A stretch of 54,784 bases of DNA, the filler included, from Jimgerdemannia flammicorona (Eukaryota), in the NCBI GenBank assembly GCA_003990765.1. It is 3 parts of 3 records of this genome, joined end to end, with 100 filler letters (N's around TTAATTAATTAA, not from the genome) between each part and the next. Parts side by side here need not be neighbours in the genome. Positions count along the whole stretch, not along the records: positions 1 to 18,196 come from RBNJ01002266.1; 2 more parts are not named here. One strand, 5' to 3'. The notes below the pieces were generated by a model. The model was not told the DNA's origin and did not search any database. It worked only from the letters and a program-made list of their open reading frames with translations. A program made the position numbers and the translations under genes. Position 1 is the first letter of the stretch; each line of letters starts with the position of its first letter. Of this stretch, positions 1 to 54,784 are shown in pieces.

Positions 1-70
<70 letters not shown>
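1..70. repeat. poly(A) homopolymer
   Basis: 70 consecutive A at the window start; either a contig end or a retroelement tail. Confidence 0.9.
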
Positions 71-73
<3 letters not shown>

Positions 74-639
74 ACCAATCACCCCTATGAATTCAACTAT
101 TAGCACAATGTATAAAACTACCTTTGTGACATGATTCCACACCCAGCTATCACCAGGTTTTGTTTTTATTTTTATTCTCGTACTCATTGGTGATAACGAA
201 CTAGTGGAGATATCTGATATATCCTCTGATATATCCTCTGATATATCATCTGATGGTTCTGAGATTTCTCCTAAATGTACTTCTTGATCTTTAGACATTT
301 TGAATGTTTGATGATGGCAGAGACTGGGAGCTTGAGTGGGAGGCCGAGAGCTGGAAAGTGGCTAGGAAGTGACTAGGAAGTGGTGAGCTAGGGAGTGGCG
401 AACTGGGAAATAAGCTGGGGGAGCAGTGAACTAGGGGGCAGGGAGTTGTGGGGAGGCGGCGAGCGGCAAGCGGTGGGAAAAACCAGGAACTGTGGGGGGC
501 AGTGAGAGGGAGAGCAGCAAGGTGGCATGCAATAGCCAATGATCGATTGTAGACAGAGGATGGATGAATAAATATGCACAGATAGTAAACTAGTACCCAT
601 CACACAACTGTAAACAGCAAACAGCAAACATACTTTGGA

Positions 640-1047
640 GATTCAGCATGTTCTGCATTGAGCAAGGTTTGTAATGATGTTTGAGCAAGATTTGTGGTAC
701 GTTTGAGCGAGATTTGTAGTAAGGTTCGAGCAAGATTTGCAAGCGAGATTTGCAAGTGAGATTTGCATGTAAGATTAAAGTGAGATTTGCATAAGCCAGG
801 CTTTGCAAGCCTTGCGCTTGTAAGCCTGGGCTCAGTCACAAGCTGATATGACATGTATATAAGCTGATATCATGTGATATCAGCTATTGGCTGAGCTTGC
901 AAGCATAAGGCTTGCAAATCTCACTCGAACCTCACTACAAATCTCGCTCAAACGTACTACAAACCTCGCTCAAACGTACCACAAACCTTGCTCAAACATC
1001 GTTGCAAACCTTGCTCAATCGGGGCTTATGCAGAACCTGCTGAATCA
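640..1047. repeat. Long imperfect inverted repeat (hairpin 1) around the near-palindrome AGCTGATATCATGTGATATCAGCT (862-885)
   Basis: Left arm ...gagcaagatttgtggtacgtttgagcgagatttgtagt... pairs with right arm ...actacaaatctcgctcaaacgtac...caaaccttgctc. Confidence 0.8.
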
Positions 1048-1290
1048 TGCAGAGAGGAGTGGAATGCAGTGAGGAAAGCTCCAGATTGCAAGCATAAGCA
1101 TAAGCATAAGCATAAGCATAAGCTTTCCTCTGCTCAGTCTGACAAGCTGATAATAAGCTGATATCACGTGATATCAGCTATCAGCTGAGTGGAGCAAAGC
1201 TTGCACTTGCACTTATGCTTACACTTATGCTTGCAATCTAGAGCTTTCCTCACTGTATTCTACTCCTCTTGCATTCCACTCCTCTTGCAC
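1048..1290. repeat. Long imperfect inverted repeat (hairpin 2) around the perfect 24-bp palindrome AGCTGATATCACGTGATATCAGCT (1156-1179)
   Basis: gaggagtggaatgcagtgaggaaagctccagattgcaagcataagc pairs with cttatgcttgcaatctagagctttcctcactg...gcattccactcctc; the left arm includes an (AGCATA)n microsatellite. Confidence 0.85.
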
Positions 1291-1363
1291 AACTCTCACA
1301 TATTCCTCCACCTCCCTCACCCTCATTCCTCAGATTGCAAACAACATGCAATTTAGAAATGGG

Positions 1364-1650
1364 TTTCGAAAGAGATTTCAAAGAGATTCCGAAAGAGATT
1401 TCAAAGAGATTTGGAAAGAGCTTCTGAAAGAGATTTCAGAGAGATTCCGAAAGAGCTTCTGAAAGATGTTATAGCTTTTGAACATTTAAGATATCGAAAG
1501 CTTACTTTTGCCTCTTGTTCTTTTTGCCTCGTCCTTCGCTTTGCCTCATCCTTCACTTCGCCTTGTCCTTTGCTTTGCCTCGTCCTTTGCTTCGCCTCAT
1601 CCTTCGCTTCATCTCGTCCTTTGCTTCACCTCATTCTTCACTTCGCCTCA
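1364..1650. repeat. Two minisatellites: (GAAAGAGATTTC)-like and (CCTTCGCTTCGCCTCRT)-like
   Basis: Degenerate tandem units visible at about 1364-1466 and 1522-1650. Confidence 0.75.
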
Positions 1651-1774
1651 CTTAATTCACTGCTATGTTGAGAAAACGTGGATATGACTGCCTGGCCAAT
1701 AAGTATTTACTTGGCCCCCCCCAAGCTCGACGCACTTCAGCTCACCATCCCAAAGCTTGGTGCCCTAAAGATGC

Positions 1775-1915
1775 CCAGCTTGCCAACACCCAGCCTGCCG
1801 AGCTTGCCGACACCCAGCCTGCTGAGCTTGCCGACACCCAGGTTGCCAAGCTTGCCGACTCCCAGCTCGCTGACCCTCAGCTCCCCGCTCTCCAGCTTGA
1901 CCGCCAGCTTGCCGC
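1775..1915. repeat. 24-bp-unit minisatellite (CAGCTTGCCGACACCCAGCCTGCC-like)
   Basis: Tandem units translate as QPAELADT repeats. Confidence 0.75.
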
Positions 1916-2514
1916 CGGTCCGCAAGCACAAGGTCCCCCACCAGATCCCAATAATGCAGCTCGAAAAAGTTAGTTTTTTTTTTTTTTTTTTTTTTTCTTT
2001 TTAAATCAATGTCTGAATTTTTTTCCTAATAACATTCGAAATATACATATCCTCCAGCTTCTAAGCCTGGGCCAGAGTGCAAATATTGCTACAATTGCCA
2101 TTTTTGCCATCAAGTTTGCCCAAACACCACCTGGAAGCATTACCAAATTAATTTCCCGGATGCCCCAAACCTCACAGAGAAAAGGCCTTACAAATTGGAC
2201 ATTAGGTGTGCTTTCGCTGCAGCCAACAAATGCATTAAGAAAGTACATGATGACCAACTGAGGCAAGAAGTCATAAGAGCAATAGAAAACTGTGTGAAAA
2301 TTGTGGAACATTCGTCATACCACACTGGCTTCAAGGTAAATGCCAAAGTATAGAACAAGTGAGGTTGTCCAGATGGAATTGTCGTTATGGATGAATACGA
2401 AAAACTGCTGGCTATATTTGAACGAGTACCAGTGAAGAATGATAAAATGCTTTATATGTGACTGATGGATGGCAGGCTTGTGCATTTTGTTGAGGGGGGT
2501 AGTAGTGGAGGAGA

Positions 2515-2885
2515 TGGAGAGGTGGGAGAGGTCGGTGCTGGTGGAGGAGTCGGCGCTGGTGGAGAGGTCAGTGGAGAGGTTGGTGCGGGGGTGGTTGGCG
2601 CGGGGGAGGTCAGCGTGGGGGAGGTCGGCATGGGGGAGGTCGGCATGGGGGAGGTCGGCGTGAGGGAGGTTGGCATGGAGGAGGTTGGCACGGAGGAACA
2701 TAGGGAGATCAGCGCAGGGGAGGTCGGTGCAGAGGAACATGGGGAGGTTGGCATGGGGGAGGTTGGCGCAGAGGAACATGGGGAGGTCGGTGTGGAGGAA
2801 CACGGGGAGGTCAGCGTGGAGGAACATGGGGAGGTCGGCGCAGAGGATGAAATGGAGGTTGGCACGGAGGAGGTCGGCCCAGAGG
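2515..2885. repeat. 15/24-bp GGGGAGGTCGGCRY minisatellite
   Basis: Tandem units encode GEVGM/GEVGAEEH repeats. Confidence 0.8.
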
Positions 2886-3204
2886 AGGATATGGAGGAGG
2901 AGGATATAGAGGAAAGTGGTTTGGAATATATGGAGGAAGATGGTTCAGAATATGAGAAGGAGGAGGATCAGTTGGTTTATAGCGATGAAGAGGAGGATCA
3001 GTTGGTTTATAGCGATGAAGAGTAAGATCTGTTCACACCAGTAAGTTCTTTATTTTCCTGATTTACTTCCTATTTATTTCTGATTTCATTTTGATTTCTG
3101 ATTCCTAATTATGTTTCTGTATGTTTATTCTAAATATATATCTTAGATGTGCAATATATTTTTTTTGGTGCCTTGTAGCTTAAAGGCGGATTAAAGACAG
3201 ATCT

Positions 3205-3593
3205 GTGTCGGGTTAAATATGGGTCAGGGTCAGGTCACATATATTTCTCAGGTCAGGTCACATATATTTCTCAGGTCAGGTCACATATGTTTCTTGGGTC
3301 AGGTCACGTATATTTCTTGGGTTGGGTTAAAGATGGGTTACATATAATTCTGGGTCAGGTTAAAGATGGGTGACATATATTTCCAGGTTGGGTTAAAGAT
3401 GGGTGACATATAATTCTGGGTTGGGTTAAAGATGAGTGATATATTATTCCGGGTCAGGTTAAAGACAATGTGTTATTCCAGGTCAGGTTAAAGACGGGTG
3501 ATGTATAATTCCGGGTCGGGTTAAAGACAGGTGATGTATAATTCCAGGTCGGATTAAATATATACACGGGTCGGCTTGGGTTATGATGCACTA
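3205..3593. repeat. Tandem 22/33-bp repeats (GGGTYRGGTTAAAGAYGGGTGA...) ending in a TAGTG-type terminus; possible DNA transposon end
   Basis: About 12 degenerate units. The block ends ...tgatgcacta at 3593 (reverse complement TAGTGCATCA), exactly where LINE RT homology stops. Confidence 0.5.
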
Positions 3594-5384
3594 CCCCTGT
3601 CACCCAGGCACTCTCAATTACTCCATGAACCCAGGCTGTCCCATCTCGAATCAACCGACCACTGACAAACCCATGCTGCTCCACACCAAGCACCTGCTGA
3701 GCAATACCTTGTAGCCTCATCACCAAGATCTTTGTCACCAGTTTGCAGTCCATGTCCAGCAGCATAATTGGTTGCCAGTTCTTCTAGTCCTCTCACCTCC
3801 CCTTATTCTTATATAGCAAGGAGACTAGCCCTAATCTCTGTCCCCCAATCCAAGCACCAGACTGAAGAACCCCATCACACATTACAGTCATTTCCTCTAG
3901 CACCTCGCCCACCCCAGCCATCTTCTGCCAAAAATCCCAGGGAAGTCCATCCTCTCCTGGGGCTGTCCTCTTACTCATCGAGACCAAGACTCTGCAAATT
4001 TCCTCACCCCTCACTGAGTCCCCCAATGTCCCAAGTCCCATTGCAGGATCTGGGTGCCAATCCCCTAACTGTCATTTAATGTCCAGAGCATCTATACCAC
4101 CCTTCTCCTCACTCCATAAATTCTCTCACCAGGTTTGCAATAGACCCAAAATCACCAGAGTCCCCACCACCAGCTCATCATTCTCATCCAAAACTCCCTC
4201 CCACTGCTGTTTCATCTGTCGGACCTGTAATAACTATAACAAAAACCTCATCAGCCTCTCCCCCTCTTCAAGCCCCTGCCACCATAGTCGAGCCACCATT
4301 CCCTGCAACTTAACCTCCTCCTCCCTTTGCAACACTCCTTTAAGCTCCTCCACCTCCTGCCGGATTCTAGCAATATGCCAATCAGACACTTCCCCATCCT
4401 CCAGCATACCTGCCCATCTCTTCATGAGTGCAGCTAGATGCCACAAGGCCCACAGTACCCTCTGCCTATACTGAGCACCCTTTCCTTTTCCAGTCTCCCT
4501 CCAGAACCCCTGAGTATTCGCCTTCAGTCTTCTCCAGCGGTCCTCAATCCCAAGGCCTCGTTCCTGCCACCTATGGATATTTCCCACCATCTCTATTTTC
4601 CAACCTTCCCACAGCTCCCTGTCCTCCAACAATGAAGAATTTAGCTGCCAATGTCCAGGCCCATCCTCCTTTCCCCCAAACCTCCCCCCTCTAAGCAGCC
4701 CCTAGTGATCAGACCATGGATACCATATAACTTCCAGCACCGACCAGACATCCTCTCCCCAACACTCCGCTGTCAGAACCCAGTCAATCCTGGAGCCCTG
4801 CCCTGCTGCCCAGTGTGTGTACACCCATCGCTCAGCCCAAAAACGCCTTCCTGAGTCCACTAAAGAACACAACCTCTCTGCCTCCAACCAGTCGCCCAAC
4901 CACCACTTTCACCCTGCATACCTCTCCCACCATCTGTCCTATCCATCACCTTATCCCATACTATGTTGAAGTCACCTCCCATACAGTCCAGCCCAACTTC
5001 TTCCAGTATACCAGCCCCCTTCAATCTGCAAATCCAATCCACCCTCTCCCCTCTCTCAGCTAGACAGTAACAAGACCCAACCGTCAAAGATCCCTATCCA
5101 GGTCTCTTCCACATTCCCCACACCACTCTAGACCCCCAATGTCCAATATCCTCAATGTCCCCCATCCCCTTCCAAATAAGAATACCCACTTTCCCCCTCC
5201 ATACAGCCGTACCCCCCTATTCTTTAGTCCAATCCTGTAAGTCCACATCCACCTCATAATGAATATCTTGTAACAAGAAAAGGTCTGCATCCAGCCCCTT
5301 AAGCCATTCAAATATATGCTTCCTCCTAGCCACCCCCCTTAACTCATTAATGTTCAATGAGAATATCTTAGTTATACTGTTCAT
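3594..5384 (-). pseudogene. LINE ORF2 relic (APE endonuclease plus RT N-terminus)
   Basis: Canonical APE motifs (GDFN, RIDxxL, SDH) and RT domain 0-2 motifs. Confidence 0.85.
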
Positions 5385-5413
5385 ATTGAAAATATTGCAA
5401 TTGAGACCCCAAC

Positions 5414-7331
5414 CTAGAATTCCATGCTCATCTCATCTCCAGCTAGATCCAAGCACCATTCAGCTTCTAAGTCACCCTCCACAATAGTCTGATCCTCCAG
5501 AGCCCCCAAGATTTCCTGACATTCCACCCTGTCCACTTCCTCTATATCTGACTGGTAATCCAAGCAAACTGCATGCCACTTCTCCAGTCCCTTCCTCGTG
5601 TTTCACAAGAAAAGTGCCTGGTCACTCACCATCTTCCTAAGTTCCTCCTCTCACTAATCATCAACCTGATACTCAACCGACTCCAAGAGGACAGCCAGGA
5701 TCTCATTCCTCATCTTCTTTGGCACCTCCTCTCCCCGAAGGATCTCCTCTCAATACCTCTCTTCCATCACCCTGAAATCCTCACCCCCCAGTTCTTCAGC
5801 CACAACCCCTTCCAGGGTCTTCCACATCTACTTCTCCTCATCCACTGCCTCTGCCGCACCCTGAGCAATTCGTCCCCCATCTACCTTGGGGTCTATCAGC
5901 ACACTCCATCTCACTGACTCATCCCACTCCTCGTCCAACACATCTAGCAGCTCCTCCTCCCCCTCAGCTCCACCCGAGACACTATACTGAGGGTACACAC
6001 CCTCACCCATTTTGATATCCGCCTCCAAATCACCCTCCCTTTCCACCTCCACTCCTATCTGTATCTCACTCTGGGCCAATTTTCCTCCCTCAGCCCAGGT
6101 GCTCCCCCGCAACCCTGCACCTCCCTCCCCTGAGCTACTACCAGCCCTATCCCCACCCAACTTCGCCAGCAGCTCCTTCTGGATTCTCCTCCCCTGCAAT
6201 TTCTCCCAGGCCCCCCTTCTCTATCTGGATCCTCTTCACATCCACCTCCCCCACCACCATTCTTGCCTCAAACTCCTCCCAGGCCAATCTCCTCCTTGCA
6301 ACTACCCCTTCCAGATCCTCCAGGGCCTCTAACAGGTCCTCTTCCTCCTCCTAGGTCCCCTTCACCCTTGTGACTTTACACTCCACTGGTCCCCACCTCA
6401 GCATTGCTGGCCAGTCCCTCGACTTCCCCGTATTCTCCTTCCCAGCCAGCCTCACCCTGACATTGATGTCACCAGTCCTAAGCTCCATGCCCTCCCAGAC
6501 CTTAAATCTGACATCTACAATCTCTCTATACTCCTTGATCGCCTCCACCACCAACTCCCTGGTCCTCTCCTTTGACATGGTAGGGAGATCCAGCACCATC
6601 AATTGCACCACTTGGGGGTCCCAGCATATGCACCGAGCCATAGGGACCATAACCCCACCAACTATCACCCCCTTCTCCATGGCTGCCAACAGAGTATCTT
6701 TCTCCTTGAACCCTACCTCAACCCCTTCTTTTCCCCTCAAAAACTTCACTGATGCAGCCCCCTTAGCCTCCTGTGCCACCAGCCCCAAAATCATCCTTGC
6801 TGTCACTGCCAAGCCCCGGAAGCACATCATGACTGTGAATTCTGACCTTGACTTCTTGAGTAACGGGGCTGACACTATGCCCGTCACTCCATCTGCCAGG
6901 TCCCCAGGCCTTGTGCCCACTCCCAGTCCCGAATTACCAACCACCATTATATCTGGATTTTTTGCCAGATCCCCAGTCACAGCCTCATCAATCATCATAT
7001 CTCCAGCCCCTACTCCTGCTCCTCCCCTGCCACCAGAGACTCCCCTGGGTACACCTCCCTATCCCCCAGCAGCAGCTGTCGATGCCTTCCCCAAGCCCAG
7101 CCAACCATCCAGACCAAAGTCCATCTTCCCCATTCTGACCTTGTCAGCAAAGGTCGACCTCTCCCCACCTCTCTGCCGCAGCCTGCCCCTCCCTCTACCA
7201 CCAGGACCTCAGCTAGCCATCGAGGCCCCTGGCATCCCCAAACCATCTCCCCTCCGCCTGACCTGCTACCAGCCAAAGGTGCCAGCACCCCCCTGGTCAG
7301 TACACTCATCAGTTCGATCATTGCCATCCAT
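5414..7331 (-). pseudogene. LINE ORF1 relic
   Basis: ATG 7331 is in frame with the ORF-track piece 6351-6998. It continues after a frameshift through 5828-6199 to TAG 5416-5414, just before ORF2. Confidence 0.65.
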
Positions 7332-7463
7332 ATTGATAGTCGCTGTACACCAAAAACATTGTAAAAAGTGTTGTCTGAGTCTTGTGTCACCAGAATGTTA
7401 CCAGTGAAAGATGTCTTCCAGAACTATATAACAGTTACCCTAAAAAGCAACTCTCTTACAACT

Positions 7464-7477
7464 TGGTAGCAGTGGTT
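7464..7477 (+). promoter_or_regulatory. Primer-binding site, probably tRNA-iMet
   Basis: TGGTAGCAGTGGTT 3 nt after the LTR end; copy 2 has TGGTAGCAGCAGTT at 43638. Confidence 0.75.
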
Positions 7478-9487
7478 TACAATCTAATTCCACTTCAAGA
7501 CACTTCCTCACCCTGCTACAAACTCTTTTGAGAATTCCTACAAGTTGGTATAAAGACCAACCTCTGAACTGGAATTTATCCTGAACCATCTGACAATCTG
7601 GAGAGAATTGAACCTAATGTACAAGAACAATTTGACCTCCACACCTGTAACAAGTAGGACAAACTTCATTCAAAGAAAGAAATATTCTAGTTAAATTAGC
7701 AAATAGGTGAAACCCTATTCACCGAACTCCTTGCACTACACCAAGCAAGTCAAGATGAAGAAGGTCTTATTGAAGCCTTCTTTACTCTCCTCAACAAGAG
7801 TTTTGTCAGCTCCACAAATCTGAGTGACCTAGGACAACCAGCAGCAGTCTTTCTAGCCATAGTTCCTCATGAAGCCCAAGCCTCTGTAGCCAAGTGGCTC
7901 AACTCTACTGACTTTCACCATACCAGGACTAAGACTGCATTATACTACTAATTCCAGAACAGTAAGGCCCACCATATTCTTAAAGAAGAAGTAAGAGAAA
8001 GCCTTCATCAACTACCTGACCCCGAATCTGAAGCAGGCTCTGCTACAGCCCTATCTGAATCAGAAACCAATACTGAACCTGAACTTGACTTTGAATTAAG
8101 TCCATCTGAAATCAGATATACAACTGATTCTATCTACTTTGATACCAAGCAAACCCAATTACATAGGGACCAAACTGAAGAGAAGGAGGAGTATCTTAGT
8201 GAATTTGATCCCGGATATATCACTGAAGGAGAGGCACCTCCATCAGGACAGAATACACCTATACAGTAACAAACAGCTATCTATCAAGCTCTTACTCCAG
8301 ACCCACAACTACTACTCCAGCAACTTATACAGATCCAAAGAACCCTATCACACTCTGCACCAGTACCTCAAGTAGTACCAGTAACACCACTACCAGCAGT
8401 CCAACCACCTCCAGTAAACAATATGGTGAATCAACAGATTCTAGACCTCACAGCCCAGGTAGCCATAATGGTAGCAACCATTACTGCCTTAGCTGAACAG
8501 ACCTGACCTACCAAAAATCTGAGCCTACCTACCTTCAATGGTACTGTACAAGAAGTCCAAAGCTTCATTAGTATAGTTGACACTAACTTCAAAGCCAATC
8601 AATGGACTAATGAGTAAGTTGCTGACTGTGTTCTGACAAACAATCAAGACCATACTCTGGAACAACTCTTTGCTACTACTACAGCCTATGTCCACTGAGT
8701 TGTTACATTCTTCCAAGGATCTGCCAAAGAATGGTGGCAAACCCTTCCTGAAAAACCCCTCACATGGGATACCCAACCTGCAGTAGTTGCTCAGAATATA
8801 GCAAACAATACCCCAAGATATAGAGCCTATCCTGTAGCCTCTAGACTCAAACAACTCATGATTGCTCAATACCGCAGCAAAACTATAATCACTGAATTCC
8901 GAGTAAAACTCTGCAACCTCAAATTTGATGTACATAGCAAAGAAGAATTTGAAACCTTCTGTACAAAACTCGAGTCACTCCTGAACACTGTTGGCCTAGG
9001 ATATATTATCAATAATGAAGTACAAAATGATACAAGAGCAGACCATTTATTCAATGCACTGTCTGAATGGCTTACTAGAAAAATCTGAGAACAAGGCCAC
9101 CCAGTTAGTTGTGATCACCAACAATGGTGCCTGGCAAGAACCAAGACTATGGTCAAGCAAATTCTAACAGCTGGACCAATTCTGCCCCGAAGACAATTCA
9201 ACAATAAGAAAAAGACTTAGACCAAGAAAGAAGAACCCAAGTATGAAGCATCCCAAGCTCCCTCTACATCCATCTCTTGGACACCTAGAAATCATGAATC
9301 CATCCAGCCAAGTATCTTCAAGAAACTCACTGAAGGTGAAAGAAATGAACTTCGAAGAAGCAGAGCATGCTTCTATTGCCAAAAGACAGGACATATGGCT
9401 AGCACCTGCCCTAACCAAAAACCCCAAACAGCAATATGAGCAACTATTACCACTCTGCACTACCTCAACAACCTGACCACCAGAACA

Positions 9488-9898
9488 CTGGACTTTGTCA
9501 AGTTAAGACAAACTGCTAAGGCCCCAACCAAAGGAAGTCAAAAAGCAGCTGGATATAACCTGTATGCAGCCGAAGAAGCTATAATTTCCAACTGAGAAGT
9601 CAAACAAGTCTATATAGGAATCAGTATCCAAATCCCTAAAGGACATATTGGAAGAATATACTATTGTAGCAGCCTAGCATTAAAAGGACTCTCAGTAGAA
9701 GGAGGAGTCATTGATGAAGACTATACAGGCAAAGTCATTGTTCTCATCCAAAACCACAGTTGGACACCCTTCAAGATCCCTATTGGTTTCTGTATCACCC
9801 AGATCCTATTCAAAAAAATTGAGTCAACTCTAACAGTCAAGGAAGTCCCTGAACTACTACCTACTATCCAAGGATCCAAAGGATTTGGCTCATCAAAC
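9488..9898 (+). pseudogene. dUTPase domain inside the retroelement polyprotein
   Basis: PTKGSQKAAGYNLYA (motif I; AGYDL in copy 2), GRIYYCSSLALKG (II), GGVIDEDYTGKV (III), CITQILF (IV), QGSKGFGSS (V). Confidence 0.92.
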
Positions 9899-12800
9899 AA
9901 GACCCCAACCCAACCTACCATAAACAAAGAAGAACAATTCTATAAGAAAATCGAAGATAGATATGTACCAAGTGGCCGATGTCCCCATGGCATTAGAATG
10001 TACTCATCCCAAATAATTGATGATTACTTCTCTTATATCAATGAATTGGCTCAAAGAAGAACCAACAGAAGAAAAGCTCCTATAACTGAAATCACCACCA
10101 TTGGATCAGACAAACTGCTTACACTTAAAGCTTTTGTCAACTGAGCACCTGTCAAGATTATGATAGACAGTAGTGCCTCAGGCAACTTCATTAATGAAGA
10201 GACAGCCAACAGACTCAAGGTCTTCACCTCTCCTATACAACAAACTCAAGCAATTGCTACAGCTAATGGAACCTCACATGTTATTAGCAAAGAAGTCTGC
10301 AATCTACCCTTCTGAATTGGTGACTACCAAGTACATGTTACTCTCCAAATTGTACTACTTCCTAACAATGAAATCATCCTTGGAACCCCATGATTGAAAC
10401 AAGAGAACCCTATGATCGATTGGATAAACCATTCTCTGACCATCAAGAAAGGACACCATAACTTCAAACTACAAGGTGAAAAGGACCCACTCAACTCTAG
10501 TGACTCTGGACCAAAGATCACCCATATCAATAAGCTACAACTCAAGAAATTGGCCAAGAAATGCCCTCTTTTTGCAATCTCCATCTGCCCATCCAAAGGA
10601 GAACCCAAGAACTCTGAAGAAGACTTTTCCAAAGTTGACAGCCATATCAGATCACTACTCCAGAAATTTCGAGACATATTTCCAAAGAAGCTCCTGAAAG
10701 GTCTACCTCTCAAATGAGCAGTAGACCATACCATCAAGACTATTCCAGATGCCAAACCAGCCTTCAAGTCAATCTACCACATATCTCCAAGAGAAATCAA
10801 TGTGCTCAAGAAAGAAATTGATGAACTCCTAGAATAAGAATTCATCAGACTCAGTATATCATCCTATGGTACACCAGTCCTCTTTATTATCAAGAAAGGA
10901 GGAGACCTATAAATGTATATTGATTACCATGACCTTAATAAACAGACCATCAAGAACTGTTGCCCACTACCAAGGATCGATGAAATATTCGATAAACTTA
11001 CCAATCCATAATTTATGAGCTCCTTTGACCTATAAAATAGTTACTGGCAAATTGCCATAAAAGAAGAAGACATATACAAGACAGCCTTCCAAACTCACTA
11101 TAGATACTTTGAGTTTCTGGTTATACCTTTTGGCTTAACTAATGCTCCTGCAATCTTCCAGATACTGATGAATATTATCCTACACTCATACTTGGACAAA
11201 TTCATTATTGTCTATATTGATAACATCCTAGTCTTTAGCAAAACTCTGGAGGAACATCTTAAACACCTTGAACTAGTACTACTGAAACTCCAAGAAAACT
11301 AACTCTTTGCAAAACTCAGCAAGTGTGAATTTCTCCTGAAAAAAATCTAATTCCTTAGACATATTGTCATACTGAATGAAATCAAAGTAGACCCCAGCAA
11401 AATCTCTGCAATCAAGAATTGGCCCAGACCCAAGAAGCTGAAAGATCTCCAGTCATTCCTGAGATTAGCAAACTATTACAGGTGATTTGTTGCCAACTTT
11501 GCTAAAATTGCTACTGCTCTCACCCAAATGACCAAGTATAGTAAGAAAGAAGAACAGCCCTGGACCACAAAACAAGAGAAAGACTTTAACAATCTTGTAA
11601 ATTGGGGACCTGAATAAGATACAGCCTTTCAAGCATTGAAAGATGCCTTGATAACCACTCCAGTACTTCAGGCAGCCAATCCTGCCCTACTATATGAAGT
11701 CACTCTGATGCCTCTGACCTAGCCCTTAGAGCAGTGCTCATGCAAGAAGGACACCCTGTAGCCTATCACTCCCGCAAGTTCAATGATGCCAAAATTAACT
11801 ATGTAACCCATGAAAAGGAAATACTAGCCATTGTAGATACTCTGATCAAATGGTGACCATACCTAAAAGGAGCACACTTCACTGTATTGACTGACCACAA
11901 ATCATTAGTCAATATCAAGATCCAGGCTACTCTTTCTCGAAAGCAAGCCAGATAGATGAAAGTCCTTACCAACTTTGACTATGAAATCCAGTATCGCTCT
12001 AGTAAGGAAAATATTATTGCTGATACAATCTCCAGACCACTCATTGAAGAAGTTATCCAAACTCTCACCTTGGTTACTAACACTATCATGGAGCAAATTA
12101 TTGCAGCATGTGTTAATGATAAGAAAGCTCAAGCACTCTGAGAAATCCTGAACAGTGATGATACCAATAAGCATATATAGTATCATCAATACCAACTGAA
12201 GGACAATGCTATCTACTACAAGGACAGACTGTATGTCTTAAATAATCAAGATCTCTGAAGGACTATCCTATTCAAATGTCATGATACCCCTATAGCTAGA
12301 TATTTAGGATTTGACAAATACTATAAAGTTATCTCCCGAAACTTCTATTGGCCCCACATGGCAGATCAGCTCAAGACCTATATCACTTCCTGTGATACCT
12401 GCCAATGGAACAAGTCCTCAACCCTGGCAAAACCTGGTCTACTCCACCCTATCCCAGTACCATCTGCAAATTGGGAATAAATCTCTATGGACTTCATTGT
12501 ACAACTACCCTGAACCAAGAATGGAAAAGATGCAATTGTTGTCTTTGTGGACTATCTCAGCAAACAAGCCCACTTTGTACCAACTACTACTACTGCAACA
12601 GTACCAGAGATAGCTATACTCTTGTTTGACAACATCTTCTGCTATCATGGTCTTCCTAAGATCATTGTTAGTGACTGAGATCCAAAATTCACCAGCCATT
12701 TTTGGAAAGCCCTCCATACATACTTTGGAACAAAACTCACACTATCCACAGTCTTTCACCCTGAAACTGATAGCCAAACCGAAAGAATGAACTGAACTCT

Positions 12801-13389
12801 AGAATAAATACTAAGGAACTATGTTTCCTACAGACAAGATGATTAGTATAAATACCTCACCACAGTTGAGTTTGCCTACAACAACAGCAAGCAAGCCTCT
12901 CTTGGAATGACTCCATTCTTTGCCAATACTGGACAAAACCCAAACACCCCTTTAACACTCATCTGAACTACTGAAGAACCTTCCACAGTTGAAGCTGTTG
13001 AAGAATTCCTACTCTGAATATGTAATCTGAGCCAGATTGCAATCAAAAATTTATCATAAGCTCAAGAACAACAGTCACAGTATGTTAACCAACACTACTG
13101 AGAAGAAACCTTTGATATTGGAGAAAAAGTTCTACTGGATATCTGAGGATACCAAGTTGACAACCTGAAGCACAGACCATCTACAAAGCTGAACAGTAAG
13201 TTCATTAGACCATTCGAGGTTATTGCACAAGTCTCCTCAACCTCCTACAAACTAGCACTATCAGACACCATTAAGATTCACCCAGTCTTTAATGTCCAAT
13301 ATCTCAAGTGATACAATAACAATGATGATGAACTATTCCCAAACTAAACCACAGAACCACCTGTACCTATCATTATTAATAACCAAGAA

Positions 13390-13545
13390 GAGTATGAAGT
13401 TGAACAGATCCTTAACAAACATGGTAACAAGAACCACCCTGAGTATCTTGTCAAATAGAAAGGTTACCTGATCCACGATATAATCTGGGAACCCAAGACC
13501 AATCTCCAGAATGCTACGGACTTAGTTCAAGAATATGATTCCTTG
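13390..13545 (+). pseudogene. Chromodomain at the integrase C-terminus
   Basis: EYEVEQILNKHGNKNHPEYLVK*KGYLIHDIIWEPKTNLQNA; the W codon has decayed to TAG. Confidence 0.9.
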
Positions 13546-13983
13546 AATAACTGAAATCCGAATACTCTGATACTATCAGTATATACTATATATTATACCT
13601 CCCAAACATTATAATTATCACAAACCAAACCAAGAACTCAGCAAAACAAGACAAGAATACTGACTCTCTGGAAAGATAGCAAAACTGAAAGTAAGCCTAT
13701 TCTCCCTGTACCACTAGTGGGAAATGAGGCATAGACATTTAAGAAGATTTCTTAGAGGAAATTCTCCAGCAGTAAATGACATCAGAATCACTTCTGGCAC
13801 ACAGTATTGAACACACAACCCTTTAATATGTGAATCCAATGTATTAGGCAACTGTACTATAAGCATGCCACTTTCTGAAAAAAATGGACTATATCAGACT
13901 TTTGACCTCCCAAATGGTATAACAACACTAGAACAAAATTAAAAGGCCCCGACGAGGATATCAAAAGCTAAGAAGGAGAGAGT

Positions 13984-16046
13984 TGTAAGTATACAACCTC
14001 CAAGCCACCAAAATCACATGTCATCCTCTGAATAAGCCACTGAAATCACATACAACCTCCAAACAAATCTGAAAATCATCTGCTTGATCATGAAGCTGAG
14101 TCAAATCAAAGTCACAATATACAAAGCTGAGTCAATATGAAGTTACAGAATATAAGATTCACATAAACAGAATTTTACCAATCAGGACCAAATGCATATA
14201 TACCGAGTACAGAGATGTGTCAAGCCAGAGAACTAAAACAAACAATAACCACAACTTCCAAATACACAAACATGATCACCAAGATCTACACCTGTATCCA
14301 TGCTGACATTTGGAATACTATTGTCAACCAAGCCACTCCCTCTCTGCCCCTTATGAATATCCATAGCCTGGTACTCCTCTATTTCATAGAAGCCTGATGG
14401 AACACCCTAAACATACTCAATGAGGCCCACTGAATTGGACAAATCTCAAGCTACTACTAGATTGGCCATCTCCTAGAAGATATGGTCGAACACTACCATG
14501 ATACAGACATTATCCAGATGTCTCAATACTAGAAACTCATTGTCTACAAATACCGAGAACTCTTCTATGAGTATAGCACTGTTATTCCCCACCTCTGAGT
14601 TACTATAGCCAAAATGGTTGCTACTCTATCCTATGGCCAAATCAACAATATGATACAAGAACTCAACCACAAGTACCTCAAGTATGTCAAAACCACAGAC
14701 AGAATCTTCCCACACTCCAATAATCATATTCTGCAAATATCCCAAGTTGGATATGCCATAAAGGACATCTATAATATAATCCACTTCAATGAAGATGAAA
14801 CAGAAGACAATGATCCCTCTGACACCAACATAACCTCTAGCCAAGGATCTCTGCCAACCCTGATCACACTGCCAACCTTACTGATGAACTTACAATAGTT
14901 CATAACTACTTACAAAACCTATTGGGACAATGACCACTAGTATGAATACCAACCTATGTTTACCCCTGATTACTTTAACTACAATGAAGAAACTAGAGAA
15001 TACAACCTGTACCTCCAGACAACTCTCAAGATTGAACCAACCACTCCATCACCCGAGTATGAGTGACACAAACCATAGCTACTAGCTTACTACAATCCTG
15101 CGACTCATAGTGCTGTAACCTACAGAAGGTATGCAGATAGTAAATCTGATGAAAGCGAAGATGATGCACCTCTCCTCTGCCCACTAACACCTTATTCAGC
15201 ATATGAGACAGATGATGCTATTCTGTGGGATGGTAATAAAGTTCCAATGTATTATTACCTTAGCGAACAAGGAGAAGTAATCTGTGAATCACTTTTTCTA
15301 GACAACTACTTCATCAGAGATGATGTCATCAATGGTGATGTCATCGAAGACTACCCAGACAGTGTCTAAACCTATAAATAGCTTAGCAGTTATAGTATAG
15401 TTAGATTAGCCTTATATGATATAACTGTGAACTGACTCAGTAGTCAGATGATCTCTTGACATATCAGATTACTCTTGTACTATGTGACTGCATTCCAACT
15501 CAGCAAGGTACTTAGTGCTACATCTATATTTAGCATAGTCCAGATAGCCCCTCACTAGTATAAATACCCCCTCTCCCAGACCTCAGAATCTCAGACTTGA
15601 ACAATCTGAACACAACTTCTGAGCACTTCTCCACAATACTCCTTGATACAATTATTTCTAGTATAGTAATATTATAAATAGCGAATAAACCTATTTAATA
15701 ACCCACAACTACCTTTAAGTAAATCTACTCTCCATTAGGTCCTGCTCCTAACCTCATCACAAAATTTCCTAATTGGGTATTGTCTGCAGTGATACACCTA
15801 TTCAACTAAGCTGGTTTTAGTTTCTTAAACTTCCTGAAATATAGAAAATCCTGAATATTTAGAACTAGTCCAAAAAAGGACTTTGGTTAAGACATCAACC
15901 CGATTTTGAAATCAATAAGCATAGAGGACATACTTCATATGAAATTAATCTTGACCATAAGAACACAGTCTTTCAGAATATCCAGAACTTCCAGAAAACC
16001 CTTCCAGAACTATATAACAGTTACTCTAAAAAGCAATCCTCTTACA
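13984..16046 (+). repeat. 3' LTR of family A (about 2.06 kb)
   Basis: Starts after the PPT with TGTAAG and ends CTTACA. The start matches 42476 and the end matches 7415-7460 and about 43590-43634. TATAAATA at 15559 and AATAAA at 15684. Confidence 0.9.
14272..15369 (+). pseudogene. LTR(U3)-embedded ORF relic, about 365 aa, unknown function
   Basis: One frame from MITKIYTCIHADIWN to DYPDSV* with about 9 TGA/TAG stops; copy 2 has sense codons at four of the five stops it covers. Confidence 0.7.
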
Positions 16047-16992
16047 CATAGTTAATTCCAAACTTAGAGTATACTAGAATTTCAGACTTTAAGAAATTAT
16101 CAGTCTACATATCATACCAATATACTGAAGGCTATAGTAGCTACAGAAGCCCAGTCTACTATTACTCTCAATAGTGATGAAGTAGAAGAGTTCTAAAATC
16201 TCATCCTTTAGGACAATCCAGACCAATTCTTGTAAGAATTGATCTCAGTATTCTAAGACTCTAGTATTTAGATTAAATCTCCCCAAGATCCCACATTTGT
16301 TCCTTATTTTGTAAAAGACAATATCATAAATTAGAGAGTCTCCACCACTATCAAATATGATGATATCATCAGTGATGACATCATTCCACTAATTGGTGAT
16401 ATATATGAAATATATGAAGTATGTGAAATAGATGAAATGTTTACTGATCTCATCTCCTTCAAAGATATCCTGACCTCTGGTAGTAATAAAGATAAAGTCT
16501 CTATGGTTTTGAATATTCTGCTCTAAGTTCTTAGTAATACTGAAATCTTCTGGTATCTTTTTTCTATATAACTGAATTCTACCAGTATTTTTTTCCTATA
16601 TTACTGAAATCTACTGGCATCTTGAACTTGTACAACTATTTATATAGGTACTTAAATTTATACTTACAACTGAAGTTTTCTATATTCTAGTATTTTATTT
16701 AGTTATTGGAATTTATATTTAGCTTTATATCTTAGCAATTATTGAATTATATTTTATATATACTCCTCTTATTTCCTTTCTAATAAAGTTAGTCAAGTTC
16801 ACTTATACTCAATTCTGCATAAACAATCTAAGAGATAATAAGATAGTTTAAAGATAAGAAGTTTGAGGACTATAAGATCTTAGAAAGGCACTCCAATAAG
16901 AACTTACTTATAAAAAACTTATGGTTAGTCTAAGAGATATATCTTGAAGAGAATCTAATATATTTGAAGAACTCAGTGACTACTATGTGACA
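16047..16992 (+). mobile_element. 3' portion of an LTR from a second family (B)
   Basis: Colinear homology with 41172-42151; ends ...TGTGACA, followed by (AT)n. Confidence 0.7.
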
Positions 16993-18196
16993 ATATATAT
17001 ATATATATATATAGTAAATAATAAACTCCTTTCTCTGCTACCTTACTGATTACAAGGTTTGGTAGGCAATCTTCCAAGTCCCCTTTCCCCTAATATTACC
17101 CCCTCTACCTCGGGTTGATTTGCTGTGTCTGCAGGGGTATAGTGGGAGGAGGGCAATGGTGATGAGTTGCCCCTTTATCAGTGTCGGATCAGTGCTTCCT
17201 CCACTTTTTTGTGGATTCTGGTGCCTTCAGCTACATCTGAGGTGTACCCATTTTGGTGCAGCACCTTCTTCCTTTTGCCGTCACTAACAAGGAGTTGTCT
17301 CAGTGTGTCTCAGGCTATATAGAGAGCAAGCCGACCTTGGGCATCAAGTGCCCAGTGTAGGTTACCTGCAGGTCTTCGGTACCTGTGGTGGGGCCCTCTG
17401 GCTTTGGTGAGCTTCTCGGCGAGCATGGTTCTGGCATAGGTGACTGCTTTTCGGGTGTTGTCAGGTTGGGAGGGGAGATGGCTATCACAGATAGGAGGAA
17501 GGGTGATAATGGTGGACTAGTAGGGTGCCAGGCTGGGGGCAGTTGTCAGGGCTGGGGCAGGTACTGCTTTGGTGGGGTCTTTTGATTGGTGCAGTGTGGT
17601 TAGGTAGTAGATATCACTCTCGGCTTCTTTTGGCAGGTAGCAGGATAAGGCCCCAGTCATCAGAGGGGGTCGGGGGGCCCGAGGCTACCCATTTCAGATG
17701 TCTTGGCTATACTCAACTGGAACCGGGAGCTGATATAGCAATGTGATCGAGGCCTACAGGCTTGAGTAGTGGGGTATTGGGGGCTTCCTCCCACCTCATG
17801 TGTAAGTTCTTTACTCACCTCGACTGAGAGAACCAGGCCCTACCCACCGTGTTGTACTTTGATGAGAGTTTTTTCTTTGTCTGTTATTCTCTTTGAGGTG
17901 GCAAGGGCTATTCTATTTGGCTTGGGCATGGCCTTATACATATGTTGGGTTCTCGGGCGTATGCTTTTGGTCATTGGCATATGGCTGGGTTTCCCCTGGT
18001 AGTAGGGAGAGTATAGTGTGCAGAATGAGGTATAGGCTTCTTTGCCCTGCTGCACCTGGCATGGTCAAGCTGCTGGACAATAGCTAGCCTAGGTTAATGG
18101 GGGGGCAGTGCTTGGTGGGTGGTGGGGGAGGGTTTTGGCCTATATAGTCTAGGTTTCCTTCCAATAAAATTCCGCGAGACATAGAGTCCATTAAAA

Positions 18197-18296
18197 NNNN
18201 NNNNNNNNNNNNNNNNNNNNNNNNNNNNNNNNNNNNNNNNTTAATTAATTAANNNNNNNNNNNNNNNNNNNNNNNNNNNNNNNNNNNNNNNNNNNN
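18197..18296. other. Artificial contig spacer N44-TTAATTAATTAA-N44
   Basis: Exactly 100 bp with a six-frame stop linker in the middle. Confidence 0.95.
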
Positions 18297-19421
18297 GGGG
18301 GGGGGGCGAATGAGGAGGGCGAGGGCAAAGAGGGTAAAATGGATGAAAGCAAGGGTAGGGGTGAGGACAAGACCCAAACTGTTGCTTATTGCGAGTATTT
18401 TTGTAATTTCCGCATCTGGCTAGCAAACCGTCCCTCCCCCATAGCCAAGAGAGGGCAGTTGACTCGTATACATGAGTATGAATGTGGGCAAATCCCAATG
18501 TGAATCACGAGCACAGCCGAACCATCGAGAGGAGTGGCCAAGAAGGAATGTGAGTTTGGGGAGCAACGACTTCAAACTCGAAAAATACGAGGTCTGATGT
18601 CAGCATCCATGAAACAAACCGAGCAGCAACGTGCTGTCTGATTTTTTTTTTTTTGAACACGGAATATAATTATACACTTCCCCTGTGTCCCAGTACAATC
18701 CTGCGGGATCTCTGATTCTGAATTACGACGCGTAAATTCCACGGCACTATAAGCACGAATGTAACGAATGTACATGTTCAGGCAATGCGCCAATGACAGT
18801 GCAGCTCTCGACCTCTCCTGGTGAGATCTAATTGTTGATTGCTTCGATTACATCACGTGCTCACATCGAAATAACGCATGGAGATTTTTTTATATTCGAT
18901 TGCTGCGAGACACTTTTGCAACCTGAAATCGAGAACCAGGTTTCTTTCGTGACCAGAGCCAGGAGAGGGCATTGCACATTTTGAGTTGATCGTAAATCTA
19001 TCTGAGGTTGCGCATACTGAAATCCATCATATTGTAAGTGTCCAATACGCCCACCTTCTGAGAAATTCATCTCTTTTCGCAACCATTACTATCCCTCCCC
19101 GCAAAGCCTGCCACAATTTGCTTTGCAACTCAATCTGTCTTTTTTTTTAAAAAAAAAAGTTCTTGTCTGCAATCCTTGCTTCCCACTACCCAACCAATCA
19201 TAATAAGTTTGAGTTGTCTTTTGATACTCTCTAACTCTTTTATTCAAGTGACAACAAACTAATAATATTGTTAAAGATATCTCCAAGGACTCTCCACAAT
19301 TATGAAAGAGAGACGATGGTTAGTGTTCTGGTGACCTCATTTTGTGACTTGCATGACCACAAGACTCACCGCAGCTAAGCCAACCCCACCTCCTTCTCTT
19401 CTCTCCTCTACACGTAATCCT

Positions 19422-22400
19422 ATGGCAGACACCGCCGCCCTGTCGCCCCTCATCGCAAAGGGCCTCACAGACCAGAAGTATGAAAGGCGCAAGCAGGCCG
19501 CTCTCGAGATCGAAAAGTACGTATCTTTGAAATCTCGCGCCTCGACCCCCATGTCCGTTCCACCCACACACCTCTTCGCCTACCCCCTTTCTCGCCTCAT
19601 TTCAAAAGGCTGGTACGCGACAATGCAAAATCCTTCGAGCGTATCAAGCAGATCATCGACACCCTCGTGAACGAGTACGCGTACTCCACCAACCCGCATT
19701 CCCGGAATGGTGGCCTCATCGCGCTGGCCGCGACTACTATCGCGCTGGGGCAGGTGCGGATGTGTTTCTTTCTCTCTTTTGTGTGTTGATTTGGTCGAGA
19801 TCAAGTTGGCCCGTATGCAGTACGGTTTTCCTGTTCGAGTCAAGGCATAAAATGGGCTAAAAGTTGGTGAAGGGAAAGCAAGCAGAGGAAAATTCAATAG
19901 GAGGCTTTTGCACCTGGATCAAGCTACTTACCGCACATCCAAAACAATCATTCCCGATCCCTTTTTTTCAACAGCAAAACGTCAATGTATATTTGGACGT
20001 CATTGTGCCGCCTGTACTCGCATGCTTCTCCGATCAGGACTCCAAAGTTCGGTACTACGCATGCGAGAGCATGTACAACATCGCAAAGGTCGCGAAGGGG
20101 GAGATCCTGCGGTACTTCAACGATGTCTTTGATGCTATGGGCAAGGTTAGGGAACTTCTTTTTTATTGCTATCTTGGTTGGATGATCATGGGGGATCACA
20201 GTGTGTTCGTTCAGGTCGGGTTATAAAGAACAGGTATTGAACCTAATATATCTGCCTCCACCCCTCCCCTAAAAAGCTTGCTTCGGACGCCGAAGTGATC
20301 GTCAAGACTGGCGCCGACCTCCTCGACCGCCTGATTGGCGACATCGTTGTCGAGTGTTCGACGACCTATGTCTCACCCCTTTCGGAACCGCTGAATCCCG
20401 TTGAGGAGCATAGCGGGTACCTGCCGCCCGACACGCCCGCCTCACTCCCGCGCAACACGGCCTTCTCCCTCCCGCGCTTTATCCCGCTGCTCTCGGAGCG
20501 CATCTACACGCAGAGCGGATTTACACGCCAGTTCCTCGTCAAGTGGATCGACCTTCTCAACTCCATTCCAGACCTCGAGCTCGTCTCTTTCCTCCCAAGG
20601 TTTCTCGACGGCCTCATCAAGTTTCTCAACGATCCACTGGAGGAGGTCCGAACCGCGACTTCCAAGGCTCTTGCCGAGTTTTTGCGCGAAATCAAAGAGG
20701 CTGCCGATGTCCGGATGAAGGCTCGTCTCGAGCAGCAGCGCATCGCGAGCGCGGAGCGGAAACAGAAGCTTACTTCCTTCACCTCCGCCATGGAGACCGT
20801 CGAGGCCGGGGAGAGGGAGGTTATCTTTCCCGGAACGACTGCAACAGGGGAGGAACCCGTGATGCCGACCCTCGTTGTGGAAGCGAGCCGGAGCGGAGTG
20901 AGCATAGATTTGAACGGCAAGATCCCTGAGGTAGTGGCCGCGGCGTCGACGTCGACGGAACCAGCGAGCGTGGCGACTATGGCTTCGGTTGTTCCAACGT
21001 CCGCGGTTGCGGAGGCACCACATAACGAAAACGACGGTAGTGGCAAGGGTAACTGGGTACCTGGACACGGTGTGATCATCGAGTACGCGAAAATCGTGGA
21101 GATCCTGATGGCGCACTTATCGTCAACCGACGAGGAAATCCAGCAGACGGCACTGCGGTGGATCAACGAGTTTATCGTCATTGCCAAGGAGGTCGTCATC
21201 CAGTTCACACCCAAGCTAATCACACCCGTCCTGCCCTCCCTTGCTCACTCGAATGGCATCATTAAGACAATCGCCATCGACACGAACAATAGCCTCCAGA
21301 AACTCATCCAGGAGACACCCTTTGCAGCTGCTACGCCACCTTCATCGTCAAACTCCACTGCAAGCCAGCCGGGCGCAACGGGGATCCCGCTCCCGCTGTC
21401 GCACGGACAGCGCTCATCGACGCCATCGCAACACCCGACCTCGAACCCGACGTCGCCGACATCGCCGCAGTTTCCCATCTCCACCACGTCGTCAGGATCC
21501 GGATCTGGGCAGCCGGTAGCTTCCACGCTCGCAATGCGCGCCTCCCTCGCCGAGGCTAAGCATCTCGGCCAGTCGCCCGCGCCGCCTGAGATCCTGGATA
21601 TGTCCATTGTTGACCCATTCGATTATCAGGCCACCGTCATTGCGCTCATGCTCCAGCTGCTCAATGAGCATGAAGAAACCAGAGTCGCCAGCTTGGAGTG
21701 GTTGCTCATGTTGCATAAGAAGGCACCCCATAAGGTTTGTGTCTGGGGTGGCGATTAGGCAGTTACAATGGTGAAATGAGAGCAGTTTGTTTATTATTAT
21801 TATTATTTGTCGGGGAAGGGATTGAGAAGTATGTAGGATGGGTTCTAATTTTTTTTTTTTTTTTTTTTGCTTTTCCTCGTCGAATGGATTCGTCATATCA
21901 GATCCTTGCCACAGACGACGGTACTTTCCCCGCTCTCCTCAAGACTTTATCAGATATATCTGAAGAAGTATATAAATCCCCCCTTTAATTCTGTCTACCC
22001 TCCTCCATATATCCCACATCGCCACTCACCCGTTTTTGAAATCGGGTCTTGTTTCAATCCCCACAGGTCGTCAAGCGCGATCTGCAGCTCCTGGCGCAGA
22101 TCTCGTCGTACTCCGACGATGATTACTTCACGCGGTTCATGATCAATCTGCTCACGCTCTTCAGCACCGACCGCCGCCTGCTCGACTCCCGTGGCAGTCT
22201 CATTATTCGACAGCTGTGCCTAAGCCTCAACTCGGAGCGCATTTATCGCACGTTCGCAGAAATTTTGGAGAAGGATGAGGTGTGTGACGGTTTGGGGTAT
22301 TTTTGGCGTATGCGTGGCTGGGGGAGGTGCAGATTTGGCATTTTCGGTGATTTTGTTCACATAGAAATGTTTTTTTTTTTTTTTTTTTTTTTTTTTAACG

Positions 22401-23881
22401 CACGCTAGGACCTCGATTTCGCGAGCACGATGGTGCAAAACCTCAACATCATCCTCATCACGTCGCCGGAGTTGTCAGATCTGCGCAAGAGGCTGAAGAA
22501 CCTGGACACCAAGGTTCGTGTGCAGGGCGTTGGTTTGGTTCGGGCATATATTGACTTGTGTTTATCATTCGACATTGGCTATTCGAAACGATAACTGAAG
22601 TGTGAATGTCAACGCATCGATCAGGACGGCCAGATGCTCTTCACGGCCCTCTACCGCTCGTGGTGCCACAACGCTGTTGCCACATTCGCGCTGTGCCTGC
22701 TTGCGCAGGCGTACGAGCACGCGTCGAATTTGCTGCAGACGTTGTGAGTATGGGGGTTTTGAAGAGGGTTGGTAGTGAGGACTTGATTGAACATAAATGG
22801 CTCATTGATAGTAATTATCACAATTTAATTTTGTTTCGTCTTTATCCAGCGCGGAACTCGATATCACCGTGAATTTCTTGATCCAGATTGACAAGTTAGT
22901 GCAGTTGTTAGAGTCGCCTGTGTTTACGTGTAAGTGCGCAAGGCCGTGGCGTTTTCGTTTCAATATCCCGTGTTGGTGCTGACTTTTGGATATAAGCGCC
23001 ATTTCGTTAACGGGAATATCTATTTCTATTTTCGTCACATTGCCAGACCTGCGTCTCCAGCTTCTCGAGCCGGAAAAATACCCCTTCCTTTTCAAATGTC
23101 TCTACGGCATCCTCATGCTACTCCCACAATCGAGCGCCTTCGCGACGCTACGTAACCGCCTCAACAGTGTGTCGTCGTTGGGATTCTTGCACATCATGCC
23201 CAAGAGGTTCGTTTGGCGTTTTGCATATGGATAGAATGGCCAATGTTAAGAGTGCTTTGAGTTAACATTCATGTTGTTTTTACCCGTCCGCAGCACGACA
23301 CCGGTGCCGGCGCAAGAGACAGCGTCCAAGCGACCTCTCGGCGTCGGCAAGACAAGCCTCGCGGCGCCCAAACAGCAGGAGGAGGTTGTAGCCATCAAGT
23401 TCCATGACCTGTTGGCGCACTTCAGGGCCGTGCAAGCGAAGCATGAGAAGGCGAGGAGACAAAGTAGGTGTCGCTTCCGTTATAGATATTCACCTTCTAC
23501 AATGGGTTTTCATAGAGTATTTTGATTTAGTTTTATATCAAGAAAATGGAATCATGAATCCTACTTACCTACCTTTTCGCAGCCCTCCAATCCCTCACCC
23601 GGAGCAACCGGCCGCGCCATCCGCGCCGCGGTCCGGGCAACCTTTCCTCCAGTACGTCCATGTCCAAACTCCCGCCAGGGGTGGCGAACCTCGACCGATC
23701 CAATTCCTCAAACTCCTCCAATTCCGCTTCCCTATCATCATCCATGGTCGGCGGCAACTCGTCGGGCGTCGCCGGCGGAACAACCCTCGCCGGTGTTGCT
23801 GCGGGGAGGTCCGCTAGCCCGGCTGCCGGACCTGTCAGGGTCTCCAGTCAGAGGAGGAATGTGGGCGGGAGGAAGGGGTAG
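19422..23881 (+). CDS. VAC14: Vac14, scaffold of the PI(3,5)P2 (Fab1/Fig4) complex; about 12 exons
   Basis: [106 protein letters not shown] introns; TAG at 23879-23881. Confidence 0.96.
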
Positions 23882-25574
23882 GTGAAAGTTGTCAATGAGG
23901 GTAAACCCGATGGGAGAGAAAGGATGTGGTGGTGGTGGTGGTGTCATTTTGCAGCAATTTTTTCCTCTCCCCCTCCGTAAATTTATTCAGTTAACGCGCC
24001 TTTCATTTCATATTCGTTGCGAGGTTTGGATGTTCACTCAGGCTATTGCCAGATAACAATTTCATCCGTTATTTTCTCGTGTTGCTCCAAACGTTGGTCA
24101 CTGTTTGTGAATAGTGTGTATAGCATCTTGGAAAGGATTGGAATGCCACAAATGACGGCCCGTGGTCCAACTAGCTTCGTTCCTTTTTCTCTTGTTGCTA
24201 CCTGGTCATATTCCGCAATACGTAAGGTTCAAGTAGTTACTAGAAGGAATTGATGTCTAACAGCGGCTTTGACAGCAGCTCTGACAGCAGCCGCAGCCAC
24301 TCCTTCACTCCATCAAACATAAACCTCATAACGCAGCGCCGCGATTAATTATGTCGTTTACTGTTGTGAATTACCGAATAATATTCCAGCATTTTTGACC
24401 ATTTTACATGCCTATCGAAACCGGCGCACACTCTGTCTACACTGGTGCACAGTATCGTATTCTATGCCACGATACATTGAGGATACCATTTAAAAATTTG
24501 TCGAACCTATCAAGAGGATCTTCTGCGGACAGCCAAACGACGGTTCAAGGGTAATGATCATAAAAAGATGTTTAACAATTCAAGGCAAATGAATTTTTAT
24601 TAGCGCACGTTACGGTAACGGATGATTAAGAACTGATACAACCGATTGTAGTAAAGGGTAGACGATTTTCCCATATCACAGAACAGCGCGGGGTCATCCT
24701 CGATGGAATCCTTCTAATGCAATTAGATTTGCTGATAATGTGTCACGATAGAGTTCACGATATCCAAGTGCCAATTTGCCCGTAAAGTCGGCTCATATTA
24801 TGATGCTGCGTTGGGGACCGGTCAACGATCGTTTTCGTCCCATCAACGGTAACACTGTCCGTGTGATTTTACACCGTGACCATATGGTCGATAGGACAAT
24901 CAAGTGTCATACCCTTGGCGGCTGGAATTTTATCAATCGTTTTACATTTTATCCGGTCTATGATCGTCGCAGGAGATGCGGTGATATTTATGACTATCAT
25001 TTTTTTTTTTTTTTCTGATTCATGTTCCAATTCATTACACCAGATGGTGATAACTTGGGTATCGTACTATTTTTGACAGCTGCAATAATTCCTATGTCGT
25101 AAGATGATCGTCGATAGTTCTGAGTATAACTCGTCTATATTTTTGTAATTTAGACTTCAGCGGGAGTATATCCTCCAGCTCAATTTCTTTCTTCCTCGGA
25201 AAATAAATCTTGGGAGTCGGCGAGCGGGAAGGGGTTTTAGCGCATGGAACGTTTCTGCTTTCGGTTTCCGAGGCAATCTTGACGAGAGAGGTTGGAACTC
25301 GCTGGTGGGAGGTTGGTTTATCATTGTATATAGATTCGTTATAACGAAGAAATCCATAGGTACACGACACGAAAGCCAGAATGGATTTCGTCGCATTTTA
25401 ATAATACCTCCCCCCGCCAAAGCTGGTTTATTATTTTAGCACTCTGGCCTCATGGCACCATTGCTTGTCATCCACTACACGCGACACGCAACCCATCGCC
25501 GGTTCGAGCACATTTTTCATCCCTCGACAGCGCCACTAATTCACGCTGAATGCGAACAAAGCGGAGTTAACATA

Positions 25575-25668
25575 AATAAACAAATAAATGAGATTAAATA
25601 AATGATGAGATTAAATAAATGAGATTAAATAAATGAGATTAAATAACGAGATTAAATAGATGAGATAG
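25575..25668. repeat. (AATGAGATTAAATA)n minisatellite
   Basis: About 6 tandem units. Confidence 0.8.
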
Positions 25669-28667
25669 GGGATAGAGGTAGAATATAGAGAGGTATTCCG
25701 TCCTCAAGAAGATATCACCAAGCTTTGCTCGGCTGTTAGTAATGGTTACCTAGTTCCGAACGCGGGGAAACAATTACCTCGGTGTGACCACAACCGTCTG
25801 GTGCACATCCCCCACATTCGTTCCAGAGAAATGGAGAGAGAGGATTGAGGTGGCAACAGAATGTGGAGACAAGAAGGGATCCTTTCGACTTGGTCGACGG
25901 CGCTTGTCTCGTATACGCTTGTTGGCCCGACAATACAAGCCTCAAGTCTCTTCCATGATACATTGAAGAGATTGGTCTTAAGAGCATGGACGGGTATGCT
26001 GGATTGGCTTTTAAAAAGCACATGTATTGAAAGAATTGCAGGTGGCGAAAGCGCCCAAAAGGTTGCCCTCCAAGCCTTATTCAGTGTTTTAGGTTTTTGG
26101 TATCTCAAAGTCCTGACCATCAACAAATAAATTCATTAACCCCGTCAACAAGCATATCGCTCAATAAATGAGCAGTGTCCTATGGTTATCAGTAGCCATT
26201 AATTTATTCCTACTATTATGTATCCCTTCCAGAGGATCTTGTGAAAGGGGTTCCTCAACAGCATGATCTCAGAACAAGGTTGCGCACGGCATGAATGATT
26301 GCCATCGTTTGTTTCGATGGTTCGTTCGCATTTGGCTTTGGTTCTTTTGACGGAGTCCTCACAACTCCATAAAAAAATAAATAAAAAATAAAAAAGTCCT
26401 CACAACTCCACCGCCCCCGCACATTTTCACGCGCCTACCAGCCAGAGTGACGGGATAAACACGAGCCATCCCGATTTTCGGTTTTTCTTGATCCATCAGA
26501 GATATTTTGGCCATCAAAATGATTGGTCGTGCGCGATCGCAATCTCCGACGGGACCTGCTCTGCGACTGCACATCGCCTATTGTAGACGTGGGGTGGGAA
26601 AACCGTCTCGCCATGTTCCTTGTTCCTTGACCCCCTTATCGTTACTCCTCATGCTCCACCTTAGTCGTGTGATCATGGTGGTGGTTCCATTTCATGAGTG
26701 GAGCTTTCTGTTACAGAAGTGTGTTTGAGCCATTGCGTTGGCTAGATGAAATGGCGGCCCTGTCGTTGTGTCGGTATGGCCGTTTAAAAAAGTAATTCGA
26801 TGATTCGTAGGCATGATATTGGATTCAAATATATATGGCCAAAAATCCGCCAGATCCGAAAACCCCCCCGATTCACCCAAACTCCGACGATCTCTCATAA
26901 CACAATTAGGCAGTGCTAATAGGCCAGACCCGGCGCCGCTGGTAACGGCAGCCGCCGGTAACGGCAGATCTGATCGGGTCAATCGATTAGCCGACGCCGG
27001 GAATTTGTTGGTAATAGGTTGGGTCACGAGGGGATGTGAAGGGAACTTTTTCTGGCAGAAATAACCATGTTTAGCATCGGACCGCCGGAAAAGACGTACC
27101 CTGAATCGTAACCTAACCAATTTTCTAGGTCATGTGCTGGTGGTATCCCTAACTGCTAATCGGTCAGTCGTCATGGTCCACGGCGCCGAAGGGCTAAAAA
27201 ACCTCGAGCATATGACTTCGGGCGTAGGTGCGCAGCATGAGCAGGTGGACTACACGCAATAATAATAACTAATAGTTTCGACCATGCAGTGTATAGATCT
27301 GGTAAGATTATCCAACCGTGAGAGGCAAAATCGCACGATCTAAGGTCGATCTTTATCTTATCAACCCTGTGCGATAGACGATAATACTGCAAGCGAGGAT
27401 TATCGCCCAGTCCTTTTTGCGAATATAGCGCATCGTGCACGGACATATGGCCGCTAGCTGGTGCACCGAGGTGTATATACCTAGTGAGTTCGCACCATGG
27501 CAGTCATAATTGCACATCTTCTTTGTGTGACTACCACGTGTTGCGCCTTTTTTCCCCCTCGCCAGTGGTTGCTGCGCAATTACCAAAAATGGACCCAGTG
27601 TGCGAACGGATGTTTAGCGGGTTGATTGGGTAAAATATCTCATGAGCGACGATCCCGTGGCGCACGTGTGGGCAGACGATAAACCAAACCGAGGCATATG
27701 CGCCATGGGATAGGTGTATTCGTCTGTTGGGTCCAAGGTCTGGTCGTATTTTTCGGGTCAAGAGAGGTGGTAGTATGCGGCCAGTTTGGTGGTATTCTGA
27801 AACGAGCAAAGATTCCGCCCACAAGGAATTGATGTTACAAATCCTTCGAAAAATAAAAATTTCTTCAGCATGCTACACCTCGTTTGGATTTGTTTGTTGT
27901 TTGCCTCAAGACCTCGCAATGCGGAAGCATAACCGCGTGGCACCCGTCCCCCGAATATACAGTGTTGCACGATTTAGAGTCCATCACGTCTGGTTCACAA
28001 GAAAAGATGGCGGTGGGTCTGTCGGTCGGGTCTGGACGCGGTACCTGGAACCCTGTTTCTCAGAAAAATAATACTGCCGTCTCCCGACGAAGGCAATAAT
28101 ATCCTGATGTCTCATTCGAACTAGTCATGACCTCATCTACCTTGGACAGGGCAAGCCGTGTTGATGACGGTAGACGGGTTCACTTTTTGCCTGGCGCGGG
28201 GGACCAGATTATCGATTTATTTGGTAAGAGGCAATGGGCTGACTGACAAAGAGCATATTGTCTCGGGCTACTCGCGGTCCCCTTTTTTCGGCCCAGGCAA
28301 TATTAAACAATATGTCAGGCGCTGTCAGAGCCTAACTTTAACGCATGCTGTGGGTGAGCTTACGAGAGATCAACTATGTGGTAGGTGTGTACTAGGTGTA
28401 TGGGGTTTGCGGGTTTTCGGTCGGCCTATCGCAAAAAAGTGCTGGATGGCAATCGCCACCAATCAGGTGAGGGCTGGGGGCGGAGGAGGAGCGGGGATAG
28501 GAAAGAGCCATTATGCAATGATTATGCAAAACGAAGAGCGAACGACACACCAAGTGACTGGCCTTGGTGAATTCCATGACGCTCGCAAGGTACTCTGGTA
28601 GCCAGGGACCGCCAGGGACCGATGATGTATGGCGAAGAGGCAATTGTACCAACTTGCTGACCTGCGT

Positions 28668-28698
<31 letters not shown>

Positions 28699-29258
28699 GA
28701 CTTTCCGGAGTAGTGCGGTTAGTCTTGGAGCTGTGTGTGTCCTGATATGGCTCCACTTGGTCTATCTTGAGATCTGAAAAATGTTTACCCTGAAACGGAT
28801 TCGCAACCCGCCACGGGCTGATACGATGATCAGAAATCAATCAAAAAATTTTCTAGTATATATACCCGCAACCCTTTCCTCCCGTACTTCCAGTTTTGTG
28901 TGCAGTTCTCATCTGACGTTCGAATCAGTACTCCTTTTCTTACCTCCCGAGCTCGGTGCTTCCTTCACCTTCTCTCCATCCTATCCCCTCGCCTCCGGTG
29001 TTATTGATTAATCGCATACTGTTTCGAATGAACCCGTGTGTGTCTTCCCAATAACTTCCAATCCCTCCCCCCCACAACATCGCCATTCAACAAAAATATA
29101 AAAAAAATTTCGGGTCGCTAGATCAGCCCCAGGTTTAGACAGACAACAATCCCCCACTCTTTGTACGGCGACCACGATCTTGCATGACCGCGACCGCGTA
29201 GACCCAGCCCAGTAGACAACAAACCTTTCCCAAGAAATTGCAATCCTTACCTTCAACC

Positions 29259-32107
29259 ATGTCGCACAGCCATTCGGACACAATTGTACCAGACAGTCAA
29301 CCGGACAAGAAGCCAGTTGAGTTTGAGGAGCAGGCTCACCACGAGCATGCCGACGAGATCCCGCCGGAGCTCGAGGTCCTCCTCCATACCGATCCCATGA
29401 AGGGCTTGAACGCCCAAGAGGTTGCCGAACGTCTTGCCAAGTTCGGTCCCAATCAGCTCGCCGAGAAGAAGAGCAACCCTCTCCTCAAGTTCCTTTCCTA
29501 CTTCACCGGTGCCATTGCCTACCTCATCGAGGTCGCCGCCATCATCGCCGGTGTCGTCGAGGACTGGATTGACTTTGGTATCATTCTCGCCCTTCTGCTC
29601 ATCAACGCTTGCATTGGTTTCATCGAGGAGGCTAAGGCCGAATCTGCCCTCGACGCCCTCCGCCAGACGCTCGCCCTCAAGACCCGCTGTTGGCGCGACG
29701 GAGAGCTCAAGGAAATTGACGTCTCTGACCTTGTTCCCGGTGATGTGATCGTCCTTCGTATCGGTGACATTGTCCCCGCTGACGCTCGTCTTCTCGGTAT
29801 TGGTGCCACCGGCGAGGCCACTGAGGGTGACCTCCAGATCGATCAGTCCGCTCTTACCGGCGAATCTCTCCCCGTCTCCAAGAACAAGGGCTCCACCGTC
29901 TACTCTTCCTCCATTGTCAAGCAGGGCCAGCAGCTCGCTGTCGTCACCAAGACCGGTGGCAACACCTTCATTGGTCGCGCCGCCAACCTGATCGCCATTA
30001 CCACTGAAGAGGGTCATTTCCAGAAGATCATCAACAGGATCGGTAACGTCCTGATCTGGTCCACCGTTATCCTTGTCCTCATCATCCTCATCTACCAGCT
30101 CGTCGCCTTCCGCAACACCGCCGATGGTAACTGGAAGAGGGTCCTCGAGAACTGTCTTGTCTTGACTGTCGCCGCCATCCCCGTCGGTCTGCCTACTGTC
30201 ATGTCCGTGACCATGGCCATCGGCGCCAAGCAGCTCGCTGCCAAGCAGGTCATCGTCAAGCGTCTCACCGCCGTTGAGGAAATGGCCTCCGTCTCCATCC
30301 TCTGCTCCGACAAGACCGGCACCCTGACCCTGAACGAGCTGACTTTCGATGAGCCCTACCTCTCCAGCGGCTTCACCTCCGACGACATCCTCCTCTATTC
30401 GTACCTCTGCTCCGAGCCCGGCGCCAATGATCCGATCGAGTCCGCTGTTCGCCGTGCCGCCGAGAGCGACCTCGCCGTCCTCAAGGAACGCAAGGGTCAG
30501 CACGACATTCCCGGCTTCAAGGTCACCTCCTTCCTGCCCTTCAACCCCACCACCAAGATGACTCAGTCTACCGTCGCCAACCTCGAGACCAGCGATGTCT
30601 TCAAGGTCGCCAAGGGTGCCCCCCAGGTTATTATCAAGCTAGTCGGTGGTGACGATGATGCCGTTCGCGCTGTCAACGCTCTCGCTCGCCGTGGTCTCCG
30701 TGCCCTCGGTGTCGCTCGCACTGTCCCCGGTAACCAAGAAAAGTACGAGCTTGTCGGTATGATCTCGCTTCTCGACCCCCCGCGTCCCGATTCTGGTGAG
30801 ACCATCCGCGAATGTAATGCCCTCGGTGTCGACGTCAAGATGGTTACCGGTGATCAGCTCATCATTGCCAAGGAAGTTGCCGGTCGTCTCGGTATGGGCC
30901 GTGTCATCCTCGATGCCAACCACCTCGTCGACCCCAACAAGACCGAGGAGGAGGTCACCGAGCACTGTATCCGCGCTGATGGTTTCGCCCAGGTCATTCC
31001 CGAACACAAGTACCGCGTCGTCGAGCTTCTCCAGAACAAGGGTCTGCTTGTTGGTATGACTGGTGACGGTGTCAACGATGCCCCCGCTCTTAAGAAGGCT
31101 AACGTCGGTATTGCTGTCCACGGCTGCACTGATGCTGCTCGCTCCGCTGCCGATATCGTCCTGCTCGCCCCCGGTCTGTCCACGATCGTCGACGGCATTC
31201 GCACCTCCCGCGCCATCTTCCAACGCCTCCGCTCCTACGCTCTTTACCGTATCACCTCGACCATCCACTTCCTCATTTTCTTCTTCATCATCACCATGGC
31301 CGAAAACTGGAGGATGCCTGCCGTCTTGCTGATTCTCATTTGTGTCCTGAACGATGCTGCCACCCTGGTCATTTCCGTCGACAACACTCAAATCTCTAGC
31401 AGGCCCGACAAGTGGCGCCTCGGCCAGCTCATGTTCTTGTCCTTCCTGTTGGCTATCTGCTTGGCCGCGCTCTCGTTCGCCCACTTCTTCATTGCCCGCG
31501 ATGTTTTCAATGTCAGCGATAACGAGCTGCACACGATCATGTACCTGCACGTCTCCTCTGGTAAGTATCATTATTTCTTTGTTTATTTCTCATGCTGTCC
31601 CAAACAATTCTCGTTCTCGCAAAACCCGACGCTAACGATTCATCCCCCCTTTCCATCATCTCCACAGCCCCCCATTTCGTCATCTTCTCCACCCGTGTCC
31701 CTGGGTATTGCTGGGAGAACCTGCCCTCGTGGATCTTCACTGCCTGCATCATTGGCACCCAGATCGTTGCTCTCTTCTTCTCCGTGTACGGTGTTTTTGG
31801 CCAGGGGGAAGAGGTCGCGCCCATCGGCTACGCCTGGGGCTTCGTTGTCCTTGGTATCTCTCTTGTCTACTTCCTGTTCCTCGACATCATCAAGGTCCAG
31901 ATCTTCAAGTACTGGAACTTCGAGCTCACTGCCAAGCTGGTCCCAACCCCGGCCCGCAAGGCCAAGCTCGCCGCCCGCAAGGCCGAGGCTACCCAGCACG
32001 AGCGCGTCATGGGCAACTGGAAGAAGGCTCAAAAGATCGCCAAGATGTCCGGTGTCATCCTCGCCATGCAGACCGCTGTCGAGGCCAAGAAGAAGACTGT
32101 TGCCTAA
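29259..32107 (+). CDS. PMA1: Plasma-membrane P3A-type H+-ATPase; 2 exons (29259-31560, 31668-32107)
   Basis: DQSALTGESLPV, IPVGLP, CSDKTGTLT, KGAPQ, DPPR, TGDGVNDAPALKKA. Intron GTAAGT...GCTAAC...CACAG restores SSAPHFVIFSTR. Confidence 0.96.
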
Positions 32108-33602
32108 GCAGCGCGTCTTTAGGAGTTTTGATCTTGAAGATCGAGGCTCTATTGTGTGTGTAGACGTTCCCAATGTACATCGTCCATAATAATTTTTCAC
32201 AATCGAACAATCCATCGCATTGCATCGAAGCCGCTCCAGTTTCTCCCTTTTTACATATGGATTTCTCAATGTGCATTAATTTCATCCTCGGTAGTCTTGT
32301 TTCGTTGGATGGGCGGACGACGCGACGGGGCTTAACTTTATTTAGCGGCATAGGATGTGTTTGCATCTCTTGTCTTGGACAGACGACCTCATCTCTCTAG
32401 CTACCTCGTACCATCTCTCGAACAAGCCTTTTGTTCTATTTTTTTTTTTTTCTTCTTTTCTTTTTACTTTTGTACATTCCTTTGGAGTTTGGTGTATGCG
32501 GCGGTGCTTCGTAGTGAAAAATTCTTTATTAATCGACTCATAGAATTCAACAAGGGCTTGGTCCCCTATGCCCTGAATAATAAACCAAGTTAACAAACAA
32601 CCCCTCGTCTCTCTTTTCGGCAAGGAGAACCTCCATTGGAAACGGACTGTGCGAGCACTTATCAGTTAGTAGCACACGGCCTTCGAACTCCGAAAAATTG
32701 GAGTGAACTTTTTGCAGCCCCGCTCATTTCATCAAAACGAGCAAAACGGCACATCGTAGTCATAAAACCGGCGCTAGACCATCTATTCCGGTCTGTCAAA
32801 CAGATGCACAAAAAAAAAAAGGAGATGGAACGATCGTGCAATCGGAGATGGGGACCCCATGTGCCATTTTTGTGTGAGAATTTCTGAGAATAACAAATCG
32901 CGCGCGCGGACGTGAGTGGAGCGGTTGATAGCAAGAACGCGGAGCATCGTGATTGCGTTCGGAACAGCTATCTCATGGACCCGGGTGCGACTGTTGGGTT
33001 TTTCCACGCGGTCAGATCACCGACGACGGATCGCAAAAGTACCGCCTTTTTAACTGTCCTATCGTAGTATATAATTAAGAGTAACCGAGACAACGTGACT
33101 CCCACCGAAATTCGATGACCACGTCACCGGGAGGTCATCCCTCTTGCATTCGCTCATCATGTATGTATTTCATTATTTATTTATTTCGCTGTTCAGAGTA
33201 AAAAGAAAAGAAGTAACTTGCAAACTGGGAAGTGTGATAATGTAACTTTGGCGTCAATGTATAAGTGAAGCCATCTGAAGTTTTCGCACCACTCTTAGGA
33301 ATGATGTGATGTGTAAAAAAGCCTTATCGCGATTCATGGGCCACGGGACAGAATCGTCACTGTTGCAGGTGACTACACCGTGGTAGCTTCTCTCTTTTTT
33401 ACGGTATCATTGCGCAATACCGCCACGCGTGAAACAAAAGAAAGTGAGCATGCGTTAGGATGACCCTGACCGATGGTGTGAAGCCGAACACCACCTCATG
33501 AGCATGGTCATAAATGCGTTTGTCCCTAGTTTCCAGACAATTGCTCTCTTTTCTTTTCTCGAATGCTGTGAATCGTCCCCAAGAAGCAGCAGCACCTCGG
33601 AG

Positions 33603-34643
33603 ATGCTGAACAAATTTCCCTCGGAGCTCCTCTGCGAAATCTTTGCCTCGCCGCGGCTGACCAAATCCGACCTCCTCTCCATCATCCTGGTGAATCGATC
33701 CTGGTTTGTGCTAGCGATCCCAATACTCTGGCGCGACCTTCGCCCGTCCACCGAATGGTGCTACCAGCATATCGTCGGCCTCCTCCAGCTCCGGACGCGC
33801 GATAACCCGTACATGGAGTACCACCGCTACGTGCGGCGCATCTACTTCCGCGAGCAGCCAGGGCACTGGATGGTTCCAAGCCCAATGCGGATCACGCCCG
33901 ACGTTGTGCGGACGGTTGCAGACTACTGCACAAGATTGGAGTCGCTCGATCTGTGGTTTACGTGGTCAAAGCGAGTGCTGGTGGACGCGGGGGGATGGCG
34001 CCACGGAGACCGACAAAACCCCAGGCACGAGTACTTCGACTCGGCCGCGGGGCTGCCGACACAGTTCAGCCCGTGGCTTACATCGCTTACTATCAGTTCC
34101 TTCCGCGCCATTGGCGTGAACGCTTTATTGGTGAGCGTCTTGCCGCATTGTCCGCGGCTGAAGAAGCTGTCGTATTGGAGCCCCGAATACACGAAGGACT
34201 ATGACCAGATCGATGAGCAGACGTTCCGCACAATCACGACGCTGTGCACAAACATTGAGACGCTTCACCTGCGGCGGATCGATCTGATTACGGAGGAAAC
34301 GTTTCGCGGGTTGTCGAATTTGGTGAACCTGCGAAGCCTGGCCGTTCAGTGGACTCGTCGCTCGCGCATCCCTGTGGCGGTATGGGAGGATGTCCTTCGT
34401 CAGTGCAACGGGATCCGGGAGCTCTCCTTCCTCGGCAACCACGGGCTCACCGTGGCCCACATGGATTTGGTCATCGCCACGAAGAACATTGTGAGCTTTG
34501 CATGTGTTCCACTTGAGGAGGAGCAGGTGTCCGCGCTGCTTGATGTCAATTTGGGAAAGCATATAGGCCCTATACCATACGGTGGAGGGGTTAAGAGGTT
34601 GCCAGAATATGAGTTGAGGACCGCGTTGGTTCTATTGGGGTAA
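33603..34643 (+). CDS. F-box / leucine-rich-repeat protein (intronless)
   Basis: N-terminal F-box LNKFPSELLCEIF...LVNRSWFVLAIPILWR, then RNI-like LRRs (CPRLKKL, CTNIETLHL, LVNLRSL). An upstream ATG at 33498 is also possible. Confidence 0.85.
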   Translation: MLNKFPSELLCEIFASPRLTKSDLLSIILVNRSWFVLAIPILWRDLRPSTEWCYQHIVGLLQLRTRDNPYMEYHRYVRRIYFREQPGHWMVPSPMRITPDVVRTVADYCTRLESLDLWFTWSKRVLVDAGGWRHGDRQNPRHEYFDSAAGLPTQFSPWLTSLTISSFRAIGVNALLVSVLPHCPRLKKLSYWSPEYTKDYDQIDEQTFRTITTLCTNIETLHLRRIDLITEETFRGLSNLVNLRSLAVQWTRRSRIPVAVWEDVLRQCNGIRELSFLGNHGLTVAHMDLVIATKNIVSFACVPLEEEQVSALLDVNLGKHIGPIPYGGGVKRLPEYELRTALVLLG

Positions 34644-35225
34644 TGCTAGCAAAGACATTTTATTTTCATTGGCTGACAACGACGATTATTATCGATTTAA
34701 TTTTTAATTTTTATTTTCACTGTCTGTATATACGTTAAGAATTATGGGGAAAGATGTTTTTATAGTAAAAGTAGAACCTGTAATCGTGTACAAATAGCCG
34801 CATTCTGATACCTTTGTAATTAACGACTATGCATCTCTTCGTTTGTACATATGATCCTTGAAGCTTTTTATTATTTTGAATATAAATATACACTTTTTTT
34901 TTTATAAGATTTCATTGGGAAACACTCACGAAAGATGTCAAGCAAGTGACGTTGTGGGAAGCTGACGCAAGGAGGATTAATTTGAAGGAAATCTAGCCAT
35001 GGCATGAGAACAAAAATAGAACAATCGAAGTTTATAATTGCATAAGAGTGTGAGTAACTTGTGGTTGCGAAGAATGACTATGGGTTTCCGTGGCAATGCA
35101 TACATACCTCGTCTCCATCGATTGTTCCATGACAGTCCCAGTGGCGTGGGACGCCACGATGACTATGGAATTTTTCGCGTGTACTTTCGTGTTTCGTATT
35201 TGCGCGTCGCTGTCTCTTCCATACA

Positions 35226-36392
35226 ATGAAACAGTCTACTCTGAAGTACGTCGTCTACACACGCTCTGAGGACATTGAAATTCGCTACTTGCACTCATAC
35301 ATGCCACATTCAACTGCAGCAAATTTTTTACCCTCAAGGATCCTAAGGAACCCCACCATGGGCCCGTCGAAAAGAAGAAGCCAGATCCTGTCCCAGCTGA
35401 ACCTACTGAGCAGGAGCCCGTCGTTGTGAAAGACATCAAAATGGGCGCCGCCATCGAACCTCTTGTAACCGAAGATGCGAAGGAGTCCGATGTCGTAATG
35501 CAGATTGACGATGAGGGGGATGAGGAAGGTCAGACAGAATCAATATTGTCAGCGTGAATCTTCGTTGTAATGATCATTCCAAACATTGGTAACTTACCCG
35601 CATTAATTGACGTAGTCTCGACGAACAAGAAGCTGCGTGATCTCTCGTCTAGGAAGAGGCGTCGCATCGTGCCCGACTCCGACGACGAAGACGAATACGT
35701 CCAAGAGAGGGCGACGAAGCGCGCTGTGAAGGCCGACCCGCCTGCGTCACCGGCGAAGAAGGCAAAGCCGTCTCTGACTCGCAATGTAGAAGAAGAGGTA
35801 GTGGGACCGAAAGCTAAAAGACAAGGCAAGAAAACGGCGCCTAAAAAATCGAACGGAGGAGACAGCCTGCCCGCCAGTCGTAAGCAGAATAAGAGCGGAA
35901 AGGTGAAGGAACCTGAGAAACTGGAACAGAAAAAGGCAGTTACGGATGTGTCGGCTGCTATTGAAAAAGACGAGCGTGCGAGGGAGGAGTCGGCTGATAT
36001 TAAAAAGGAGGAGCGTGCGGAGGGGGAATCGGCTACTATTAAAAAGGAGGAGCGTGCGAAGGAGGAATCGACTACTATTAAAAAGGAGGAGCGTGCGGAA
36101 GACGAGTCGGGGAATGAGAAGCTCAAGGAGGAGATTGAGGAAGCGGAGAAGGAAGAGAGGGAGGAGCAAGAGGAGACGAATGAAGTTCGGGCTGAGGCTG
36201 CCAAGTTGTGGGTATTGATAATGATGCTGTGCTGTTGGGGCTTGTGACAGTCTCCTCTTTTCATTGTAGATGATGGTTCTTATACTGGCGCCAAGTCTTC
36301 TCTTACTAAATTCTACGTCCGTAATCGTAGAGCAATGAAGGTTGACTGGAAGCCGGGATCAGAAGGAACCATGACGTGGAAGGAAGGTGAAA
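35226..36392 (+). CDS. CDC9: DNA ligase I N-terminal exons (partial; cut by the contig gap)
   Basis: Splicing intron 35246-35319 gives MKQSTLNKFF (PIP box). This is followed by a K/E-rich disordered region and ...WKPGSEGTMTWKEGE(K), matching the 'WKxGxKVPY' start of the ligase I DNA-binding domain. Confidence 0.72.
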
Positions 36393-36490
36393 AGTAGGTT
36401 TTTCATAGCTCCTTGTCATGTTGTTTTGAGCGCTTCTCTGTCAAAGACATTCACAATGAACGCTTTTATTGTTATTTACCCCCCCCCCCC

Positions 36491-36590
36491 NNNNNNNNNN
36501 NNNNNNNNNNNNNNNNNNNNNNNNNNNNNNNNNNTTAATTAATTAANNNNNNNNNNNNNNNNNNNNNNNNNNNNNNNNNNNNNNNNNNNN
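36491..36590. other. Artificial contig spacer N44-TTAATTAATTAA-N44
   Basis: Identical in design to the spacer at 18197. Confidence 0.95.
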
Positions 36591-36643
36591 TTTTTTTTTT
36601 CTTCTTCCGACCTTCTGATCTATGCGTGTTTAACTCCATATAG

Positions 36644-37271
36644 CAAAAAGCCTGAGTCTCCCGTCCCTGCACCGATGAAGCTCTCTCATGAAGAAACCAT
36701 CATCGCCGACCTAAAGAAGTTCTTCTCTGAGCATCCAGCCACCGGGACCCCGGCTGAGAGGCAACAAATCACGGAGGACATCAAAGAAGTGACACGCGTC
36801 GAGATGCGAAATGACTTGTCGAAGCCGCAGCTGTTCAATGTGCTCTTTCCTGCCTTGTTGGACGATCTCACTGGCGATGCTTCGGCTGCCGTTGTGACTG
36901 GTATATTCCGCACCCGCGAGAAACTATTCAAAACTGTAAGTGTTCCTTATGGTATTCATTTATCCGATTTCAGGTAACATTTTACACGTAAACTAACAGA
37001 TCTGTTCGGCGAATTCGTCCTTCTCCTGTAGTTCATTCGAGCAACCACGGACCAATATGCTTTCATTCGCTCATGGGAAAAGTACGTTACCCAGCGCAAC
37101 CCGCACCTCGTCGGCAAATCACCTGTGGTTTTCAAGCAGTTATATGATGACGACTGGGTTGAGGAAGAGGTTTTTTTGAAGTGGTACAATGGAGCCGATG
37201 ATACGAGCGAGATCAAGAAGAAATGCAGCGTGTTCATTGATTGGCTGCAGACAGCCGAGGAGGAAGAGTAA
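36644..37271 (+). CDS. W2-domain protein (eIF5/eIF2B-epsilon/eIF4G C-terminal type), probably 5'-partial; exons 36644-36935 and 37032-37271
   Basis: AA-box motifs LYDDDWVEEEVFLKWY and FIDWLQTAEEEE*; intron GTAAGT...ACTAAC...CTGTAG. Confidence 0.8.
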
Positions 37272-37537
37272 TAGATGGTGTATTGGATATGATAGTTAAT
37301 TTGAAGAGATAAATTACATATTTGGGAAATGGGATGCCGTTTTCTATTGATTCCTGTTGTCATTGAGCTGTTTTCTTTATTCTCATATAACCTGTAACCT
37401 TTCTCAGTTTATTTCACAAATTTATTGCAATTATTCGCGATGGACTGCGCTGATGACATCAACAATCGAGCACTTCATAAACAAAGCCAAGCCTTCGTCT
37501 TGGCCTCTTGGACTGCCTGCCCCTACACAGATCCACA

Positions 37538-39234
37538 ATGGCATCCGACAATGTCGTGAAGGTACTTCTTCAGTCTGTTCTTGCTCCATCTGCTGCTCGC
37601 AACAAACCGTGTTCGCTAATCTCAATCCACTTAATTTCACTAAGGTTGCCAACATATCGTCCTTGGTGACGGAACAGATCCTTCGGCAAATGTTTCAGTT
37701 CCTAGGAGATGTCGAGGAATTAAAATTGTATAGCAGGTACTGGAATTGGCGGCGCAAACATCTTGGAATAACAACTATGGTTTTAAATTTTTTTTAAATT
37801 AATAGCCCACATGGTGATGGTCTGCAAGAAGCTCTTGTGGAGTTCAAAGAGGCTAGCTCTGCCATGACGGCTCTTCACCTCTCTGGCACTGAACTCGGTG
37901 ATCGCATTCTTTTTGTTTCGGCTAATTATGGCAGCTTGAGTGTGGATAGTAGCAGCCTGGTGAGCCCGCAAGCCCGCACATTCCCCCCGTTAGGCCCACA
38001 CCCGAACCTGACGTTGCGCAACACCCCCGTCACTGCGACTACGGCGCAGGTAGCGGCCCTACGCGCCCTCAACCCTGTCATCAATCCGACCGTCGCGCAA
38101 TTCGATCCGCAGAAAGCCGAGGAGATCTCGCGCACCGTGTACATTGGCAATATATCGTCGGTAGTGACAGAGCAGGAGCTGACCCATCATTTCGCAGCAT
38201 GCGGGCCGGTCGCGTACGTCAAGATGGCAGGAGACCCAGCGCAACCCACCAGATTTGCATTCCTTGAGTTTGCAACTGTGACGGGAGCTCACGCAGCGTT
38301 GTCGATGAACGGGTTGATATTGGCGGACAGACCGCTGAAGTAAGTAGCTTCTGCCGTTGTTTTGTTATCGATGATTGGCATAGAGAATAAAGGACCAAGA
38401 CAGTTAGCTGTTTATGTATTGGTTCTGTCTCATACGTGACCCTCTGACTCGCTTAGAGTGAACCACTCCAAGAACGCAATCAACAAAACGCCCAAGAAAA
38501 ACGAATCACAGGACGTCCTGGCAGCTATGCGTCGTGTTCAAGAGGCGCAGCGTCGCATCGCGAGCCGCTTAGGCGTCGAGGCTGCTGCGGCTGAGAATGA
38601 GAATGTCACTGCATCCGGCAAGACGTCGGACGACCCGACCGCGATCGGCGTTGCCGACGATAGGGCAGGTTCGGCTTCTGGTACAAGACGTAGCCGGTCG
38701 CGTTCAGACAGCCGCTCTAGGGTGCGACGCTCAAGTCGTTCGAGAAGCAGGTCGAGAACGAGGCGGAGGCATCGGACTCGTTCGCGTTCCAGGTCTAGGG
38801 AGCGTGGTACGTTCTTTATTATATTTCTTTCATCTGCATCCTCCACGATTAAATTAAGTTTTTTGTATGGATTTTCCTTGATACAACTATTTCATTCTTC
38901 TCATGTGGGTTTCCTACCTTACGTCGACTACATCTCGGCTGTAATAACCAATTTTTCATTGCGAACTAACTCAGTAGATCTCCACCGTTCCTCTCGGAGG
39001 CGTTCACGTTCGCGCGACCATCGCGACAGGGACAGGGACAGGGACAGGGATAGGGACAGGGACAGGGATAGGGACAGAGACAGGGACAGGGATAGGGACA
39101 GGGACAGGGAGAGGGACAGGGAGAGAGAGAGAGAGAGGGAGAGGGAGAGAGAAAGAGAGAGGAGTGATAGGGATCGGGACAGGGAGAAGAGACGTCGGTC
39201 GAGGTCAACTTCAAGACGTGGATCGAGACGTTGA
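37538..39234 (+). CDS. SRSF11/SREK1-like splicing factor (2 RRMs plus RS/RD/RE tail); about 5 exons
   Basis: VKVANISSLVTEQILRQMFQFLG; KAEEISRTVYIGNI...GPVAYVKMAGDPAQPTRFAFLEF...RPLKVNHSKNAINK; RS and (RD)n/(RE)n repeats. Confidence 0.88.
39020..39190 (+). repeat. Coding (AGGGAC/AGGGAG)n microsatellite encoding an RD/RE tract
   Basis: Read directly from the sequence. Confidence 0.9.
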
Positions 39235-40560
39235 AAGCCAGCCATGGTGCTACAGTTAGATTTGGGTTGAGAGTTGTGGGACAAAGGGCGGATGTGTCGG
39301 TTTCATTGCCGGACATTCGTATCTTTGGATCTTTACTTTGAACAATATAATCAGTCGCTCGTCCTCTACACAGATTGCATTACTTGCTTATAAAGATTTT
39401 CAATTCTTGTCCGAAACCTTCTGGAATCCCGGATCTGGCTTACCCCAATATATTTTATTTAATGGAGGCGGGCACTGGTAAATCATATTGTTGACGCACC
39501 CAACTCAAATGTGTCATCTATTATCTGTATCTTATTTTTATTTTATTTTATTTATTTATTTATTGGGCATTTTGGTGATAAAAATGACTTTGTGATTGAT
39601 TTAAATATAATGCTCACATTTTAGATATATAGATGTAGCAATTTTGAGTCATGCATTTTGAGTAAAGATCTATGGTATCTTATTTCCATTCATTACTATA
39701 TACAGAGCAATGAAGTGGATGTTCATAGTGGTATTAATATCTCTGTTTCAGATTATGGTACATTTTTTGCATTTGAGTACAATATGTAGAGAGTCATCCT
39801 TTATGTAGATATATTTCAAGATTATGGTTTAGTACTTAAAGTATATTTTGGAAGATTAAAATTCAGAGACACTGAGTATCAGATTACCCAAGCAGTTGTA
39901 TTACTAGAGAATATAGAACTTCTGTGAGATATTAGCTATTCTCTTTTTTATAATAAGATTGGTCACTATATCTATTAATACTATTAAGAACTCTTTACTA
40001 ATAAATTATAGACTAGTCTAGTTTAGATAGATATAAATAGAGATATACTATATAATCTCTAATCTCAACTTTATATAAATAGCAGATTTTCAGAATCTCT
40101 CTTCTCTAAGATAGATGAACTAAAAGCAAGAGTAACTACTAAAGCTTACTTCTAGGTCTCTCTCAAAATTAAAAATTATAAACTCTATTAAAGCTCTATC
40201 TTGAATAACAAATCCTGATTAATAAATTCAAGATCTCTCTGATCTGTTTAAAAAACTATCTATTCAAATAGATCTTTCAAGATATGAGAAATAAGTCTCT
40301 TATATAGATGACTCCAACTATATCTAATAGAGATTTCCATTCTCACTACTAGCTACTTTAAACTATTAATACCTCTATAGGCTCAGTCAATAATCAGATA
40401 GATATTAATAATAAGAATGAGAATAATGTTATTCTACTAGTCTTCAACTTCAAGATAGATGATATAAAAATCAATATAGATATTAATTTCTAAGAGAGAA
40501 ATATAATAGAATTATATTATAAATGAGTTTGATAATAGTATATGTATAATAAATAACTAT

Positions 40561-42151
40561 TGTAACAGTAATCTCAGAATAGTGATATTATTACAAAAGA
40601 CAGTCTTTTCTTATAAGCTACCAGATTGGAGTACAAGAAGATCATATGGCATGACTTACCCAAGCTATAAGATGAGTAATAATAATCAATCATAAGTCAT
40701 GATGACTACAAGATAGATATCTCAAAGAATATAAAAGAAGGACTAGGAAACCACAGTAGCTATAACTCCAACAAGACTTACAAAAATCTGAAATAGTTTA
40801 AAAAACTCACTATAAATAAAATATCTACCACTTACTAAACCATAAGGTCTAGGAATCATCAAGGCTTCTCAGTCTAAGAAAGGATATTCCAAGACATCAG
40901 AAGAGCTATGAGAACTTATACCAGAAAGATCTCTAGCCTTAACTTGAATACTGGTAACTCTTACTATTTTACTCTCTATCACTATAAAATAGTGATAAGG
41001 ATTACTACTGCTATTGAATATCTCTGAATGTAATAAGAATATGAAATAGAAAACCTCTTCTGCCAGAAATTCTCTTAGGCCAGTCACTAAGAGATATAAG
41101 ATGCTATCTCTATAAATATATATAAATTGAGAGTAGCCAAAAAGATCTATCAGATTTTCAGACATATACTTTAGTTAATTTCTAACTTAGAGTATACCAG
41201 AGTCTCAGACTTTAAGAAATTGTCAGTCTACTATATAGATGCACTAGAAGCCATAGTAGCTACAGAAGTCCAATCTACTATCACTCTCAAAAGTGATGAG
41301 GTAGAAGAGTTCTGGAATCCCATCCTTCAGAACAATCCAGATCAATTTCTATAAGAATTAATCTCAGTATTTTAAGACCCTAGTATCCAGGTCAGTCCCT
41401 CTTAAGACCCCACCTTTGTCCCCTACTTTGTAAAGAAAAATATCATAGATTGGAGAGCCTCTGATCTCCTTTCTACCTCTATTAAATATGATAATATCAC
41501 TAGTGATAATGTTATCTCACTAATTGATATATATAAAATGAATAAAACAGAAATGTTTGCTGACCTTATTTTCTTCAAAGATATCCTGTCTTTGACCTTT
41601 AGCCTTAATGATGGTAATGAAGATGAAGTTCTTGGGATTTTGAATATTTTACTCTAATTTGTTTAAATACTTGAATATTCTGACATCTTAATCTTATATA
41701 ACTATCAGAAATTATTCCAGCATTCTGATCTTGTACAACTAGTTATATAAGTACTTGAATTTATACTTACAATCTGAAGTTTCCTGTATTCAAATATCTT
41801 ATTTAGTTATCAAATTTTATATTTAGCTTTATATCTTAGCAATTATTAAATTATATTCTATATAAATAAAATACCTCTCTCATTTCCTTTGAAATAAAGT
41901 CAGTATTAAAATACTCAAGTATTTAAGTACTCAATTACTTAAGAGTATAAAAGTTTCAGTCCTCTACTCAATTCTATATAAGTAAATCTAAGAGATAATA
42001 GAATAGTTTAAAGATAAGAAGTTTGAGAACTCTAAGATCTTGAGAAGGTACTCTAATAGAACTTACTTATAAGAAACTTATAGTTGGTCTAAGAGATATA
42101 TCTTGAAGAGAATCTGATATACTTGAAGAACACAGTATCTATTATATGATA
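40561..42151 (+). mobile_element. Family-B LTR (5' LTR), heavily decayed; left boundary tentative
   Basis: 41172-42151 is homologous to 16047-16992. It ends ...TATGATA (decayed TGTGACA), followed by ACTTGGTATCC (PBS-like). A candidate start TGTAACA lies at 40561. Confidence 0.55.
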
Positions 42152-42475
42152 ACTTGGTATCCATTAACTGGTGATATTATTAGGATCTTTTACTTTCAAG
42201 CTGAATAATAAATAACTACCATAACAACTACTCTAATTATAAGAGTCATCCTCTATAAGAATTCAAGAAAAAATAGAAATACATCTACTTATATTTTATA
42301 GATTTATTACTAAAGAGTCAATCCTGATCTTTATTAAAGACTTTAAATAATTTGTCACTATATGAGTTCTTAATATTGAAGTACAATTAGCTCTTCTATC
42401 TATTAGTCTTAGAGGATCTATCAGAGATAAGTTCAATACAGCCATCATTGCCAACAATAGTGTAGCCAAACTCAT

Positions 42476-45400
42476 TGTAAGTGCACAACTTCCAAGCCAC
42501 TGAAATCACATATGCCAGCTGAACAAATCTGAAAATCACCTGCTCAATCATGAAGCTGAGTCAAACCAAAGTCACAGTGCACAAAGCTGAGTCAATATGA
42601 AGTCACAGAACATAAGATTTACACAAATAGAATCTTACCAATCAGGACCAAATATATATATTGAGTACTGAGATATGTCAAAACAGAGAACCAAAACAAA
42701 TAATAATCACAACTTCTAAACATATACAAATATGATCACTGAGATCTATAATTATATCTGTGCTGACATTTGGAATGCCATTGTCAACTAAGCTACACCC
42801 TCTCTGCCCCTTATGAATATCCATAGTCTAGTATCCCTCTACTTCATAGAAACCCAATAGAATACCCTGAACATACTTAGCAAGGCTCACCGAATCAGAT
42901 AAATCTCAAGCTACTATCAGATCAGCTATCTCCTAGAAGACATGGTAGAACACCACTACAATATAGATATCACTCAGATATCTCAATACCAGAAACTCAT
43001 TGCTTGCAAACACTAAGAACTCTTTTATGAGTATAGTGCCATTATTCTCTGTCTTTGAGTTATTACTAGTAAAATGGTCACTATTCTGTCCTATGGTCAA
43101 ATCAACAATATGATATAAGAACTTAACTACAAGTATCTTAAATATATTCAGACTTGAACAGACTTGAATACTTTAACAGACTCAAACATATATACAAGAA
43201 CATTCTTGAATACTTTCCCACAATATCCCTTTACACAACTATTCCTAGTATAGCAATATCATGAATAGCAAATAAATCTATTTAATAACCCACAAACCAC
43301 TCTTAAGTAAATCCACTCTCTATTAGGTCTCACTCCTAACTCTGTCATAAAATTTCCTAATTGGGTATTGTCTGCAGTGATATGTCAATTCAACTAAGCT
43401 GGTCTTAGTTTCTTGAACTTACTGAAATATGAAAAATTCTGAACATCCAGAACTAGTCCAAAAAAGGACTTTAATTGAGATGTCAACCTGATCTTGAAAT
43501 CAATAAGTGTAGAGGATGTACTCCATATGAAATTGATCTTGACCATAAGAAAACAGTCTTCCAGAATATCCAGAACTTCCAGAAAACTCTCCCAAAACTA
43601 TATAATAGTTACTCTAAAAAGCAACTCTCTTATAACTTGGTAGCAGCAGTTTACAATCCAATTCTGCTTCAAGATGCTTTCTTACCCCACTACAAACCCC
43701 TCTGAGAATTCCTACAAGTTGGTATAAAGCCCAACCTCTGAACTGGAATTTATCTTAAACTATCTGACAATCTGGAGAGAATTGAACCTGATATATAAGG
43801 ATAATTTGACCTCCACACCTGCAACAAGTGGGACAAACTTCATTCAAAGAAAGAAATACTCCAGTTAAATCAGCAAATAGGCGAAATCCTATTTACTGAA
43901 CTCCTTACTCTATACCTAGTAAGTTAAGATGAAAAAGGTCTTATTGAAGTCTTCTTTACTCTTCTCAATAAGAGTTTTGTCAGCTCCACAAATCCAAGTG
44001 ATCTAGGATAACCATCAGTAGTCTTTCTAGTCTTAGTCCCTCATAAAGCTCAAGCCTCTGTAGTCAAGTGGCTTAACTCTACTGACTTTCACCACACCAG
44101 GACCAAGACCACATTATACTACCAATTCCAGAATTGCAAGGCCTGCCATATTCTTAAGAAAGAAGCAAGGGAAATTCTCTATCAATAACCTGATTCCAAA
44201 TCAGAAGCAGGCTCTGCTATAGCTCTATCTGAATCTGAAACTAATACCAAACCTGAACTTGACTTTGAGTTAAGTCTATCTGAAATCAGATATACAACTA
44301 ATTCTGTCTACTTTAACACTGAGCAAACCTAACTACATAGAGACCAAACTAAAGAGAAGGAGAAGTATCTTAGTGAATTCAATCCTGGATATACTACTGA
44401 AGGAGATACACCTCTATCAGACCAGAATACACCTATACAGCAACAAACAGCTATCTATCGAGCCCTTACTCCAGACCCACAACTACTACTCCAGCAACTT
44501 ACACAGATCCAAAGAACTCTATCACACTCTGCACCAGTACCACAAGTAGTACCAGTAACACTACTATCAATAGTCCAACTGCCTCCAGCAAATAATATAG
44601 CAAACCAACAGATTCTAGACCTTACAGCTCAGGTAGCAATAATGGTAGCAACCATTACTGCCTTAGCTGAACAGATCTGATCTATCAAAAATCTGAGCCT
44701 ACCTACCTTCAATGATACTGTACAAGAAGTCCAAAGCTTTATTAGTGTAGTTGATACCAACTTCAAAGTCAATTAATGGACCAATGAGCAAGTTGCTGAC
44801 CACCTTCTGATAAACAATCAAGACCACACTCTGAAACAACTCTTTGCTACCACTACAGCCTATGTCCGCTGAGTTGTAACATTCTTCCAAGGACCTGCTG
44901 AAGAATGGTGATGAACCCTTCCTGAAAAACCCCTCACATAGGACACCTAACCTGCAGTAGTCACTCAGAATGTAGCAAATAATGCCCCAGGATATGGAGC
45001 CCATCTTGTAGCCCCTGACTCAAATAACTCATGATTTCTCAATATCACAGTGAAACCATGATTGCCAAATCTTGAGTAAAACTCTGCAATCTCAAATTTG
45101 ATGTATATAGTAAAGAAGAATTTGAAACCTTCTGTACAAAACTCAAGTCACTCCTGAATACTGTTGGCCTAGGATATATTACCAATGATGAAGTACAAAA
45201 TAGTACAAGAGCAGATCATTTATTTGATGCTCTGCCTGAATAGCTTACTAGAAAAATCTGAGAACAAGGCTACCTAGTTGGTTGTGATCACCAACAATGG
45301 TGCCTGACAAGAATCAAGACTATGGTCAAGCAAATCCTAACAGCTGGACCAATTCTGCCCCAAAGACAATTCAATAATAAGAAAAAGACTTAGACTAAGA

Positions 45401-45899
45401 AAGAAAAATCCAAGCATAAAGCATCCTGAGTTCCCTCTATATCCACCTCATGGATACCCAGAAATCATGAACCCACTCAGCTGAGTACCTTCAAGAAACT
45501 CACCAAAGGAGAAAGGAATAAACTTCAAAGAAGTGGAGTATACTTCTATTGCCAAAAGACAGAACATATGGCCAGTGCCTGCCCTAACCAAAAACCCTGA
45601 ACAGCAATATAAGTAACTGTTACTACTCTGCACTACCTCAATAACCTGACTACCAGAATACTGGACTTCATCAAGTTAAGACAAACTGCTAAGGCCCCAA
45701 CCAAAGGAAGTCAAAAGGCAGCTGGATATGACCTATATGTAATGAAGAAGCTACAGTTTCCAACCAAAAAGTCAAGCAAGTCTATATAGAAATCAGTATC
45801 CAAATCCCTGAAGGACATGTTGGAAGAATATACTGTCATAGTAGCCTAGCATTGAAAGAACTCTCAGTAAAAGGAGGAGTCATTGATGAGAATTATATA
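42476..45899 (+). mobile_element. Family A copy 2: internally deleted 5' LTR (42476-43634), PBS, gag, CCHC and partial dUTPase; 3'-truncated
   Basis: Colinear with 13984-14685, then about 15590-16046, then 7461-9725; ends after GGVIDENY. Confidence 0.93.
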
Positions 45900-47574
45900 A
45901 TCTTCTTGTGCTCCGATCTGGTGGCTTATGAGGAAAGGCTGTCTCTTGTGCTGATGTCATCATTCTGAGATTACTATTACACTATCTACTTTTCGGAGTA
46001 AGATCAATATCATATGTACTATATGTTTCAGCGAGCCACCTTATATAGATATCTAATCCCCCAGCTTTGCTCAACTGTTAGCAGTTTCTGTTTCCAATCT
46101 CCTAGCCTTTTGTTTGGCTCTTGGTAGTTTTTGTCCTTTTTGCTCAGGTTCTTAGTATTGATAGAAATCACCACAGTTTTAAAGGGAACAAGAGAATAAG
46201 GGTTAATGTGCAGGTATATATTGCTGATCAGATATAAGTTGCCATGTCTTACACATTGGTTAACTGAATGAAGGTCCAGAGTGAGAGCAATATAAACTAT
46301 GATTATCATCACATAGATCATACCTCTTTAATATATAATATATACTGGTCAGCATGCTGGTACATCAATCAATTGAGAATACAGGATTTATTCTATATAC
46401 AAAAGATATTTTCCATCACGATGCATATAGCTGTAGAAGAGAATTATCATGAATTATAATTGCACTCATATATATACATAAACCCACTTGTTTTCATCAT
46501 ATAATAATATTTCTCTGCTGAAACCTATATACTTATGTCAATGTTTGATGTCACAACACTTAATTAAGGAAAAGAAAGTAAATGATCATCTTCAGGTATG
46601 TGTATTAGACAGCAAATACATGAAGGTCAGTTCTCACAGAAGAGACTGAATTGGCTAACTATATATATTACATGTAGAGCTTTTTTCAATTACTATACAT
46701 AAGTGAGCAATGAGATAGATAAGGTGTATGAATGTATAATTAGAGTTGAAAAGAAGATACCTTAGCATATGGCAGTAGCTGGAGACTTTGTTTAGTGAAT
46801 AAGAGCCACTGGGACTTGGAGAAATATGAGACATACATATATAGTAGAAATATATAGTGAAAAAAACTGAGTTTCTGTACAATGGTATTAAAACACTAGA
46901 TAAAATCAACATCACAAGCAATCTACAAATATGTGAATGTAGAGAAATCTTGAGAATCTTGTGAGCAAAGAGGTCTTATCATGGTGAAGAATAGCTTATT
47001 AATTAGAATTTTGGTGATAAAGAAAGATAATATTTCTTAGTCATATGCTCTTTAATATACATATATTATTATTCATTATCTATTATTGTCTGATTATACC
47101 AAGACCCCAAGATCAATATTTGCTATTATCAAGACCCTTCCCTCCATTTGTCAAGACCTCAGATATTCAACCCTTTTTTGTAATAAAATTGTGACTTTAC
47201 ATAAAGAACTAACCTAAAAGTCTAGAAAGATCATAATTTAGTACTAATGATATCTTCTATCTCAGGCCATCCTTCAGTAGTACTGATCTATAAAGTTAGT
47301 TGAGAAAAGTAGCAAAGGAGATCTCAGAAAAAGAAGGAATCTTAGCAGAAAAAGATATTTTTATTTTAGTAGTATTTTATATTACTATCAACTAGCTGAT
47401 ATATAATTTAGTTATTTAAATATAAAAAATGAAAATAATAAGTAATAAATTATATATTATAATAAATATATTTTATCTTTAATATATTTTATATTACTAT
47501 TAACTAGCTAATATATATATACTTTAGTTATTGGTAACTCGGCTCAGCCCTAGCTTACCTCAAACAATCAACAA

Positions 47575-49061
47575 ATGACCGCATACCAGAGTGTGGCGAG
47601 AGTCTATGCGAACGTGAACCAGTCCATGCAGCGGGAGTACTGGGATTATGACACTTTGCAGGTTCAATGGGGCGTTCAAGATAACTATGAGATTATCCGC
47701 AAGGTCGGCCGAGGCAAGTACTCGGAGGTCTTCGAGGGCGTGAACGTCGTCAACGGCGAGAAGTGCGTTATCAAGGTCCTCAAGCCCGTCAAGAAGAAGA
47801 AGATCAAGCGCGAGATTAAAATATTGCAGAATCTCGCAGGAGGGCCAAACATTGTCGGCCTGCTGGATGTTGTCAGGGATCCTCAGTCGAAAACACCCTC
47901 CCTCATCTCCGAGTATGTTAATAATACCGACTTCAAGGTCCTCTATCCCAAGTTTACCGATTACGATATCCGTTATTACATGTTCGAGCTCCTCAAGGCA
48001 CTGGACTTCTGCCACTCCAAGGGAATCATGCACCGAGATGTGAAGCCGCACAACGTCATGATCGACCATGAGAAACGGATACTGCGACTCATCGACTGGG
48101 GTTTGGCCGAGTTCTACCACCCAGGCACCGAGTATAATGTCCGCGTCGCCTCGCGTTATTTTAAGGGTCCTGAACTGCTCGTTGATTTTCAGGAGTATGA
48201 TTACAGCCTGGATATGTGGAGTTATGGGAGTATGTTGGCTAGCATGATCTTCCGCAAGGAACCCTTTTTCCATGGACACGACAACTATGACCAGCTCGTC
48301 AAGATTGCCAAGGTCCTCGGCACGGACGAGCTGTTCGCTTACCTCGACAAATACGATATCGAACTCGACGCGCAATATGACGATATCCTGGGGAGGTGAG
48401 TAGTTGATGGTATTTGTTCCAGAATCACAAATTATTGTTTTCGATTCGATAATTTATCATTTTACCACATTTTCTTTGTAGATACCCACGCAAGCCCTGG
48501 AGCAAGTTCATCACGGCCGAGAATCAGCGATTCGTGTCGAACGCCGCTATCGATTTCCTCGACAAGCTGTTGCGGTACGATCATCAGGTATGTTGATGTT
48601 ACATTTTACATGGATTTTATTTACTGGGAATGGCGATATATATATATATATTGTGCGCATTAGACGCGAGAAGGTGGTGGGAGAGGTTGTTGATTTGATG
48701 GGGGTTGAGCCGGACAACATTATGGAGTTATCGGCATTCATGCATAAATCATTATCATGGAGATATTCATTGCTTGTATTGGTGTCCTCCTACAGGAACG
48801 GTTAACGCCCAAAGAGGCCATGGACCATCCCTACTTTGGTGAGTGTTTATCCTTCATTTCATCATTGTTATGCAAGCAACTTTTTATATTGTCGCCTCTT
48901 TCGGTACCAAAATGGTACTCATTCCAGTCATCGCTGTTCGCGAAATTCCTTTAACAGATCCCGTCAAGGAGCGCGAAGGCTACGACCCCTCTGCTCCCAT
49001 TGTCAGCAGTGGCTCGACTGGCAACAACGGCGCCGCTCCTCAAAATCCCGGACGGTCATGA
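47575..49061 (+). CDS. CKA1: Casein kinase II catalytic subunit alpha; exons about 47575-48395, 48482-48587, 48797-48838, 48958-49061
   Basis: ARVYANVN...[60 protein letters not shown]. Confidence 0.97.
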
Positions 49062-51555
49062 AGAGATCAGGGGGGGATAGGGTGAGGGTGACGGACTAGC
49101 ATGGCCCTTCGATTGGATGGGATGTTCTGCTAGTGCGTTGTGGTGGTGCTTCGATTGGAAGAAGTTTTTTCATTCTTTTCCGGATACGTTTTTTTTTTTT
49201 TTTTTTTTTTGGTGAGAAGGGGGGAGGGAAGAGAGTCGGTGGGGCGTGAAGAATGAGGTTGTCATTGTCGATATTTGGATCTGCATCGGACCTTTTCGTC
49301 ATCACGTACTGACACGTGATCATGATGACTCCGCCATGTTTTTTCCTTCAATTTTATCTCGCTTATATGTTCCCTCTACTTTTATTTTCCTTTGCTCTGG
49401 TAGGATAGGCATTGGTTAGGATAGGCGATTCAGGGATCGGTATTTTCTTGTTTCTGTTGCTGCACATGGAATAAACGGTTAATGTGGACCTTGGTGATGA
49501 TGTGCTGACCTGCGGTTATTCTATTGTCATTCGTTATCGTGTGATTATCGACTCACAATGGAACACTGCTTCGTATCATTTTGGGGCATCCGAAGACTGC
49601 CATGCCTCTAGCCGGTTTTCTGTTTACAATGGTAAAAGAAACTGGTTAGTAAATATGCAAAAGCGGGGCAGTTTGGGTTTGTAGGACAAAGATAATGTTC
49701 ATTTTCCTTTTCTATTGATGCCTCTCACACTGTTTTATCAAGCGGACATTAGCACGCATTGCAAATAACAAGCGTTGCAATATTAAGCCAAGATTGGGCA
49801 TGTCTGTCACTACTTTCAAAAGATGACCATTCCTGCCAATAGACCCAAACATAATAAGCTGATGGATCATCCGTGATTGCAACTAGCACGATGCATTGCT
49901 CGGAAGTGATAACCTTCTCCTGCATCATCTGTGATTTTGCGTTTGCGGTCGCCATGTCGTGTTTTGAATGTGGCGAGTTTTTGGGTGTTGGCGTCACTAG
50001 GGCATGATGTGTGCTGCAATACCCCGGCTGCTAACCATACGTGCATATGCATATGCATGTACTAGTTGTCCATGTTAACATTCACCACTCGACTTTGGTT
50101 AGCGTTTTTGTAAATTTATTATCGGCGGGACATTGGGTTCGAGCCTTCCGACAGGGATACGTCCTGATCGTCAGTGGATCGGCCATTTTATGTCCGTCTC
50201 TTGGGTTTACGGACACGCCTGGACGGTGTTCCATTGCGAGAGGAACCCGAGCCTCGGTCATGTCTCGTGAAATAGCTGGGCTTTTCATTGCCATCGAGGG
50301 TGCTCGTGCTCATTGGCATAAATTCTGGATTCCCTAAATATGCACACAAAAGTATCGACCAAATTTCCTCTGGCTGTTCGAACAACATCGCCGATGCTGG
50401 ATTGCATTGCGATATCTTTTTTTTTTTTTTTGAGAGAGTTATTTTATTATTATTATTATTATTTTACCAATTTCGTAAAATGGGAACTGAGGAATGGGGT
50501 GAAGTGATTGACACGGTATCCTCTCTAACAATAGTGAAGGCCATCGCCGTCGCCGAATGACGTCCCCCCCCGTGAACTTATTTGCGATGTATCATTCTCG
50601 GCGGTTGAGATAAACTCACCATCTTGGAACCTCACGTCGCGTTCGCAGTTCGAGCAGTTGTAGCGCATTTTGCACGGTACGTTCTCTCGGTTCGATATCA
50701 CAGTCGAATAAGAGAGCAATCATAACCAACGCCGTGAAACTCTCTCGACACACTTCGCTGTTGAATGCGGCAATTCATGGGATCGTAGTATGGTTTCATC
50801 ATGTGTTGCAGTATTCAAGTTTTTTTTTTTTCTTTCGTCTGTTCGCTAGGTAGCTGCTCTATTCGCTATGCCTTTATGAGCGCAGTAAAAGTAATGAAAT
50901 CTCCGATTTGTATTTCCACGGAACAGTCTTATTGTAATATTCTGTATCAAGTTTCGAGACTACGAGTTGCACGGAACATAAAAAGTATGTCGGATCAGGC
51001 CATGTCCGAGTTTAAACACCACATGTATATTTTGCTGCAACACATCTCCATTGATCCCTCTATTGCCTTGTGCTATGGCTTTCCTCATATTCGAGCCGCG
51101 ACTCTTGGACCTTGCTTATGTTGATTCAAGTATCCACAAATATGTTGGAACTTTTTCGCTGTATTTATCCTTGCTTCACATGCTATAAAAGCAAGGCTCC
51201 GTTTGCTATCATCTACGAAAAGGAACTTTGTAGCGAAGCTTATACAAGAATTACGGTTAAAAATACAGGATGTAATGCCGCTATAATCACGTTGTACATA
51301 TACGTACAGTTGAAATGAGAGAAGTAAACTGTACTGAGATATGTAGGGGGTTCGGGGATTAAATATTACGGCATTACCCAATCTAGTTAAGAAGAATGAC
51401 GTTTGCGCAAAAATTCCTTCTGTTTCTAATTGCATACAAAAATAAACGCCACAGGCCTTCGCTCCATTTGGTTTTCGCCATTGTTCGTATTTTCTAACCT
51501 TTTCTGCAGATACATTTGATCCACCAAGCCTACCTGACAAGAAACACGACCGCTT

Positions 51556-52947
51556 TCACATCAACAGCCGGCTTGGCTCAAACTGTTTTAAATCCAATGA
51601 CGTCGAGTTCCCCTCAAGTAGCAACTCTGCCATCGCCAATCCTGTCGCAGGGGCCTGCAAGATGCCCCAGACGCTATGGCCAGTTGCCATATATAATCTG
51701 TCGATGCCCGGGTACTTGCCAATGAGAGGTATGCTGTCGTATGAAACCGGGACAAAACCGCATTGCTCTCGAACCACAGTAGCGTCCCGTAAATGCTTGG
51801 GAGAAAGAATCCCAGCGATGTCACGTAAGTGGAGGATTGAATCTTTGACCGGTTTGATATGTCTTGGGTCAGCCGGAAGTGAGTGGGTCTCTAATCCGCC
51901 GCAGACGAAGACCGTTCCATCTGGGCGGGGGTAGACCTGTTGATACCAAAAAAGAAGGAAATAAATAAAATAAAAATGACGCAAACATGGTTTAGATTCG
52001 CCGGGGCCTAGGTTCTTACCTCTGGCTCCGATTCCTTTTTCCCATCGTCAAAGAGCACGAACAACGCATGTACCGACACAGGTGCTGTGGGCTTCAATAT
52101 GACGCTATGCACGCGGGATCCAGATACCGCAACGCGATGGGGTAGCCAGCTGCTCGTCAATCCGCTCCAAGGACCCATGGCGATGATGACGTCATCGCAC
52201 GGGATAAATTCAGTGTTGCAGGTTTGGCCTGTTACGCGAACACCACGGACCTGACGACGGTCGTCATTATCGTGGAACTCGAAGCCGTCAACAGTGGTGA
52301 TCATGAGTTCGGCTCCGCGGGCAATAGCAAGTTGCATGAGTGTGTTGGTGAATTTCAAGGGATGTAGCTGAGCGGTGGTTGTTTTGTCGCCGCTGACGCT
52401 GGTTTGGAGAATGATCTCGGGATCAAGCCAATCGAGTTTGGGCCCGACATTAGCGGGAGAGGACGATGGTCGTGTAGAGGCAGTGACGGCGAGTGTGTCA
52501 AGACACCGGTAATCATAGGAAGTTGGGCCGTTGAGCTCTCTGGCGAGGTCGGCATGCAGCTGGAAGGACTTGCGAGAAATCTCTTCCGTCGGAGTACCAT
52601 CACACCTAGGTGGCGGGAGCATACAAGGTGTTGGGTAAAGATTGCTTCAGTTCTTTTGGAGGTATTTCGCATAATCTTCTCTTTTCTTTCCCCAGCATCC
52701 CACTTGCCCTGGCCCCCCTCGACGAGAGCCCTCTCCCTCCTTCAAGCTGTTTGATTTGATTTGCTTACCAGTTGCAAGCTAGAAACCCTCCAGCAACGCC
52801 ACTTGCAGCGCACGCTACGGCGGTCCTCTCTATGACGGTGATCCTAATAGAAGGGTCCTTTTCAGCGAGGAAGTAGGCAATGCAGACACCGACAATGCCA
52901 CCGCCGCAAATGACGACATGGCGAGGTTGCGTAAGTGGATCGGTCAT
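51556..52947 (-). CDS. FAD-dependent oxidoreductase, DAO family (Tda3-like); exons 52947-52769, 52605-52020, 51936-51556
   Basis: VVICGGGIVG dinucleotide fold, ASGVAGGFLA, AQLHPLKFT, AMGPWS, PEVYPRPDG, ATGHSVWGILQAPATG. Confidence 0.92.
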
Positions 52948-53757
52948 GATTGCGAAGGAGTAGAGTGAGTAGCACGGCAAGGATTCACAATTTCACCGTA
53001 AAGTGGCGCTTCGAATTCTATTTTCGGGTAATCGTGTAACGCCCATTATCCCTTGAACCTCGTCTCTACTTTTTCCCAGGCACGGAGGGGTGCATCCGTA
53101 ACCTTTTTTTCAAACGGCTGGCATGTGTGGTTAAACATCGGAGGATGAACAGAAACTACCAATCGCTGTATGCCAATACAGTGCGGCGAATCTGTAAACC
53201 TCAATAATATAAGCTTTGAAGGTATAAAATATAATAAGAAAAGAAAATATTAAAAAATTAATTCTGTAGAATAATTCTCTAATTGATTTACTATAACTTG
53301 ACAGTCAGAATGTTTATTTTATGTCTCCCTACAAGTTTAAAAAAAAGAATTTTTATTATATTGAGCCAAAATTTGGCACCAGCCACATACTTCTTAAAAT
53401 GGAAATTACTATATAAATTTTATAGTAGTCTACGTCAAAAAAATATTATCACACAATGAATAGATTATTTTAACAAGTTTGATGACCCCAGAATTTGGGA
53501 GCAGCACACTATTTAGTCACGTGGTGTGGTCTATAGATTCGCCGCGCTGTTGTCATATGAGACGAAATTTTTCAATCCAGATACATTAAACAAATACTTG
53601 TATGTTAATAGTAGGCTAATAGTGAAATCAGATACATTTTTCCGTATCTCAACGGGGATTTGCTCGATGCATGGACAACGTTTCATGAAACGATGATTCG
53701 TTCCTCAGTACACATATGTGAAGTATTTTAAATGAGATATTGCTTGTATATTTTCTC

Positions 53758-54784
53758 TTTTTTTTTTTTTTTTTTTTTTATAGTCACTTGGACTCCACCA
53801 TTTATTACCAATCTATTAATAAGTATACAGTATCTCCTCCCCCTACCTGATTCCCATAGGGGAGCCTCTCCCTGCATCATTATGAATAAAGACTATCTTC
53901 TCACCCACTACTCCCACCCTCTCCCTACTCTGCTTACAGATCTTCTCCACTAGTGCTCCCAAATGAGTCAAATCAATTTGAATCGAATAGAATTGAGGGT
54001 TAAACGAGTCGAATCGAATTGGGGATTTTTCAATTTGAATCAATTTGAATCAAATCAAAAGTTGAATCAAATTGAGGGTCTGATTCGAACCCTAATTTTC
54101 AAAATGCAATAACTCAGCGTAAACTCATTCAAATCTAATGTACTTTAGCTTGTTAGAATCACATTAATATGGTGAATCTAACAAGCTAAAATATGTTAAA
54201 TTTGGATGAGTTTTCGTTGAGTTATTACATTTTGAAAATTAAGGTTTGAATCGAACTTCAAATCGAATTGGACCTTTGATTTGATTTGAATCAAATCAAA
54301 TTGGACCCTTGATTTGATCGAATCGAATCGAGTTTGGGCCAAATTCAATTCAATTCAATTTGTTGGGAGTACTATTCTCTACTAAGCAATGCCTATGACC
54401 ACCCTATAGTCCCCAACCAAGCCACCAGCCTGTCAAGGTGTCTTCCATAAGGCCATGCCAATGCAACAACTGGTCCCCCAAGCCAAGTCTCCTCCCATCT
54501 TCAAAAACAAATAGCCAGTGACTGGCCAGCCCCACCCAAATCACCAAAACCCAGCCTAAGGTAAGCCACTCCTTTCCCACCCCCTCCACCAGTCTATCCC
54601 TCAGATCTTCCCACCAATCCTGTGTGCCATCTCTCCGACACACTACCCCCAAGTGGTCCCCAACAGCCCGCCATGTATATTTTCTCTTTGTCTATATTTC
54701 CCATCCCACCCATCCCTAGGGGTTGCTGGTGAGGGTAAGTATACCATTTCGTTGCCCTTGATTACAGTATTTCCCGCGTCGTGG
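53758..54784 (-). mobile_element. LINE 3'-end remnant with poly(A) tail
   Basis: T-run at 53758-53779 on the + strand; Trp-rich, G-rich minus-strand frame (DWWEDLRDRL...GWWLGWGL) with the same composition as the LINE at 3594-7410. Confidence 0.55.
53951..54374. mobile_element. hAT-type foldback MITE (424 bp)
   Basis: TIRs TAGTGCTCCCAA / TTGGGAGTACTA; 8-bp TSD TTCTCCAC (53943-53950) / TTCTCTAC (54375-54382); GAATC/GAATT subterminal repeats; internal hairpin about 54080-54255. Confidence 0.88.

Follow-up and report, generated by a model that had tools for sequence, protein, structure and literature searches.

The window, the whole stretch of 54,784 nucleotides from Jimgerdemannia flammicorona that was analysed (filler included), contains two copies of a Ty3/gypsy retrotransposon with a chromodomain, both of them dead and mutated by RIP. 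One end is missing from each of the two copies. The following features of the element were located.

7414..7460, + strand: remnant of the copy 1 5' LTR, its last 47 nt, ending in CTTACA (blastn of 7415-7460 against 16001-16046, 93%)
7464..7475, + strand: PBS-like TGGTAGCAGTGG, 3 nt past the LTR end (read from the sequence; a counterpart follows the copy 2 LTR)
7700..9439, + strand: gag; a CCHC zinc knuckle lies close to the end (Pfam PF00098, E 1.5e-4; 8 RIP-type stops in 580 codons)
9515..9895, + strand: dUTPase domain, downstream of the nucleocapsid zinc knuckle and upstream of the protease (Pfam PF00692, E 3e-28)
10100..13539, + strand: pol, with its end near 13560 (Pfam on X-read translations)
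within pol, + strand (Pfam): protease ~10100-10456, RT ~10892-11356, RNase H ~11701-11976, integrase ~12244-12762, Tf2-type SH3 ~13120-13314, chromodomain ~13393-13539
13970..13982, + strand: polypurine tract AAGAAGGAGAGAG, 1 base ahead of the LTR
13984..16046, + strand: copy 1 3' LTR, 2063 bp, TGTAAG...CTTACA, with a 6-bp terminal inverted repeat (similarity to the copy 2 5' LTR)
42476..43634, + strand: copy 2 5' LTR, with an internal deletion of ~0.9 kb (blastn and alignment with copy 1)

By Pfam, the domain order of the element is gag-CCHC, dUTPase, PR, RT, RH, INT and chromo. The pol matches were, in order, RVP_2/gag-asp_proteas, RVT_1 (E 2e-26), RT_RNaseH (E 4.5e-25), Integrase_H2C2, rve, SH3_Tf2-1 and Chromo (E 4.4e-9), with a frame shift between RT and RNase H. 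The X-read translations of frames 9440/9442 thus carry a protease, then RT, RNase H and an integrase, followed by a C-terminal chromodomain, the arrangement of a Ty3/gypsy chromovirus. Its termini are those of an LTR element, with TG...CA direct repeats, a PBS that follows the 5' LTR and a PPT that precedes the 3' LTR, and the length of 2063 bp agrees with the LTR of about 2 kb described in an earlier note on this DNA. Similarity to the 5' LTR of copy 2 begins exactly at TGTAAG and stops at CTTACA/CTTATA directly before the PBS. In both copies TGGTAGCAG... starts 3 nt beyond the LTR ends at 7460 and 43634; from its position and TGG start, TGGTAGCAGTGG is the putative PBS, and no tRNA gene for comparison was found within the window. 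Upstream of the copy 1 5' LTR remnant, unrelated GC-rich DNA replaces the remaining LTR. In copy 2, the 5' LTR is followed by the PBS and by gag up to 45897, where this copy is truncated.

The dUTPase attributed to the element by the earlier note was recovered within the gag-pol frames. This part is not new, because dUTPase-bearing fungal gypsy elements are in print: the excerpts of PMC2864245 list PosPlaTy3 of Postia placenta, Phanerochaete elements and Tuber Tmt1, and in one PosPlaTy3 family the dUTPase likewise lies at the Pol N-terminus. Like those elements, the one described here is a chromovirus with a dUTPase domain in its polyprotein. The nearest database polyproteins are 40-46% identical; in the dUTPase-bearing ones among them, P0004 and P0005, this domain is located between PR and RT, whereas here it precedes PR. 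The same excerpts of PMC2864245 make no mention of an LTR-embedded ORF in dUTPase-bearing fungal gypsy elements.

The differences between copy 1 and copy 2 are mainly transitions (427 of 462) with a CpA>TpA bias. An A follows at 118 of the 206 C/T differences, and a T precedes 49 of the 90 G/A differences. This mutation spectrum is a RIP-type signature, and sites that are A or T in the window are mostly G or C in soil-metagenome contigs. Truffles reportedly use MIP and not RIP, according to the excerpted part of PMC12581995, so that Tuber, which came into question as a source through the dUTPase of Tmt1, is an unlikely one.

Within the 3' LTR of copy 1 and the 5' LTR of copy 2, the features below were distinguished.

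14272..14613, + strand: possible N-terminal extension of an accessory ORF, 114 codons with five RIP-type stops, in the frame of the core (coding-like by statistics)
14614..15369, + strand: core accessory ORF, 251 codons and a TAA, with four RIP-type stops at 14896, 14938, 15064 and 15076 (homology to the database protein P0002; codon usage)
15559-15566, + strand: TATA-like octamer TATAAATA cited earlier (read from the sequence)
15373-15380 and 15673-15680, + strand: two identical TATAAATA octamers (read from the sequence)
15684-15689, + strand: AATAAA (read from the sequence)
43074..43154, + strand: first 27 codons of the core ORF in the copy 2 5' LTR, left of the deletion (tblastn with P0002 aa 1-27, 67% identity, E 4e-7)

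The frame from 14272 to 15369 had been taken for an uninterrupted one. It contains nine internal stops ahead of the terminal TAA at 15367, of which four were in the earlier list, and all nine are T-initial TAG or TGA codons: TGA 14395, TGA 14431, TAG 14458, TAG 14530 and TGA 14596, followed by TAG 14896, TAG 14938, TGA 15064 and TAG 15076. The longest fully open runs are 99 and 96 codons. What had been said of the relation between the copies was borne out by alignment. The stops at 14395, 14431, 14458 and 14530 correspond in copy 2 to CAA, CGA (42891), CAG (42918) and CAG (42990); a 2-nt indel lies directly upstream of ATG 14272, one of two such indels within the 80 nt preceding it; and the shared coding part is in frame, with zero indels between the copies from 14272 to 14694. 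TGA 14596 is common to both window copies, and one soil contig has CGA at this position, in the same frame and without a net indel.

A homologue of the product was found in P0002, an intact protein of 247 aa from a public 998-nt contig, whose ORF may or may not lie in an LTR as well. P0002 aligned end to end, from the Met at 14614 to its last residue, with 146 of 251 positions identical (58%, E 8e-101), 198 of 251 positive and two in-frame gaps of two residues. In the reverse direction, tblastn of P0002 against the window returned the core ORF at E 5.7e-94. At the level of sequence, this alignment establishes the 252 codons of 14614-15369 as the core of the gene. P0002 was the sole match among 358 candidates and the sole match in a profile search of 1,835,955,588 representatives, and no more homologues were found in the 'shorter' length class. 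A scan of JGI metagenomes with peptide patterns gave 145 pattern matches, none of which was confirmed; a metagenome scan with a degenerate LTR DNA pattern gave no matches, and 115 pattern matches in viral contigs likewise yielded no confirmed one. Protein databases list open frames only, which biases the homologues that can be found.

Copy 2 spans just 14272-14694 of the frame, or 141 of 365 codons. The stretch deleted from it, ~0.9 kb matching ~14695-15590 of copy 1, includes the TATA box of 15559. Its 5' LTR keeps the 630 bp preceding the core ORF and the 27 initial core codons, and because P0002 is colinear across the left deletion edge, these 0.9 kb were lost from copy 2 and not inserted into copy 1. 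Copy 2 is thus without two thirds of the gene. The possibility that the ORF segment is a separate insertion was rejected on the same two observations, the 27 core codons left of the deletion edge of copy 2 and the colinearity of the homologue across it. Mis-set LTR boundaries, with an ORF that is in fact internal, were ruled out by the PPT, the TG/CA ends and the copy 2 5' LTR.

Stop density and codon usage were compared with those of gag. Between 14272 and 15369, the ORF frame has 10 stops in 366 codons, versus 19 and 35 in 365 codons of the other two plus-strand frames. As controls, the LTR flank 15370-16046 showed 16-22 stops per 225 codons, and gag in its own frame 8 in 580. With a gag-pol model, codon usage scored 0.271 bits/codon for 14614-15366 and 0.251 for 14272-14613, compared to 0.247 for gag, at most 0.12 for the off-frames and a maximum of 0.230 for the null set of 346 RIP-type non-coding windows. 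The signal is continuous from ~14242 to 15320. In both stop density and codon usage, the LTR frame matches the element's own gag.

The residues of P0002 that face the four core stops are Q, W, Q and Q. Undoing C>T or G>A changes on the window side of the alignment accounted for 39 of 101 amino-acid differences from P0002 (22 of 101 in the reverse control). Since RIP reversal accounts for just these 39, at least 62 differences represent real divergence. A neutral simulation accumulated 62 differences without a stop in 108 of 2000 runs, and 101 differences in 16 of 2000. These numbers bear on the reading that no selected gene ever existed, and that the protein call on the contig of a less-mutated relative goes back to a frame that by chance was long and open in an ancestral LTR. 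Such an origin would be consistent with the single database protein, which has no family and no confident fold, and with the lack of RNA runs among those returned for the LTR. It is nevertheless very improbable, given that start and stop are the same despite at least 62 amino-acid differences not due to RIP, the only gaps being in frame, that neutral runs stayed open in 108 of 2000 cases or fewer, and that gag shows codon-usage and stop-deficit signals of equal size.

Together these data support the reading of the frame as a real, decayed protein-coding gene in sense orientation, wholly inside the LTR. Frame conservation and coding statistics agree on this point, on the basis of two window copies and one outside protein. 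The earlier proposal of an extra protein gene wholly within the LTR is therefore upheld by the homologue P0002, by the stop deficit and codon usage, by the LTR ends and by the copy 2 5' LTR.

The extent of 365 codons stood in part. The core at 14614-15369 is backed by P0002, and the 114 codons upstream of it by statistics from within the window. Over 14272-14613, the codon-usage score of 0.251 bits/codon was reached by none of the 346 null windows, and the consensus of the two copies holds one stop in the ORF frame versus five and four in the others. Coding sequence probably reached as far upstream as about 14272, a view that is held somewhat more firmly than its opposite. Originally there may have been a single frame of 365 codons, or else two, with TGA 14596 dividing an upstream frame from the core; the 365-codon version is disfavoured because P0002 starts at Met 14614 and TGA 14596 is present in both copies.

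A possible, if rather unlikely, alternative is that the gene comprises the 252-codon ORF at 14614-15369 only, with 14272-14613 as a leader or promoter whose coding-like statistics derive from composition. P0002 begins exactly at the Met aligned to 14614, this ATG lies in the context CCAAAATGG with A at -3 and G at +4, and TGA 14596, found in both window copies, precedes it by six codons; with the whole 365-aa reading as a query, no N-terminal homologue was found. A leader of this kind is harder to reconcile with a codon-usage score in the ORF frame above that of all 346 null windows, or with a consensus stop count of one versus five and four. The single consensus stop, moreover, is the one that reads CGA in the soil contig, in frame and with no net indel, and the copies are indel-free from 14272 on, with two 2-nt indels in the 80 nt before.

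In soil contigs, the depth summed over 15257-16100 is 1340-1532, about double the 565-672 for 14093-15256, contig depth being a poor measure. Because of this doubling 3' of ~15257, many LTRs of the family may be without the ORF-bearing part. The depth step also fits an origin of the ORF module as a late acquisition by one LTR subfamily, from captured host or other mobile DNA; the module would sit in a variable, modular 5' half of the LTR, and would be dispensable and missing from most LTRs. The absence of most of the ORF from copy 2 points the same way, as does crapaud of Podospora, with its LTR families of diverged 5' halves (excerpts of PMC10787394). These excerpts describe crapaud as a chromovirus in a RIP-active ascomycete with LTR subfamilies that differ in the 5' half, a variation that may parallel the depth step observed here. 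The ORFs that they describe for crapaud are gag and pol only (PMC10787394). Late acquisition is considered unlikely: searches of 1.84 billion representatives and of the rest of the window gave no relative among host genes or other elements, the codon usage of the ORF matches the element's own gag-pol, and soil-contig depth is unreliable. The deletion in copy 2 looks like damage and not like an alternative design, because it also removed the TATA box at 15559.

The TATAAATA octamer cited earlier is present at 15559. All three octamers and the AATAAA are located downstream of the ORF stop. From these motifs, which are putative promoter and poly(A) signals, the gene is tentatively placed in U3. 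A sequence-word search for runs containing the LTR returned only two soil-metagenome DNA runs (0.08 and 0.06 of words) and no RNA run. In the proposed mode of expression, a promoter within the initial 0.3-0.6 kb of the LTR would give the accessory gene a short mRNA of its own, ending at AATAAA 15684, the poly(A) signal of the LTR itself. The main genomic transcript, driven by the TATA box, would start 3' of the gene. With such a start, the gene would be U3-encoded, as is MMTV sag.

If transcription of the LTR instead began upstream of the ORF, the ORF would lie in a very long R/U5 and form the first cistron of the genomic RNA leader. With three identical TATAAATA octamers the motif alone does not fix the promoter, which leaves room for this arrangement. 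It is nonetheless quite improbable, as every TATA-like octamer and the AATAAA lie downstream of the ORF and, from what is known of scanning translation, an ORF of 1.1 kb ahead of gag would be expected to hinder gag translation.

P0002 is acidic (pI ~4), its 247 aa including 46 Asp+Glu versus 10 Lys+Arg; it has no Cys and is rich in Tyr, Phe, Trp and Pro. The maximum Kyte-Doolittle mean over 19 residues is 0.97 for P0002 and 1.33 for P0001, and a membrane span usually requires ~1.6. By this measure the accessory product has no hydrophobic segment long enough to span a membrane. As the earlier note had suspected, it belongs to no recognisable family: neither P0001 nor P0002 matched any Pfam family at E<=0.01 or E<=0.001. 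The best match to PDB sequence profiles (E 0.51) was unrelated, and the ESM Atlas gave no usable feature match, with a pLDDT of 0.39 for its own model and all TM scores at or below 0.30. AlphaFold2 models had a mean pLDDT of 32.1 with a two-row alignment and 33.0 for the single 365-aa X-read sequence. The product has no confident predicted fold, and the quality of the models is insufficient for fold searching; their very low confidence means that they provide neither structural support for a folded protein nor a functional clue.

Tentatively, the product could be a soluble, largely disordered protein-binding factor resembling an acidic activation domain. It might help the expression of the element or titrate a host factor; an anti-silencing or transactivator role is speculation. 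Taken as a whole, the account of dead chromovirus copies whose LTR bears a genuine accessory gene, expressed in the way proposed and, with low confidence, acting as suggested, is the best explanation of the data and appears fairly likely.

To our knowledge, genes embedded in an LTR are otherwise known chiefly in a small number of retroviruses. In MMTV, sag is a superantigen ORF in the U3 of the LTR, which is unusually long for that reason. The gene described here resembles sag as a sense ORF wholly inside the LTR and so carried at both ends, and its LTR is likewise unusually long on that account. It differs in that Pfam reveals no sequence relationship, its product has no hydrophobic segment, and it belongs to a chromovirus in an apparent fungal host and not to a retrovirus; its U3 placement and mode of expression, moreover, are predictions. 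HIV/SIV nef and foamy-virus bel/bet overlap the U3 of the 3' LTR and start in the internal region. They share with the present gene the use of the LTR as coding sequence by an accessory gene at the 3' end, but overlap the LTR only, whereas here the whole ORF is inside it, and no sequence similarity is present. The comparison with nef and sag thus holds for the layout, an ORF inside the LTR at 13984-16046, and not for homology (0 Pfam families, best PDB profile E 0.51).

Additional ORFs (aORFs) of LTR retrotransposons provide a second comparison. Those described in the excerpts of PMC7264820 and PMC3485330 are env-like or antisense ORFs downstream of pol and ahead of the 3' LTR (Athila, Bagy2, Grande, RIRE2, Retand and the fungal Boty) and ORF0 of rice Retrosat2 upstream of gag. 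According to the same excerpts, aORFs are family-specific, have no relatives outside the elements and evolve faster than pol (PMC7264820, PMC3485330). The present gene is likewise a family-specific extra ORF without outside relatives, but lies inside the LTR, unlike the aORFs of these excerpts, all of which are in the internal region. It is also no env-like aORF, a class located between pol and the 3' LTR and provided with a transmembrane segment, since it begins 288-630 nt into the LTR and its product has no such segment.

In the excerpted literature on extra genes in LTR retrotransposons (including PMC7264820 and PMC3485330), no protein gene inside an LTR was found. Extra genes are known in these elements, but those described in these sources are in the internal region, and it is the location in the LTR that differs. 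As part of the LTR, the gene is duplicated by reverse transcription, so that each new insertion carries it at either end, and it persists in solo LTRs, which gives it a dosage and persistence unlike those of any internal gene. A both-ends arrangement of this kind underlies the MMTV superantigen. More ambitiously, the LTR could be a self-contained cassette with its own promoter, an ORF of 252-365 codons and a poly(A) signal, from which every LTR, solo ones included, would express a trans-acting acidic disordered protein on behalf of the family, as an independently evolved 'complex' regulatory gene in the style of retroviruses. This is an improbable reading. If true, the protein could, for example, transactivate the LTR promoter or serve as a decoy against a factor of host genome defence or chromatin.

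As the window copies are dead, their value is that of a pointer to a retrotransposon family. If live members exist in soil organisms, the expression of a retrovirus-like accessory gene by a fungal element would become testable, and with it the role that an orphan acidic protein may have for a retroelement in a RIP host.

The layout of copy 1, one of two copies of a chromodomain Ty3/gypsy retrotransposon in the window, was established by self-comparison of the window and a Pfam scan of translations in which stops were read as X.

Features of copies 1 and 2 and of the candidate accessory frame in the 3' LTR of copy 1
7414-7460: 47-nt remnant of the 5' LTR, copy 1
7464: PBS-like TGGTAGCAGTGG, copy 1
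Between the PBS-like site and the dUTPase: gag with CCHC knuckle, copy 1
9515-9895: dUTPase, copy 1 (Pfam, E 3e-28)
Ending in a chromodomain at ~13393-13539: protease, RT, RNase H, integrase, Tf2-type SH3 and chromodomain, copy 1
13970-13982: polypurine tract, copy 1
13984-16046: 3' LTR, copy 1, starting TGTAAG and ending CTTACA
14395 (TGA), 14431 (TGA), 14458 (TAG), 14530 (TAG), 14596 (TGA): internal stops of frame 14272-15369
14896 (TAG), 14938 (TAG), 15064 (TGA), 15076 (TAG): further internal stops of the frame
15367 (TAA): terminal stop of the frame
42476 (TGTAAG)-43634: 5' LTR, copy 2, followed by PBS and gag to 45897, where copy 2 stops
43074-43154: match in copy 2 to residues 1-27 of P0002, an outside homologue (E 4e-7)

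The copies differ at 462 aligned positions, 427 of them transitions. The next base is A in 118 of the 206 C/T differences and the preceding base is T in 49 of the 90 G/A differences, a spectrum that is that of repeat-induced point mutation (RIP) and that would make a filamentous ascomycete the most likely host. The dUTPase reported in the earlier note is confirmed by its Pfam domain. In copy 1 it follows the CCHC knuckle of the nucleocapsid and precedes the protease, whereas in P0004 and P0005, the nearest dUTPase-bearing database polyproteins (45% identical), it is found between protease and RT. Fungal gypsy elements with a dUTPase are already known, as PMC2864245 records; the database polyproteins nearest to the element reach an identity of only 40-46%.

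The location of the frame inside the LTR, as originally proposed, holds within the window. The copy 1 repeat begins one base past the polypurine tract, and its counterpart in copy 2, likewise opening with TGTAAG, stands directly 5' of the PBS and gag. This 5' LTR keeps the 630 bp preceding the core ORF (14614-15369, 252 codons) and the first 27 ORF codons. The alignment of copy 2 to the frame ends at about 14694, and ~0.9 kb matching ~14695-15590 is missing, including the TATA box cited in the earlier note, which did not mention the gap. An addition of this segment to copy 1 was ruled out, because P0002 stays colinear where the gap opens on its left side; copy 2 must instead have lost the ~0.9 kb. 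A microhomology deletion would be in keeping with the short CAGAC/CAGAATCT repeats that occur at each edge. The TATAAATA octamer was read at 15559 as claimed, with identical octamers at 15373 and 15673; all three, and an AATAAA at 15684, are 3' of the ORF stop, which agrees with a putative U3 location of the gene. Near the LTR start (13984-14060), copy 1 has ~49 nt that copy 2 lacks, which look like a local duplication of a ...AAGCCAC...AATCACAT... block; eight soil contigs depart from the window sequence after 14032.

The frame 14272-15369, first described as uninterrupted, is present but not open, with nine internal stops in translation. The longest ORF of the region with ordinary start codons is 94 aa, and the longest stop-to-stop stretches in the frame are 99 and 96 codons. 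Alignment of the copies did bear out four pairings of stops with sense codons of copy 2 and a 2-nt indel immediately 5' of ATG 14272; TGA 14596, missing from that list of stops, is common to both copies.

The frame is judged to be a genuine accessory gene, embedded in the LTR and now dead; the evidence for it and for its position is good but thin, coming from two decayed copies plus a single outside protein. It is considered a gene because of a homologue, its stop density and its codon usage. The sole database match to the 365-aa translation with stops read as X, among 358 candidates, was P0002, an intact 247-aa protein on a 998-nt public contig. The alignment opens at the Met that 14614 encodes and runs through to the final residue; of its 251 columns, 146 are identical and 198 positive, and it has two 2-residue gaps (tblastn E 5.7e-94). 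The four core stops of the window face Q, W, Q and Q in P0002. Reverting C>T or G>A changes in window codons can explain 39 of the 101 differing residues (reverse control 22), so at least 62 differences are true divergence. In neutral simulations from the window ORF, 62 amino-acid differences arose without a stop in 108 of 2000 runs, and 101 in 16 of 2000. Over 366 codons the gene frame contains 10 stops, versus 19 and 35 in the other plus frames; for comparison, the downstream LTR has 16-22 per 225 codons and gag, in its own frame, 8 in 580. Codon usage modelled on gag-pol of the same element gives the core 0.271 bits/codon (off-frame -0.13 and 0.04); the control, gag under a pol-only model, scores 0.247, and non-coding parts of the LTR score 0.0-0.1 in every frame. 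In sliding windows the signal is unbroken from ~14242 to 15320.

The claimed extent of ~365 codons stands in part. The core is corroborated outside the window by P0002; for the N-terminal 114 codons no homologue was found among the 358 candidates for the 365-aa query, though their statistics are coding-like. Their in-frame score is 0.251 bits/codon, a value reached by none of 346 null windows of RIP-type non-coding DNA (maximum 0.230), and a RIP-aware comparison of the two copies leaves one stop in the gene frame versus five and four in the others. This remaining stop, 14596, is CGA in one soil-metagenome contig, in frame and with no net indel. Against an extension, P0002 starts at the later Met and the TGA stands in both window copies. 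A longer coding region including these codons, as one frame or as two split by TGA 14596, is slightly favored.

P0002 contains 46 Asp+Glu, 10 Lys+Arg, 36 Tyr+Phe+Trp, 9.7% Pro and no Cys (pI 4.05, GRAVY -0.81), and no 19-residue hydrophobicity window exceeds 0.97. As anticipated, the product belongs to no Pfam family, and it has no PDB relative or Atlas neighbour. Its AlphaFold models have a mean pLDDT of only 32-33 and give no confident fold. The composition offers a lead, that of a soluble, largely disordered, protein-binding factor, and the acidic-aromatic C-terminal part may on the same grounds resemble activation domains. A 15-nt tandem repeat in the C-terminal coding part (15311-15350, 2.7 copies, 76% matches) encodes a repeated acidic motif, ...IRDDVINGDVIED...

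A profile search of 1,835,955,588 representative proteins gave no match to the product except P0002, no shorter-protein homologues were found, and neither the JGI metagenome contigs, scanned twice, nor viral contigs, scanned once, yielded a relative. Two soil-metagenome runs contained many short contigs (n = 7053 and 851) with 80-99% likeness across the whole element, ORF included. These mostly have G or C at the window's A or T sites, so soil harbours less-mutated members of the family. Summed over these contigs, depth, an unreliable measure for contigs, was 1340-1532 over 15257-16100, 565-672 over 14093-15256 and 230-690 over pol, and the roughly twofold depth over the 3' LTR part may reflect some LTR subfamilies without the ORF-bearing part.

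An AT-rich repeat (16049-16993 and 41172-42152; 73% identity over ~1 kb, GC ~0.28) adjoins the 3' end of copy 1 and recurs ~320 bp upstream of the copy 2 5' LTR, so the two insertions share a heavily RIP-mutated repeat family, lying either within it or next to it. A 90-bp inverted repeat (82%; 40558-40647 and 45895-45984) flanks copy 2 and its upstream repeat; its right arm begins exactly at the copy 2 truncation (45897), so this break may mark a rearrangement or a further element. The missing 5' LTR of copy 1 is replaced, right up to 7413, by a GC-rich stretch from ~4000 (0.49-0.55) with strong C-over-G skew (-0.52 to -0.56) and long, overlapping, Pro/Ser/Thr-rich open frames (6351-7058 minus, 6355-7407 plus) without a Pfam family. 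Between the copies, in normal-GC DNA with RIP-affected blocks on either side, are intact host genes for a 983-aa uninterrupted plasma-membrane H+-ATPase-type P-type ATPase (29238-32189; closest structures fungal Pma1), a HEAT-repeat protein (20295-21758) and an F-box protein (33498-34643). A short tandem duplication (~80 bp, 84% identity) is located at 35951-36110.

In a fungus the gene would most simply be expressed from a promoter of its own within the LTR's first 0.3-0.6 kb, its mRNA ending at the poly(A) signal of the LTR. Splicing to a 3'-coterminal RNA in the manner of nef or sag is less likely because fungal introns are short, and a transcription start 5' of the ORF, making it a leader cistron, is the least likely. 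The layout is comparable to that of MMTV sag, a gene inside the LTR; the product sequence itself falls into no known family. The additional ORFs of LTR retrotransposons taken from the review PMC7264820, and ORF0 of rice Retrosat2 (PMC3485330), occupy the internal region, whereas the gene described here is inside the LTR, and searches of open-access full texts found no retrotransposon with a protein gene in that position. A gene so placed would be regenerated at both ends of the element with each retrotransposition and would remain in solo LTRs.
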